Assembly: GCA_977016875.1 (NCBI GenBank)
Contig: CDRNST010000436.1
Span: forward strand, 5,828,001 to 5,892,000
Length of the DNA stretch: 64,000 nucleotides
Source of the DNA: Pavona decussata
Lineage: Eukaryota
Reading direction: 5' to 3'
Shown: positions 1 to 64,000 of the stretch, in pieces
How the letters are laid out: each line of letters opens with the position of its first letter
Position numbering within the stretch: position 1 is the stretch's first letter
Made by a program: the position numbers and the translations under genes
Notes under the pieces: model-generated
Told to the model about the DNA's origin: nothing
Database searches by the model: none
What the model saw: only the letters and a program-made list of their open reading frames with translations

Positions 1-105
1 TTGCTATCCACTGGATAAAATGTGTTAGTTGGAGTACAATTTATCTGCTAGACAGTGGTTTATCTTCTGGATAAAGTTATCCACTCTTTGAACAACTTGA
101 GCCAG
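1..105. mobile_element. End of a degenerate MITE with internal TATCC..GGATA sub-repeats, truncated by the window start
   Basis: Repeated tatccactggata / tatcttctggata units ending in gaacaacttgagccag. Resembles a common cnidarian interspersed repeat (from recall, not searched). Confidence 0.5.
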
Positions 106-167
106 AATGTCTCTTGTTAGCATAAGCCCAGCAGCGATGTTTATGTAGCCATCCCAAGGGCTTTTAA

Positions 168-372
168 GTGTCTTCATGTCCTATGGCTATTTTTTTCTTG
201 ATGTTTTTATGATGTGTAGGCAAGTGTCCCAAGCCTGTCTGATTCTGATGCTTTTTGACAATTCAGTATAGCTCCCATTTGTTATGTACTGAACCTTTCA
301 ATTTATTTGGGACACTTGTCTACACATTGTGGAGATGTCAAGTAAATAAATAGTCAAGGGCCATATAGACAC
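168..372. mobile_element. Hairpin MITE flanked by TTAA
   Basis: ttaa|gtgtct...agacac|ttaa (TTAA at 164-167 and 373-376). Inner arms tgtgtaggcaagtgtcccaa / ttgggacacttgtctacaca. Confidence 0.7.
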
Positions 373-376
373 TTAA

Positions 377-1165
377 GGTTACACTAAACCTTTTTGACTG
401 TGTTACGTACAAAGACCAGTCAGCTGTCAGCTTTAGAGTAAAGTATCCAAAGCTGTACATCATTTTGAAGCTAAAAGAATGGAGAAATGTAAGAAATCAA
501 ACTTCTTAGCTTAAAACTGTACCCACTACAAGAACTTAAGTGCAAATTTACTGAGGTATATAAATGTGAATTAACTGCGCAACCATTTCACTTAGCTTAA
601 CATCCGGTGATTGCAAGATGTTTGGCAGGTATTGGCCACTAAAACTGTCAGGAATTTTTGAAGTTTGTTTTAGTTTTGAAATTATAACCTCAAATGTAAA
701 AAATGGCAGTCAGAAATCAATCTTCAAACTTCAAGTAGCTTTTACGCTGTTTTGAAAACTCTGTCAGGGATTTTTGACAGCTGTTTTCAAAACAAAGTAA
801 AAGTGACTTGAAGTTTGATTTGTGATTTCTGTCTGCTATTTTTTTACGTCTGAGCTTAAATTCAAAACAGAAGCAGACTCTAAATCCCAGGCACAGTTTT
901 AGGGGTCAATACCTCCTAAACATTTTGCAGCCACTGGATGTTCATTAGAGTGAAGTGGTCGCATGGGTACTTCACTTTATAAACCTCAGTAAATTTCCAC
1001 TTAAGGTCTTGTAGTGGGTACAGTTTTTGTGTTAAAGAAGTTTGATTTCTTGCGTTTGTCCATTCTTTTGGCTTTAAAATGATGTACAACTTTGGATATT
1101 TTACTCTAAAGCTAAGCACTTATGGGTCTCTGCGTGTAACATGGCCAAAAAGGTTTAGTGTAATC
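377..1165. mobile_element. About 790-bp fully palindromic non-autonomous element with TTAA TSD (Kolobok-like)
   Basis: ttaa|ggttacactaaacctttttg ... caaaaaggtttagtgtaatc|ttaa. The arms match throughout, e.g. actgtacccactacaaga / tcttgtagtgggtacagt, with the centre near 770. TTAA plus a purine-purine 5' end fits Kolobok better than piggyBac (CCC). Confidence 0.75.
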
Positions 1166-1279
1166 TTAACTTTGCTTGGTTCACTATTATTGTTGTAGAC
1201 AAAAACAACACAGACTAAGTTTGCAGTGAAAAAAGGTTTATTTTTTTAAAACAGTTGTAAAAAAATAAATAAAAAAAAA

Positions 1280-1866
1280 TCTAGCCAACCACCCCCCTGC
1301 CTTTTGGGTTGCTTCCGCTCTGGTCTGAGTTGTTCTGTGATCTTTTGTCCTCATTAAATATTCCAACTTTGAAATCTTGTCAAGTTTTATCTGATCTCAT
1401 AATTTCTAAGGGGTGATGTGAACACTGGGAGATTCCCTGTTGATCCACAAGTGGACATGACAACATGGAAGCTGATGAGGGTTTGCTTCCCTGCCCTCTA
1501 GAGTCCAATCCAACTTAGCCTGGACACCACAATTCCTAAATTTTTGTTTAAGTGCCAATCAGTTTGAAAATGGTTGGAATATGCTTGTTTCATAATTTGG
1601 CCATTCGGTAAAATAAAATTTTCCCCAAATTCAATGTTTGGTTTTAAATCTTCCACTGTCTTGGATGAAAAAGATGAGCGTCGCTGTTCAAGGGCAAGGC
1701 ATTTCATCATAGGAGGAGGAGGACGAGGCCGGTTCAGCGTGCCGTCTACCATTTCCCCGGCCGCACCTTGTCATAGAGCAAATCAAAGATCACATAAAGT
1801 CTCGTGGAGGGTAGTTCTTTCTATGAAGCTGCCAAAAGCGAAATTTGCCGCCCCTAATCCCGACAT
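1280..1866 (-). pseudogene. Decayed ORF of unknown origin, copy A
   Basis: ATG at 1866 is in frame with the 1752->1498 ORF but interrupted by two TGA codons. The 3' part is homologous to the plus strand at 3907-4230. A minus-strand AATAAA follows near 1237. Confidence 0.4.
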
Positions 1867-2464
1867 TTAGTCGCAAAATCCAAGCAGAAAAAGAAGTTAA
1901 TGCGTGAAAGCGCTAAATTGTAAAGAAAGCCGACGTAAATTTTTTGGTTAAATTTTTTATGTTCGCTAGCCTGCGGTAAAACTCGGTTTATTTGAATGTT
2001 GTCTCAACATAGGGTGTGAAACAAAAGGCAAATAACGGCATTTTGACAAAAACTATTTACGGTTTTAAGAGTCATTCGAAATGGCGAAATGAATTATTAT
2101 GCACACAGCTTCGGATGACGTAAAAGCACGTGCAATATTATGCTAATTTGCGGTGATGAAAAACAATCGAAGAATTTAAAATGGTTGGCCGTATGGTACT
2201 AAAAGTTTTTTTTCAATTCGAGTCTTTTGTTTCTTGAACCTAGAATTCTTGGTTATGAAACGGTCTGCGGCATTCGAAGTCAAAAAATGTTATGAAAGCT
2301 GTCATGTTTTTGAATGCATTTTTTGTAAACAAAATTTGTAAGCATGCATAATTTATTGCGCGCCGTGAAAAGGAATTTGTTGTTACGATTTCCTTAGCCA
2401 ATTTATTTTAAAGAAATGAAAAGTTAGGCTAGCCTAACTTATTGCAAATCAATTTTCTGGAATC

Positions 2465-2750
2465 ATATATCAAACAAAGGAAGAGTTTCATCCGATTTCC
2501 AAACCCAAGAAGTGGCTTGAAAAACGAGGCGAAGTCGAGTTTTTTTTTTTTTTTTTTACCAACTTCGAGGTGTTTGGAAATCGGATAAAACTCTTTCGAG
2601 TGTTTGACATAGCTTCTCAAACCATTAATAATTCTTAGAGAAATTCAAACAAAACGTTTACCAAAATTTATGATAATTTAGATCCCATTTCCCAAACCGC
2701 CTTCACGGTAATGATTTCCTGTTTGTTTCATGAATTATTAATGATTTGAG
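2465..2750. mobile_element. Palindromic non-autonomous element with CGAG-hairpin-CGAG core (Crypton-like?)
   Basis: Arms tcaaac..aagagttt.atccgatttccaaac / gtttggaaatcggataaaactctt..gtttga around cgaggcgaagtcgag. Confidence 0.55.
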
Positions 2751-2894
2751 AAAGAGATTTGGACTGTGACATCATTAGACAACAGTACATCTATAAGCAT
2801 TTTGTTTTGTTTTGTTTTTTTAGATAGAAAAATTGTGAAAAGGATAACAATTGATCATTTTGGTAGAATAATAATTTTACTACATAAACCCTAT

Positions 2895-3120
2895 CAGGCA
2901 GCTGGTATATCAGAGAATATTTAAAAAAAAATTAACCCCCCCCCCCCCCCCAAAAAAAAGGATAATGCCCAGGGCTGAAAGATTGTCTAAAAAGCAAACA
3001 GTTGGCCCAGAAACAAAGCTTCAAGGGCAACTGTGAAATTTTGAGGACAATCTTTAAACTGAGGGCATTATCATCCAATATACCAGTAAACCAGAAAGGG
3101 GTTTATTCATTCTATAACCC
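2895..3120. mobile_element. Degenerate palindromic MITE
   Basis: gataatgccc..aagattgtc / gacaatctt..gggcattatc and ctggtatat / atataccag arms. Confidence 0.5.
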
Positions 3121-3327
3121 TCTGATTAATTCCTTGAACACGCACGCTTTAGAAAATAAACGTAAGCTGACTAGTTTTTTGGTTTGAATTGAAACATCTA
3201 AAACCTAAAACTGTGATGTTTTCTTTGTTTTTTCTTGTCAAAAAAATCAGACAACGGTTATTGTCTGATAGACGCTGTCTAATTTTGTACCATGTGACAT
3301 GTTTTGTTAATCAGTGGGTTACAATAA

Positions 3328-3433
3328 TAAATAACAATCGTTTGTCTCATGATGTTGTTACTTAAGTTGTAGATCACAATCTTCTACCACTAAAGTGACT
3401 ACATTATGAGACAAACAATTACCTTATTTATTA
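3328..3433. repeat. Short imperfect inverted repeat (MITE remnant)
   Basis: taaataa..gtttgtctcat / atgagacaaac..ttattta. Confidence 0.5.
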
Positions 3434-3485
3434 TTAGAGAAAATTTGGTTGGTAAATTTTAGTTGATAATTTTTCACCGGGAGGA

Positions 3486-4229
3486 AATGATCAATAAGTT
3501 TTTGGCATAAAATTTGGTGATTATACAAACAAAATTGAAAAGGGCAGTACCCTTTGTTTATCGTTTGTTAATGAAAAACTTTGGAAAATGTTTTGGCTCA
3601 AAGTTAAGAATTTGGAGTGCAAGGATTTTGCGACTGCAGAAAATGCTCAATGCGCAGAAAAACTTGATTAGGCAGCAACACAGCAAGTGGGCTGTAAGCA
3701 TGACGAAGGTGGAGAGTTCCCCACCCTGCTTACAGACTACAAGGCTAAACAGCAAAAAATCCCCTCAACAAGGCTTCCAGATCAATCCGAATTGCTACAT
3801 GTTAGTCGACAGAGAGGGGCGTGCAGGATCCCCAGCCCCTTAATGTCCCCCCTATCACCATCCATCAGAGTAGCCTGATCATAGCCCCGTCACTTTAACA
3901 CCTAAGTTTTTCATCCATGACAGTGGAAGTGAAACAAGCATCTCAACCAAATAACTCCCCCCCGCAATAATTTAGCGATGTGGTATCCAAGCAAAGCTGA
4001 ATTAAACCTAGAAGACAAAGGAAACAAACCCTCACCTGCCTCCATGTTGTCATGTCCTCTTGTGAATCAACAGTGAATCTCCCAGTGTCCACATCACCCC
4101 TCAGAAATCAGTCGATCAGAATAAACCCTTCAAGAATCTCAGTTGGAATATTGCAGAGGACGCCAGAAACACAGACCTTCTCAGAGCCAGAGTTTCCGCA
4201 ACCCAGTGGCAGGGAGATGGTTGGCTAGA
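3486..4229 (+). pseudogene. Decayed ORF of unknown origin, copy B (inverted paralogue of copy A)
   Basis: Overlapping broken ORFs 3514-3843 and 3687-3878. 3907-4230 aligns with the reverse complement of 1280-1672 and ends in the same GTT GGC TAG. AATAAA at about 4282. Confidence 0.4.
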
Positions 4230-5651
4230 TTGTGAGTGTGCTGCCAGTTTGTGTTACCTGCTAACAAAGCTTAGCAAAAACAATAAAATTAATTATTAGA
4301 GATACAAATCAAGCTCATTGACAACACAAAATTAGAAAAGATCCTTCAGCCACAAGTTTTTCATTTCCAAATTCTTACAGGTTTTCCAGAGAAAAGCCAG
4401 AAATAATAATATGAAACAGTTGAAGTTGATTTCTTTGATTAGCAGGTGTCATTTTTTGACCAAGGCCAACATTATAAATTTCATCTTCAATATTGTGTAT
4501 AATTTGTGTAAAGTGGCTGAAAGATATCATCTGTCTAATGAAAAACCCAAAATAAACCATTTCCTCCTAGAACTATCACCTATACAAGCTTAAAATAATT
4601 TCAGTGTCAATGAGCTTGTGTTCTACAAAACAAAGGAAGCAGAATGATTTTGCCTACATATGGAAAAAATTGTTTCCAGTTAATTTGTTTCATTATCCCT
4701 GAAAGCCCCTTATGAGGAAAGGAAAAAATTTTAAGGGATGAAAACAAAAGGAAAATTTGTAAAATAATGTGAATAATGTGTCCACAGAAATTAAATGGTT
4801 ACCTAGTGCTCCATTTTTGCATAACAGCAATTACTTAATATATGTATAACCTGCTTCCTTTGTTTTGAAATGAGTGAAACAGTACTTAGGCCAAGTATTA
4901 AACTACCCAATCATGATCATGTTGAGCATTAAGTGTATTCTACTGTAAACGACAGCTGAGTCTGTTTGTCATTGTTATGCTAAGAATAGACAAATTGGGT
5001 GAAAATACTGATCTGACATCAGTGTGGAATAGTCTAACATGTTATGAGATGTCATTTCAAAGTGAGAATGAATTATCGTCACCATCATTTCAAATGCTGC
5101 ATTGTTTCAGTACTGTCTCCTATCCCAATTTATGTAAATGCTTAATGCAAATTGTGCATTTTTGCTCAACATGATTATGACTGAAATATGTAGGTCATAA
5201 TTTAATGTAAATTTAAAACAGCGATGGACACTATGTACATTAATTTTGAATGATAATGTCATTTACAGGCAAACTCTGAACTTCAAAATTGCAACTAACA
5301 GTTATGTAACATGTAATTTGATCTCAGAAGAAGAATCAATTAAAAGTTTTGTTCTGTCAAAAAGGCCTTGTCCAAGGCTTGTGATTGGTGAGTTTCAAGG
5401 TATCTTGTCCCCTTTTTAATTTCTGTTGGTTGTCACGACAATAATTCTTGCAATTTTCTTGCTATCAGTTGGATTTTGAACAGAAGAATTTGCACTTCAC
5501 TTTGGTTTTTCAGTGAAGTTTGAGACTCATTCAATTTGGCTACAACAAATTATAAAGAAATTATTTTTCTTTAAGAGGTTGAAAAAGGCCTGATAACTGT
5601 AAATCCCTTTCAGCAGTTCCATCACTGTTTTGAAAACAAGTTTAGTGCAGA

Positions 5652-6070
5652 AGTTGGAGGAATAAGATTTTGGCAAATCTCTGAGCATATGAAGGCCAGT
5701 TGTCAGGTCTTCATTTAATATTCTAAATCAGTAAAATAGATTAACATGTGTACATTCTTTTCTTCTGAGAATAAGGTTTTAAATTCAGAACTTTCACCTC
5801 TATCGCAGAAGCTTCATCAGTGAAATGAAGTGTAGAACACGGCTTTTCATCTTATTTTTTAAATCAGAGCTGAAAAGTCATGTTTTTACACTTCACTTTC
5901 TGATGAAGCTTCTGCAGTAGAAGCCAAAGCTCCAAATTTAAAACCTTTTTCTCTCAAGAAAATAATTCACACATGTTGGTCGATAAGAATGAATTTTGCC
6001 GCTAAAAAAGAAATGAATATTGGAATGTCAGCACAAATTCAGTCTGAACAATGACCTTATTCCTCCAACT
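5652..6070. mobile_element. Inverted-repeat element with a degenerate minimal hammerhead ribozyme in each arm (Penelope-like pLTR remnant)
   Basis: Outer arms agttggaggaataag / cttattcctccaact. Minus 5820->5788: CTGATGA-agcttctgcgatagaggt-GAAAGTTC. Plus 5900-5932: CTGATGA-agcttctgcagtagaagc-CAAAGCTC. Confidence 0.65.
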
Positions 6071-6873
6071 GGGTACAAACAAGGGTCTCACTTCTGTGTT
6101 AAAAAATTAATCCACCAATTTTCTTTGCTGCAATCTTTCATGCTGAATTCTAAAACAAATCTCAAGTAAAAGATAATTTCTAGCACTTTATCTTCTGATT
6201 TTTTTTTTTTTGGTTGTTTGTTTGTTTTGAAAGGAAAATGTTAACTGACTGTTGATTTTGATGTTTAGTTTCATGTGATCTGAATACCTCTGAAGAATTT
6301 CTATTTTTCCAACCAGGGAAGATTTACAAATTCTACAAAATTTGTGCTAAAGGGTATTAAAAACCAAAGGAACGCTCTTAGTCTAGTTGAAAGCTGTGTA
6401 GGAGAATAGTAATTTTCCATACCTTTTTTGAGGGAAAAGAAAAGGATGTCTATTTCTTAGTTGTAAAAGCTTCTTTTACTACAACAAAAATGGACACTTG
6501 TTTGTATACTTGATGGCGGCACACTCACAAGAGAAGGAAAAAAAACTTGCCAACGAAACCAGCCAAATTACTGAAAAATTAGAGAATTGGCTTGTGCTAA
6601 AGTTTGCATGTTAAGAAAAAATTTAGTCACAAATGCAGCAGCATGTGAGTACATTGTAAGATTGGAAATTGTTTTTTACCTTTGCTAAATTTAATGTCCA
6701 AACATCCACCTAAAGTGGTTAATTCAAATTTAAATTATGGAACAAAATCAGGCAGTTATGCCCTGTATCATCCTTGAATGGTTGGCAAGCTTAGGTTTGC
6801 TCAGTATTATCTAACCAGCTACAGAAGGAAGATGATGTTTGTTTTTCTGCTTGCTAGGGGTACTTTTATTGAT

Positions 6874-6882
6874 AAAAAAAAA

Positions 6883-6920
<38 letters not shown>
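6874..6920. repeat. poly(A) plus (GA)n microsatellite
   Basis: Directly visible. Confidence 0.95.
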
Positions 6921-6921
<1 letters not shown>

Positions 6922-7421
6922 AAATTGCTTTCATTGAGCTATTGCTCCTAAGAAGAAATGACTCAATTGAGATATTATATATTCTTGAAATTTTGAAGAC
7001 ATGCAAAAATCAGATAGGATGTGGGCTTAATATTTATTATAAACTGAATGTGAGAAAAAAAAAACTTTGTAGCTGGTTAAATAGTAATGAGTTGAAAAAC
7101 TATCAATACATAAAGTGAAAAAAAAAAGTTCCAAAGCAATGGCTTAATTGAATGGGGGTTGTGGAACAACAGCTGGGTGAAAAACCTCCCCGTACGTCCA
7201 CTTGCTCCTAGGAGGAAAACCCCGGGCCAGCTGTACCCCACATTCAAAGACCTCCCGGGCTGGGTCAGAGTTCATTTAAATTTCTAAAGCTTTGGAATAG
7301 TTAATTGTATTAAAAAAATTAAAGTAACCCCAGCTTTAAAATTCAAACCAAGCCATGTGTGTTTGAAGTCATCTGGATTCTTCTTGTCCTTGCTTTCCTC
7401 CAGTCCAATCTCTGCACTTCC

Positions 7422-9240
7422 CACAAATGTCTATCTTCTATCCATCTGGTTTTCTTCTTTGTCTGCCAAAAAAGAGAAAATAACTTTAGAGACTTTGTTC
7501 AATGTGTAACACAAATATATATCTGTTGTAAGATTAATTAATGTGTGAAAAATTTGATTCCAGGCATGTGAATTAAAATTTTTGAGATTTTTGAATGAGA
7601 GCAACAACAACCTGGGCAGTTCTTTGGGATGGGGAAAAAAAGAGTAGAAATTCCTTGAGAAGGAAAAAGTTTGGCCTAAATGCTGAGTACAGAGTAATTA
7701 AAATTTTTAACAAAAATAGTGGTCCGTCAGAAAGTAACAAGTTTATTCAATTTTTTTTCTTGGAAAATTTCTTAGTTTTTTTGTGTGTAACTCTCGCCTG
7801 ATTAAACAGATTACTGTAAACTACACTGCATGTATTTCTTTTGGTCATGAGCGTCCAAATAAAAGACTTCCATTGCCCGAAGGGAGGGGGGGGGGGGGAG
7901 AGTATGGATATGCTTGGGTGTTTAATTCCAGAGAAGAGAGGGTTGGAAACACAGCTTAAGTTTTCTATTTCTTTTGAAACGAAAAATCATACCTAAGATG
8001 ACTGTTTTACTGATCACACAGGGAAAACAACAATAATCTTACATCCAACACCCTCATTCCCTCTAACTTTAGAGCCCTGGAGCCATGAAACTTTTAGCAT
8101 GGAGGCTGGAGCCCAAAGCTATTTTCAGCCTGGAGCCCAGACATAAATCCTGATTTTGGCTAAATATAATGTGAACAAGCATTGCAAGGTTATAATATTA
8201 TTTTATACTTACAAGTAAAAATTGTCTGAGTTCAGACAAGAGCCGGCAAGTTAGACCACAAATGTCTATCTTCTATCCATCAGGTTTTCTTCTTTGTCTG
8301 CCAAAAAAGAGAAAATAACTTTAGACACTTTGTTTAATGTGTAACACAAATATATATCTGTTGTTAAGTTAATTAATGTGTGGAAAGTTTGATTTCAAAT
8401 TTTTGAGATTTTTTAACGAGAGCAACAACATCCCGCGCAGTTCTTTGAATTTGCATGCTCACTCTTTCTTTCATTTTCATTCGTTGTTTTCACTTTTTGT
8501 TCAGGTATCTTAGCCATTGAGCAAAAATTCCTTGACAAGGAAAATGTTTGACCTGAATGTCGAGGAAAGAGTAAATGTTTAACAAAAATAGTGGTCTGTC
8601 GGATGGTCACAAGTTTGTTCAATTTTTCTGGGAAATTTCTTAGTTTTTTTTTATGTGTAACTCTGGCCTGATTCAACAGATCACTGTAATCTACACTGTA
8701 CGTATGTCTTTTGGTCATGAGCATCCAAATAAAAGACTTCCATCGCCTGAAGGGAGGGGGGGGGGGGGTAAGGATATACTTGGGTATTTAAGGCCAGATA
8801 TTTGGTATCACTGTCAGAGGAGGATAGAGGGTTGGAAACACAGCTTAAGTTTTCTATTTCTTTTGAAATGAAAAAATCATAGCTGACATGACTGTTTTAC
8901 TGATCACACAGGGAAGACAACAATAATATTACATCCAACACCCTTATTCCCTCTAACTTTGGAGCCCTGGAGCCATGAAACTTTTAACATGGAGGCTGGA
9001 GCCCAAAGCTATTCTTTGCTTGGAGCCCAGACATAAATCCTGATTTTGGCTAAATGGAGCTCTGAAATATAACCAATGGATCCCTAGAACCGTTATTCTT
9101 CTGTCTGAGCCATGGTGCCCTGAATTTTTTGTGTTGGCCAGTTATTATTACATTCCAAGTATTACAAGGTTATTAATATTATTTTATTTACAAGTGAAAT
9201 TTGTCAGAGTTCAACAAAGAGCTGGCAAGTTGGCCGACCA
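7422..9240. repeat. Direct tandem duplication (units about 7422-8256 and 8257-9240)
   Basis: Both units start cacaaatgtctatcttctatccatc and share long near-identical blocks such as gagggttggaaacacagcttaagttttctatttcttttgaaa, with indels between them. Confidence 0.9.
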
Positions 9241-12200
9241 TCCAGGCAATGATGTAAATATGACACCTCCAGTTCTATAAGGCCTACAAAGACCCTTAAA
9301 ACAGCAAAATACTCTTAAATTTGATGGCAAAAATTATGAATCAGATCCAAATTGAAGGGCTCAATGCCAATTATTTTGAAGCGTCAAGTATGGTAAGGTT
9401 ATTTATTTACGAGTAAAAACTGCATGAGTTGAAACAATGGCTGACACATTCTTTGAATGGCCAACAAGGCAATTATGAATTAAATATTATATCTTTGGAG
9501 TTATGAGACCTATAAAGGCGTTTTAAACGACAAAATACTCTATTTTCAATGGCAAAATTTATGACCAAAATTATTATGATGCACAGAATATAACTGCATT
9601 ATTATTTTACCAGCAAAAATTGTTAAAAAAAAAAAAAAAAAAGAGCAGGAGAGCATCATGACACATTGTCATGTTTAATACTAGGTATAGAAAGGTACAT
9701 AAAAAAGCAAATGCTATGCCATGCAAATTAATTTCCGATTAACAAACAAAAAGGCACCAAGTATCACTAGTTTAATTTGAGACCAATGTCCGAAATTGAA
9801 ACACATAGCCTAGTCAGGCATTGTATAAGCCACAGTACTAGTTAATGTAAAGGAGTAAAAATGGCACTGTAATGAATGTTTGAATTGATTCATTTTAGTC
9901 TAACAGCATAATCATGCATTTCCGTTTTGATCAAAGAAACAATATTTACCCCTTCTTTGTGGTCACTATCAAAGGAGCACGTAATCATTTAGATTTTCAG
10001 TAGTCTCTCTGCTCTCACCACAAACCCAAGATACAAGTTTGTGTTACAAGTTTAGTCAGAAGTTTTCGCGTAGTTCTTTTTTAGAGGCAAGTGAAGGACT
10101 GATATGTCAGTGTTCGACCTTTCTTTTTATTGTTAGTTTGATTATTAAGTTTTTTGCTTTGATTTTGCCTAAATAGTTATTACAGTGATTCCATATTGGA
10201 GAATAAGTGTAATTTAGTCATCGGGGCTGCTCAAATAACCTAGTTCTCAATAGTTTGTTTGCAAGTTTTGAGTTTTGTACAAGTCACGCACATGGTCACC
10301 ATTTGCTATGCTTTATTACTTACAAAATAGTTTTTCTCTTAGCTTATACTGTATTTTATATGTAAATCAAATTTCAGTTAACGGCTCAACAACGATTATT
10401 GCAATTGATGTCAAAGGGATAAATCAAGTAAACTTATTCTACATCAGACTGCTTTATTAGCTCGTAAAATAGTCCTCAATTATCGTCCTCACTGGCTCAC
10501 GACACCTCTTGATAATTCTTGAGAGTTGCTCGCCGCTACAGACATGATCTCTGTCATAGCACTGCACACAAATCTCGTCATAGATTTAAGCCCCCGCCGT
10601 GACTCAGAAAAACAAACTATTCAAAGTATTATAATAAATGCTATAAGAGATTTGTATGGCATTAATGACGCTACTGAGCACTTATAGTTGTGGCCTTTCA
10701 TGACAGATCTGTACAGAAGATGGATGGTTGTGCTAGAATTTACATTTGAAGAGGAAATCTAACTTTGCTAAACCTCAAGTGAATGTAGAAAGGTTTGGGC
10801 ATGAGTGAAAAGAATTTGGAATTATATTACATCAATTTTAGCTGCTTGCTGGAAATCAGTAATTTCAAAGATTTCCTCTTGATTGACCCATTTTTGCAAA
10901 CAAATAGGTTAAATTTTTCCCACATGGAATAGGTGGTGTATGGGGGTAAAAACTGGACTGATCGGTGATTAGTGTGTTTACATTTTTTGCTGGTGATATA
11001 ACCGGTAATTACAGTACGTGTTCCTAACACTGAAAAAACACTGAAAACTGCTCACACAAGGATTTTGAGAACACTAGTACAGCCAAGGGCCTCTCATAAC
11101 ACAGATACGCGTAGATAACCATCTGTTTATTAACTATCTTATTTTTATTAACCATAAAGCTTGTCTTATTCCTTACAAAAATAAATGAAGGCAAAACTGC
11201 AGATCGGAGGGGCAGAAAAAAATATGCAATAACCGGTATATCTTTGTCAGGCCAGTTGGACTGCTTTGCTGATACACGAGTAAACTGAATTTGGCATTTG
11301 GCAAGTGAAGTGATCAACAAATCATTTTCCATGCTATTAAATTAAGGTTGCACAATATGTGTATCCTGCACATCGATTTTCTCTATGACATGTTCTTGAG
11401 AGCAAGCCACCAATTGCACAACATTGCTCCACCTCTGCACAAAATTCATTAAATTTAAGACCATTTTCAGGATACCGTGAATTGATGATACAATGGGAAA
11501 TGAAGAACTGTTTTTCATTTATTATTGCTCAATCGCATGAAACTTTCTGGCTGTGTTTATTGCCATTTAAGCCTATTTTTTATGTCCAGAGTGCTTGCCT
11601 CCTGTATTAAGTCTTTTAGGTGATCACAGTTCTTGTCTGAGTCATGTGGGGAGTCTCACATGACACATATATTTTAAGTTATTTTGCACAGCGCTATTAA
11701 GGTGGCTTACTACAGTTTTTATACTATACGAGCTTACTATGTGCACTCTCTAAGACACGAAAGCGTCACACGCATACAAAGCGACGAAGCCAGCTGAAAA
11801 AATCCCACAAGCCCACAAGCACAAAAACAAAATGGCAGCCCTCGGAAAAAAATTTCCTCGTATTTCAGGTAGGTTTCGGAAGTGTGCTTAAAGTAAAACG
11901 AGAAAATTGGCATCTAAAAATTTACATGGACGCCATTAAACTGGAATTTGACATTTTCTTGCGTAGACAAAAACTTCTTTTTACTAGGCACCCCTAAGAC
12001 CTATAAATATATGCACAGACAGTGGATTCTGATCGGTCAGTCCTTTCTGAAGACAATGAGAACAATAGGGGACAAAAAAGTCCTTCTAGGGGAGGCAGGA
12101 ACCAAATGTGAGTGTGTGTGAAATCGCGGCCGGTTTTGGCTGGCACGGTGATCAATGGGTTAAATTTCAACTTTTTCATCTGGCCTAAACTCTCTGCAGG

Positions 12201-13204
12201 CAGCTGTTCTAAATTATCTGTCCTGTCTAACAGTAACTATATATGCAATATTGACAACGATTAATGGAGAACATGTTATCATCTCAGTTCACTGTTACTT
12301 GGAAACATAATGCATTGTACTTTAACATTAGATATTTATTTGAGCTCCTTGAATGGTTACTTTATTGCTTCAGACAAAAAATTCTATGAAAATTTCAACT
12401 ATTCACGTACCCATCTCTTTTTGGTCTGCCATGTTTTCTGAAAAGACGACTTGCTTCCAATATCTTCTTTCTTTAGCAGAAGCAAAGTCCCCACAATATC
12501 CCTGAGTTGGGTTGTCATAAAGCTAAGCTCACACATTTCCTCCACTTCAAGTGCTTGAATTTGTTGCAAAGTTTGCACAGTCTCACAATGTAAACCTAAT
12601 GCAAACCTATAATTTTTCTCGTTTGTTTTTCACTTTTCACTTCCTTTTAGCGTAATATGCTTTAAACATATAGGTAATTTAAATTAAATGTCTAAGCTCT
12701 GTTCTATTTCTACTCTGCCATTTCTGTGAATATAATTTAATAGAGGGAGCCCATTATTTAAAAGCCTTGTGGTTTCTAATCGGCCTCCTCACCACCTTTA
12801 CTTTATTATTACTACACTTTATTATTCCACTATTATGTCATTTCACCAAATAAGGTCAAGAGAACGCGCAAAATATGAGACCGTAATACACTGTAGTGTC
12901 CCGGTTTGACCGGTTTACAACAGAGCGAATACGGACGGAAAAGGCAGAAAAAAGGAGCAACAATGTCCGGACTGGACGAAGAATAGTTTTTGAAACGATG
13001 CAGACTCGAAAACAAGTTTCACTTGTCATTTATCTTTTCATTTTATCTAATCAAATTAAAGACATTTAACTGGCTTTCTGTGTTGTTTACATCATTCGTA
13101 CGCGCCATATACCGATGGACAGTTGATGCCGGGTGCATTTGAAAACTGTTACCAAAACAGAGAAGCCAAAATAACAAAATCTTTTTGTAGTGGAATAATA
13201 AATC

Positions 13205-13346
13205 TCTTATTCGATGGTTTTACATATAATACTCGCGAACATTTTGCTCATTGCTCGTATTTTTCCTCGCCCCTTCGGGGCTCGGAAAAATACTACGCAA
13301 CTCGCAAAATATCCGCGCGTATTATATGTAAAACCATCGAATAAGA
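13205..13346. mobile_element. Young palindromic element with CTCG-hairpin-CTCG core (Crypton-like?)
   Basis: Perfect 28-bp arms tcttattcgatggttttacatataatac / gtattatatgtaaaaccatcgaataaga. Centre ctcgccccttcggggctcgg. Confidence 0.7.
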
Positions 13347-14325
13347 TATGTGTCTTGTAATTCTTTTTATTGTAGCAAAAAAATAAACTTGAAACTTGAG
13401 AAAATTGTTTGGAATATGAGAAATGACTACAGAAAATTCCCACTTATCTTAGCTCCATTCAGCCAGAGACAGCATTTTTGTCCAGGCACCAAGAAAAGAA
13501 AAGCTTTGTGATACAGGCTTCAAGGACAAAATTTGGTAGCTTTAGGACTTCAAGAGTATCCCTCCCCACCCCCCCCCCCCCCCACCCCCCACAACGCTTT
13601 TTTGGGGTCTTTCTGCAGGTACTGGAGAGCATTGTATTTGTCTTGTTTGACACCTATTGTAATCTTTTTTGGAGTTGTTTTGTTTCCTTTCTTTTGTTTC
13701 TTTTGTTTTACGTCATCTGTACTCCGGTACTCACAGAGAAAGCGATTTTTTAGGACTATGTACACGTACAATCCCAGATTGACAAACAACTAGCACCGTA
13801 CGCGTACGTAAACACAAAACTTTAAGCTTACCTGGAATATCCTTTCGCAGCTTCACATGCTTCCAAAGTCAGTGGGTTCTCTTTCTCAATCCACACTAGC
13901 AACCAAAGTCAAACCTCGCAAAGCTGTTCTTCTCAGGCCGTTGAAACCATAAACCTTTTCACGGCCAAACGGCAAGCTGCGGCCATGCGCGAGGCAAATT
14001 TTTGCACATCGCGCTTCGCAAAATCATTTATAACTGAAAACAAGAGTAAAAATGACCATACCAGTGAATAAATTAAATATAAATAGTAAGTAGAGCATAA
14101 TGAACACATTTTAGGAAGTGTTAGAAAGTAAACAAACCTGTTTGTGCTGTTTTTCGATGAAATCTTTCAAGTTTTCCCGCCGAAGGTGAAAAAAAACGCG
14201 GCTGCCAGCATTCAATCCCATCCCGCTTTGCGAGCAGGGCGACGTGGGTTTTGGGTAAACTAGTTCCCAGTCTGCCTTCTGATTCATATCAAATCTTAGT
14301 TGAAATTACCTGGCCTGGAAGGAGG

Positions 14326-14553
14326 GTGCCTACTTTTTTGCGCGGTTTATGACTATGCGGGCAAAGCAGATCTTAGCAAGGGTTATTAGAATCCAATTTT
14401 TTTTTTGGATACCAAGAGCAGTTGCTGAGTTCTGCTTTCTCTGCATAGTTTTAAACCGTGCAAAAATATCCCCGTATTTTGTAGGCACCACCCATGAGAA
14501 ACCCGAGTATCTCGAGATGCACAGAACGTATGCACAGTAACAAAAGTAGGCAC
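14326..14553. mobile_element. MITE with gtgcctactttt / aaaagtaggcac TIRs
   Basis: Terminal inverted repeats visible; no coding capacity. Confidence 0.55.
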
Positions 14554-14728
14554 TGTCCATAAAAAGAAAAGTTTTGTTTGTTGTTCTCCAATTATTTCGG
14601 ACAATGGTTGGGTGTACCAGCGTACCAGAACAGTATGGTGGGTTTGTGCACACCGGACTCCTTGCCTACCACGTGCACACGTATTCGTTTTCACTATTTA
14701 TCCTAATTCTACCACATCTTCTTAATGG

Positions 14729-14857
14729 NNNNNNNNNNNNNNNNNNNNNNNNNNNNNNNNNNNNNNNNNNNNNNNNNNNNNNNNNNNNNNNNNNNNNNNN
14801 NNNNNNNNNNNNNNNNNNNNNNNNNNNNNNNNNNNNNNNNNNNNNNNNNNNNNNNNN
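14729..14857. other. Assembly gap (129 N)
   Basis: Run of N. Confidence 1.
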
Positions 14858-15519
14858 CCATTTCATTTATAAAAACTGCAATCGATATGCGTCATGGGTC
14901 CTAAAACGACTGCAGAGGAGACAAGAACGTTCCCGCCGTCCCTCTGTGCGTTTTCAGAATAGGAACAAAGCTTGAGACTCGAGAAGCTTGGAATTTCTTA
15001 CTGAGAATCCGCCTCCCTTACGACCTTGACTTTAGCGACTTTACCGGTGGTCCCCTTTTTCTTCACGAAATCCTCGCAGCACGGCGCAGTGGAGGTCGGG
15101 TAATGGCCTGGATATTCCCTTGATTTGCCACAGAATTTGAAAATAAACAACATCAGAGGCATACGACTCTGCTGGTCACAGGCTTCTGGTGGGAACGAAC
15201 TGAGCTGGGATTGGGAAGGTTATAAATATACATATCACAATGAGCGTTAAGACTGGCAGGCTATCCTCCACGCTTAGTCTCTTGTTTGAACAATTCAAAC
15301 ACAAGGAGACTTAATAAACAAAATAATTTTATTGCCTTATAAATAACCGTATCGCAAAATAATCGCTCTATTAAATACACGAAAAAAAAAACATATTTAA
15401 AACAATAACACCCAAAAATAAAAATAAAGTACACACTAATGTGATACCCAACTTAAATATTTGAAGAGATTCCTTACATCACGTGTGTTACAATTTACAA
15501 GTCGACGTCAATTTTCTAT

Positions 15520-15830
15520 GGTCCATAATCTTACAGATCATAAAACGACATCATAAAATGTACAAACTTTAGAGGAAACATGAGCCGCAGGTGAGTGGTT
15601 TCACTGCCCAAGATTTAAACATTTTATGGCGTCATTTTATTGTCTATAAGAGTATAGACCATAGAAAACTGTCGTCGATTTTATTTTTACAAAAACAAGG
15701 AAAAATACGAACGGAATTTGCTTTATTTCCCTCGAGAAAGCGCGCGCGTTACATCTGACGTCATTTTTATTTTCTGTACCCCTTATAGATAATAGTTAAG
15801 AGCGCGGGAATTTTAACAGTTATTGTAGAA
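15520..15830. mobile_element. Degenerate palindromic element with gagccgcaggtgag core
   Basis: gacatcataaaatgt / acattttatggcgtc arms and tctatggtc / gaccataga. Confidence 0.5.
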
Positions 15831-16441
15831 AATGGGTTACCCAGGTTAAAGAGGCCGATCAGCAACCTTACTAGGAAAGGTCTGTGCTTAAGATGCTGTA
15901 ATGCAGCAGAGAAGGCGGCTTTCATACCTTACTGTAGGTAGCTTCGCCGTTTTATCAACCTCAAACGGGAAATCGGATAAACGAAATTCAAGAAATTCTT
16001 GCTTAGCTTGCCTTCACTACAATGTATATAATGAGGAAGACTCTACGCTTAGTAACAAGACTTAAAATTTATAAATGGAATTTTAAGCGCCTTTAATCGG
16101 ACGTCTGAGAGACAAACCTTGACACTTCATACTGACGACATTGCACTAGCCGCCTGGTCACTACTGTGAGAACTACCCATTTAGTGGGGAGGGGGACAAC
16201 TGTGTTTACGGGACGACTATTTTGTGAGGACACTGAGAGATTGGCACCCTGTTCTATTAAAATCTAATTTACAATGCCCAGCTCTTAATAAATCTAAAGA
16301 AAACAATGCCATTGTATCAGGTCACATAATGCCATTGCTTTCAAGTGTTACGTGGTCTTGATGGTGAACGGCCAGTAGCCGCAGAGTGCCAGCCTCGGGG
16401 TCTTTCAGTGTTATATGTTCTCCAAAATGCTGACATGGAGG

Positions 16442-19400
16442 TTATTTCTTCACCTTTGTTGCAACTGATGCAGTGCTCCGTTTTGTTGTTCGTGAAGATA
16501 TCTGTGTTTTGCGCAGTTTCTCGCCCTTGCCCCGAGAAGCTGTCTTTCTTTGAGAGCCCGTGGGGGTGGTAGACGGGGGAGGGCCATCGGGGTCTGTTGT
16601 TGGAGTCGGGCTTTCTGCTCGCCGACTGGAAGCTGTCTTTACTCCACCTAATAATAAAAACAAACGATGCTAATGAAGTCGAACTTGCTCTGTCTCCCGT
16701 AGGTAGACATATCGGGCAATAACTAGCTTTGCTGAATGTGCCTACTTTTGAAACGGGGAGATGTAATCGACTGTATCCAGATTCCTGTCACTGGCTTGGA
16801 TAAAGTCACAAATACCGCTACATACATGTATCATGCTCTGGTAACTTGTAGCCACTGAAATGGGCACAACGACCACATTTGTAGCGGGCATTACCCTTTG
16901 ATCTACCAAATAGTAATATTGAACCCGATTGTAAGCAGCCGTGAACAGCTGTTTCGGCCATATTAGGCCTCAGCAGGGCATATATAGCTACGATCAGGCT
17001 CTGAGGTCCTATCTTTGACGCAAAACATTTTTCACTGCTTTACTATATCAATGATACCTGGATTATTTGGTTAATTCACCTGACAGTTTAAGCTATCAAG
17101 ATTGACTACATCATTATTTTCTAGCAAAACTGATATTTTGAAATAGTTAGAATCTGAAAATTCCCTTTAGTAACTCTTGAATTCTTCAGGTGTCAGGCAA
17201 GGGATAACATACATGTAGAGAAAAAGACAAAGGATTCCTCACCTGTCAGCCTGACACATTCCTCCCTATGCCTTGCATTCCATGCCTTCAGCTTGCAGGA
17301 CTTGCTGCAATAAAACACTTCTTTACATCTTGTGCACGCAGACAAGCGAATTGCAATCGAGCGCCCACACTCGTAACAGTACCGGAAGCGGTTCTTCATC
17401 ACTTGTTGTCGCTGTTTCAGAGCCTGCGTCGCTAGTGCTGAGATACTCATGTGGTCAGCGGCTTTGGTCACTGCAATACGTAATCCACAGTTTGCATCTC
17501 GACCTGGAGACGAGGGTTTAGTGGATGGATACTCAGGAGCACTGGGCCTAAGAGAACACGGAGTGCTTTCTTTGCTCGCCACGGCAGTTGGTGACAGTTC
17601 AGAAGTCATGTCCTCCTTTTCTTCCTAGAAACAAAACAATTAAAGAAAAAGAAATTGTTAAAATAATAAACCCATCTGCAATAAATGACAAAATGAAAAC
17701 CAGAGTACCGTAAAAATGAAACTTTTGAATGCAGGGGACAAAACGGAGCAGAAATAAACTGTTCTGAATACCTTTCGTTGACGAATCTCTTGTAGTAGAA
17801 ATGAACGAGCTAGACGTCACTTTACATGTAAATAAACCAAACTGATTGCAGGGCTAACACTACATGGCAAAGGGCAATTTATTTAGGCAAATAGTGTAAC
17901 TCTGGCCCTGAAGAAGGTTAGTTGTACTAGTTGAAATATTGCCCAAATAAATAAGCCCTTTGCCGTAATGTCAACCCTGCAATCAGTTCAGTCAGTTTGG
18001 TTTAGAGTAAAGTAAAGTTTAGTTTAAGTTATACAACCCGCTTTGCTATATGCGGGTTGTACATTTTTTTAATTTGTTAAATTTTAAATTATTGAAATAA
18101 AAACTGATTGATTGATTGATTGATTGATCGATCGATCGATTTAGAGTACTGTAACCTACCTCATCCACACCAGGGCTCTCTCCGTCAGTTCCAGTGATCG
18201 CCTTAACTTCACTATCCGCTTCAGCCTCAAGATCATCCGCTCCAAAAACCTCGTTTTCAAGTCGGAAACTTACGCGGCTGAACCTCATGCCATCGTTTTT
18301 ATCAGCTGTGTTACGGTCTTGATTTGTCCTAGCAAGGGAAGGGTCTTGGTCTCTCAGCTTGCTGCCTTTGTCAGGTGATTTGAGAATACCCCAAGCTGAC
18401 TGAGAAGTTCCCTCGGATTTCTGGACTCCTGAAAAAACAAGCACTAAACTGATTAGCATGTTATTTATGGCCAAAAAGAAATTATCCTGATTTTTATGAT
18501 CAAATTCTTGCATCGTTTCGATTAGGGCAAAAAAAACTTCTTTCTTTATGACAAATAGGCATAAAAGAGAAAGAAACATAACAAGTTAATTTTAAAGGAA
18601 GTAAACGTGTAAAACAAGTATTGCAGTGATTCTATGTACAACTATTCATTGCTTACCGCCTGTTTCTAGCTGTAAGTGTGGTGGTCTGCCATGGTATTTT
18701 TCAAAATCAAGTTTCATTGGGGAAAATAAACAAAGCAGTCATGACAGTAACGACAACAAGAACGTCACAAAAGTTAAGGTTTAACCCTTTCACTCTCATG
18801 AATCTCCTGACTGGCTGCCATGCATATCATTTTTAAAGTTAGATCACAGAATTTGGTGTTACAATATCACCTAGTTGATGATTTTCTTTATTCTCATCAC
18901 CTGTCTAGATGACAATGCATAGATCACGTAAGAAGAAATTACACATTGATCACTGCTGTGAGTGAAAGGGTTAATGGGTCTTTACATTCTTTACTCATTT
19001 CCATACATTTCTTCATCATTCCGACACATTCACACTGATGTGAAATGAACAATTCAAAGTGAACACACCAACTGCATTCTTGATGGTTTGCGCAGATAAA
19101 ACCAAATGATTGACTTGGAAAACCTTTAATTGCAAACCAGCTTAGAGATTGTGCTTTTACTTTTTAAGGCAGCTTATTGTTATAGCATTGCCATCATAGT
19201 TACTTGAAGTCCCTCTTAACATGCTTACCTGCCTGTTTCTCTGCCTCTTCAATCTGTTTGTCGATAAGCTCTTTCTCTTTCTTCAACACCTGGGTGCGCA
19301 ACAAATCTCCCAGATGATCTAACATTTCCCGACGGGCATTGTAACACTCGCGTTCTGTCACTGTCAGGGCATGGTAAGGAGTGTGAGCGATCTTGCGATC

Positions 19401-22400
19401 CTACAAAAAATTTTACAAAGTGTTTTGTTAGCCTGGAAATGTTTTATGAGGTTGTGAGATCCAGTGAATCGTCTTAGGTTGAAAACAGATAACTTGCCTG
19501 TTCAATCTGTTTGTGGTTATGCTTATGACACTAATGATTTACTCTGATAATGACTCCTGCAATATGTTTACACCGCTAGCTAAGAGCTTCTCTCTTGGAC
19601 AGTCAGCTTTGAAACAGGAAGAGAATTATTTATTCCTTTGTGAAGTTTAATGCTTGGCCCCACTAGCACTTGTGCTATAAACATTACTGAGGGTAAATAA
19701 TAAATAAATTTATTAATTTATTTATTTATTTGTTTATTTAATATTTAATATCATGAGTATGGACAAAAACTGACCAGCAGTGCATACTACATCCAGAGAA
19801 TAACCTTTACACAACTACCCTTAAGAAAAAAGAAGGACTGCTCAAAGACTGATAAAAAAGAAAATTTTATATGAGTATAAGAAAGAAATGAATAGCAGTG
19901 TTTACCTGATAAAACACATTATAAGCATAATCCACCACAGTGCCAGGAGGGTATTTGAGGTTCACAGTGATTGGAGACAGGATGTTGGCTCCAGCTCTCA
20001 TCACCTTGTTAATCTTGAACAACGAGTTAAAAAACTTCACATCAGTCTTATTACTAAGAGTTTTCCACAATACAACTTTCCAAGATAAGATTAAAATGAC
20101 TAAGTTTGTAGCCTGCGTAGCTGGCGGTTTAGTTTGCGTGGGGTCGAAAGGCTTGGCGGTGGAACTGACATCAGCAGCTTCCGCCCCATTCCTCTCGCGG
20201 CTTTGCCGCCAAGACTTTTGACCCCACACGAACAAGACCACCAGCTGCCAAGACTACTTAGTTTCCAAATGTGCCAAGCTCTCTTGTTATCACTATTTTT
20301 CCTGAGTGATCTGAGGCAGCACAGGTAGTGAATTTAACAATATGATTGACAACATTTATAAGGAATAAATCCTCCATGCAAGCAACCTATATTGTATGAA
20401 CTCACCAGTTTTATTCTTCCAGCAGGAGTCCTTCTTCTTTCAGCCATAAAGGATGTTGCAGCACAAAGTGCTGAGCCTACCCCTTTAGAAAGACGAAGGC
20501 TAGGGTTAGCTCCATGCTCCAGAAGTGTGTCCACAGCCTGCAAAGGAAATGAACAAAATTAACAATTTTTTTTGTAGCCTCTGTGATATATAACAGAACG
20601 TATCCTGCAGCTTATGTACAGTATAAGGGGCCATCTTTCTTAAGATAGTGTTTAATATGCTGAACAAGGTACATGTACATGGAGAGTGTGTATGTAGTTC
20701 CAAGAGAAAATGCTACTAACAGTATATAGCATGACCATTGAACCAAATGCTACTGAGCAGTACTTTCCTGTACAGTTCTTGATTGAGCTGTACAGAGTGG
20801 TTCTCACTTTTGAGTCTGTGGATGAAATCCCAAAGTGTGACTATTCAAATGAGAGCTGATGAGCAGTGCTTTCCTGTGGTGATGTTTATTATGTTACACA
20901 AGGTAATTCTAACCTTTTATTCTGTGGATGAAATACTAAAGTGACTGGCCATTCAAATGTACACAACACTCTTTAAACACTTGGAACTTTTTTGTTTGCA
21001 TGAATTGAAAACTTGTTAAGCTTGTTAAGGGAGCAGGGATGACAAAATGGCGTCAGAGCACTTGTCTCCCACCAATGTGACCCAAGTTTGATTCCCAGTT
21101 GGTTCTTGTCCTTGTTCCGAGAGGTTTTTGTCCTGCCTAGTCCTGTTTTCCCCTTTCCTCAAAATCCGAGGACCACAGGTTTGTTAGTTGTTAGACTACT
21201 GAGTGCCATCCTTGTTAAGCAAAGTCAATTTATTTATCAATATCACTGAGTGATGTCTCACCAGATCATTTCCACTGCAGATTGCCAAGGAGAGAGCAGA
21301 GTGTCCTTCACATAACAGATCAGGATTGGCTCCATACTCCAATAAAAGGCGCACCACAGCACATGCTACCTGCAAATAAATCAACCCTTTTTATGTGAAA
21401 ATTTAAGACATAGGTGCTGGGAAACAATAGCTGGCCCATTACAAATACATGTTCCATCCTGAGAGGTGTTCCCTTACTTTACCTGTCTCCCCATACCAAC
21501 TGTCATTGCGTTACTAAGTAAACAAGAGATTCCCAATTACTGCAGGTGTCCTCTTACAGGAAGTATCAAGTGCCTCATACAGGAACTCAGGGTTTTCATT
21601 TGAGGCCGGAGGCCGAACGTTTCGTCCGGTCGTTTGCCATTCCACGTCCGGTACTTTGAGATCAATATTAGCAATTTTTTTTACTACTGTATTATATATT
21701 TTTCTTACTAAGGCATTCCATGAAACATACTGACTAGAGGATAACAGAATAATCAATTACATTCTTCAAAACGGCCATATAACTCTTTTTTCTTTGCTTA
21801 TTGAGCGGCAGGATATTTTATTGGTTTCCTCTCTTCATTTAAACGGAATTGAAGTGACTATTTCGTTCCAGAAACGCTGGAAATGGCGTTTCTGAGTATT
21901 CTATTTTAAAAATTTCCAGGGGGAGCATGCCCCGAAACCGCCCTAGGTGCTTGTGCCTTCGGCGCTCGCGACGCGCCTTACGGCTCCAAGAAAACATTCA
22001 CGTCCAGTGCTTTCAGAATTATGTCCGCTACTTTACAAAACAGTTGAAAACCCTGAGGAACTGTCCCTTTACATGACAACAGGTGTTCCCTTAGCATCTA
22101 GGTATCCACTTACAGGAGGGGTTCTCTTAACTAAGGTGTGCCCTCACCCAACAGTCCCTTTACTCAAGGTCGCTTTACATGAGCTGCCCCCTCTCACACA
22201 CTTAATGTGACATCTCACATAGCGAGTCCCCCTAGGATAGGTATCCTCTAACTAAGAAGTGCTGACGCAGCAGAAATGTACCCTAAGATGAGGTTTCCGC
22301 TTACACAGGGTGTTCCTTTGCATAAGGTTTTACATGAGGTGTCCCCTTGGAGAAGAAGAGGTGTACCATTTGATTTCCCTTATACAGTCGAACCTCTTTA

Positions 22401-25400
22401 TTACGGACACCAAGGGGACAGGGATAAGTGTCCGCATTATAAAGGCGTCCGTTTTAGAGAGGTGGGCTTTATATGGATTTCGGTCTCTCAGGGACCAAGT
22501 AAACTGTCTGTAATAGAGAGGTGTCCATATTAAAGAGGTGTCCGTAAGGAGAGGTTCCGCTGTATGTGGTGTTCCCTTGCTTCCGAATGCTGACGTATTT
22601 CCAGCTCTCGCTTCTCAGCAAGAGCCAGAAATATGTCTGTATTCGCAGGCTAGGTGTTCCCTAACAAGCGATCAGTAATAAAGCTATTCCAATTTAGAGA
22701 TTGAACAGTCATACTTTGTCATTATCCTCTCTTGAACAAGCTATATGGGCTGGTGTTCTCCCATTATCCTCGGAATCAAATGCACTGTCTCTTATGTTAG
22801 GATCAGCTCCAGATTTCAGAAGCAGCTCTGTGATCTCAACTCCTGTTTCATCAGGCAAAGCTACGGCAATATGAAGAGGTGCAATCCCTGATTGCTAATA
22901 AATAAAATACAAAAGAATGTGATAACAAAATGAATGCGTTTTCATGAAAATGAAGTGTTATAGTCAGCATAATCTTGGCCGATTTATTTTGTTTTGTTTT
23001 TCATGTATACCTCATTTCATGCAGGAATGAAGTCATTTCTTCTAAGTTAATTAATGTCTACTGAAAGTCCCTCTTGTGTTTACAAGGATACTTCATTACA
23101 TCCCTGTCTGGAGGACAGGAGTGAAATTATCATGTACTACACACACACAACATCAACAGAAAAAATGAGTAGGTAAGAAAAGAAACTTGAAGAAATTAGG
23201 TTCCAAGCTATAACACTAGTGTGTAACAAAGATAATTTGTTAGAGTTGTCTCTTACTTCCTTTGATAACTTGGCTGAAGTTTCAGCTCCTTTCTGAAGTA
23301 AAATTTCCACAGCAGCAGTATCAGCAGCTTTCACAGCAAAGAAAAGGACTGGCATTGGAAGAGATGAAGCATTCGGGTCTGCACCTCTTCTTAGCAAAAG
23401 ACGGACCGTTGCTTCAAGATGAGGACGCCTGAAATGAAATGAAAAACATTATGCAGGCTCAGTACAGGAACTTTTTGGATTTTAACTGAGCTTAGTGAGG
23501 GGAGAAGACGCTCCAATCTTTCCTTACAGCAAAAGGGTACAACTGTGCAACTAAAAGCCAAAAGTATATCCCCTACATTACTGGTATGATAGGACTTACA
23601 CTGTAATTCACATCAATCTTTGCCTTGCAATAAATTATTACTGCCAGGAATGTTTGCTCAGTTCCTCTAACCCATTTGGTTCACAATCAATAAAAAATAC
23701 TACAATTTGAAATTTCCCCCCCCCTTCCTTTTGCAAACTTTAAAGTTAACAAAGCACCCCTTTCAGGTGGAGCCTCTCCATATGACTCACTATATGCAAT
23801 ACCCCTCCCCCACCCCCTGGCTGAGTGCCATTCTTTACTCCCTGATCTCAAACCTTTTTACACTGTCAATGGTTTTTCTAGTTTGAAACAATAAAACAGA
23901 ATAGCATGAAAGTTTCAAAAGAAAGTAATTATTAGCATTTTGCTTACCTCTGAACAGCTAGTAACACTTGCTTGCTTTGTTCCATGCTGTTTTCACTGCG
24001 CATATCATCAGCTGATTCTGACGGCAGTCTTGTGCTGCTTACTGCACTCATTATGCTGAACAGGGATGGATCCATTGCACTTAGTTTGCCAGTTTTATCA
24101 CCAATCGATGCACCATTGATTGGTGTCAGCATATCTGACTCCATATGATTATCAACAGCACCATCAATAGTTATTTTTGTTCCTTGGTCAGTAATACCAT
24201 TTATAAAACCATTTTTATTTACATCTAATTTATTTTTCATGCAGTTGTTTAAATTGTTTTCCAATTCATCACTCTTTGCATCCTTATCTCCAAATGTTCT
24301 TGCGGTAAATTCAATAATTCTGTATGTCCTTTGATCATTGTTTTCAACTGGATTGCTCCCATTCTGAACGCAGTTCTCGACACATTCATCTTCAGAATTT
24401 ACCTCGGCTTCTCCAGATTCAGTGTTTGTTTCAAACCCAGTACCCTCAACCACAACATTTTGACGGTAATTCCTATGGATGTAAGTTCCTTTTTGGAGAT
24501 CTTCCTGTATACAGTTGAATAGGTTTTCATCAGGTATGTTTTCTGCAATGTTATCTTTCCAAGTGTGCTTGGTATAGAACAGGACATGACAAGCACCCAG
24601 AACTGACAATCCCTCATCATTTAACTTGTTCACATTGGCTCCATTGTCCAGCAAGCAGTTGATGACATCTCGGTGGCAATTTACCTTCAGAACACAAACA
24701 ACAAGTGGTAAAGCACATGAATCAGTTAAAGGGAGAGTGTAAATACTCAACCAACTCAAGCAAAGGATGAACGATTTCTTTTCTTCTTTTGTTAAAGCCA
24801 AACAAAAGTAATCACCCAAGCATCTTGAGTTGTTGACAAACACCATAACCTAATTTGCCAAATTCAAGCCTTTAGATCACAAAATAAATACAGAACTAAA
24901 ATCTGATGTGATGTTACCTGTCTGTATTTCAAATTAGGAGCAAATTTGGAGAAGTTTGGAGTCAAAGGCCAGTTCATGACTTGCATGCCCTTCTCCTGCT
25001 AAGCCATTCATTTGCAACAAATAGTACAAAAATAATTATAATTCCAAAACATCTTTACTTACTGAAGCAGCTAGCAGTGCAGTATATCCAGTTTTGTCAG
25101 CAACATCAACATGAACATTGCCACTTTCAATCAAACTCCTCACTTTAATACAGTCTCCTGCAGCTGATGCTCTTAAAAGTTCCTCTGAAGCCTGCTCAAC
25201 AGGTCCTTTGGGACCCTTGTTGCCACGAACACCTTCTATAATGTCTGAGTATGAAAAGGAATTTGGAATCTGAGATAACAGTTTACCGTTGTCAATTCCC
25301 TCAAAGTCTTGTAAGGAAGGAGTTGAATTCCGGACACTCTCCTTAGCAGTGTTAGCTCGCTTCACTTTGCCTGATAAATTGTCTCCAGCATTCACATTGT

Positions 25401-28400
25401 AATTTGAGTAGTGCTGGAAGAGGAACGCACTATCAATGACTGAGCAGAGTTTGATGAGACGTTCACCGCACCACAGACCAACATCTTGCTCATTGTTAGA
25501 GTATGTCAACACCCCAGGGCCATCCCTCTCATCTCTCCTATACACACCCTGTACAAACAAACAAGTACAACAGGTTAAACCCTGCAAGGTATCATTGAAG
25601 TGGACTCCTGTGGTATTATGAGCCCAGGGGAATACTCCAGATTTCAAGTGACGGGGATGGTCGAATGGGGGCAAAAATCAAAACCCCAAAAAATCCCTAG
25701 GGCTTCCAACAAAACCCCAAAAAATCCCTGGACCAAACAAACAGGTGCAAAACAAGTTTGGTTGTACTTTATTCGCAGAACTACACCGCCGGGATACGTG
25801 GGCACTACCACGAATCTTCAGATTGCTTTGAATACCTAAAAAAACCCTACTCAAATCAAGCCACCCCCAAAAAATTCTTTGATCATCCCTGTCACTTGAA
25901 ATCTGGAGTACCCCCCCTGGGATCATGAGCACCACCCATCTACACCCTCTCCTTTTACATATCAGAAATTACCTGTTGTACTCAGATTGTGATGTAATTT
26001 ACTTGCGAATATCTCAAACTTCTGCTGTCTTTGTTGTCTATGAGTGTCATAGCATCAGTTTACGGCAACTTTTTGGAATTCAGAATACGGTCCTTTACTG
26101 CGGACACCATCTGGATTGCCAGTTACCGTCCATAATAGCGAGAATTTATTTCAGTCAAACATGACATTGACATGACATTGGCCTTATGTCATTGTGTAGT
26201 TCCATACCCACCCCATGGAAGGTCATCAGAATTTCCTAGGTGGAGGGGTGTCTTAAAAGCCAAAATTTTAGAAGCAAAATATGAAGCTTAACTGGAATTT
26301 CCTGGGGGGAGGGGGATGTAAAACAAAAACTTTCTGTGGAGGGAGTACTGGATATTTTCTGGAACTGCACATTGGTGTGAAACAGACTTAACCCTTTCCC
26401 GACCAAGAGTGCCATATGGCACAAGACGCAATTATGAGCTCAGTATTTGGTCAATTTGTGTGAAATTTGCACAACCAAAAGATCTTTGAAAGATCTATTA
26501 ATTGAAGGCATAAAATCATGCCCCCCTCCTATATGAGACTTGATTAACCACCCCTCAAACTTTTGGATTTTTTTTCCTTTGTACGTTAAGGGTTCAGTTG
26601 ATATCTTACAACAAGCAATGCACTGAGAGCTGTACATTAAGCTATAGTTTAGGGGGATACCCAGTATGTACAACGAATAAGAAAAATTTTCAATGTTTTT
26701 CTTCTTTCGTTTTGGACTTTTCTCACTCTCATATGTGACCTCCTCCATCTCTGTTGGTGTGATTTATAGCACACTCCAGAAAATACCTTTTAAATGGTAT
26801 ATCACATGTGGTATCCCAGTTCATAGTTAGCGATTTAGAAAAATTCGCCATTTCCCTCGGACGGGAAAGGGTTAAGCGATTTTCAAGTGTGTTTACAAAC
26901 TAAAGTAAGCTACCTTTATGTATCACACACCTCAAATTTACTTCCACTAGGGAAGGTGAATGTTCCAAACCCTTCTTTCTTGTCATTTTCAAAGTGGCCC
27001 TCAAATTTTGTACCATCTGGCCAGCTATAAACTCCTTTGCCATGCTTTCTGTCACGGTAAAAATCTCCACTGTAACTCTAAAGTGAACAAAACAGTTTTA
27101 AAACTTTTTAATCTCTCACTACAGCTGTATCACTTATCCCTGCCCCCAGGATGGGATGACAGTCCATACTCACAGTACATAACTTAAGTAACTTTTTTCC
27201 ATTTCCTAGTAGCTCTCCAGTGACAACTGATGGCTGTATATACAGTCAAAACCCCCCTTGCGACCACCTCTCGTAAACAACCACCTCTCTTGAAGGACCA
27301 CCTTTCCAAAATACCAAAATTTTCCCAGTCAAATCACTATAGTTGGAACCTCTCATAAGTGACCACCTCTTGTAAGGGCAGATCATGACCACTTTTAGAG
27401 GTGACAGTCGTAATTTTCTTTTGTTTTTAACCTCCTGTAAGCGACCACTTGTCACAAACGTCCTCACATCTATCCCTGGTCGGAAGTTAGACAATTTGCA
27501 GCATTGTCGTTAATATTAAGTTCCCTAATTTGCCTTTGTAATATAATATGACATCATGGCACTCTTGGGTAGTACAGGAGACATGAAATTATGTCACAAT
27601 CAGGGTACTGGGCTTCCTGAAATAGACTTGTCCCATTTCCCATATTAGTCATGTAAGGTAATGCATCACAGGCAAACCATCAACTTGAATACTGAAATTC
27701 TTTGGCAAAGTAATTTTGGAAAGTTTTTTGTGGCTACTAAATCTCTGGAGTCACCTTGTGTTAATGGTTCAAAACTTAGTCTGGCCTCTCGTAAGTGACC
27801 ACCTCCTGTAAGCGACCACCTAGGCTTGACGTTTTGGGTGGTCGCTTACGGAAGGTTTGACTGTATTTACTTTTATTACCAACAGTAAATTTATGCATAA
27901 AATTACAGACAAACTACATATCAATTTTGTAAAATTACTGTCGCTGCTTTCTCAATACATCCAGGTTCCCTCTCCACCGATTGTGGCATTATATTAAAAG
28001 CCAATAGTTTCATGTAGCTACATTGTATATTTTACTAGAAATACGTGACTCGCAAAACCTCGCGAAGCTGGGGCTGGGTGGAAAGCCCTCTTTACTCGTA
28101 TTGTAGCATCAAACGAGGAGATTAAAAGGCACATCAGATTTTTTTTTTGATGAGCATGGTGTTTTCGTAGGTTAGCGGTTGAAAATCTATTTGTGACGCG
28201 ACGTAATGTACAACGGGCGTGCAGCGCTGCCGTGTTCGATGAATTTATTTCGCACGGAAAATTATTTACCGCGGCCACAAAACGTGTAATTTCTTTAATG
28301 CAATCTTTCACAAAAAAGATTTCTAAAAGAAAGGGAAAAGATTCTGGAGAGATAGTTCTGTATCCAGTGAATATTGATAAACATTGCAGTTGAAATTTGA

Positions 28401-29717
28401 TCATGCACACATATTTTTTTCGATGTATGCAAATTTTGCTCCAGACGACGCCAGACAGTCTGACGTCATTGTGCGGACACCTTCAAAGATATAAACATAT
28501 ACACATATATATATATAAATATATTTTTCCCTCGAATTCGCGCGGCTTAGCTCCGCTCGGGCCGGCTCGGCCCGACAAATTTATTAACCTCGCTTTGCGA
28601 GGAAAAATTTTGGGAGCAAGACCAGCTTTGTCGCAAGAACAATAATAAATATTAATTAATTATTAATTTTATGCACTACTGGAACCTCCAACGGAATAAA
28701 TTATAGAAGCTAGTGGTGTCGATGCACTTGAATCGGCATTGAGAAGCCTGCCGCTGCTGATCCGACTGTGTGATCCAATTTCTTTCTTTTTTTTAATAAT
28801 AAATTATTATACACCTGAACCTATTTCTTATAGGATTCTGTGCATGTTCTACAAATGTAAACAGTTATGAGACAGTAGTTTTCGTATTTCGTCTCGTCTG
28901 TTGTGATGGGCTTGCCTCTTTGCAAATTATAAGATGATATTTAGATTGCAAATCTATCAAACTCAGTGTATACCTAATACAATTTGTTGTGGTTTTGATG
29001 TTGATTTATGTCTGATCTACTTCACAGACTACCGTCTGTAAAAGTCAAGTCATTTGTTTATAACTAACAAAGGATGTCTTGCAGTTGCTCACAAATAAAA
29101 GCAATTTTCCGGAAATTGTGCGCCGATATCGCACCTTCGTTTACGTGGCTTTATAACAACTCCAAAAAATATAAGCCTATATTCTCAACCAAAATGTTGA
29201 AAGCGATTCTAAGTCAAATGTAAATAATTTACTACAAAAATTAAGCTTATCTTGCATAAGCTTATTCTCTGACAAAAATATGTTAAATTTTCATACAACT
29301 CGTGTCGCAACAAAACTGCGAGCCAAGTTGCAAGAAAAACTACCGAGTGTTAAGGCAAAATCAAATCATTTTTATAATATTAAAACAGATCGCATCTTTT
29401 GTTTTAGCGACATGGTGGCTCACCTCTCCATCCGGCCAGGTGAGAGTTCCAACACCATGACGCAAGTCGCGCACAAAAGCCCCATCATATATAGAGCCGT
29501 CTGCCCAGTACTGCTTGCCGTAACCATGCCTTGTATTGTCAACATATTCTCCATCATAACAAGCCCCATTAGGCCACTTAAAAATCCCTTTACCACTCTT
29601 TTTAGATCCTTCAAGTTCGCCATGATAAACAGCCCCGCTTTTGTACTCCCGGCGATATTGGCTGGTGTTCAATCGAAGGACTCGATTCGATGTTGAAATT
29701 TTTGTGCCCCTTTTCAT
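16442..29717 (-). CDS. ANKMY1: Ankyrin repeat and MYND domain-containing protein 1 (about 1130 aa)
   Basis: Exons (minus): 29717-29424, 27077-26931, 25548-25063, 24684-23948, 23428-23257, 22894-22715, 21369-21262, 20537-20406, 20013-19906, 19400-19229, 18428-18160, 17624-17243, 16647-16442. All junctions are GT-AG with consistent phases, total 3393 nt. N-terminal MORN repeats ([28 protein letters not shown]), ankyrin repeats ([25 protein letters not shown]), a [12 protein letters not shown] block and a MYND finger ([34 protein letters not shown]). This domain order is diagnostic of ANKMY1. Confidence 0.93.
16936..16980 (-). ncRNA. Type I hammerhead ribozyme-like motif with defective core (retrozyme-like), in the last ANKMY1 intron
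   Basis: Minus: gccctg-CTGA-ggcc taatat ggcc-GAAA-c agct g-TT-cacggc. Perfect stem II, stem III with a palindromic AGCT loop, stem I gccctg/cacggc. The core lacks 3 nt of CUGAUGA. Confidence 0.65.
17833..18004 (+). mobile_element. Inverted-repeat remnant with a minimal hammerhead motif (Penelope-like)
   Basis: Arms aactgattgcaggg..ggcaaaggg / ccctttgcc..ccctgcaatcagtt. 17904-17944: ggcc-CTGAAGA-aggttagttgtactagtt-GAAATATT-gccc. Confidence 0.6.
18105..18140. repeat. (GATT)n/(GATC)n microsatellite
   Basis: Directly visible. Confidence 0.9.
18785..18970. mobile_element. piggyBac-type MITE
   Basis: ttaa|ccctttcactc ... gagtgaaaggg|ttaa: CCC/GGG termini and TTAA TSD. Confidence 0.8.
20108..20256. 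mobile_element. Palindromic MITE (tagcctgcgtagc family)
   Basis: agctggcgg..gcgtggggtc..cttggcgg / ccgccaag..gaccccacac..ccaccagct arms. Confidence 0.7.
20731..20960 (+). repeat. 106-bp minisatellite, about 2 units
   Basis: Unit close to gtgtgaccattcaaatgaaagctactgagcagtactttcctgtggtgctgtttattatgctgtacaaggtggttct..gagtctgtggatgaaatcctaaa. Recurs at 53.7, 60.0 and 63.5 kb. Confidence 0.85.
21029..21237 (+). mobile_element. Degenerate tRNA-derived SINE
   Basis: gggagcagggatg head with degenerate A- and B-box-like segments (gtttgattccc) and a (ttta)n tail. Resembles a common coral SINE (from recall). Confidence 0.6.
21588..22055. mobile_element. Non-autonomous DNA transposon with CAGGGTTTTCA TIRs and a perfect 7-bp TSD (hAT- or P-like)
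   Basis: aggaact|cagggttttca ... tgaaaaccctg|aggaact. Confidence 0.8.
22385..22562. mobile_element. Tc1/mariner (pogo/Tigger-like) MITE
   Basis: ta|cagtcgaacctct ... agaggttccgctg|ta. Confidence 0.75.
25623..25921. mobile_element. MITE with CCCAGGGG..TACTCCAGATTTCAAGTGAC TIRs
   Basis: tactccagatttcaagtgacggggatg / catccctgtcacttgaaatctggagta. Confidence 0.75.
26194..26372. mobile_element. MITE with tgtgtagttcca / tggaactgcaca TIRs
   Basis: Terminal inverted repeats visible. Confidence 0.6.
26392..26871. mobile_element. piggyBac-type non-autonomous element
   Basis: ttaa|ccctttcccg ... cgggaaaggg|ttaa. Confidence 0.8.
27243..27863. mobile_element. pogo/Tigger-like non-autonomous element with GACCACCT sub-repeats
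   Basis: ta|cagtcaaa ... tttgactg|ta, with several gcgaccacct copies inside. Confidence 0.8.
28033..28580 (+). mobile_element. Candidate Helentron/HINE-like non-autonomous element
   Basis: Starts tt-tactag, has an (AT)n tract at 28495-28524 and ends with the GC-rich stem-loop tcgggccg-gct-cggcccga (28557-28575). No TSD seen. Confidence 0.4.
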
Positions 29718-29867
29718 ACTTCATAACAACCACGTAGTAAGCCTTCTTAAACCCCAATGCAGCTTTTCACGAAAGAGAAAATACTCTGAATGGAGTTTCC
29801 ACGTCTTTCAAAACACTGATTGCTCATCTGCAGAGCGCGCTTGCAAATGGCATGTCTTTGTTACTGT

Positions 29868-29894
29868 GTTGCTAAGCCACCAAATATGGGCAAC
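29868..29894. promoter_or_regulatory. X-box (RFX)-like motif about 150 bp upstream of the ANKMY1 ATG
   Basis: GTTGCTAAGCCAC followed by a GGCAAC half-site. A GC box and YY1-like ATGGCGGC / AGATGGCC motifs lie at 30013-30066. Confidence 0.4.
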
Positions 29895-31474
29895 TATTGT
29901 CCACGATGAAAACAAAGAAAAAATGGAAATGAGAGGAAGAAAGGAAAGATAGGAAGAGAAATTTATCTTTTTAGCTATATTTGATACATAGAAATCTGCT
30001 TGAATTCTTGACAATGGCGGCCAAGGGGGCGGGTGTAAATGTTATCCTTATCCCTAAGATGGCCACCTTTATTGTATAAATTACCACAAAACAAATAGAA
30101 CCAAGGGTGATCTCCCCTGAAAAGCTCTTACAAGCTTGCTGAGATCATCCTGCTACTAAATAAGTAACTGTAGATTCAATTGATGTAAGTAAGAAAAGTG
30201 GCAAAAAAAAATAAAGTGAAGTGAAGTGAAGTATTTTATAATTCCCAATATTTTATTTTGCTTTTAACGAAACATAAACTATCTCCCCGGAAAGAAGATT
30301 ACTGGAGTCCAACTTCAGATGAGATAAGATCAATCTTGTAGTTTTGTTTTCCTCCTGAGATGCAAAATGAATTTACAGCACCTAAATTGCTGTAAAAAAA
30401 AATGTGATCACAAGAAAAAATTAGACCCCCTTTTCACTTGGATTTGTGAATAAATGGCTATTATTATAATTAGGACCATCCAAATCATTTTTAAATTAAC
30501 TTCTTTTTTTTTTAACATAAATGCAGTTTTGTTGCCATCAATCAGGGATAGGTTCAGCTGGGCAAATCAGGCGAAAAGCAAAGCATGTAAACCAAGTTTA
30601 ATGGCCCAGCTATGTCAATCCCACAAGGCTGTTCCTTAAGCATACAAAACTATTGGTCAGAAGGTCATAGGTTTCACTGCTGTTGGGCAAGCTTGGATTT
30701 TCTGTAATAATAATTTTAATGATACAGATAACTTTCAAACAAAGTTCATCATACATGAGCTATAACCTATTCAAACTATTCAATGTAGTGCACTAGTTAA
30801 AGAATTCAAAAAATTTGCAATCATTTATTATTAAATAGAATACCAACAAAATTAATGTTATTGAAAATAGTTTTGGTCAGCTAAAGTACAAACATTTCTC
30901 GATAGTGTAAGTGCAAGCATTCCTTCGCAGAGAAAAGGTGACTGAAAAACAATAAAAATTCCCATTTCACTGCTTGTGTAATTAAATTTATAAATTTTTG
31001 TCTGCCCTCTATCTGGATGATGCTCCTTCCCAACCCCCACTAATTCCTGCACTGACAGAGTAAAAATGCAGGGGGGTAGTGAGAGGAGAGAGCAGACATT
31101 TCTTACTCCAGTAAGCATTTTCAATGTTCAGAATGAATGCTAAATAAAATATGAAATTGAAGATTGCAAGCAGTAACAGGCCAGCCTCCCGAGAATTTGA
31201 CAGAGCTCAGTACTTTTGCATTAAACTGGGCAAAAATAAAGAATCTTAATAATGATCACTACTTTATCTCTCTTTCAATATAGTGATTATTATTATTATT
31301 ATTTATATTTTACTTTTTGGTGTGTGTTTTTTATAGATGCTTGAGAAAGAACCAGCAAGGCACCCGTAAACATGAGCCTGCTGATAATTTAGAATGTTGA
31401 AAGTCCTTGCTTCTCACTCCTGCTCCCCGCCTTCTTTAATGAGCCCTTCATGAAAATAAATTAACTCAAGACAT

Positions 31475-32413
31475 TTATTTTGGCAGATAGTCAATGTCTA
31501 TAACACTCAGCACTTGCTCTATCACTTTAGATCCCCCAGTGTTGTCCTGATGCATTTGTAAGTTAGCAAAATGGCTCCTTAGGTGCTCAAGAGCTTTCTT
31601 ATTTAAATTATTATCTTCTTTTTCTCTTTCATACTCTTTGCTCAGTCTATCAATTTCTTTCTGTAATTTTGCTTTTTCAATTTGATGTTGTTGCTCTAAG
31701 AAGTATTCACAGTTTTTCAAATTTTCCTCAAATTCCCTTTCCTTTCGGTCCAACCTTGACTGAAGTTGCTCGTTGTCGAGTTTTTCTCTATTCAGGTCTG
31801 ATTTAGTTTGGCTTAAAGTTTTCTCCATTTCTTTCTTCTCAGTTTTAAGTTCTTCCAAATCTCCTCTGGTAACTTTCAAGTTTGCATGATAACTTCTCAC
31901 ATCATCTTTCAACGCTCTGTAATTCACTTTCAAACGTTCATATTTCTTTTTCAAAATAAGCAGTCTATTTTTCACATGAGCGTCTGATTCGGCCACAACT
32001 TCATACTTTTCTTTCCAAATACTGATCTCATTTTGTGCCGATTGTAACATCGCGGCGAGTCTAAGATTTTGCATTTTCGCCTTTTGTAGAAACTTTCGTA
32101 ACATTTTCAATTCACTTTGATTCCATATGCATTCATCTTCGTCCTTCTTCTGCGGTTTACTCTCATGTTTTTCTTCTCTTTCACGTCTGACCCTGGAAGC
32201 AGCCTGCCTTTTATCGAGACTAGTACTTCGTCTTGAATTCAATTCTTCATCTGTTGCTTTTTCTTGCTCATAATAAACTTTCCTGTACACCTCCTCAAGA
32301 AGATTGGTGTTTTCTTTTTCTCTGTCGTCTACCACTGGACTTATTAGCATCTCCTCTACACTTCCGAACTGAAATTTGGGAGGAAAAACTTTTGCTACCC
32401 AGTGATCTGCCAT
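31475..32413 (-). CDS. CCDC160: Coiled-coil domain-containing protein 160-like (312 aa, single coding exon)
   Basis: Start at aagATGGCA (32413). N-terminal HWVAKVFPPKF and LEEVY and C-terminal NKKALEHLRSHFA match recalled vertebrate CCDC160 motifs (HW...FTPFF, MEEIY, NNRALELLR). Long heptad-rich core. A 5'UTR acceptor ttttctcag sits at about 32456 and a candidate upstream donor CAG|gtaag at about 33769. Confidence 0.8.
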   Translation of the reverse strand: MADHWVAKVFPPKFQFGSVEEMLISPVVDDREKENTNLLEEVYRKVYYEQEKATDEELNSRRSTSLDKRQAASRVRREREEKHESKPQKKDEDECIWNQSELKMLRKFLQKAKMQNLRLAAMLQSAQNEISIWKEKYEVVAESDAHVKNRLLILKKKYERLKVNYRALKDDVRSYHANLKVTRGDLEELKTEKKEMEKTLSQTKSDLNREKLDNEQLQSRLDRKEREFEENLKNCEYFLEQQHQIEKAKLQKEIDRLSKEYEREKEDNNLNKKALEHLRSHFANLQMHQDNTGGSKVIEQVLSVIDIDYLPK

Positions 32414-35400
32414 CTTGAATGCAAGAAGTGTCAGGCAACAGAACACATTTTTTCACTGAGAAAAGTAGAGGAGGCCTGGATCGAGAGCACTGCATTGTGG
32501 CGGGAAATTCACGCGGGATAGTCCACGGGATATGGGTTACCTTTTTATTTTGTCCCGTATTTTTCTTGGTTGGGATTATTTTTGAGGCGGATAAAAACAA
32601 CAGATCATGCAATTCATTTATCTTTGAACTGTGCTAGGGGGTAAAAGGACCGTGCAAAGGGATTAGGATTTATTTCTGAACACGTATTAGACCTTCGACT
32701 AAAAATCACCTCGGGAAATGCCCGCAGTTCAGTGCTGCTACACGGTGTTTGATACTAAGCAGTAAAGCAGGTGCAGTGTGAACGAAGGCTCGTGGGCTCC
32801 CAAATGAATCCGGTAACATGTGAACATAACCTCATCATAACTTCATCATTATCATCATCATCGTCGTAGTTGTCAGATCAGGGTACGTGTATGAATTTCA
32901 AGTCACTATGAGTCCCATCCAGGAGCCATAATCAGGGATTATGGCTCCTGGTCGCATCCTCATCGCTCCTTCCCATTATTTAACAGCAGATAAGGAGACC
33001 CTAGAAACAAGATTCGTCTGACACTAAGCGGTTATCTAAACCACACAAACTAGAGTATGCCTATGTCATTTACTGATTAATGCATCATTCGCACACAAAC
33101 TAGAGTTTGAAAGTCGTATTCCGTCCTATTCAATCTCGTACTCGTAGTTAAATCTGAAAGACCCTATTTTTTTCTGTTACACAAACATTCCAAGCCATTA
33201 CAATGCCTTCCCGAGTTCTTTCAAGTGTATCTATTAAATCCAAGACCAATCCACAATGTAGACACACGAAAGGGCAGGGTGTTGTCAATAGGTACCAATT
33301 TTTAGTAGGAGTGTGGTGCCTGAACTCGATACCCTTGCCCCATTTCAGACTAAAAGTCGAATCTACAGGAAGACAACGACCAAATGCTGGGAGAAATTGT
33401 CGTCTCACCGTACCCTTTAATTAAATATGAAAATATTTCATCTTGGTGATCATTTCCTCTATTCCCACGACCTGTTTGTTTAATCAAGTAGTGATATTGT
33501 AAGGAGAATTTATATGTTGGTCAGTATTGAGGGTAAAAGGGTTAAGAGAGACGTTTCGTGCTCAGAGCAAACTTGCAGTCTCTCAGTTCTCCCGGCGATG
33601 GTAAAGGGTACGGACAAAGTAACCGAAAAAACCTGGCAGCGGCTAAGTCGCTCTCTCGGGGGAAGGTTGAACTGAATAGTTCGCGCTTTACCTTACACGG
33701 CATCTTAAACTCTGAATCTTTTCCCATGAAAAAACAAACAAACAAAACTCAACGGAAAATTTCCTTACCTGTTTTTCGGACTATTTAGCGGACATACCTG
33801 TTAGACTACAATGGTGGAAATCTATATTCTATTTTAGTACCAACCGTCCAAAAACCGTAACTTTATACATAAACAAATAGCCTCACCGGCTAAGAAAATA
33901 CACCCTGCCTCTACCAGTACGGCATAAACGGCCACGCACAAATCACCTCATTGAAGTTTCTTTTGATAGCCGATATAAGCAGGACACAAATTTTAAAGGA
34001 TAATTACTTCCCGTAAAAAAAATATCTAGAACATTTTAAACATATAGCTTCATTTTTTGCATCTAAACCATATGACTGTGCGATTTTGTTTTATTTTAGG
34101 GTAATTTCATCCAGTATCATTAATTTCAGAGGCTTAAAAATTTTCGTGTCCGTAGAGCTTGTTATAAGGAAGTGAAATAACCACTTTTGTCAGCACGACT
34201 TTCCTTAAATGGTTTACTTGCTTTCCCTATAGGGTGTTTTATTTGTGTCGAGCAATGGCATTAGGAAGTAAGGGTGCTCCACAACCTACTGAGTAGGGGT
34301 AGGGTGCTTGAGTGTTTGTAAGGCGCGCTGCTCGCACGAAAGCTCTGGCACCAAATAGGTAAGCTAAGAAACGATAAGCTAAGCTAAGATAAGAACATTA
34401 GAAAAATGAGCCGTTGTTTCCCTCTTTATCAACTCTTCCCACACTTTGATTGGCTGGAACAGATAACTGATAACTCGTACAGCGCGGCTGATTCTATGAA
34501 AATAATTTTAAAGATGACTGACTGATTTCGTATTGTAATGCATGAGCACTGTCATAAGTGAGTTAAGCTCCACACCCCTCCCCCACCGGCCCTGAAAACG
34601 GTCATCTGCGATAGTAAATTACACCCTAAGAAGTTGTCCGTTGTTGCCACGTTCCAATGTGTCGTTTATCGAGCCATAAACAGATCAAGTGAAAAATAAA
34701 CTTAATATTTCTCTCACAAGTTAAAGTCATTACTCAATACTTTCATTTTTTTATTTAAACTTTAACGATGTGGTAACAACTGTTATATTTCCCTGGATTG
34801 ATTAGTGCCTGGCCCGCTGAAATGAACATATTGGCGCATCACTAAGTGAATTTAACTTATTTTATGTCTGCCTGCATACATCATTTCGCTCCATTTTCGC
34901 TGTACATTGTACGTTGTTTCATTGTGGTTGATTGTTTTTTTAACGGGTAACATAAATTCGCACCAGGTGAACAGTATTAGAACAATGACTTGGAAGTTTC
35001 GTTTCCGCTATTCTTTCCTTTTAGACATAGTTGTTATCTTTTACGCAATATTGTTTTACAATGGAAGTACATAATAACAATTCACTACAAAAATAGATTA
35101 GAATTCACTTATGATTGAGTTTTTTAATCAAGTTTGTAAAAAACCGCCTGTTTTTTAGTTGCTGGTAGCAGTACAGAGATAAAAATTGAATGACTTGATT
35201 GTTAACGTTCATTCAAATCAGAAAAACAAAAATGGACTGAAAAAAATTACGCATGCACTGAAGGTTATACGAGCAACCCTCCCTTGTGAAAAGGATTCTT
35301 ATTGTTTACATGATTGATAGCAAGAAAGATTTGCCCTAATGTTTTACAAAATGAATGGTTCGGCAGTTTCCTACCTGTAATCAACTGATATGTGTAAGAC

Positions 35401-35671
35401 AGAGGAAAAACGTGTTATACGAAGGAAAACACATTCAGCGGTACTTGATGTCTTTCAGGAGCTTAGATGACAAATAGTTTATCATCAGCAGTCAGTAAAT
35501 ACAAGATCCAACGGTCGGGTTCAAATGACGCTTTATAAGGATTTTCAAACGTGAATTGGTAAGCCTGGCAGATTGAAATTTTGAAATATGATATAAGAAC
35601 TTTAACTGCAAGCTCAGACATAAACAATGCGCTGATAACTTTCGCTTTACTGATTGGAAATTTGGTGATTC

Positions 35672-35848
35672 GTTGAAACCTCGATTTAACGAATCAGGGA
35701 CCAGGGACTAGGGAAATTAGTTCGTTATATAGAGGGTTCACTATATCGAGGTCCTGTTCCATACATTTCAACACGCCGGGCTGGAGAATATCGTTCGTTA
35801 TACCGAGGATTTCGTTATATAGCGGTTCGCTAAATCGAGGTTCCACTG
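35672..35848. mobile_element. pogo-like MITE
   Basis: aacctcgattta / taaatcgaggtt TIRs with ttcgttata sub-repeats. Confidence 0.7.
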
Positions 35849-38800
35849 TTTTATATTTTTGATTTTTTTGTGATGTTTTGCATTGTGTTCTCCGTAGGGA
35901 GAAAGTCAGCGAAAAGGCTTTTGGAAGTAAGAATTTTTCTTCCGTTTTGTAAACACGCGGCACGGGGCTGAATTTCTAGAGCACTACAGAAAGTGTTTCA
36001 GTCCACCACTTCTTGTGAGCTAGCGTCGAAAGCCATCAGGTAAACAATTTCAGTTAATCAAAGAGATTTCTTTGTATCGTTAGTACTGAACTCTTTTGCC
36101 AAGACAATTGGTTTCATTCCTTACTAAGGTACGCGCTACACAGAATACATTCAAAGGAAAATCTTCAAAGCTCGTTTTAGTCTCCTTTTCTTATTGTGAG
36201 GCCTTTTAAAGTAACGCTTTATTATCGAAACCTTATAATGTACATAAATAAAATATCTCGGTTTTTGAACAATAAGACTTAAAGAAACAAACATTCAAAG
36301 AACTTACAACTTACACCTAAATCAGTAAGATGTCAATATTCCCCCATGAGCTAATGTTTATGGTCGTCCTTTTTTTCTGGCGCCGAGAAAGAAAATTGGA
36401 AAATAGAAGAAAGGGTTTGAAAAGAATTACATAAAGGCGTTGGAAAAAAGATGAAACACGTCCAAGTGGCGAAACAATTAACAGATGTCCCGTGCATGGA
36501 ACAGACACAATAGAAAAGACTTTAATTTACGGTGTGAAATGTAGGTGTAGGCTGAACTTTGTTGTGCGCCGGTACTTTTCACAGGTGTCCGAATTCCCTC
36601 TACCGTCAAAGTTTTGTCTGAATGATTTATGAACCTGACTATTACGCATGCGCAGATGCTTTGTTCGAATCATTACACCACCGAATCCACAATACTAAAT
36701 TAAATTTGGAAGGTGCCGCAATCTTCCTGTTACATCTATTTTGTATTGAACTATTGTTTGAAGGCAGAGTTTTTTTACCCGAATTTGCCCAGTGAAACGA
36801 TATTGCGTTCTTTTTCAATGCAAATCGAGATGAAATAGAGGAAAGGATAAACCACGCATGACTCATTTCCTAATTGCTCAAAGCTGTTTGTCGTCTTCAA
36901 AACAGATTATTTCCTACGCTGTTATTTAATTTATGTGATAATTTGCCAGACACCTTTCTAATCTTGGTTTAATTTGCTAAGTGGGAGTTGTGTTTTGATA
37001 GTTAGTCTTTTACTGGTGTAGGCGGACGGAAAAAAGAGAAAACGTTCTTGAGACCCAACAATAAATGCAAGTTCAAAACTCAACAGTATCAATTAAAAAG
37101 TACTGTGCAATAAATTCCATTAACTATCATTTGAATAGCCACACTTTCTTGCGATTTCCAATCCTAGAAAACTACCCTATACGGCCGCACAAACAAACAG
37201 CAACACCGGAAATAGAAACACCGTTCATTGGCTCCTGAATATGCACACGTAAGTTTCTTACACCGATTTATAGGTTAGAACCGTATTAGTTCCGCCAAGA
37301 TGTGATGCTGTGATTGAAACGTTTAAAACTACATCTAAATTGCTCGGTATGTTGTTTTGCGTTTTGGTGCCGAGTTGTTTCCAGAACAACCAATATTGCC
37401 CTGCAGACATTTCTCATTTGAAAGAAATCGAAAACAAAAGGATTCACCACATGGCGTACAAAGTGTTAGACGCGGAATGGTATAAACAACTAAAGAAATA
37501 GCTTACTTCATGTTCTGTTCAGCGTTCAGTATTCTGTAAGGATAGCTTAGACTGATTGGAGCCATTTCCTTTACATGTTATTTTAATACGTATTTTTTTT
37601 CTTTCCTTTCATTTTACAAAACTAATTAAGTTAAACTATTAAATTCTGCATAATGAAAGAATAAAACCACTGCTTTATTTTAAACGTTTTGATTTGTCAC
37701 TAGCTTCAGTGGAGCAATCTTGGCGGCGAGTTTTTTCTTTAAGCTCGAAACAGTTCTTTCCGTCTACAGTAACTGAAGTTACTTTTAGTTATTGCACAAT
37801 GGGAAATCAATGGAGACCTGTTATCTTTCGTCTCTTGCTTGAGTCGGAGCTAAGCTTGTGTCAACCATCTTCTTAGCACGCCGTGTTAAAGTAAGAGTTG
37901 TGTTGAAATTGAGGTTAATTCAGTTTGGATTCGTTTAATCTCCCTTCTCTCCCGATGCCAAATTCGTTTACCCCCAGAACTTACACTTAATTAACCAACA
38001 GGATCCGCCAAGTGACGGCCAATATAAATAATTTGATTGCTTGCATTGTGTGTTTTTCTTTCGCTTTACAAATAAACGCAATCAGTTGAATGTGGGACTA
38101 AGAGTAACGCAGGATAATAAAATCAATTGGCTTCAAAACACGTTTTAAAGCGGATCTTTTATTTATTTCTCTTTTTAGTTTTCTTGTCATGGCATAATCT
38201 GTTTGGACATGTTTACCTGTTAGCAAACAGTAAGTTAACGGGTGAACGCTTCCTGGCAAACAAAACGGATTTAGTTTTCCAGACACACCGACACGCGTCT
38301 TTCATCGCTGGAATATATGTAAAACGAAGTGTTCCCAGCTTCCCGTGGTATCCTTGGTGATTTGCCTTTGTTCATTGTATTTTTCCGGGCTAAACTTCTT
38401 TCAAAATATACGAAAAAGGGTAATCGATATTTGGACCTTCACACAAAACGTCCGCTCTCACATGAAAGAATAAGTCTCCTTCAAACAAAAGGTTCTTTCA
38501 ATTCATCTCCATGGTACCATAAAAAGATATCATTTCGAGTATTTTGCTTTGTCAATCATTCGCGTACGTATTCCTCTTTTTGTAGCGTTTTTTTCCAAAG
38601 TCTATTTAAAATTAGATTTTTCTTTATAAGATGTATGCAAAGGTTTGGTAATTCAGTAGCTAGATAATGAGAATTACGCCTAAAGCGGTCCTCTTTGATA
38701 ATGAAAAGGACTATTTTAGCATATGTCTTTCACAATTATTTTTGATTTACGAGTGTTAAAAAAAGAGAAAAGAAAGACGAAATCACAGGTTAAGAAAACT

Positions 38801-39984
38801 GACTATTGACATCCGAAATTTTGACAGGCAAATTTCAGGTGGGCGTCTTCAACTGTTTTAAATGAGACGTCTGATTTCATTGGCATGAATCACCTTATAA
38901 CGCAATTGAAATCTTCCTAGAGGTTTCGCGCTAACTGCAAAATCCGCCAGGCTTAGAAACAGAAATTAAATTAATCACACCGTCTATTGTGACCGCTCAC
39001 TAACTGAAATGCAAAGTGGATGGACGCCAACATTGGCGACGCGTTTTGCTCAAATTGTTCAACCATCTGCTCAGTTGAAAACAAGACACCTTCACTCGAA
39101 GTTCAATTTCCTGGTAAAGCATCGTTCTTGTTAAATCAATTCCATTTTTGTTAAATATGTCGTTTCTGTTGCTGTACTGTTTAAGAAATGTATGAATAAA
39201 TATACTTCGCCAAAGCTATAATTTGTGGTTTGTTTGGTGATTGAGCAATCAAGCCCTAGTAACTGCCTAACCGTTTTAGTAAACTTATGCCACCAGTTGT
39301 TTAAGAAAGATTTCTTTGCGGTCAAAGTAAATATCATGTAATATTTGCCTCCTTGTGGGTGGAATTTTTGAAATCACAAGCGTCAAAATGTCATTTACTG
39401 GGCGTATTTTCAAATGAAAGCTTGAATAGCCATGATTATTTCCGTGGCGATGTGGGCAGCGTTTAGTGGGGTAATTACGGCAAGAAGCACTTTGAAGCAA
39501 ACGGAATTATTCATTAGAAGTACCCTTAATTGCGAGGCCTTAATGTAATCCCTCCATAATGTCAGCTTCATTCATAATGGATTGTTTGCGAGTAAAGAAG
39601 ATGTGAATTTGACTTTATTGTTAGATCGAGTAGAAAAGTTTACATTTAAGGTTTGCCGATGTTGTCATTGAATAATAGTAAAGTATTAAAGTGCTACAAT
39701 AAAGAATATAAATAAAGAACGTTTCCTTTAACGTTCGTTTCCTGCTTTCAAAGAGCTTTTACGACCTCAAGTAACATATCCGTATAAATAAGATTTGCGG
39801 CAGCTGGTTTGCAAAGTCCAGTACTCTTAGTACAAACCGTACAATTATTTCTTGCCATAAACACGAACAACTCTCCAATTAGGACACAAAACTAGCGAAC
39901 AATGTGGAATAATTAACGGGTTGCTTTGTTAAACAATATCGCTCTTTACAACTCTTCTTCTTTCTTTGTGCGCCGCTTGACTAG

Positions 39985-40080
39985 AGCATGCGCGAGGCTC
40001 CATGTGAAGCCCTGTGATTGGTCAGTTTTTGGCAGGTGCGTTGCACATTACATTGCTCCTCGAGAAAACCATTTCAGTGT
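39985..40080 (+). promoter_or_regulatory. Putative promoter of the SNAG exon
   Basis: NRF1-like GCATGCGC at about 39986, reverse CCAAT box (gattgg) at about 40017 and Inr-like TTCAGT at about 40073, all 90-180 bp upstream of ATG 40165. Confidence 0.4.
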
Positions 40081-40164
40081 CAATCGAGGTCTTGATGCTC
40101 TTCTTGGTTCTCTAACGACAATATTTATTTAGCGTTGAAACGTTTGGTTAGCTACGATTCCAAG

Positions 40165-43100
40165 ATGCCAAAGTCATTCTTGGTCAAGAAATCAACTGCG
40201 CTCTCGGCACCGCACAGCAGGAGCACGGAAGGTAAAATCGTTTTTTGAAATCTTTGTTTGAAAGTAGCTAAAATCACGACTTTTACAAAATATTGTGGCT
40301 TGTAGATGTAACAACTATATGTCAAGTATGCCCGCCCCAATCCGGCTAATTTCCCATAAGCGAATTTTCCACATTTAAAAATGTTAAAAAGCGCTAGCAC
40401 TTTGGTTTGGAATTTCCACGGCCAAAACTTAGCGGGTGATGAAATTAACTACAAATTTTGACAGATCTAGGTGAACGAAGATCGGCGAAGTAAATTTGCG
40501 TCCCGTAGAGTTTACCCTGAATAGAGTTCACGTAACCTGCCTCTGAAAATCAACAAATTCACCCTATCTATATGTAAATAAAATCGATTCAGTTGAAGAA
40601 AAGACTGTTTGAAGTAGGATAATATTATCTTCATGCATAGTTCAAAAACGGATATATAATCAAGCTCTCAAGAGAGTTTTTGTTTTCTAAGTGCTGTATT
40701 GCAGTTAAACGCTTGCAGTCTAAGAGTAAGATTTATTTATTCGCACAAAACGTTAGCCATTTTCAGATGAAGCGCATATCAACCTGTGATAATTTTCAGT
40801 CTAGCAACGCAAATCAGGAAATTGCGATAAAATTGCTAGTGATAAAACGTCGTAAATCCTTGAGATTACGAGACATCCGTAACGAAGAATGACTCTGAAA
40901 CAGAAATTAAAAACAACTAAGTACACAAAGAGTAGTTTATATATCTATACCGTGTTTTATTGGTCTTAATTTCGCGGTAAATAAACGAGATTGAAAACGA
41001 AACTGACCGCTTAAGTGAACAGCCCAGTGGAGCAAAGAAATAACAAAAAAATGCGAAAACAAATCTGATTTCCCAGTAAATATAGTAACCCTACAGGGAA
41101 TGAATCACAAAAAGGTTCTCTCTTTAACACAGGTGTTTGAAAGTGGACGATTCAAGAAAAGACCCTTTTTAAATATTCATGGCTCTTCTGTTTAGTTGTT
41201 TGGAATATCACAGGTAAAATCTTCTTGCGATAAACGAAAAGTTAAATTAACGCAGTGAAGATGTCTCCCACCAGTCAAGACATGTGCTTTAGAATAAGAG
41301 GGCTAACGAACAACTCGCGAGAAATTCAAACAAAATGACAAGAACATGTGTTTGAGATTTAACCGCTAAATAAATAGGTGAAGAAATTTTGGGGGGACAA
41401 GCACTTTCATATAAATCGGGCAACAGAGCATGAGATGGACGAACAAAGAAACACCACGAATTACTCAATCAGGAACAAGAATTTATTTCCTTAAACTAAT
41501 TTTTTTAACGCCTGAAGTTTCGAAATATCATTTTTATTGAAGCGCGGTGTTTTTTCGTAAGCTGTCTGTGAAATAATAACTATTTCTCAGCTTTAACGGT
41601 GGCCTTACGTTTAATGTCAATTTTTTTTTCACCAACGAAAATTAAAGGATTTTCGGTTCTAAGAGAAAACCTTTACATAAAATAGATTCAAAACTTTCGC
41701 GTTTATTTCTGGTTGAAGCTCAAATGTACGAGCGCAAAAGTCTCATTGCGAATTCAAAATTCGGCTTAACTTTAGGTGTGGATTAAGTATTGAAGCTGTG
41801 CTATTAATTTTACGCCTAAAACTATCACCATTGTCTCTGCTTTCTTTGCTTGCGGCATCTGAAACACCGGACTAAGCAACGCACTCAGCCTCGTAAGAAT
41901 TAACCGATTTAATTTCTTCCTCAAAACTACAATTGGCTCAAGTGCAATATCGATTTCTTTATTATGAATTACCAAGTGTCGACCATAGAATCATCGAGAA
42001 TAAGTATAAACAAATTCAGTTCTCGTTGTCATTCATATGTTTGGTGGGAGCGATTCGATAAGTACAATACTTCTGTGCTTCACTAATTGTGTTTGAAAAA
42101 GGCAAAATGAATGTACATCGCGACTTTTGAATTTACTTCATTCATTGTGTTAACAATAACAAACAATATTGCCCGTTTTATATGCACTGATTGAAGTACA
42201 CTTTGTTTTGACTTATTTCTCAAACTCTATCTTCTTCTCAGATGAGAAAAATAATAATAAATAAAAAACACCGATCTATACCGTATAACATACATCCTGG
42301 TTTCAAATTTAATCAACTAATTCGGTCTTTTTTAATTCTAAAATACACTACCTAATTATAAAAGTTGTCCTCGGAAACGAGGTATACAATCTTAAAAGGT
42401 TTTTTGATGTATTCAATTCTGATACAGTGATTGTACAATAATTGCTTTTTTAAAAATGTAAATTTAATTAATTTGCGATTTCTAGAATGATTTACTTTCG
42501 TATGATATGAGGTTCGAGTGCTTTCTACTTCAGTTTTGTCTTTCAGATTATTTTTGGTCAATTACATAAGGCAAAATAATCAGGCCAAGTAGTTGTTGTG
42601 TTTTCTGTTTACTAGATCGTGGCAACAAACACTCAACATATCAAAAGATTAGTATACTAAAATATTCTTTTAACGACTTCCTCATTTCACTTATTACTGC
42701 CAGAATCCGAAATATTAAGTCTCCAATACGCACTCACCGAAGGTTCAGTGTTATTCAGTATCGTAAAAAGCAATTGGAAACAACCACTTGAATATACGCC
42801 ATATCTTTGTCTGAAATTAACTTGCCAACAAGGTGATTTAGTTTTTTCTGAATAAGCCAAGAGAAAATAAAACAATAATCTGCCCTATTGTGGTAGGAGA
42901 GGCAGTCAAAACCAATATTTGTCACCGGCAGGAACAGAAGTTTGGCAGCTTCATCGCCGAATGATCAATATTTCTCGCAATCTGTCACCCGAAGTCCATT
43001 AAGTTTAGGATTATCAGCTCGCGGCTCGCTCTTCATATTGCTTGACTGTGTTGGAGTTGATAAATTAGTTACTTTGGAAACAAAAGATATCGTGAAACTG

Positions 43101-46100
43101 CGCTGGGGAGTAAGCGAAGAAGCATTTGCTGCCGACATTGTTTCTATTTTTGAATTTATTCGTTTTCTTTTTGTGGAATTGAAGAATACTTCAATCGTGG
43201 GCCCTTTTTAAAAAATATCATCTTCATGGCGATACTTTGGGAAAAATTAAAAAAGGAGGTCTTAAGTAAGAGGATATTGCAGATTCCCGCCGGTTGGGAT
43301 TTTTATGATATCAACTCTATCCAAGTCTTAAACGGTGCTTTTCTTAAACCAATTGAAAAGTGATACATCTTTTTTCCGTTTCTTTTTAGTTTTGTAACAC
43401 GAAATCAGCCAACCGCAATTTTTTCTCTAGATTACTAGTACAATAATGGACTCCCTGAATATCACGATACATTACTAAAGGGAATCGAAGTTGGTTAAAA
43501 ACTTTCGCTGAAGCCACTGATTTTCGCGTCAGTATCGCCGCGGGTGGTTATAAGTTACTGGTATAGCACGGAGAAACTTATTCTGTTTAACCAGGGATTG
43601 AATCATTGAGATTCTATTTTACTCCCAACAAATACCCACATGTTCTACATTGATAGGCTGAATATCATCGGGGGAAAACGAACACTTCTTAGATGTCTTT
43701 TTTCTTTGCTCTTGCCATCTTCAAAGGCAACCTTAACTTAAACAGTCAGACTGAGGGATTTAAACAATTTGATTCTTACTCAGATAAAGTACGATGGCTT
43801 TAGTGAGTTATTTTATCTTACTGCAATTTTATTCGGTGCAGTATTATCTGTTTCTCGTGAATTTGTGGTCAGTCAGGTTAATTTTCTAAAAAAGGGATAA
43901 ACTTTAAAGGTCAAAGTTTGGTCTTACCTACAGTTTACTGGTGACAAAGTGGACTAATGGCCAAATTGCGCGTCACACTTCACGAGGCCTGAATTCAAGC
44001 TTGGCATATGTCAAGGTCATGTTGTGGCCTTGTGAAAAAGAGAGACATTTAGATTCACTAGTGAGCTAGTGTCATTTTCAGTGGCGGGAAAATTAGCTAG
44101 CCGTCGTCATTTTACTGCGAGTTTTTGCGAGAACAACGAAGTTACAAAAAACAAGTCCTCGAAATGTAGGTAATCTTTCAGTTTTTTTTTTTTTGGGAAT
44201 CCCAAAAGGGTTTAGCTATCATCATTCAAAACAATTGCGTCAACTTCGTCGCTCACAAAGAGTCAAATGAAGCTTCCTGGGAAATATCTTTTCTTAGTAC
44301 TTCGCAAAAAGCTCGAGTAAACCTTCGTATTCGTAATCGTACTTTACTAGAATCTAAAGGACTCTATTTTCTTCCACCCATGATGATATTGATTCTTTCA
44401 ACGAGTGCATAAAATCGGCGCCAGTCAGGGTTACCCGTCAAAATGTTTTGGGCCGGTAAACCTGTAATGGAGTAGCAGTTCGTCAGTTCCATAATACTAA
44501 GGTCGCGGGGATTTGACATTTTCCCGCACTTATCTGTCACTGGTTACACTCGCATCCTCGAGACTCGACTGGCTCCTGACAATATTTGCGGGTGTAAGCG
44601 ACTGGAATTTTGAATACATTTATAGTTTGCCTCGTTCTTTATCAGTTTTTTCTTGAGCGCTGTGAAACAACTAGCGTGAGTTTATGCAAGCACCTGGGTA
44701 CATCTATTTCCATGCATCCCAGATCGATGTTACACTGTATGTAAGTGGTAAAGAAATTTTTCCACGCTATTTCTCTTGATGCCGGTGTATACTTGAATTA
44801 CGGGCTACAAGAAAGCGAGCTAGTGGTGACAAAAGCTTCGCGGGTTACAGTTCTGCTAAACTTTAATCTCGCGGTCGATCAATAAGACATCTTAATATTC
44901 CTAGTCTCCTTAGTCCAAGGAAGCTGGAGAGAACAGCTGCGCCTTTGTGGCCACTAAGATTAGATGATGATTAGTCTTGCGATTATGTTAGAAGAAAGTC
45001 GTAACGAAACTGCTCCAGAAGTGCATGAATGAAAATACAATCAGATGTTCTTTGTCTGATTTTTACATCCTGTAGGGTTTTTTCGTAAAGGGGTTGTTGT
45101 CAAGGTGATCGAACTTTCGATGTCATGATCGGTGGATTAAGACTCTGCTTTTGTTTTATTTATCCATAGAAAGAAACTCTAGCTCCACGTTGTCTTTCTC
45201 TCCAACCATGTGTATAACAATTAATACAACCCTTCAAATGAAATACTTCTTGCAGTGGTTTAGCATCCAAGGCCGGAGTGGTCATACTCTCAGTTGTTTG
45301 TAGCCTGTAGCTCGAGTGATGACTAACCCTGTGACATCCTTTTTTCAGTCAAAGCAGTAAAAGCAGCAGTGAAGCTCCCCGCTTCTGAAGATGCGCCCCG
45401 TCTGACCTCACCAACAGAGCAGGATCACAAATGGGAGCAGTGCTGGGAACCGCTTGACATGTCAGAATACGAGACCAGTGTAGAGTCCGTTCACAGCGTG
45501 GTCAGAGAATTCCAGCATCAGATGTCAAACTATCCTAAGAATTCTATCTTTTATCCACCCGCCATGATGGAGGTCTTTCAATCCCCGCGACGCGAGTCCA
45601 CTCCAAGCGTCAATGATTCCAGTAAAGACAAAGAAAAGCCATTCAAGTGCAGCTACTGTGTGATGTCATTCACTCGCCCCAGTGATCTTCAACGTCATTT
45701 GCTGATCCATAACAACAGTAAGCCGTACAAGTGTGAGGAGTGTGACCGTGAATTCACTTGGTTTGGAAACTTTCAAAAGCACGTGCTCTCTCACATGGGC
45801 GGCAGTACCAGGGCACCGGGGACTTTGCCCTTCTCAGCCATGTTCACGTTCCTGGCACGTGAGCAAGTCAAGGATCTTTTCATCAAAGATGGTGAAAAAT
45901 ACAAGTGCCGCTTGTGTGCGAAGGATTTTACACGACTCAGTGGCTTGAAGACGCACATTCGCATGCACACTGGAGAGAGGCCGTACGTATGTGAAGTCTG
46001 CTCTTTTGCCTTTACCACGTCACGTGCTCTGAAGATGCACGTGCGCCTGCATACTGGGGAGAAACCGTACAAGTGCGAGGAATGCGGACGCGCTTTCACC

Positions 46101-46820
46101 AGGAGGGACGAGATGCATACTCATATGTATATTCACAAAGGTAAGGCGATCTGCTTATCAGTCTTCAGTGTCTATTTTCTTGTCAAGCTCAAGAAGAAGG
46201 AGAAGAAAGTCAGCAAGCAAGGAATATTTTTTTGTTTATGCACCATGCGGAGATTTCCCGATAAAATTTTTTTATAGAAATGAATTGTTATGGCTAAGGA
46301 GAATTTAAATCAAGAATTGACTCCTCTTAGTCTTGAATACCACACAGAGTTAACTTTGCTAAGGAGACTATAAATAGAGGTTCATCCATTGTTACAGTTT
46401 TGTTCACTGAAATACACTCTGTCCTTTTCACGGGCGTTTAAATGACAGATTCACTTTGTTCAAACAGGTGAGAAGCCATTCAAGTGTGACATCTGTTCAG
46501 CGTCGTTTATTCGCTATGGCCATCTTCAACGTCACTTGCTGATCCACAGTGATGACAAGCCCTACAAGTGCAAGGTGTGTCCCAAGTCCTTCACCCAGTA
46601 TCGCAACCTCCAGACTCACATGTATAAGCACACAGGAGAGAGGCCCTACAGATGCAGGTACTGTCCCAAAGGATTCACGCAGTATGGCACCCTTCAGGCG
46701 CACGAAAGAACACACACTGGAGAAAAGCCTTTCCAATGCCAGTATTGCGACAAGGCGTTTATTACCTCATCGCATCTGCGATGGCACATAAAGACCCAGC
46801 ACAATGCTAAGAAAGATTAG
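40165..46820 (+). CDS. SNAG-domain C2H2 zinc-finger transcription factor (9 fingers in a 2+7 arrangement, about 403 aa)
   Basis: Exons 40165-40231 (MPKSFLVKKSTALSAPHSRSTE, G|gtaaaa, phase 1), 45349-46140 (branch point gactaac, ttttttcag| acceptor, G|gtaag donor) and 46468-46820 (aaacag|, TAG). Total 1212 nt in frame. Nine CxxC..HxxxH fingers, several with TGEKP-type linkers. AATAAA at 47755. Confidence 0.85.
43226..43265 (+). CDS. Candidate alternative first coding exon of the zinc-finger gene (no SNAG; MAILWEKLKKEVL)
   Basis: ttcATGGCG...GTC TTA A|gtaag. 40 nt, phase 1, in frame with the acceptor at 45349, giving a 394-aa isoform. Confidence 0.5.
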
Positions 46821-47831
46821 GATGAAAGAACAGGACTTTGCGTATATAACTTAGCTGGTGTAGATAGTGTGCGATTATATATCAAGCGCCCAAAGTGCAA
46901 ATGACTGCAAGGGTCAGTATTAGGTGTATTATATGGACAATGAGAAAATTTTATGACGGCAAGTAGCCACTTCCTATACTAAGATTTTAGATTTAAAGCA
47001 CGACATGACCACTTTAATTTACCGTTGTTCTCTTTTCGCTGACAGTTTTCAGTCTGGATATCTGACTTTTTTACGAAGAGAACTGAGCAGTTATATCTGA
47101 ACTAAGTTTTAGATTTTATGAATTGAAAAGAATTCAAGTTTAAATAATGCCTAGAATGCGTCGAACTGAAGTCAATGATCAGGGACATTTTTATAATCTC
47201 AGTGATAATCACATCCAAATCCCTCGCCTCTGCCAGTCACCCTGTTGTCCTGAACCCACTGTAAAAAAAGGGATTCCCACCATAATCAGCCTCATTAGTC
47301 ACCAAACCTCATTACCCATGACATTGCTTCATTCATAAAGGACGAAAACTGCTGATATATATTATCATTGATATTCACTGCTCATCATTTGCTGATTTTT
47401 CTAAGCAGTTCTGATCGATCTGAATCATAGAAACCCAGTATAAATTAGGAAAAATGCCTAAACTTAGTATGTTTAGTGGGGTATATAATCAATGTTTTGG
47501 TTTAGTTTTACGAGTTGTTTTTTTTTTTATTATTTAAAGAAGGGATCTTTGTTGTGAACTTCAAACAATGCTCACCACATATGAGCAAAAATACAACAAA
47601 AAACCAAACAAAAAATTGAAGTAAAATTTACTTTCTATTGTGGTTAGTTCAGCGATTCTTTTGGAAAGAGGGTCTTATGAATTTGATGTTATCACCTGTA
47701 GTACATGCAATAATGCAGAAATTGTAAATCTAAGTATCTTTTTTAATTCGAATGAATAAACACTTGGGTTAATGCAAAAACACGTTGTGTTATCACTTCC
47801 TCCACCCCTCACCCCCGGAAATACTACTTTA

Positions 47832-48016
47832 ATAGCCCATTTTCAAGATAATGTCATTTTTTTACAAGCAGAATCTTTTAGGCGTTTATTTCTACGTGAA
47901 AATTATGTCTATTCCTATTAAAACCTGACTGGGATTACCGAATTTAACCAAGAAAGGAAATACGAAATGGTCTCTAGTAGTTGAAGTAAAGTGACACGAT
48001 TGTGAAAATGGCCTAT
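47832..48016. mobile_element. MITE of the ATAGGCCATTTT family
   Basis: atagcccattttca / tgaaaatggcctat TIRs. Same family at 50962-51129 and 52621-52795. Confidence 0.65.
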
Positions 48017-48019
48017 TTT

Positions 48020-48020
48020 A

Positions 48021-48057
<37 letters not shown>

Positions 48058-48081
48058 CTCAATCAATCAATCAATCAATCA
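48020..48081. repeat. (AATC)n microsatellite
   Basis: About 15 units, directly visible. Confidence 0.95.
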
Positions 48082-49347
48082 GATCCGGGTTATGGGGGTA
48101 TTAATATGTCTTCCTCGTAATTTTGGGTGGGGTTTATAGGCATACTCAAGGTCAAAAACCTTAACCCTACTTCAAAACAAAATGCTTTTTTCAGATCAAA
48201 CCTTTAAAACTTTCCCTACCCCTTTTCAGCCAAAAATGGAAAACGTTGCCGAATATCCTCACGCAATAGCAGATCAATGACAGTATTCTGGACCAGTTGG
48301 CATCTCAATGAGAGTTATAAAAACGGCAGAGAACAACTTGGGCAATTCTACTGAAATAGATACGGTGGGAGGAAAGAATTGCTTTTTCCGAACTTGGACT
48401 ATTGATCAAGACCAAATGAGACTGGTGAATAATTCAGAAATCATATCCTTACGAAAATTAATCGCTATCATCTTTATCGAAATGAAACTCCCTGTTATCG
48501 AACTGTCTTTTATAGAGCGTTCTAAAAATTCCTGAATCCTCACTACAGTTATTGATTTGCTTTGCATAAAGGGCCATAGGAGTTAAAGTTTTCATCTCCT
48601 TACCTTTATGTACTCCTTCTTGCATGAAATGGTATAAAATAACTTTAAACTTAACCATCTTTGGGCCGGGAATTCAGACTTTTTTCAAGAGTTTTTTTGA
48701 CACTGTTTTGCAGCTTAGTAACCAAGCAGATGACGTCGCGCGCGTCGCAGCCGTCTGTTTTTGGCGCGAAAATAGTCTCGTACCCAGAGTCCGCACATTC
48801 TTTCCGCCCCAGGGAATATTTTAAAATCGCTTGGACTGGACTCAAGAGAAAAAGGATGTAATTTGGATTTAATTTTTATTTCGATGATAAATTAATATGT
48901 TGATATTTTACATACCACGTTTCTGGAGGCAAATTTAGACCATTATTTATACTGAATTTTACTGAATTCGTTGAATACCCCCAAGAAATGTATTTCAGAT
49001 AAGCATGCACAGAAGAACTTTGGTTATTAATCTTGTTTTTTGACTTGCATATTGATCATTATTGGTAACGCCTTATCCACATCAATTTAAACGATTTTAA
49101 TCTTGAATTTTAGTCGATCATTACTCGTATATTTCTTTACTTACTTATTAACATAGCTGTTTTGTGTGAAGGGAACTGCATGAAATGTCATAGCAAATTT
49201 TCTCGTGCCTCACACCGATTCCAATATTAGGGTAATAGTCTATATTCTATATACTGTAATATCCCGAAAATAAGCCTTCAAAATCTGAAGCGCCGATATT
49301 CTTCCGGTAACAAGCTCCTCTGAATGTAAGCCCATGAACTTTTAGCC

Positions 49348-49564
49348 GAGGCCGGTTCCACACGAGCAAGGTTCCCTTAACACTACAAGTTCTTTGACAA
49401 TTTTGACTCGTTGAGTGAACACGTTTTCAGCAAACTCGTTCAAAAACTGGAACGGCAGTTGTTGAACAGGGAAGCTTGTTATGGTAAAACTTGACAAATT
49501 CTGTCGCACGCGCCACAAATGAGGGTCACGTGTGAAGAAACACTTGCCCGTGTACATCCAGTCT
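49348..49564. mobile_element. Degenerate MITE (Harbinger-like termini)
   Basis: aggccgg..acacgagcaag / cttgcccgtgt..ccagtct. Confidence 0.45.
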
Positions 49565-50337
49565 CAGTGTTAGTTGTTTTACGCTGCTAACATTTTTTTC
49601 AGTTTAACTTTAACGTCTTTTGCCTTTAGAGTCACTATCTTTAATTATTTACAAATTCGCCTATGGGGGGGGGGGGGGGGGGCAAACAGACTAAAGGACA
49701 TTGTGTCCCTTACTAGGCCTACCTACCCAACTCATTTCCAAAGTAAAAAATTAAACCGAGCCCAACTCACAATTAGATTATAAGAAGTTTAAAAATTGTG
49801 GCAAAACTAAATGCCTGCAGAGGATTAATGCGGCGGTATTTGTGGCAGACAATTTTGTCAGTCTATTGTCTGCATCAAAAACATCATACAGAGAAGAAAA
49901 GCATTATTTTGCAGCTGGTTTTCAAAAGTACAGAGAGATACAATCTTTTTATGGTGTCAGGTACAGAGTTTCATACCCGTATATGGAACTCCGGTTAAGC
50001 CCTGAAGGAGAAAGGCGGCACTGCCTTTCGAAATACTGAGAAGAATAATTGTTTTATTAAAAACAACAAAGAAATGTTGCTAGATCTTGCTAATTTTTTT
50101 TTAATATGACCACCTCATTCCGCCAACCAGATCTTCTCGTCTTTGTGATTTCAAAAAGTTTCTTGCAAGAGATACTCACTAGCTTTTTGGTTTTTTAGAT
50201 ATGAGAATATTGATCGCCAATTTTTCCCTATTTCTTAGACCTCTTACATTGAGCGATCTTGCTGATTTATCTTTGCAAGAACAACCAGAAAACAATTTAA
50301 TAGTCGTTCTTTCTAGCCGGCATGGCCGATAATTAAC

Positions 50338-50352
50338 AATTATTCCACGAGC

Positions 50353-50410
<58 letters not shown>

Positions 50411-50447
50411 AATCATCTCATATCCAACAAGCGCAAGTGGAATAATT
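50338..50447. mobile_element. Palindromic element with CGAG-hairpin-CGAG core (Crypton-like?)
   Basis: aattattccac..gttggatatgagatgat / atcatctcatatccaac..gtggaataatt around cgaggcgcgtagcgccgag. Its tail is partly duplicated at 50043-50330. Confidence 0.7.
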
Positions 50448-50961
50448 TTTTTATTAAAAAAAATCAAGAAATATTGCTAGATCTTACTGATTTCGCTGTG
50501 CAAGAACAACCAGAAGACAATTTAATGGTCACCATTTCTCGGCCATGGTATAATGGCTCATACACCATGGCCGCTAAGCCAGTCAAATCCCTCGAATTGC
50601 ATTATACAATGATTCAATTTTTAATAATAGCTGATATACCATGGCCGCTAAGCCAATCAAAACTCTGGAATTGCAAGTTATAATGTATTTTCACAACCGT
50701 AAAAATCAGCTGTGCATTTCTATCATATTCTTAACTTAATACCCTCCCCCCCTTAAAACAAGTCTTTCCCGAACATAAACCGTTAAATGTCCTTTGAAGT
50801 CATATAACCTCAAGGCCTGTATTCGTAATTGTAGGGTATTAAAATTATAAATGACTCGGGGTTTATCTGGACAAACATCTACATTTGGTCTTGTGGTCTT
50901 AGTCGTCAACGTTAGACTTGTCTAGTAAGAAAATTAGGAGATAAAGAATTCCTGCCAGGAA

Positions 50962-51129
50962 ATAGGACATTTTCACTATGGCGTCATTTTACTACAACTA
51001 CCAGAATCCTTCTGGTTTTTGTTTACTCATGCTAATTAGAGCTATTGTTCTTTGCTGTCCATTGGGATTACAAAATTTTGAAAAGAAAAGTAGTTGTAGT
51101 AAAATGACGCCATCTTGAAAATGGCCTAT
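50962..51129. mobile_element. MITE of the ATAGGCCATTTT family
   Basis: atggcgtcattttactacaactac / gtagttgtagtaaaatgacgccat. Confidence 0.75.
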
Positions 51130-51187
51130 TGCGCAGATTTGTCCAGCCACCGACCATATTTGTATGATTACTTTTTTCTTTTCTTTT

Positions 51188-51220
<33 letters not shown>

Positions 51221-51261
51221 ATGTTTCAGTGTCAGAGTATTCAGTGCAATGTTGCTGTGTG

Positions 51262-54206
51262 TCACGGTGTTGGTGTTGGTGTGACTGGTGAATCAGGACC
51301 ATCCCTCCTGTGATTGGCTTCCTCTTTGAGTTTGTGAAGGGGAATACTTACAGCCAATGAGCTTGCACGAGAGCTACGGGTTGTTCTTGTGGTGCTTCTA
51401 CTAATGATTGTTTTCCTGTAGCGATCCTTTCTGCTTGGACCTCTGCAAAGAACGCGATAAAATTCCTGACGGTAGTTCTCTGAGAATATCACATAAAGAA
51501 TCGGATTAACAGCGCTGTTGGCATAACCCACCCACGGGACGACCATGTAAAACTCCATTGGAATCTTGGGCATTAATGGCTTGTTAAAATTATCTATCAC
51601 TTCCAACGCTTGCCATGGTAGCCACGACAGAGCGAACACAATAACCACAGTTATTAACATGGCAGTCGCCCGTCTACTTGAGGACTGGGCTTTTTTGTTC
51701 GAGCCTAAGTTTCGATGGCCGGGGAGTTTTCTGCTCCAAAGACGTAACCCTGCCAAGCCGTAGAGTACGGCGATGATTATCAGCGGAATGGCGTAACCGA
51801 TCAAAAAGAGAAGAGTAGCGAAGGTGTGCTCTGACATCGTCTCCCAGCCCATTTCATCATCACAAACCATGATGTCTGTTCCCTCCAATCGTCGATTCTT
51901 GGACGCCATCATAGCTGGAACCGTGAATCCGAGGGTGCACAGCCAGATCATAGTGATCGAGAAACGCACAACGTTTCGTGTCATGATCGTCTTCATCGGG
52001 AACAAAATTGCAAAGCTTCGGTCAAGAGAAATTGCCACTAAACTTAACACCGAGGCGACTATGGATCCTACCATAGCGGAATGAAAAAACTTACACAAAA
52101 CGTCACCCATGACTGTGCCAAACCATTTATTATACACGAAAAACCATTTGATCGTGTAGGGTATGTCTATGGTCATGAGGAGATCCGCAATGGCCATGTT
52201 GGCGATAAGTGTGTTCGTTGAACTGCGCATGTGGTTTACTGTGAATACGATGTAAATCACGACCGCATTACCGATCAATGCCAGTATAAAACTGGTAACT
52301 GCAATAATGGTTATTGCAATTGTAATGTTCGGTGGAATGGGTGGCATAGAAAATCCACCACCCTCCGCTGTGGAGTTTTCTGTTGTGTTGGAAAGCGCAG
52401 AAAGTTCTGTAAAAGAAGAAAAAAGGACAAAACAGGAGGCCTGTTAAAAGAAAAAAAGATTTCGATTGATCTGTAATACATGCGCAATTATTCTTGTAGG
52501 CTCTATAATTCTTGAACCCAAGAATTTTTCTCTTTTTTAGGCGATTAAAAAAGACAGTGCAGTCGAGAATATAGCTGTCGGTATTTTTTCAAAGGTGTCT
52601 CGTAGTCTTGGGATGATATAATAGGTCATTTCCGAGTTGCTTTAAACCTCATTATGAAAGCGAGGGTAGGTGCAAAGTTTTTATCATGAAAATTAAATTT
52701 CATTCATATGCAAACAAAACTAATTTCCATATGGAAAGCTTCGCACTTAGCCTCGCTATCATAATGAGGTTCACAGCAACTCGGAAATGGCCTATTCAGT
52801 GTGTCGAAAGAAGAGTAGAGGGTGAGACGTGCTACAAACTACAAAGTAGCAGTCTGTGCCTTAGCTTTTGGTTGCCGCACTACAGTTGAACCTCCCGAAA
52901 ACTATGAAACCTAAGCGGTCGCCCACGGAAGAAGGTCGTTAATGAGAGGTGGTCGTATAGGAAGGTGGCACCTCCGGGGAGACCCATAAAACTGTATTTG
53001 TTAGTACCTATTGCTGACTTATTTTTACATCCGGGGATCGATTGTTGTACCTCCTGCCAACAGATACTTCTGGGACAAAAAAGCAAGTATAGTATTTCTC
53101 GTTTACTTTGGAAGTGTTGGGATAGATGGTTTATTTTTGACTGAAAAATAAGAATAAAACACTTTCAACTACTCAGTGGATGTTCAACTGCAGCTATGAA
53201 TAAACTGCAAATTGAGGACCGCAAACGAAAATGCTGCAAGTATGCGCAGGATCTGTAAAAGATTTAATCATCCAAAAATAAACAAAAGTGGCTCGAATAA
53301 CTACAAAATCACGCGACCTTCAGTTGAGGTCGTGTTTACTGTTTCACGTTATTTATAAAAGACTTGCTAACTTGGTCCGAAGAAATTGCTCGAAAAATCG
53401 GAGAGTTCTAAATACGTACTTTAAAATTAAGATTCACTGTTCCTGTTAGTTCCTGTGGTTGGTGAGAAAAATTAAAAACACAGGAATTCATGCAGAAAAG
53501 GAGGTTAATATGATTTGGAGCCTTCTGTGAGGTGGAAGTGATAACAACCGGCTAAAGTCAACGGTAAAAATTCAATTACATTTGATTGTATTCTGTTATT
53601 AAAATAAACACAGGGGGACGAGGAAACTGACAACTTTTGTTTCCTCGACATCATTTACCGGCAGGCAAAGCAATTTAGAACAGATAAATCTCGAGTTGAA
53701 TGTAACCGTGATGTGACTTTATCTTGTAACTCAGTGCCACGTTTCAAATGAAATTAAGTGCTTCAGTAGCATTACTTTTCTGTGTTGCTGTTTACTGTGA
53801 TGCTTTCTGACTAAATTGTTCTAACGTTTGAGTCTGTTAATAAAATCAACGACGAACCTACCCTGTGGTACGATTTATTCTGCTGTGGTGTGACCATTCT
53901 GCTAAAGTGTGACCATTCAAATGAAAGCTTCTGAGCAGGACTTTCCCGTGGTACTTTCTATTATGCTGTACAAGGTGGTTCTCAATTTTGCGTCTCTGGA
54001 TGAAATCCGTAAGTATGACCATTCAAATTAAAGCTACTGAGCGGTACTTTCCTGTGGTGCTGCTTATAATGCTGTACAAGGTGATTCTAACTTTCGAATC
54101 TACGGATCAAATCCGAAAGTTCCGAAAGTTGTCGATGATGCCCTTTATTTTTTAGTACCATTAGGAAGCCCTAATGGAGAGTAATCAACTTACCTGTTGG
54201 CTTCAT
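51262..54206 (-). CDS. Class A (rhodopsin-like) GPCR of neuropeptide-receptor type, about 385 aa
   Basis: Exon 54206-54194 (ATG AAG CCA ACA G|gtaag) joins exon 52406-51262 (cttttacag| acceptor, phase 1). Seven hydrophobic segments with GN (TM1), MAIADLL (TM2), WFG..LCK (ECL1/TM3), DRS, W (TM4), YAIPL (TM5), SWLP (TM6) and NPILY (TM7). Spliced N-terminus has NTT, NST and NIT sequons. Confidence 0.92.
52621..52795. mobile_element. MITE of the ATAGGCCATTT family in the GPCR intron
   Basis: ataggtcatttccgagttgct..aacctcattatga / tcataatgaggtt..agcaactcggaaatggcctat. Confidence 0.8.
52883..53190. mobile_element. Degenerate pogo-like MITE
   Basis: ta|cagttgaac ... gttcaactg. Confidence 0.5.
53740..54120 (+). 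repeat. 106-bp minisatellite, about 3.5 degenerate units
   Basis: Repeated gaccattcaaat..aagct..tgagc..actttcc.gtggt units. Confidence 0.85.
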
Positions 54207-57200
54207 GATTGCCTGCTAAACGTACGACTGGGAAAGCAGTTTGTCCTCACTCAAAACTCGTCAATTCTGATATAAAGAAAAGGCCTCGGGTTAATTAAGA
54301 AATGATTAGCATCCTCCCTTGAACAATATCACATCCCTCTTGGGTGCTAGTTCGTCATTTCTACAAAACGATAACAATTCTGCTCTCACACTCAGCTGAG
54401 CGTGTTTGTAATTATAATCACAATCAATTTGTTTACTTTGCTTTGTGATATGGGTAGTATGTAATCTGTTAACATTAGTTTCCTAACAAGGGATGTGTTT
54501 TTAATCGCTGATCCCACTTTTTGATCCCTAATTCCAAACATGTGAAAGAGATCGATGCTTGATCACACAAAATTGCACAATAAGATACCTAATCCTTGTC
54601 TGCATCAAGCTTTTATGAAAGACCTGATAGTCAGGCTAAATCTCTTGTGATCCCTGGCAAGTGTGATATTTGATTCCTGATCTCAAATTTTGATTTTGAA
54701 TTGATATTCTGAGATAAGCCACACTCATATGATATGTAAATAATTCAACGTGAGTGCAACCCAATTTCAAAATAAACTTTAACTTTTACTACTGTCTGTA
54801 ATGAAATAAAAATCGTCTCTGTTTGACCAATCGAATTCAACTTTTCTGAAGTAAATAATTGTCGGGTATCATAATCAATGTCATTGTTCATGTTCGTGTT
54901 TATTTTATTAGTCTATCACCATCACGGTGATACCAATGGAAACAGCAGACAAATCTTAGGTACAGAGTCTACAACTTTTCCTACATTCAGCCAATCAATC
55001 AATTCTGCTCAAATTCTGTGAATTAAACTGGCTGTTAAATAAATTATGTCCTTCTTGGGTGTGTTTTCCTAACAGTATCAGTGATATCAGTGATATGTTG
55101 CAAAATCCCAAATACAATCCATCATTGAAAAACAGGGGGAAAATCATTAATTTATCATTGCACTTTGCAACTTGCTACTCTTTGGATGTCATATCAGGCT
55201 CGCATCAATGAAGAAATATATACGTGACATTCGATCCTACCGCAAAAACCATTACAGCCGGTATTGAGTGCAAGTCCAACACTTGTTTTAAAATGCACTC
55301 AGTGACTTAGATAACGGATTGAAGAGCTTTTGATAACAAACAGAGTACGTGTCAGGCCTTTAATTATGAACGAACAGAGCAAGGTCTTTTCAAAACCGTG
55401 CGTTAATTTCCGTGGGAAGAAAGCAAACTTCCTGGTTTAAGACAAAATATCTCTAATCCCATCTGATTTGCAATAGGGAACAAGGTAAAAAATTAATGAA
55501 AAAACTTCGAAAATATTTCACCAAACATTACAACAAACTTCATTCTGTTAAAAGTATTGAACTACACTGGAAAATAGTGCACGATACCTCGAACCACATT
55601 GCAAGCGGCAAAGTTTGTCCATGAGCATGAAAGTTTTTAGTAATAAAGTTTTCCCTCAGTTCTAGGTAACATTTACACACGCAATTTGTATGCTTTTGCT
55701 GCAACATTTTAAGTCGAAAATATCAAGTCAATATGAGCTCAAGGCTTATATTCGTTCAAAGCGCACTTTACGGGTTCAATTTTTTAGGGAAAGCTTATTT
55801 TCGGGCGGTGGGGTGGGAAGTGGGTGATATTGGAGGGAATGTTTGCGTTTCAAGATTTGTTGATGTTTGACAATGGAAAGAGCTCGAAAAAAAGAAATAC
55901 ATGCAGCCATTCTTTATATAATAATAAACCAATAAAAATACCTCTCTGTTTTACAAGTTTTCTTTTCATTCTTTCTTTCTTGTATTGTTTTTTTTTGTGT
56001 GACAGGTGTGAGTTACGCAACTTGTTCAAGAGGATGATAAAATCTTATTTCTTCTTGCACGCATGTTGTCAGAAAGAAGCATACTGTAGAAAAACGGATG
56101 ACCAGCTAAGGGATATTGTGTAGATGAAGCATCCAATTCTCAGGATAAATTTCAAATTAAATTCTCATGGTAAATTTCAAAAGAAATACTTGGAATTAAG
56201 TAAAGAGAATGCATTCTTCAAACGTAGGATTGATATGTCAAATCAAATCAAGATGACAAAACGTTATCCACTTGTATTCACAGAACATACCTCGTTGATT
56301 TGTCGTTGACTTTGGGTTAAGCTTTTTTGTCCTTGAAGCTGAATTGTTTCGATCTGGTCCCCACGAAAATGACACCAAATTGAAAACCCAAGATGGCACA
56401 GTGTCAGTGCTTTTATAGAATAAACGGAATTTTCTGTCGCATTTGTTTCGTGTTTCCGATGTTTATAAAAACCTGGAAGTCCAATTGAACATATAAACGA
56501 ATCACGACATGGCTAAGATAACGATAATCAAGCGTGTGTCATTAAATAACTGCTTACTTGAGCCACGTTCTAGTCACGAAATAAAACAGCAGTATATTTT
56601 ATATTACAAATAACCTCGCTTGGTCCCTAAACTTCTAAAAAAATTAATTTTTAAAACATGATGGCCTTGGCAGTTGGATAGACACTGCCATTTTCACATC
56701 AAATGCATGCCTTTCAAAATGCACATTTCTGTTAATTACTGGTCAGGAATAAGCATAAGTAATTTTACGCACATTTCGTTTGATAAGTCGACCATTGATA
56801 GCGTCGGAGTACAAATTTATTTGTCGAAAAATCGTTAGGCAAAACATATCTTTTTCGAATTACAATAGATGAGTGGTACAATAAGCAGGCTTTCGGAAAT
56901 TTGTCTTTACATACGTCAAATACACGTATTTTCGGCACCTAAAAGCTCACTACATTTTCGAGAACTGATTAACAGAAAAGTATAGAAATCGCCGCACTTT
57001 GGAACTAAGAGGACTGACATCATTAAGAGAGTTTATGCAGAAAATATTGTTGGAAACTCCCTCGTATCAAAACCATTTCTAACCATTCCCACGCGCTACG
57101 TAGCCTCCATTGTAAGTTTCTTCTAGTTCAGTGGAAATTTGGATAAATAATGGAAATTTGAAAGACACAAAAGATCTTATTATTCACAGTTTTAGCTTCA

Positions 57201-59984
57201 AGCGATTAACATGTTTCAACGCTTACGGAGTATGTTCTGGGCATTTTCCTTTATTGAGATTTTGGACTTAGTACCCTAAAAATTACTTTGTTTAGATCGA
57301 TGTTTTTTTTTTTAATGAAAAGATTCTTTTTCTATGTAACCATTTTGCTTCAAAAAACATAAAGTAAAAAAACTGATTGTGATTTTTCTGGAAAACTATA
57401 GACAAAAACAACTCACTTAGCGTAAAGAGAAGGAACGATAATTTATTCAAAACCGTGCACCTTATTAGTAGAACTTTGAAACTCTTTCACAAATATATTC
57501 ATATCTTTTCTTTTACTTCCACGAAAGACCAAAGTAAACGCAATGTAGATTGTGTAGAAGGGAAATAAATCTTGTTGGCAAAGAGGCAGGTTTATTTTTC
57601 ACAACCAAGTTTCCATTATTTATGTGGTATCAAATTCGCGTTCAATCACACGTTTCTAGAAAAAAAAAAAAGGAGAAATTTCTAAACGACTGTCACTTGG
57701 AAAGTAGAATGTAGATTACTCAATCTCTTACTATTGTAAAATCAAAGATATCACACCTGACCAATCACAACATCCATAGATAACCCGCGCAAATAACGCA
57801 ATCAACCAATCAAAATTCGATAAAGCAAAGTTACACCCAGGGTAACATGTAAAACGTGCGCAACCGTGAAGTTTTGTCGTCTTAAAATTGCACCCTTAAA
57901 GATAAACGTACGTGCTTTATCCAAGTCGATTATTGATTGGTAAGAGTGAAAAATGTTGGCTTTGCCACATAATAATGACATGGTGAAGCCAACATTCACC
58001 AATATCAGATCGTCGTATTAGTGTTGACACAAACCTTTGCACGAAAGTTGTAAAAGACTTTCGAAATATAACTAAAGTTGTCTAGTGGAACCTCCCAGCC
58101 ATCTTTTACAGTCTTCCACAAAAAAACTGTGAGCATTGAATTCCATAAATAAGCTATATTTACTTTAAAACAGGCTTAATGACTCGCCACGGTGAGGTAA
58201 ATGCGCTAGAATATGATTTCTCACCACTATCTTAATGCACGTTTGTAAGAAATTATTTTTCTTGTCATCTTAATGTAAGGATGGCAAACAAATAAAGTAA
58301 ATAAATCTTCATTTTTTCAGAATACAAAAAAGAATATTGTTCAATTAAAATCAATGTCCTAGGATAACCCATTACTTACAGAGGCTGGTCGTGATTAACT
58401 AAATGCACACTAACAATGGAGATAACATTTCCCGGTGAGCGGAAATGTTGAGAAAATAATTGTGGTAAGCACTGAGATAACCCAGCTCTCAATTTGCCTT
58501 TTATGATCAGAGCAAACAAATAAGTTTTAATACAGAGGTAAATAAGCCGGAATGGATTCTTGTCATTCATGAAATTTCGCTGACCAGGGAGTCAGGTTTG
58601 GCTAAAAAAAAGAGTTGTGAAATTTGTTTTGCTTGAATATTTATTACAAACAAACAAGACCACCGCACAGTAAACGTTAGAAACACCTTGTTCATTATAA
58701 TTATAAAGAGCAGCACTACAGAAAAGTACTAGCTACTCAACAGCTCTCTGCCAAGAGTAGTCACACAGAACTTCACAAAAATAAAGGCTACATGTAGATG
58801 ACCCGACAGGGTTTGAAAAAGACTTGGAAAAGACTCACACGGCCTGTTGTACAGGTGCATTTCCCAAAGAATTAAAAGTCATTAAATAACTGCCATATTA
58901 ATGAACAAGAACATACACTGCTTAGTGGAAGATTTTTCCAGAGACAACAACGTGATATAAACAACTCATCGAATTCAAATGGTGCTTAAAATAAATTTGG
59001 CGAACGTTCAAACTTCTATTTTCTTCTAAGATGTGTCACGTTTTCAAACAAAACTGAGGCATGTATTTACAGTTTTGACAAATTCGCTGACACTGAAGTA
59101 TCGTTAATTTAGGTTTATTAATATCCAGGTAAAAATCTGAAGAGAAACACGTGGGTAAAAAGGTAAAGTTACCATTCACATATGAATCTCAATTTTGAAT
59201 TAAGTTAACGTTCTTAGCGGAAATTTTATCTTAGCTTTTCACGAAGCAACATCTATTGACAGAGTGCATGGAATTTTAATTACTTTTCCCGCTTACTATA
59301 AATACAAAAGTTAGTCAATTTCTATATTTTAATTTCCTAAATAACTTTTATTTCGAAAATGAATTAAGAAAATTGACTCAGTTATTTTTTTTAATTATCA
59401 ACTGAGTTTTCCACTGAAATAAACTCAGTGCCTTGATCCATGACGAAGTTTGTTTATTTCACTTGTCATTTATGTGTTTTACTCTACTTCAAAATTTTCG
59501 CAGTAGTTAAATTAAGTACCGTTAAACGGACAATTCAAAATCTATTCAATACATATAACGTAACAATGCGGAAGAGTACAATAATATAACTTTTTTAACA
59601 GTCTTCTGTAGGATAGCTTTAAATATATGGTAGCTGTTATCAGGCGCTTGTGTTTACAGAACATTTGTTGTTTGAATTAATTTTTAATCATAAATTTTTG
59701 ATGTCAACACACGTTTCCTCTTTGCACGTAACTTTTCTGAATGCCTTTTAACGGTCTGCTACATTTTACTGATGATCAAGCTTTGCTCCGGACACGAATA
59801 ATAAAAAAATGCTTCAACAACAATCAAATTGACATAAACAGGAGTGAACTTTGAAAAGAAAGTATAAATTAAAATAGATCTAAGCGGAAGTTCCTTAAAT
59901 ATGCTCTCGCTTTTACACATGATGTTAGGATGACAAAGCTTTTCTCACCTCCTACGTAAAGCCCGATGCTAATTCTAAATTTAA

Positions 59985-60075
59985 GTCGATGGGTGAAATC
60001 CTTTATGACCGTACAAGGTGCTTCTCACTTTTGAATCTGTGTAAAATCCCTAAAGTTTGACCATTCAAATGAAAG
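59985..60075 (+). repeat. Single degenerate unit of the 106-bp minisatellite
   Basis: gtacaaggtg.ttctcacttttgaatctgtg..tgaccattcaaatgaaagc. Confidence 0.7.
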
Positions 60076-63000
60076 CGACAGAGTGAGAGATGTACTTTCA
60101 CACGATCTCTTGAATTTGAGTGGGTTTTTTTGGTTATTTATTATCATTTTTATCATTTTTTTTTGCCTTAATTTCGAATGACATGGTCAATAGCAAAACT
60201 ACTCTTTAGAAAATTAATCATGAATTATATTACCCCCTACCTCTCAAGCAGTTGTCACTTGGACTTCTGAATACACGATAAAACGATCACTCCTCTGTTT
60301 GAGAGGATGTCTAATTAACAGGTACTTCCACGCTATTTTAAAGGATTCTCTGGGTAAAAAGTCGACTTCAGAAAACAGCGAAGAAAAGACCATATAACTC
60401 GGACGACTTTCACCTTCCTAATGAAAGCGGAAAAAGCTGAACAGAGTGATATAAGGACTGTTTACACGTAATAATAATTATTATACTCTTCAGCCAATAA
60501 ACTGCCAGTTTTTCAACGAACAATGGATTATTATAACTTTCTCTCCTTTCGTATCCGGTTGATTAGAAGACAGCTCAATAGAAGTGATTTTCATTACAAT
60601 CAGAAGAAAGAACTCGTCAAAAACACGAACGGAAGGCGATAATTTTACGGGCGAGGCGGGGCAAATAAAAAGCAGTCATCACCGTTTTGCCATCAACGGC
60701 AAACTGTTAGCGGGGAAATACGTGAATTTGTCATGAATTAATAATTCGACTTCATTTATGACAATGAATAACAAAACGGCGTGTGAATAAGCACGGAGTA
60801 CTGTCATTTCAAATCATTGATAAAAATTAGTCGTGTACACATAAGCGCGTAATGTTAATGAGTCACAGTCAAAAATGCATTATTTTAAATTAACTTTTTG
60901 AAAACGTCGTCTAAGTGCAATGGACTCCAACGAGATAAGTCATTAAAGGTGACAGGGATAATACATGGGGGTGAAAGGGAATTAATTTGGTAATAATTGA
61001 AAATGGAGGCCTATAGGAGGTCTTAAAGAAGTTAGAGATAATAAATGGTGTAAGCGATTTTTTTGGTTGAAATTGAAACTGAAAGTCTCTGTAAGTCTTA
61101 ATTTCACAAACATCGTGGGTAAAAACGCTAGTCAAGGCTTAAATTAATTAGAATTATTTGACTTTATACTGGAATAGAATTAAGCAAAAATATGCCATTG
61201 TACGTGTAACTATGTTAAGGCGCTTAAAAAATTTACGGCGGAATTTTCCACATCTTTAGGCAGGACTCGAAATTTCTCTGCTTGCAATACGTCTGAGAAA
61301 TTGCTGGCCAAAACGGCAATTTTTACAGCGTTTTTGTTGTATGTGTGCTTGACAAACAACTGCGGGAGACCTGACAGGACTCTATTTGAATATTCACAAA
61401 ATTTTATTAATCTTTTATGCGCTAGGATCTTGTATGTTTCAAAATCAACTCAAAAATTTCAGCAAGCCTTTGTATACAACATTTAATTTTTATGTATTTT
61501 CAGTGTAGGTTTATTCAGAATAACACACATCAAATAAAACTTTTAATTAAAACAAAATTTTTAAATGTTCTTGAGACCAAACCTTCATAAAATTGAGCTT
61601 TCTGGTGTAGATGAAGATGAAACATTTCCAAGGAAATACAGTGACCGAAAAAGTGTGAAAAGAAATATATATGTGTTGATTTGACAGATTATAGCTTTTT
61701 ATGAAGAATCGTATATTGCCCTAGTAACAGCATTAACCACGGACTTGGTTTTTAATTTTCCTTTTTCTTTGTTAGGATGATTCAGAATATTTTATAAAAG
61801 GCTTGTTTGGTTCATATTGTTAGGGTAAACGGAGTTACTACTTTTGAATTTTTACTGGTGTCAAAGGAGATATCGTTTCATTTCATAGGATAGACTATTG
61901 TGTGCCTTCGTCAGTTGAGCAGATATATTGAATAATTTAACATCAGCTTCAAGTTAATACGATGTTGAAAAGCTCAACATTGAAGTCAACTGTAAAAACA
62001 ATAAAATGCTTGCTGGGTTGGATTAAACGGTTGTATATCTATGATAAACGAACTTGTTCTCATATATACCCCAATCACATGAATTGCCCTCAGTAAAAAT
62101 TACAAGGTTCGTAGAGTTTGATGTCCGCGGACGATTTCAACCCGCGGCTTGGCAAAGCTCTGTTTTCTCCTATATTATGAATACCGTGTGAGAGATCACA
62201 ATGGAACGCTATCTTTATAGATAGCAAAAAGAATGAAACCGGAAAAAGTCACAATGTAAAGGCACAAGTCTTCGTAAGCGATATCAAGCGCTGGCCAGCT
62301 GCAATGGTCCCCACGCCAAGTTTATAATAGCGCTTGGTGAAGTTTATATCAATTAGGCTCGCTCACATAATGCGCATTCAACTTATTTAGATTACTCACC
62401 AATTTGATTTTTAGGAAGATCACAGCAGCTCTCTGGTATATCGACGTCGCTTTTCGATGTTCTTTGAAACAGAGAATTTTCTGAGTTCTAAAAATGCAAA
62501 AACCGGCGAAAGCTCAAAAAACTCACTAAATATGTAAAAATAATTTAAGAATCAACCTGGAGTAAACATAACCTTCTGTTATACTCAAACACTATTTACT
62601 CTTTAAACCTTGCTCGGTCATTTTTTTTAGTAGAAATTATTAATTAAAGATCTATCAATCACTGTTAATGAAGGACCAATCACAAGAAAGTAGCCTGTAA
62701 AAAATGGCCGATCTTATTTGATAATTTACCCCTGGCGTCAGTGGAAAGGGCAAAGATATTCAAATACAAAAATCGGATATAATAAGTAGCTGCTGCTTGG
62801 GTTTCGGTTATCAACTGTTCATTCTGTGCCGACAAGGAATGAGCTCGTATATTGTAAGACATTACCTGTAATCATATTTAATGTTACATTCGAGAATATT
62901 ACATTTGTCGCCTTTTTTCACAATTCACACCTTTTTCGCCAGCCACGGTAATCAGTCGGAAAGTGTAAATTACAAAGAAGTTGTCATTTACGCAAGAAGA

Positions 63001-63542
63001 TCACCTATCTTAATGAAAACTAAGAATCATATAACATGATGAATGTTCATCAACCCCTCGTATCAATTTTTATGCAAGCCAAGGCGTTCTTGTTCTTTTC
63101 TGAAATAAACGCGATAAAACGATAAGTATACCGCGAGGATTTTGTTTGTGTTATCTCAAAATTATTCAAAACTTTCGAATACGTCCCCTTTCCCATGAGC
63201 AAAATGCTTAAATAACACTAAAAGATAGCTTTGTAGCGAGTTCTTGAAGAAAGAACGAGCTCAATACGTTTTCAGTGCTTTTTGCATAAGACAACGCTTG
63301 CAGAAGATAACGACAGGCCGACTTGAAAACATCTGCCTTTTTTTTTCAAGTTCACATCCACTTCTACCATGACAAGTAATACAAATTACAAGGCATTTGT
63401 AAAAACGTTTTAGTGTCTAACATAGCAACGTTTGAGGGCTATTTTTTCAGGGTTTTAATAAAAATGACTAACCTAGTCCTTTTAACACAAATAGTCAAAC
63501 CGTCGCTATCCGCAGTTTGACTGTGTGTTGGAAATCTTAACT

Positions 63543-63850
63543 ATGACCATTCAAATGAAATTGACCTTACTATTAGCGACTAGTACTTTCCTGTGGTGCC
63601 GATCTACCTTTTAAATCTCTGAATGAAATCCTAAAGTGTGACCATTCAAATGAAAGCTACCGAGCAGTACTTTCCTGTGATGCTGTTTATTATGCTGTAC
63701 AAGGTGGTTCTATCTTTTGAGTCTGTGGATTAAATCCTAAAGTGTGACCATTCAAATAAAAGCTACAGAGCGGTACTTTCCTGTGGTGCTGTTTATTATG
63801 CTGTACATGGTGGTTCCAACATATCAGTCAGTGAAAAAAATACTGAAGTG
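63543..63850 (+). repeat. 106-bp minisatellite, about 3 units
   Basis: gtgtgaccattcaaat at 63636 and 63742 gives a period of 106. Confidence 0.9.
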
Positions 63851-63963
63851 ATACAAAATGATTGATATGAAAGTTACTTTCATTTGGTGCAATTTTTGCA
63901 AAATGAAATTTGGTACGTGGCTAATTTTTTCCTGTTTACCTCTATCCAACGGTTGTGAGTTAA

Positions 63964-64000
63964 AGGGACACTGTCACGGCGATTTTGCTATATTTTCCTC
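63964..64000. mobile_element. Probable left end of a Kolobok-like element, truncated by the window end
   Basis: ttaa|agggacactgtcacg; the other end is not in the window. Confidence 0.35.

Follow-up and report, generated by a model that had tools for sequence, protein, structure and literature searches.

A short upstream exon places a SNAG motif on a nine-finger zinc-finger gene conserved from stony corals to sea anemones

Introduction

Can a small exon lying far upstream of a set of zinc-finger exons change what the finger protein is expected to do? The question is raised by a locus of the coral Pavona decussata, in the 64-kb window that we analyzed (i.e., the whole stretch of 64,000 nucleotides, which has 129 N). 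The initial annotation of the window proposed that an exon of 67 nt gives an otherwise generic finger protein the SNAG motif of known repressors. One must then ask whether this exon is truly joined to the fingers and what the motif could do on such a protein. The first of these points needs some care. In amphioxus Fezf, a SNAG exon that had been predicted in silico proved absent from the transcripts (PMC2942887), a case that illustrates why transcript evidence matters and how prediction alone can mislead.

Results

The SNAG exon lies on the plus strand at positions 40165-40231 of the window (67 nt). Its ATG (40165-40167) is followed by CCA AAG TCA TTC TTG GTC AAG AAA, the residues MPKSFLVKK being encoded by 40165-40191, directly at the translation start, which fits the SNAG form M-P-[R/K]-[S/G/A]-F-L-V-[K/R]. 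The extent and the reading given in the initial annotation are exact to the base. The coding part of the exon translates as MPKSFLVKKSTALSAPHSRSTE, which comprises the initiator Met with the SNAG motif (MPKSFLVKKS) followed by 12 variable residues, and it consists of 22 codons plus one G at 40231 (phase 1). An in-frame TGA stands at 40093-40095, and no ATG of this frame follows it before 40165, which is thus the first possible start; this start codon has an A at -3. The 5' untranslated part of the exon spans 40084-40164 on the same strand, with a start that is approximate and taken from the orthologous cDNA contigs described below, and it includes a small out-of-frame upstream ATG at 40094. 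The exon ends at a donor of the form G/GTAAAA (the slash marks the exon boundary), with the GT at 40232-40233.

Intron 1 occupies 40232-45348 of the plus strand (5117 nt) and carries a conserved block directly after the donor (40243-40290). At its other end, a T-rich pyrimidine tract and an AG at 45347-45348 lead into exon 2, which opens at 45349. The codon split across this first junction reads G+TC, i.e., Val, and the frame is free of stops through the 263 codons of exon 2 and into the fingers, so that the proposed phase-1 donor and the acceptor at 45349 do join in frame. As delimited by translation, by the Pfam models zf-C2H2 and zf-H2C2_2 and by a block of cDNA similarity, exon 2 (45349-46140, plus strand) encodes a variable linker that holds the WEPLDMSEYE patch, the first two fingers, ~38 residues of spacer and then three more fingers (3-5). 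Intron 2 (46141-46467, plus strand, 327 nt) is also in phase 1, with its GT at 46141-46142 and its AG at 46466-46467. The coding part of exon 3, taken from translation and Pfam, runs from 46468 to 46820 on the plus strand (116 codons) and holds the last four fingers (6-9) and, at 46818-46820, the stop codon. The coding pieces add up to 67 + 792 + 353 = 1212 nt, i.e., 403 residues and a stop, and the predicted protein carries nine C2H2 fingers arranged 2 + 7 (Pfam places five of them on exon 2 and four on exon 3).

Domain and structure searches recognized the fingers in general terms. We searched the three exons singly and let a full-length orthologue, P0002, stand in for the whole protein. Generic C2H2 models were the only Pfam matches, with none for the 22-residue peptide of exon 1, and the look-alike search in the ESM Atlas returned generic zinc-finger clusters only. 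A scan for bacterial-type promoters and terminators was irrelevant to a eukaryotic gene.

We read the usage of the junctions from orthologous transcripts, namely, RNA contigs of a related coral and a gene model of Nematostella. P0002, identified by a word search with exon 2, has 398 residues, is 79% identical over exon 2 and has the N terminus MPKSFLVKKSTAQTVPQSRFTE-V-K. It runs unbroken over both predicted junctions (...HKGEKPFKC... at the second one). Nine contigs of the related coral encode it; they measure 1.3-2.5 kb, come from nine RNA-seq runs of one sequencing series and lack introns relative to the gene of the window, and hence are RNA. Aligned with the window by blastn, one such contig gave three blocks, with ends at 40231 and 46141 and a restart at 46466, and a three-way alignment placed the first junction precisely: the orthologous cDNA goes from the base matching 40231 straight to the base matching 45349. 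The 40231-45349 junction put forward in the initial annotation is thus found, in orthologous form, in the contigs of all nine runs and in the Nematostella RefSeq model. All nine orthologous RNA contigs with a full ORF begin with the SNAG exon. Six of the orthologous contigs (L001, L003-L005, L007 and L008) include 72-98 nt before the ATG, of which ~72-84 nt are not adapter. Their 5' ends align to the window from about 40084-40111 on and none enters another upstream exon, which fits a start of transcription just upstream of the SNAG exon. Going by these orthologous transcripts, coding in this gene does begin with the SNAG exon, and the gene has three exons (40165-40231, 45349-46140 and 46468-46820).

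The exon is also conserved in genomic DNA. We compared the loci around four orthologous finger exons, those of L009, L010, L011 and the sea anemone Actinostola (L012). A small SNAG exon was found in all four, on the same strand, 3-8 kb upstream of the finger exon and ending at a G/GT donor in phase 1. This agrees with the expectation that a conserved SNAG exon should stand upstream of the orthologues. It begins with MPKSFLVKKSAG... in L009 (22 codons, 5.2 kb upstream of the finger ORF), MPKSFLVKKSNG... in L010 (22 codons, 4.3 kb), MPRSFLVKKSES... in L011 (22 codons, 3.2 kb) and MPRAFLVKKSSA... in Actinostola (23 codons, 7.8 kb). The Nematostella RefSeq orthologue (XP_048588794.1), found in a search limited to fingers 1-3 and the spacer, starts with MPRSFLVKKSSTVAIPPSR (MPRSFLVKKSS...) and shares the WEPLDMSEYE patch. 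Apart from K/R exchanges, the first ten residues do not vary among six sequences, whereas residues 11-22 do; at position 3 of the motif the sea-anemone orthologues have Arg and the coral protein has Lys, and Actinostola has Ala at position 4. The ten codons of the motif differ at many synonymous sites (e.g., TCA/TCT/TCG, TTG/CTG/TTA and GTC/GTT/GTG). Such constancy of the residues amid synonymous change indicates that selection acts on the peptide itself, and from this comparison of codons the ten-residue motif can be seen to be under purifying selection across Hexacorallia.

Conservation extends to the DNA in front of the exon. When the window is aligned with L009, L010, L011 and Actinostola L012 (five sequences in all), a promoter-proximal block stands out as conserved ahead of the SNAG exon (39867-40060, plus strand), with a mean column identity of 73% and long invariant runs; by blastn, window positions 39869-40133 match L012 and 39867-39951 match L011. 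Runs visible by eye include CCAATTAG, TAATTAACGG, a stretch containing AACAAT, GCATGCGC (39986-39993), an inverted CCAAT box, TGATTGG (40015-40021), and GGCAGGTG (40031-40038). We read these invariant runs as putative factor-binding sites. That non-coding DNA has been conserved in both stony corals and sea anemones speaks for a real and regulated promoter at the SNAG exon, and the block is consistent with, while no proof of, a regulated developmental gene.

These data allow two other accounts of the exon to be weighed. One holds that an intergenic open frame spells the motif by chance, or that the motif is part of another gene, and that no junction links it to the finger exons. When the window is scanned with a degenerate DNA pattern for M-P-[K/R]-S-F-L-V-K, one match appears; 100 shuffles that preserve dinucleotides give none, even if one mismatch is tolerated, and in the whole genome (602 Mb) the pattern has 7 matches vs 1 for a reversed control pattern. 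A chance origin of the SNAG exon is excluded. Since, in addition, orthologous mRNAs contain the junction and the exon's position, length, phase and protein sequence are conserved in seven species, we give this account next to no credence. The other is that the SNAG exon is one of several alternative first exons, isoforms without SNAG (from another promoter or an internal start) being dominant and the motif acting as a conditional switch. The Nematostella model is named "isoform X3," which implies that several isoforms are predicted, and a candidate at 43226-43265 reads ATG and 13 codons before A/GTAAG. Yet, all nine full-ORF RNA contigs open with the SNAG exon, and the region 43100-43400 has no detectable match in the four orthologous loci, where the SNAG exon and its promoter do match; the strongest non-coding conservation stands before the SNAG exon. 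We rejected the second first exon at 43226-43265 as unconserved in 4/4 orthologous loci, and we consider a predominance of SNAG-less isoforms to be improbable.

The motif does not follow the fingers throughout Cnidaria. Three hydrozoan orthologues (Clytia XP_066925905.1, P0027 and P0228) have no SNAG at their N terminus, the latter two being read as hydrozoan-like because their N termini resemble that of Clytia. The Clytia locus has no SNAG-like start inside the gene or within 10 kb upstream. The hydrozoan proteins lack the motif, and SNAG is thus not indispensable to the finger protein. It would then be a feature of Hexacorallia at least, either gained there or lost in Hydrozoa.

How does this gene relate to the other SNAG genes of the same genome? 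All seven strict MP[K/R]SFLVK starts are short first coding exons that end at G/GT in phase 1. Five of the seven have Lys at position 3, including the exons before the Gfi-like and both Ovo-like finger ORFs. Judging by their downstream ORFs, the other loci would be Gfi (C18), two tandem Ovo genes (C114), Fezf (C204), an unnamed five-finger gene (C117) and a bHLH gene (C310). We take the six-finger C18 locus, which has its own SNAG exon, to be the Gfi orthologue by our reading of its fingers, and in our reading the C204 ORF is probably the Fezf orthologue. The fingers of the nine-finger protein are 28-51% identical to those of the finger ORFs beside the other SNAG exons (Gfi, Ovo, Fezf and unnamed), which is the ordinary similarity of finger to finger, and 63-85% identical to those of its own orthologues. 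The gene thus stands in a family apart from Gfi, Ovo and Fezf. Among the relatives matching its distinctive region (fingers 1-3 and spacer) in a word search, the named ones are all cnidarian. We also ran an exhaustive protein search with the orthologue's first three fingers and spacer. Its best 150 matches were giant poly-finger proteins that scored through many repeated stretches, and the sea-anemone cluster P0018 alone matched the whole region. That search is therefore uninformative on bilaterian orthologues, and the restriction to cnidarians is taken from the word search. The nine-finger gene apparently belongs, tentatively, to a separate cnidarian family, and its Nematostella orthologue may be one of the "Fezf-like" genes NveFezf3, 12 or 30.

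Discussion

Our analysis started from a short exon that is easily overlooked, and its interpretation in the initial annotation is supported as far as sequence evidence reaches. The best explanation of the whole, and in our judgment a likely one, is that the locus encodes a SNAG-headed nine-finger DNA-binding protein that recruits LSD1-CoREST as a repressor. We infer the removal of the initiator Met, the docking to LSD1, the repression and the developmental role from what is established for SNAG proteins. Methionine aminopeptidase removes Met before Pro, an established specificity, so that the loss of Met1 is expected here from the Pro at position 2. The free N-terminal Pro-Lys-Ser-Phe-Leu-Val-Lys-Lys would then enter the amine-oxidase catalytic cleft of LSD1/KDM1A as a mimic of the histone H3 tail. 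LSD1-CoREST-HDAC would in this way be tethered to the sites read by the fingers, and the genes at these sites would be repressed.

Much is known about the motif in other proteins. SNAG's initial nine residues bind LSD1 in its catalytic cavity as a mimic of histone H3, PRSFLV, a hexapeptide, is enough for this, Pro1 and Arg2 are crucial, and SNAIL1(1-20) and INSM1 peptides have a Ki of ~0.2 uM for LSD1 (PMC5453194). The coral motif, which the initial annotation identified as SNAG, i.e., an H3-mimicking and LSD1-binding peptide, matches this published peptide. Its residues 2-9 are PKSFLVKK, with Lys for Arg as the one deviation and the charge kept. The Lys form also stands on the Gfi-like and Ovo-like exons, which suggests that Lys is the normal SNAG of this lineage. 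Vertebrate GFI1 is reported to act via LSD1, which its motif holds on chromatin (PMC7613766, PMC5896174). NvInsm1 has been discussed in the same LSD1-SNAG terms (PMC9020782), and two studies describe an Lsd1 and CoREST complex with developmental roles in Nematostella (PMC8786827, PMC9400249). A SWIRM scan of the coral genome gave no LSD1 locus among its three matches, which to us look like MYSM1, SMARCC and ADA2. Short exons can escape such a scan, which makes this result weak evidence against LSD1 and no evidence of absence. By analogy with the proteins above, recruitment of LSD1-CoREST is the most likely function of the motif.

Could the exon and its motif be real but act mainly through something else? 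Partners such as Ajuba-type LIM proteins with PRMT5, a role in sub-nuclear localization, or one in turnover would be the candidates. Nematostella SNAILA needs its complete SNAG domain for nucleolar localization (PMC4507178), and PMC2688512 cites work on Ajuba and PRMT5 as co-repressors of SNAG. Moreover, Lys replaces the Arg that was called crucial for binding to LSD1 (PMC5453194). Against this, the same Lys form is carried by the first exons before the Gfi-like and Ovo-like finger ORFs of the genome, and the GFI1 of vertebrates works through LSD1, as just cited. In the structures solved for SNAIL1 and INSM1 bound to LSD1, it is these ten invariant residues that fill the cleft (PMC5453194). 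We thus regard a mainly LSD1-independent action as unlikely, and LSD1-CoREST recruitment as the function to be preferred.

The nine-finger gene was already included in one RefSeq model, and we found no description of it as a SNAG repressor. That model, XP_048588794.1, bears the automatic name "zinc finger protein 347 isoform X3," and our literature search found no paper naming this Nematostella orthologue. With the SNAG exon in place, an apparently "generic" poly-zinc-finger gene becomes a candidate recruiter of LSD1-CoREST conserved across hexacorals. The existence of a Nematostella orthologue, together with the published work on Lsd1 and CoREST in this species (PMC8786827, PMC9400249), could offer a testable entry to the transcription factors that target LSD1 in cnidarians. 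There is also a lesson for annotation: gene callers that use single open frames miss the SNAG exon everywhere. The GenBank model of the Actinostola orthologue (P0016, labeled "partial") starts within exon 2 and is without the SNAG exon.

The distribution of the motif invites a broader idea. In this genome SNAG starts precede at least five finger families (Gfi, two Ovo, Fezf, five-finger and nine-finger) and a bHLH gene. SNAG could be a portable phase-1 first-exon module in cnidarians, the nine-finger family being an anthozoan-level acquisition or retention. We put this forward as a conjecture that is somewhat doubtful at present. If it were true, LSD1 would gain a DNA-binding specificity without a bilaterian counterpart.

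How does the gene compare with named systems? The Nematostella model XP_048588794.1, an orthologue, is 72% identical over fingers 1-3 and the spacer. It differs in being longer (546 aa), with additional degenerate finger-like repeats separating its N terminus from finger 1, and in the aberrant C terminus of this isoform. The gene shares with Gfi1, Gfi1b and Senseless an N-terminal M-P-[K/R]-S-F-L-V-K on a short first coding exon and C2H2 fingers at the C terminus, and recruitment of LSD1-CoREST would be the expected action in both. The last four fingers of the nine-finger protein are 44% identical to fingers 3-6 of the Gfi-like ORF (C18). However, Gfi1 and Senseless have six fingers and the coral protein has nine (2 + 7), and with an identity of 29-44% between the C18 ORF and the finger exons the gene would fall outside Gfi. 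In non-bilaterian Fezf and in three Nematostella "Fezf-like" genes, a SNAG domain occurs and the Fezf box is missing (Irimia et al. 2010, PMC2942887). The six fingers of Fezf are >75% identical across phyla (PMC2942887). The Fezf-like ORF (C204) is the best finger match in the genome, with 46% over four fingers, yet the identity to this ORF ranges from 28 to 46%, which would place the gene outside Fezf. Ovo/OVOL proteins have four C-terminal fingers, and the C114 loci are 33-44% identical to the finger exons; the nine-finger gene does not appear to be an Ovo gene either.

Snail and Scratch resemble the coral protein in having the motif at the N terminus and the fingers at the C terminus. The first nine residues are presumably those of the Slug/Scratch form, MPRSFLVKK, but with K for R. 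The architectures differ: in Snail and Scratch the clustered fingers number four to six and come with SLUG/SCRATCH boxes (PMC2688512), whereas the nine fingers of the coral protein are interrupted after finger 2 by a spacer of 38 residues and accompanied by the WEPLDMSEYE patch. INSM, marked by an MPRGFLVKR start and fingers of its own type, differs by its description, NvInsm1 being a single gene with six fingers (PMC9020782) vs nine in the coral. Finger repressors with a SNAG motif are a known class, of which the nine-finger gene would be a new and apparently cnidarian member. The arrangement has been kept from stony corals to sea anemones, which suggests that the nine-finger genes are probably one more family of LSD1-recruiting repressors, of a kind with Gfi1 and Snail, and not a new kind of system.

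Conservation around the SNAG exon

The first coding exon of the nine-finger gene is readable in a sea anemone as well. In Actinostola sp. (JAUJYZ010001170.1; L012, positions 2202 to 2271), an exon starting MPRAFLVKK and ending at a phase-1 donor can be read in the sequence 7.8 kb upstream of the finger ORF. The GenBank protein of this orthologue (P0016), which is labelled "partial" and whose start falls within exon 2, does not include this exon.

The SNAG exon of the window (40165 to 40231, plus strand) is flanked by conserved stretches on both sides. Immediately 3' of its donor, the block TTTGAAAGTAGCTAAAATCACGAC (40243 to 40290) is kept in the orthologous anthozoan loci L009 and L010 and, in part, in L011. 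Possible roles for this block are as an intronic splicing element or as a downstream promoter element. On the other side, near the inferred transcript start, lies a small out-of-frame ATG of six codons (40094 to 40114). The sequence around it, GATGCTCTTC, is kept in L010, L011, and Actinostola, and L009 too has an ATG at this place. It could represent a mini-uORF or a portion of the initiator region. A proposed alternative first exon without the SNAG motif can be read at 43226 to 43265 (ATG, 13 codons, A/GTAAG), for which blastn gave no match in the four orthologous loci.

Neighboring genes

The finger gene is followed, after 4.4 kb and in convergent orientation, by a single-exon rhodopsin-family GPCR of 361 residues (51262 to 52347, minus strand; Pfam 7tm_1, 175 bits). 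A Pfam search of four minus-strand open frames of 177 to 323 codons (18046 to 18579, 23944 to 24846, 25036 to 25674, and 31475 to 32446) matched nothing.

SNAG-type first exons across the genome

A pattern search of the whole Pavona genome for strict MP[K/R]SFLVK starts revealed seven cases, each in a short first coding exon. All seven exons span about 21 to 34 codons and end G/GT in phase 1, a pattern suggestive of an exon module that is shared or portable. One is the exon at 40165 (plus strand), preceding the present gene. From the open frames downstream of the others, we read putative genes for Gfi (C18:1253789, minus), two Ovo proteins (C114:948529 and C114:1012384, both minus), Fezf (C204:547256, plus), a bHLH protein (C310:1142942, minus), and an unnamed five-finger protein (C117:1070632, plus). 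On C310, the open frame has 448 codons and a bHLH domain at its end (L025, positions 4323 to 5666, minus strand; Pfam HLH, 61 bits); the SNAG-type exon shares its strand and precedes it by 4.3 kb, and no zinc fingers were found within 20 kb. The C117 gene (1070632 to 1076073; L023) has a first exon starting MPKSFLVKK and, about 4.4 to 5.4 kb downstream of it, five C2H2 fingers distributed over two frames. Among the finger ORFs near the SNAG exons of this genome, these are the closest to fingers 3 to 5 of the present gene, which they match with 51% identity over 79 residues.
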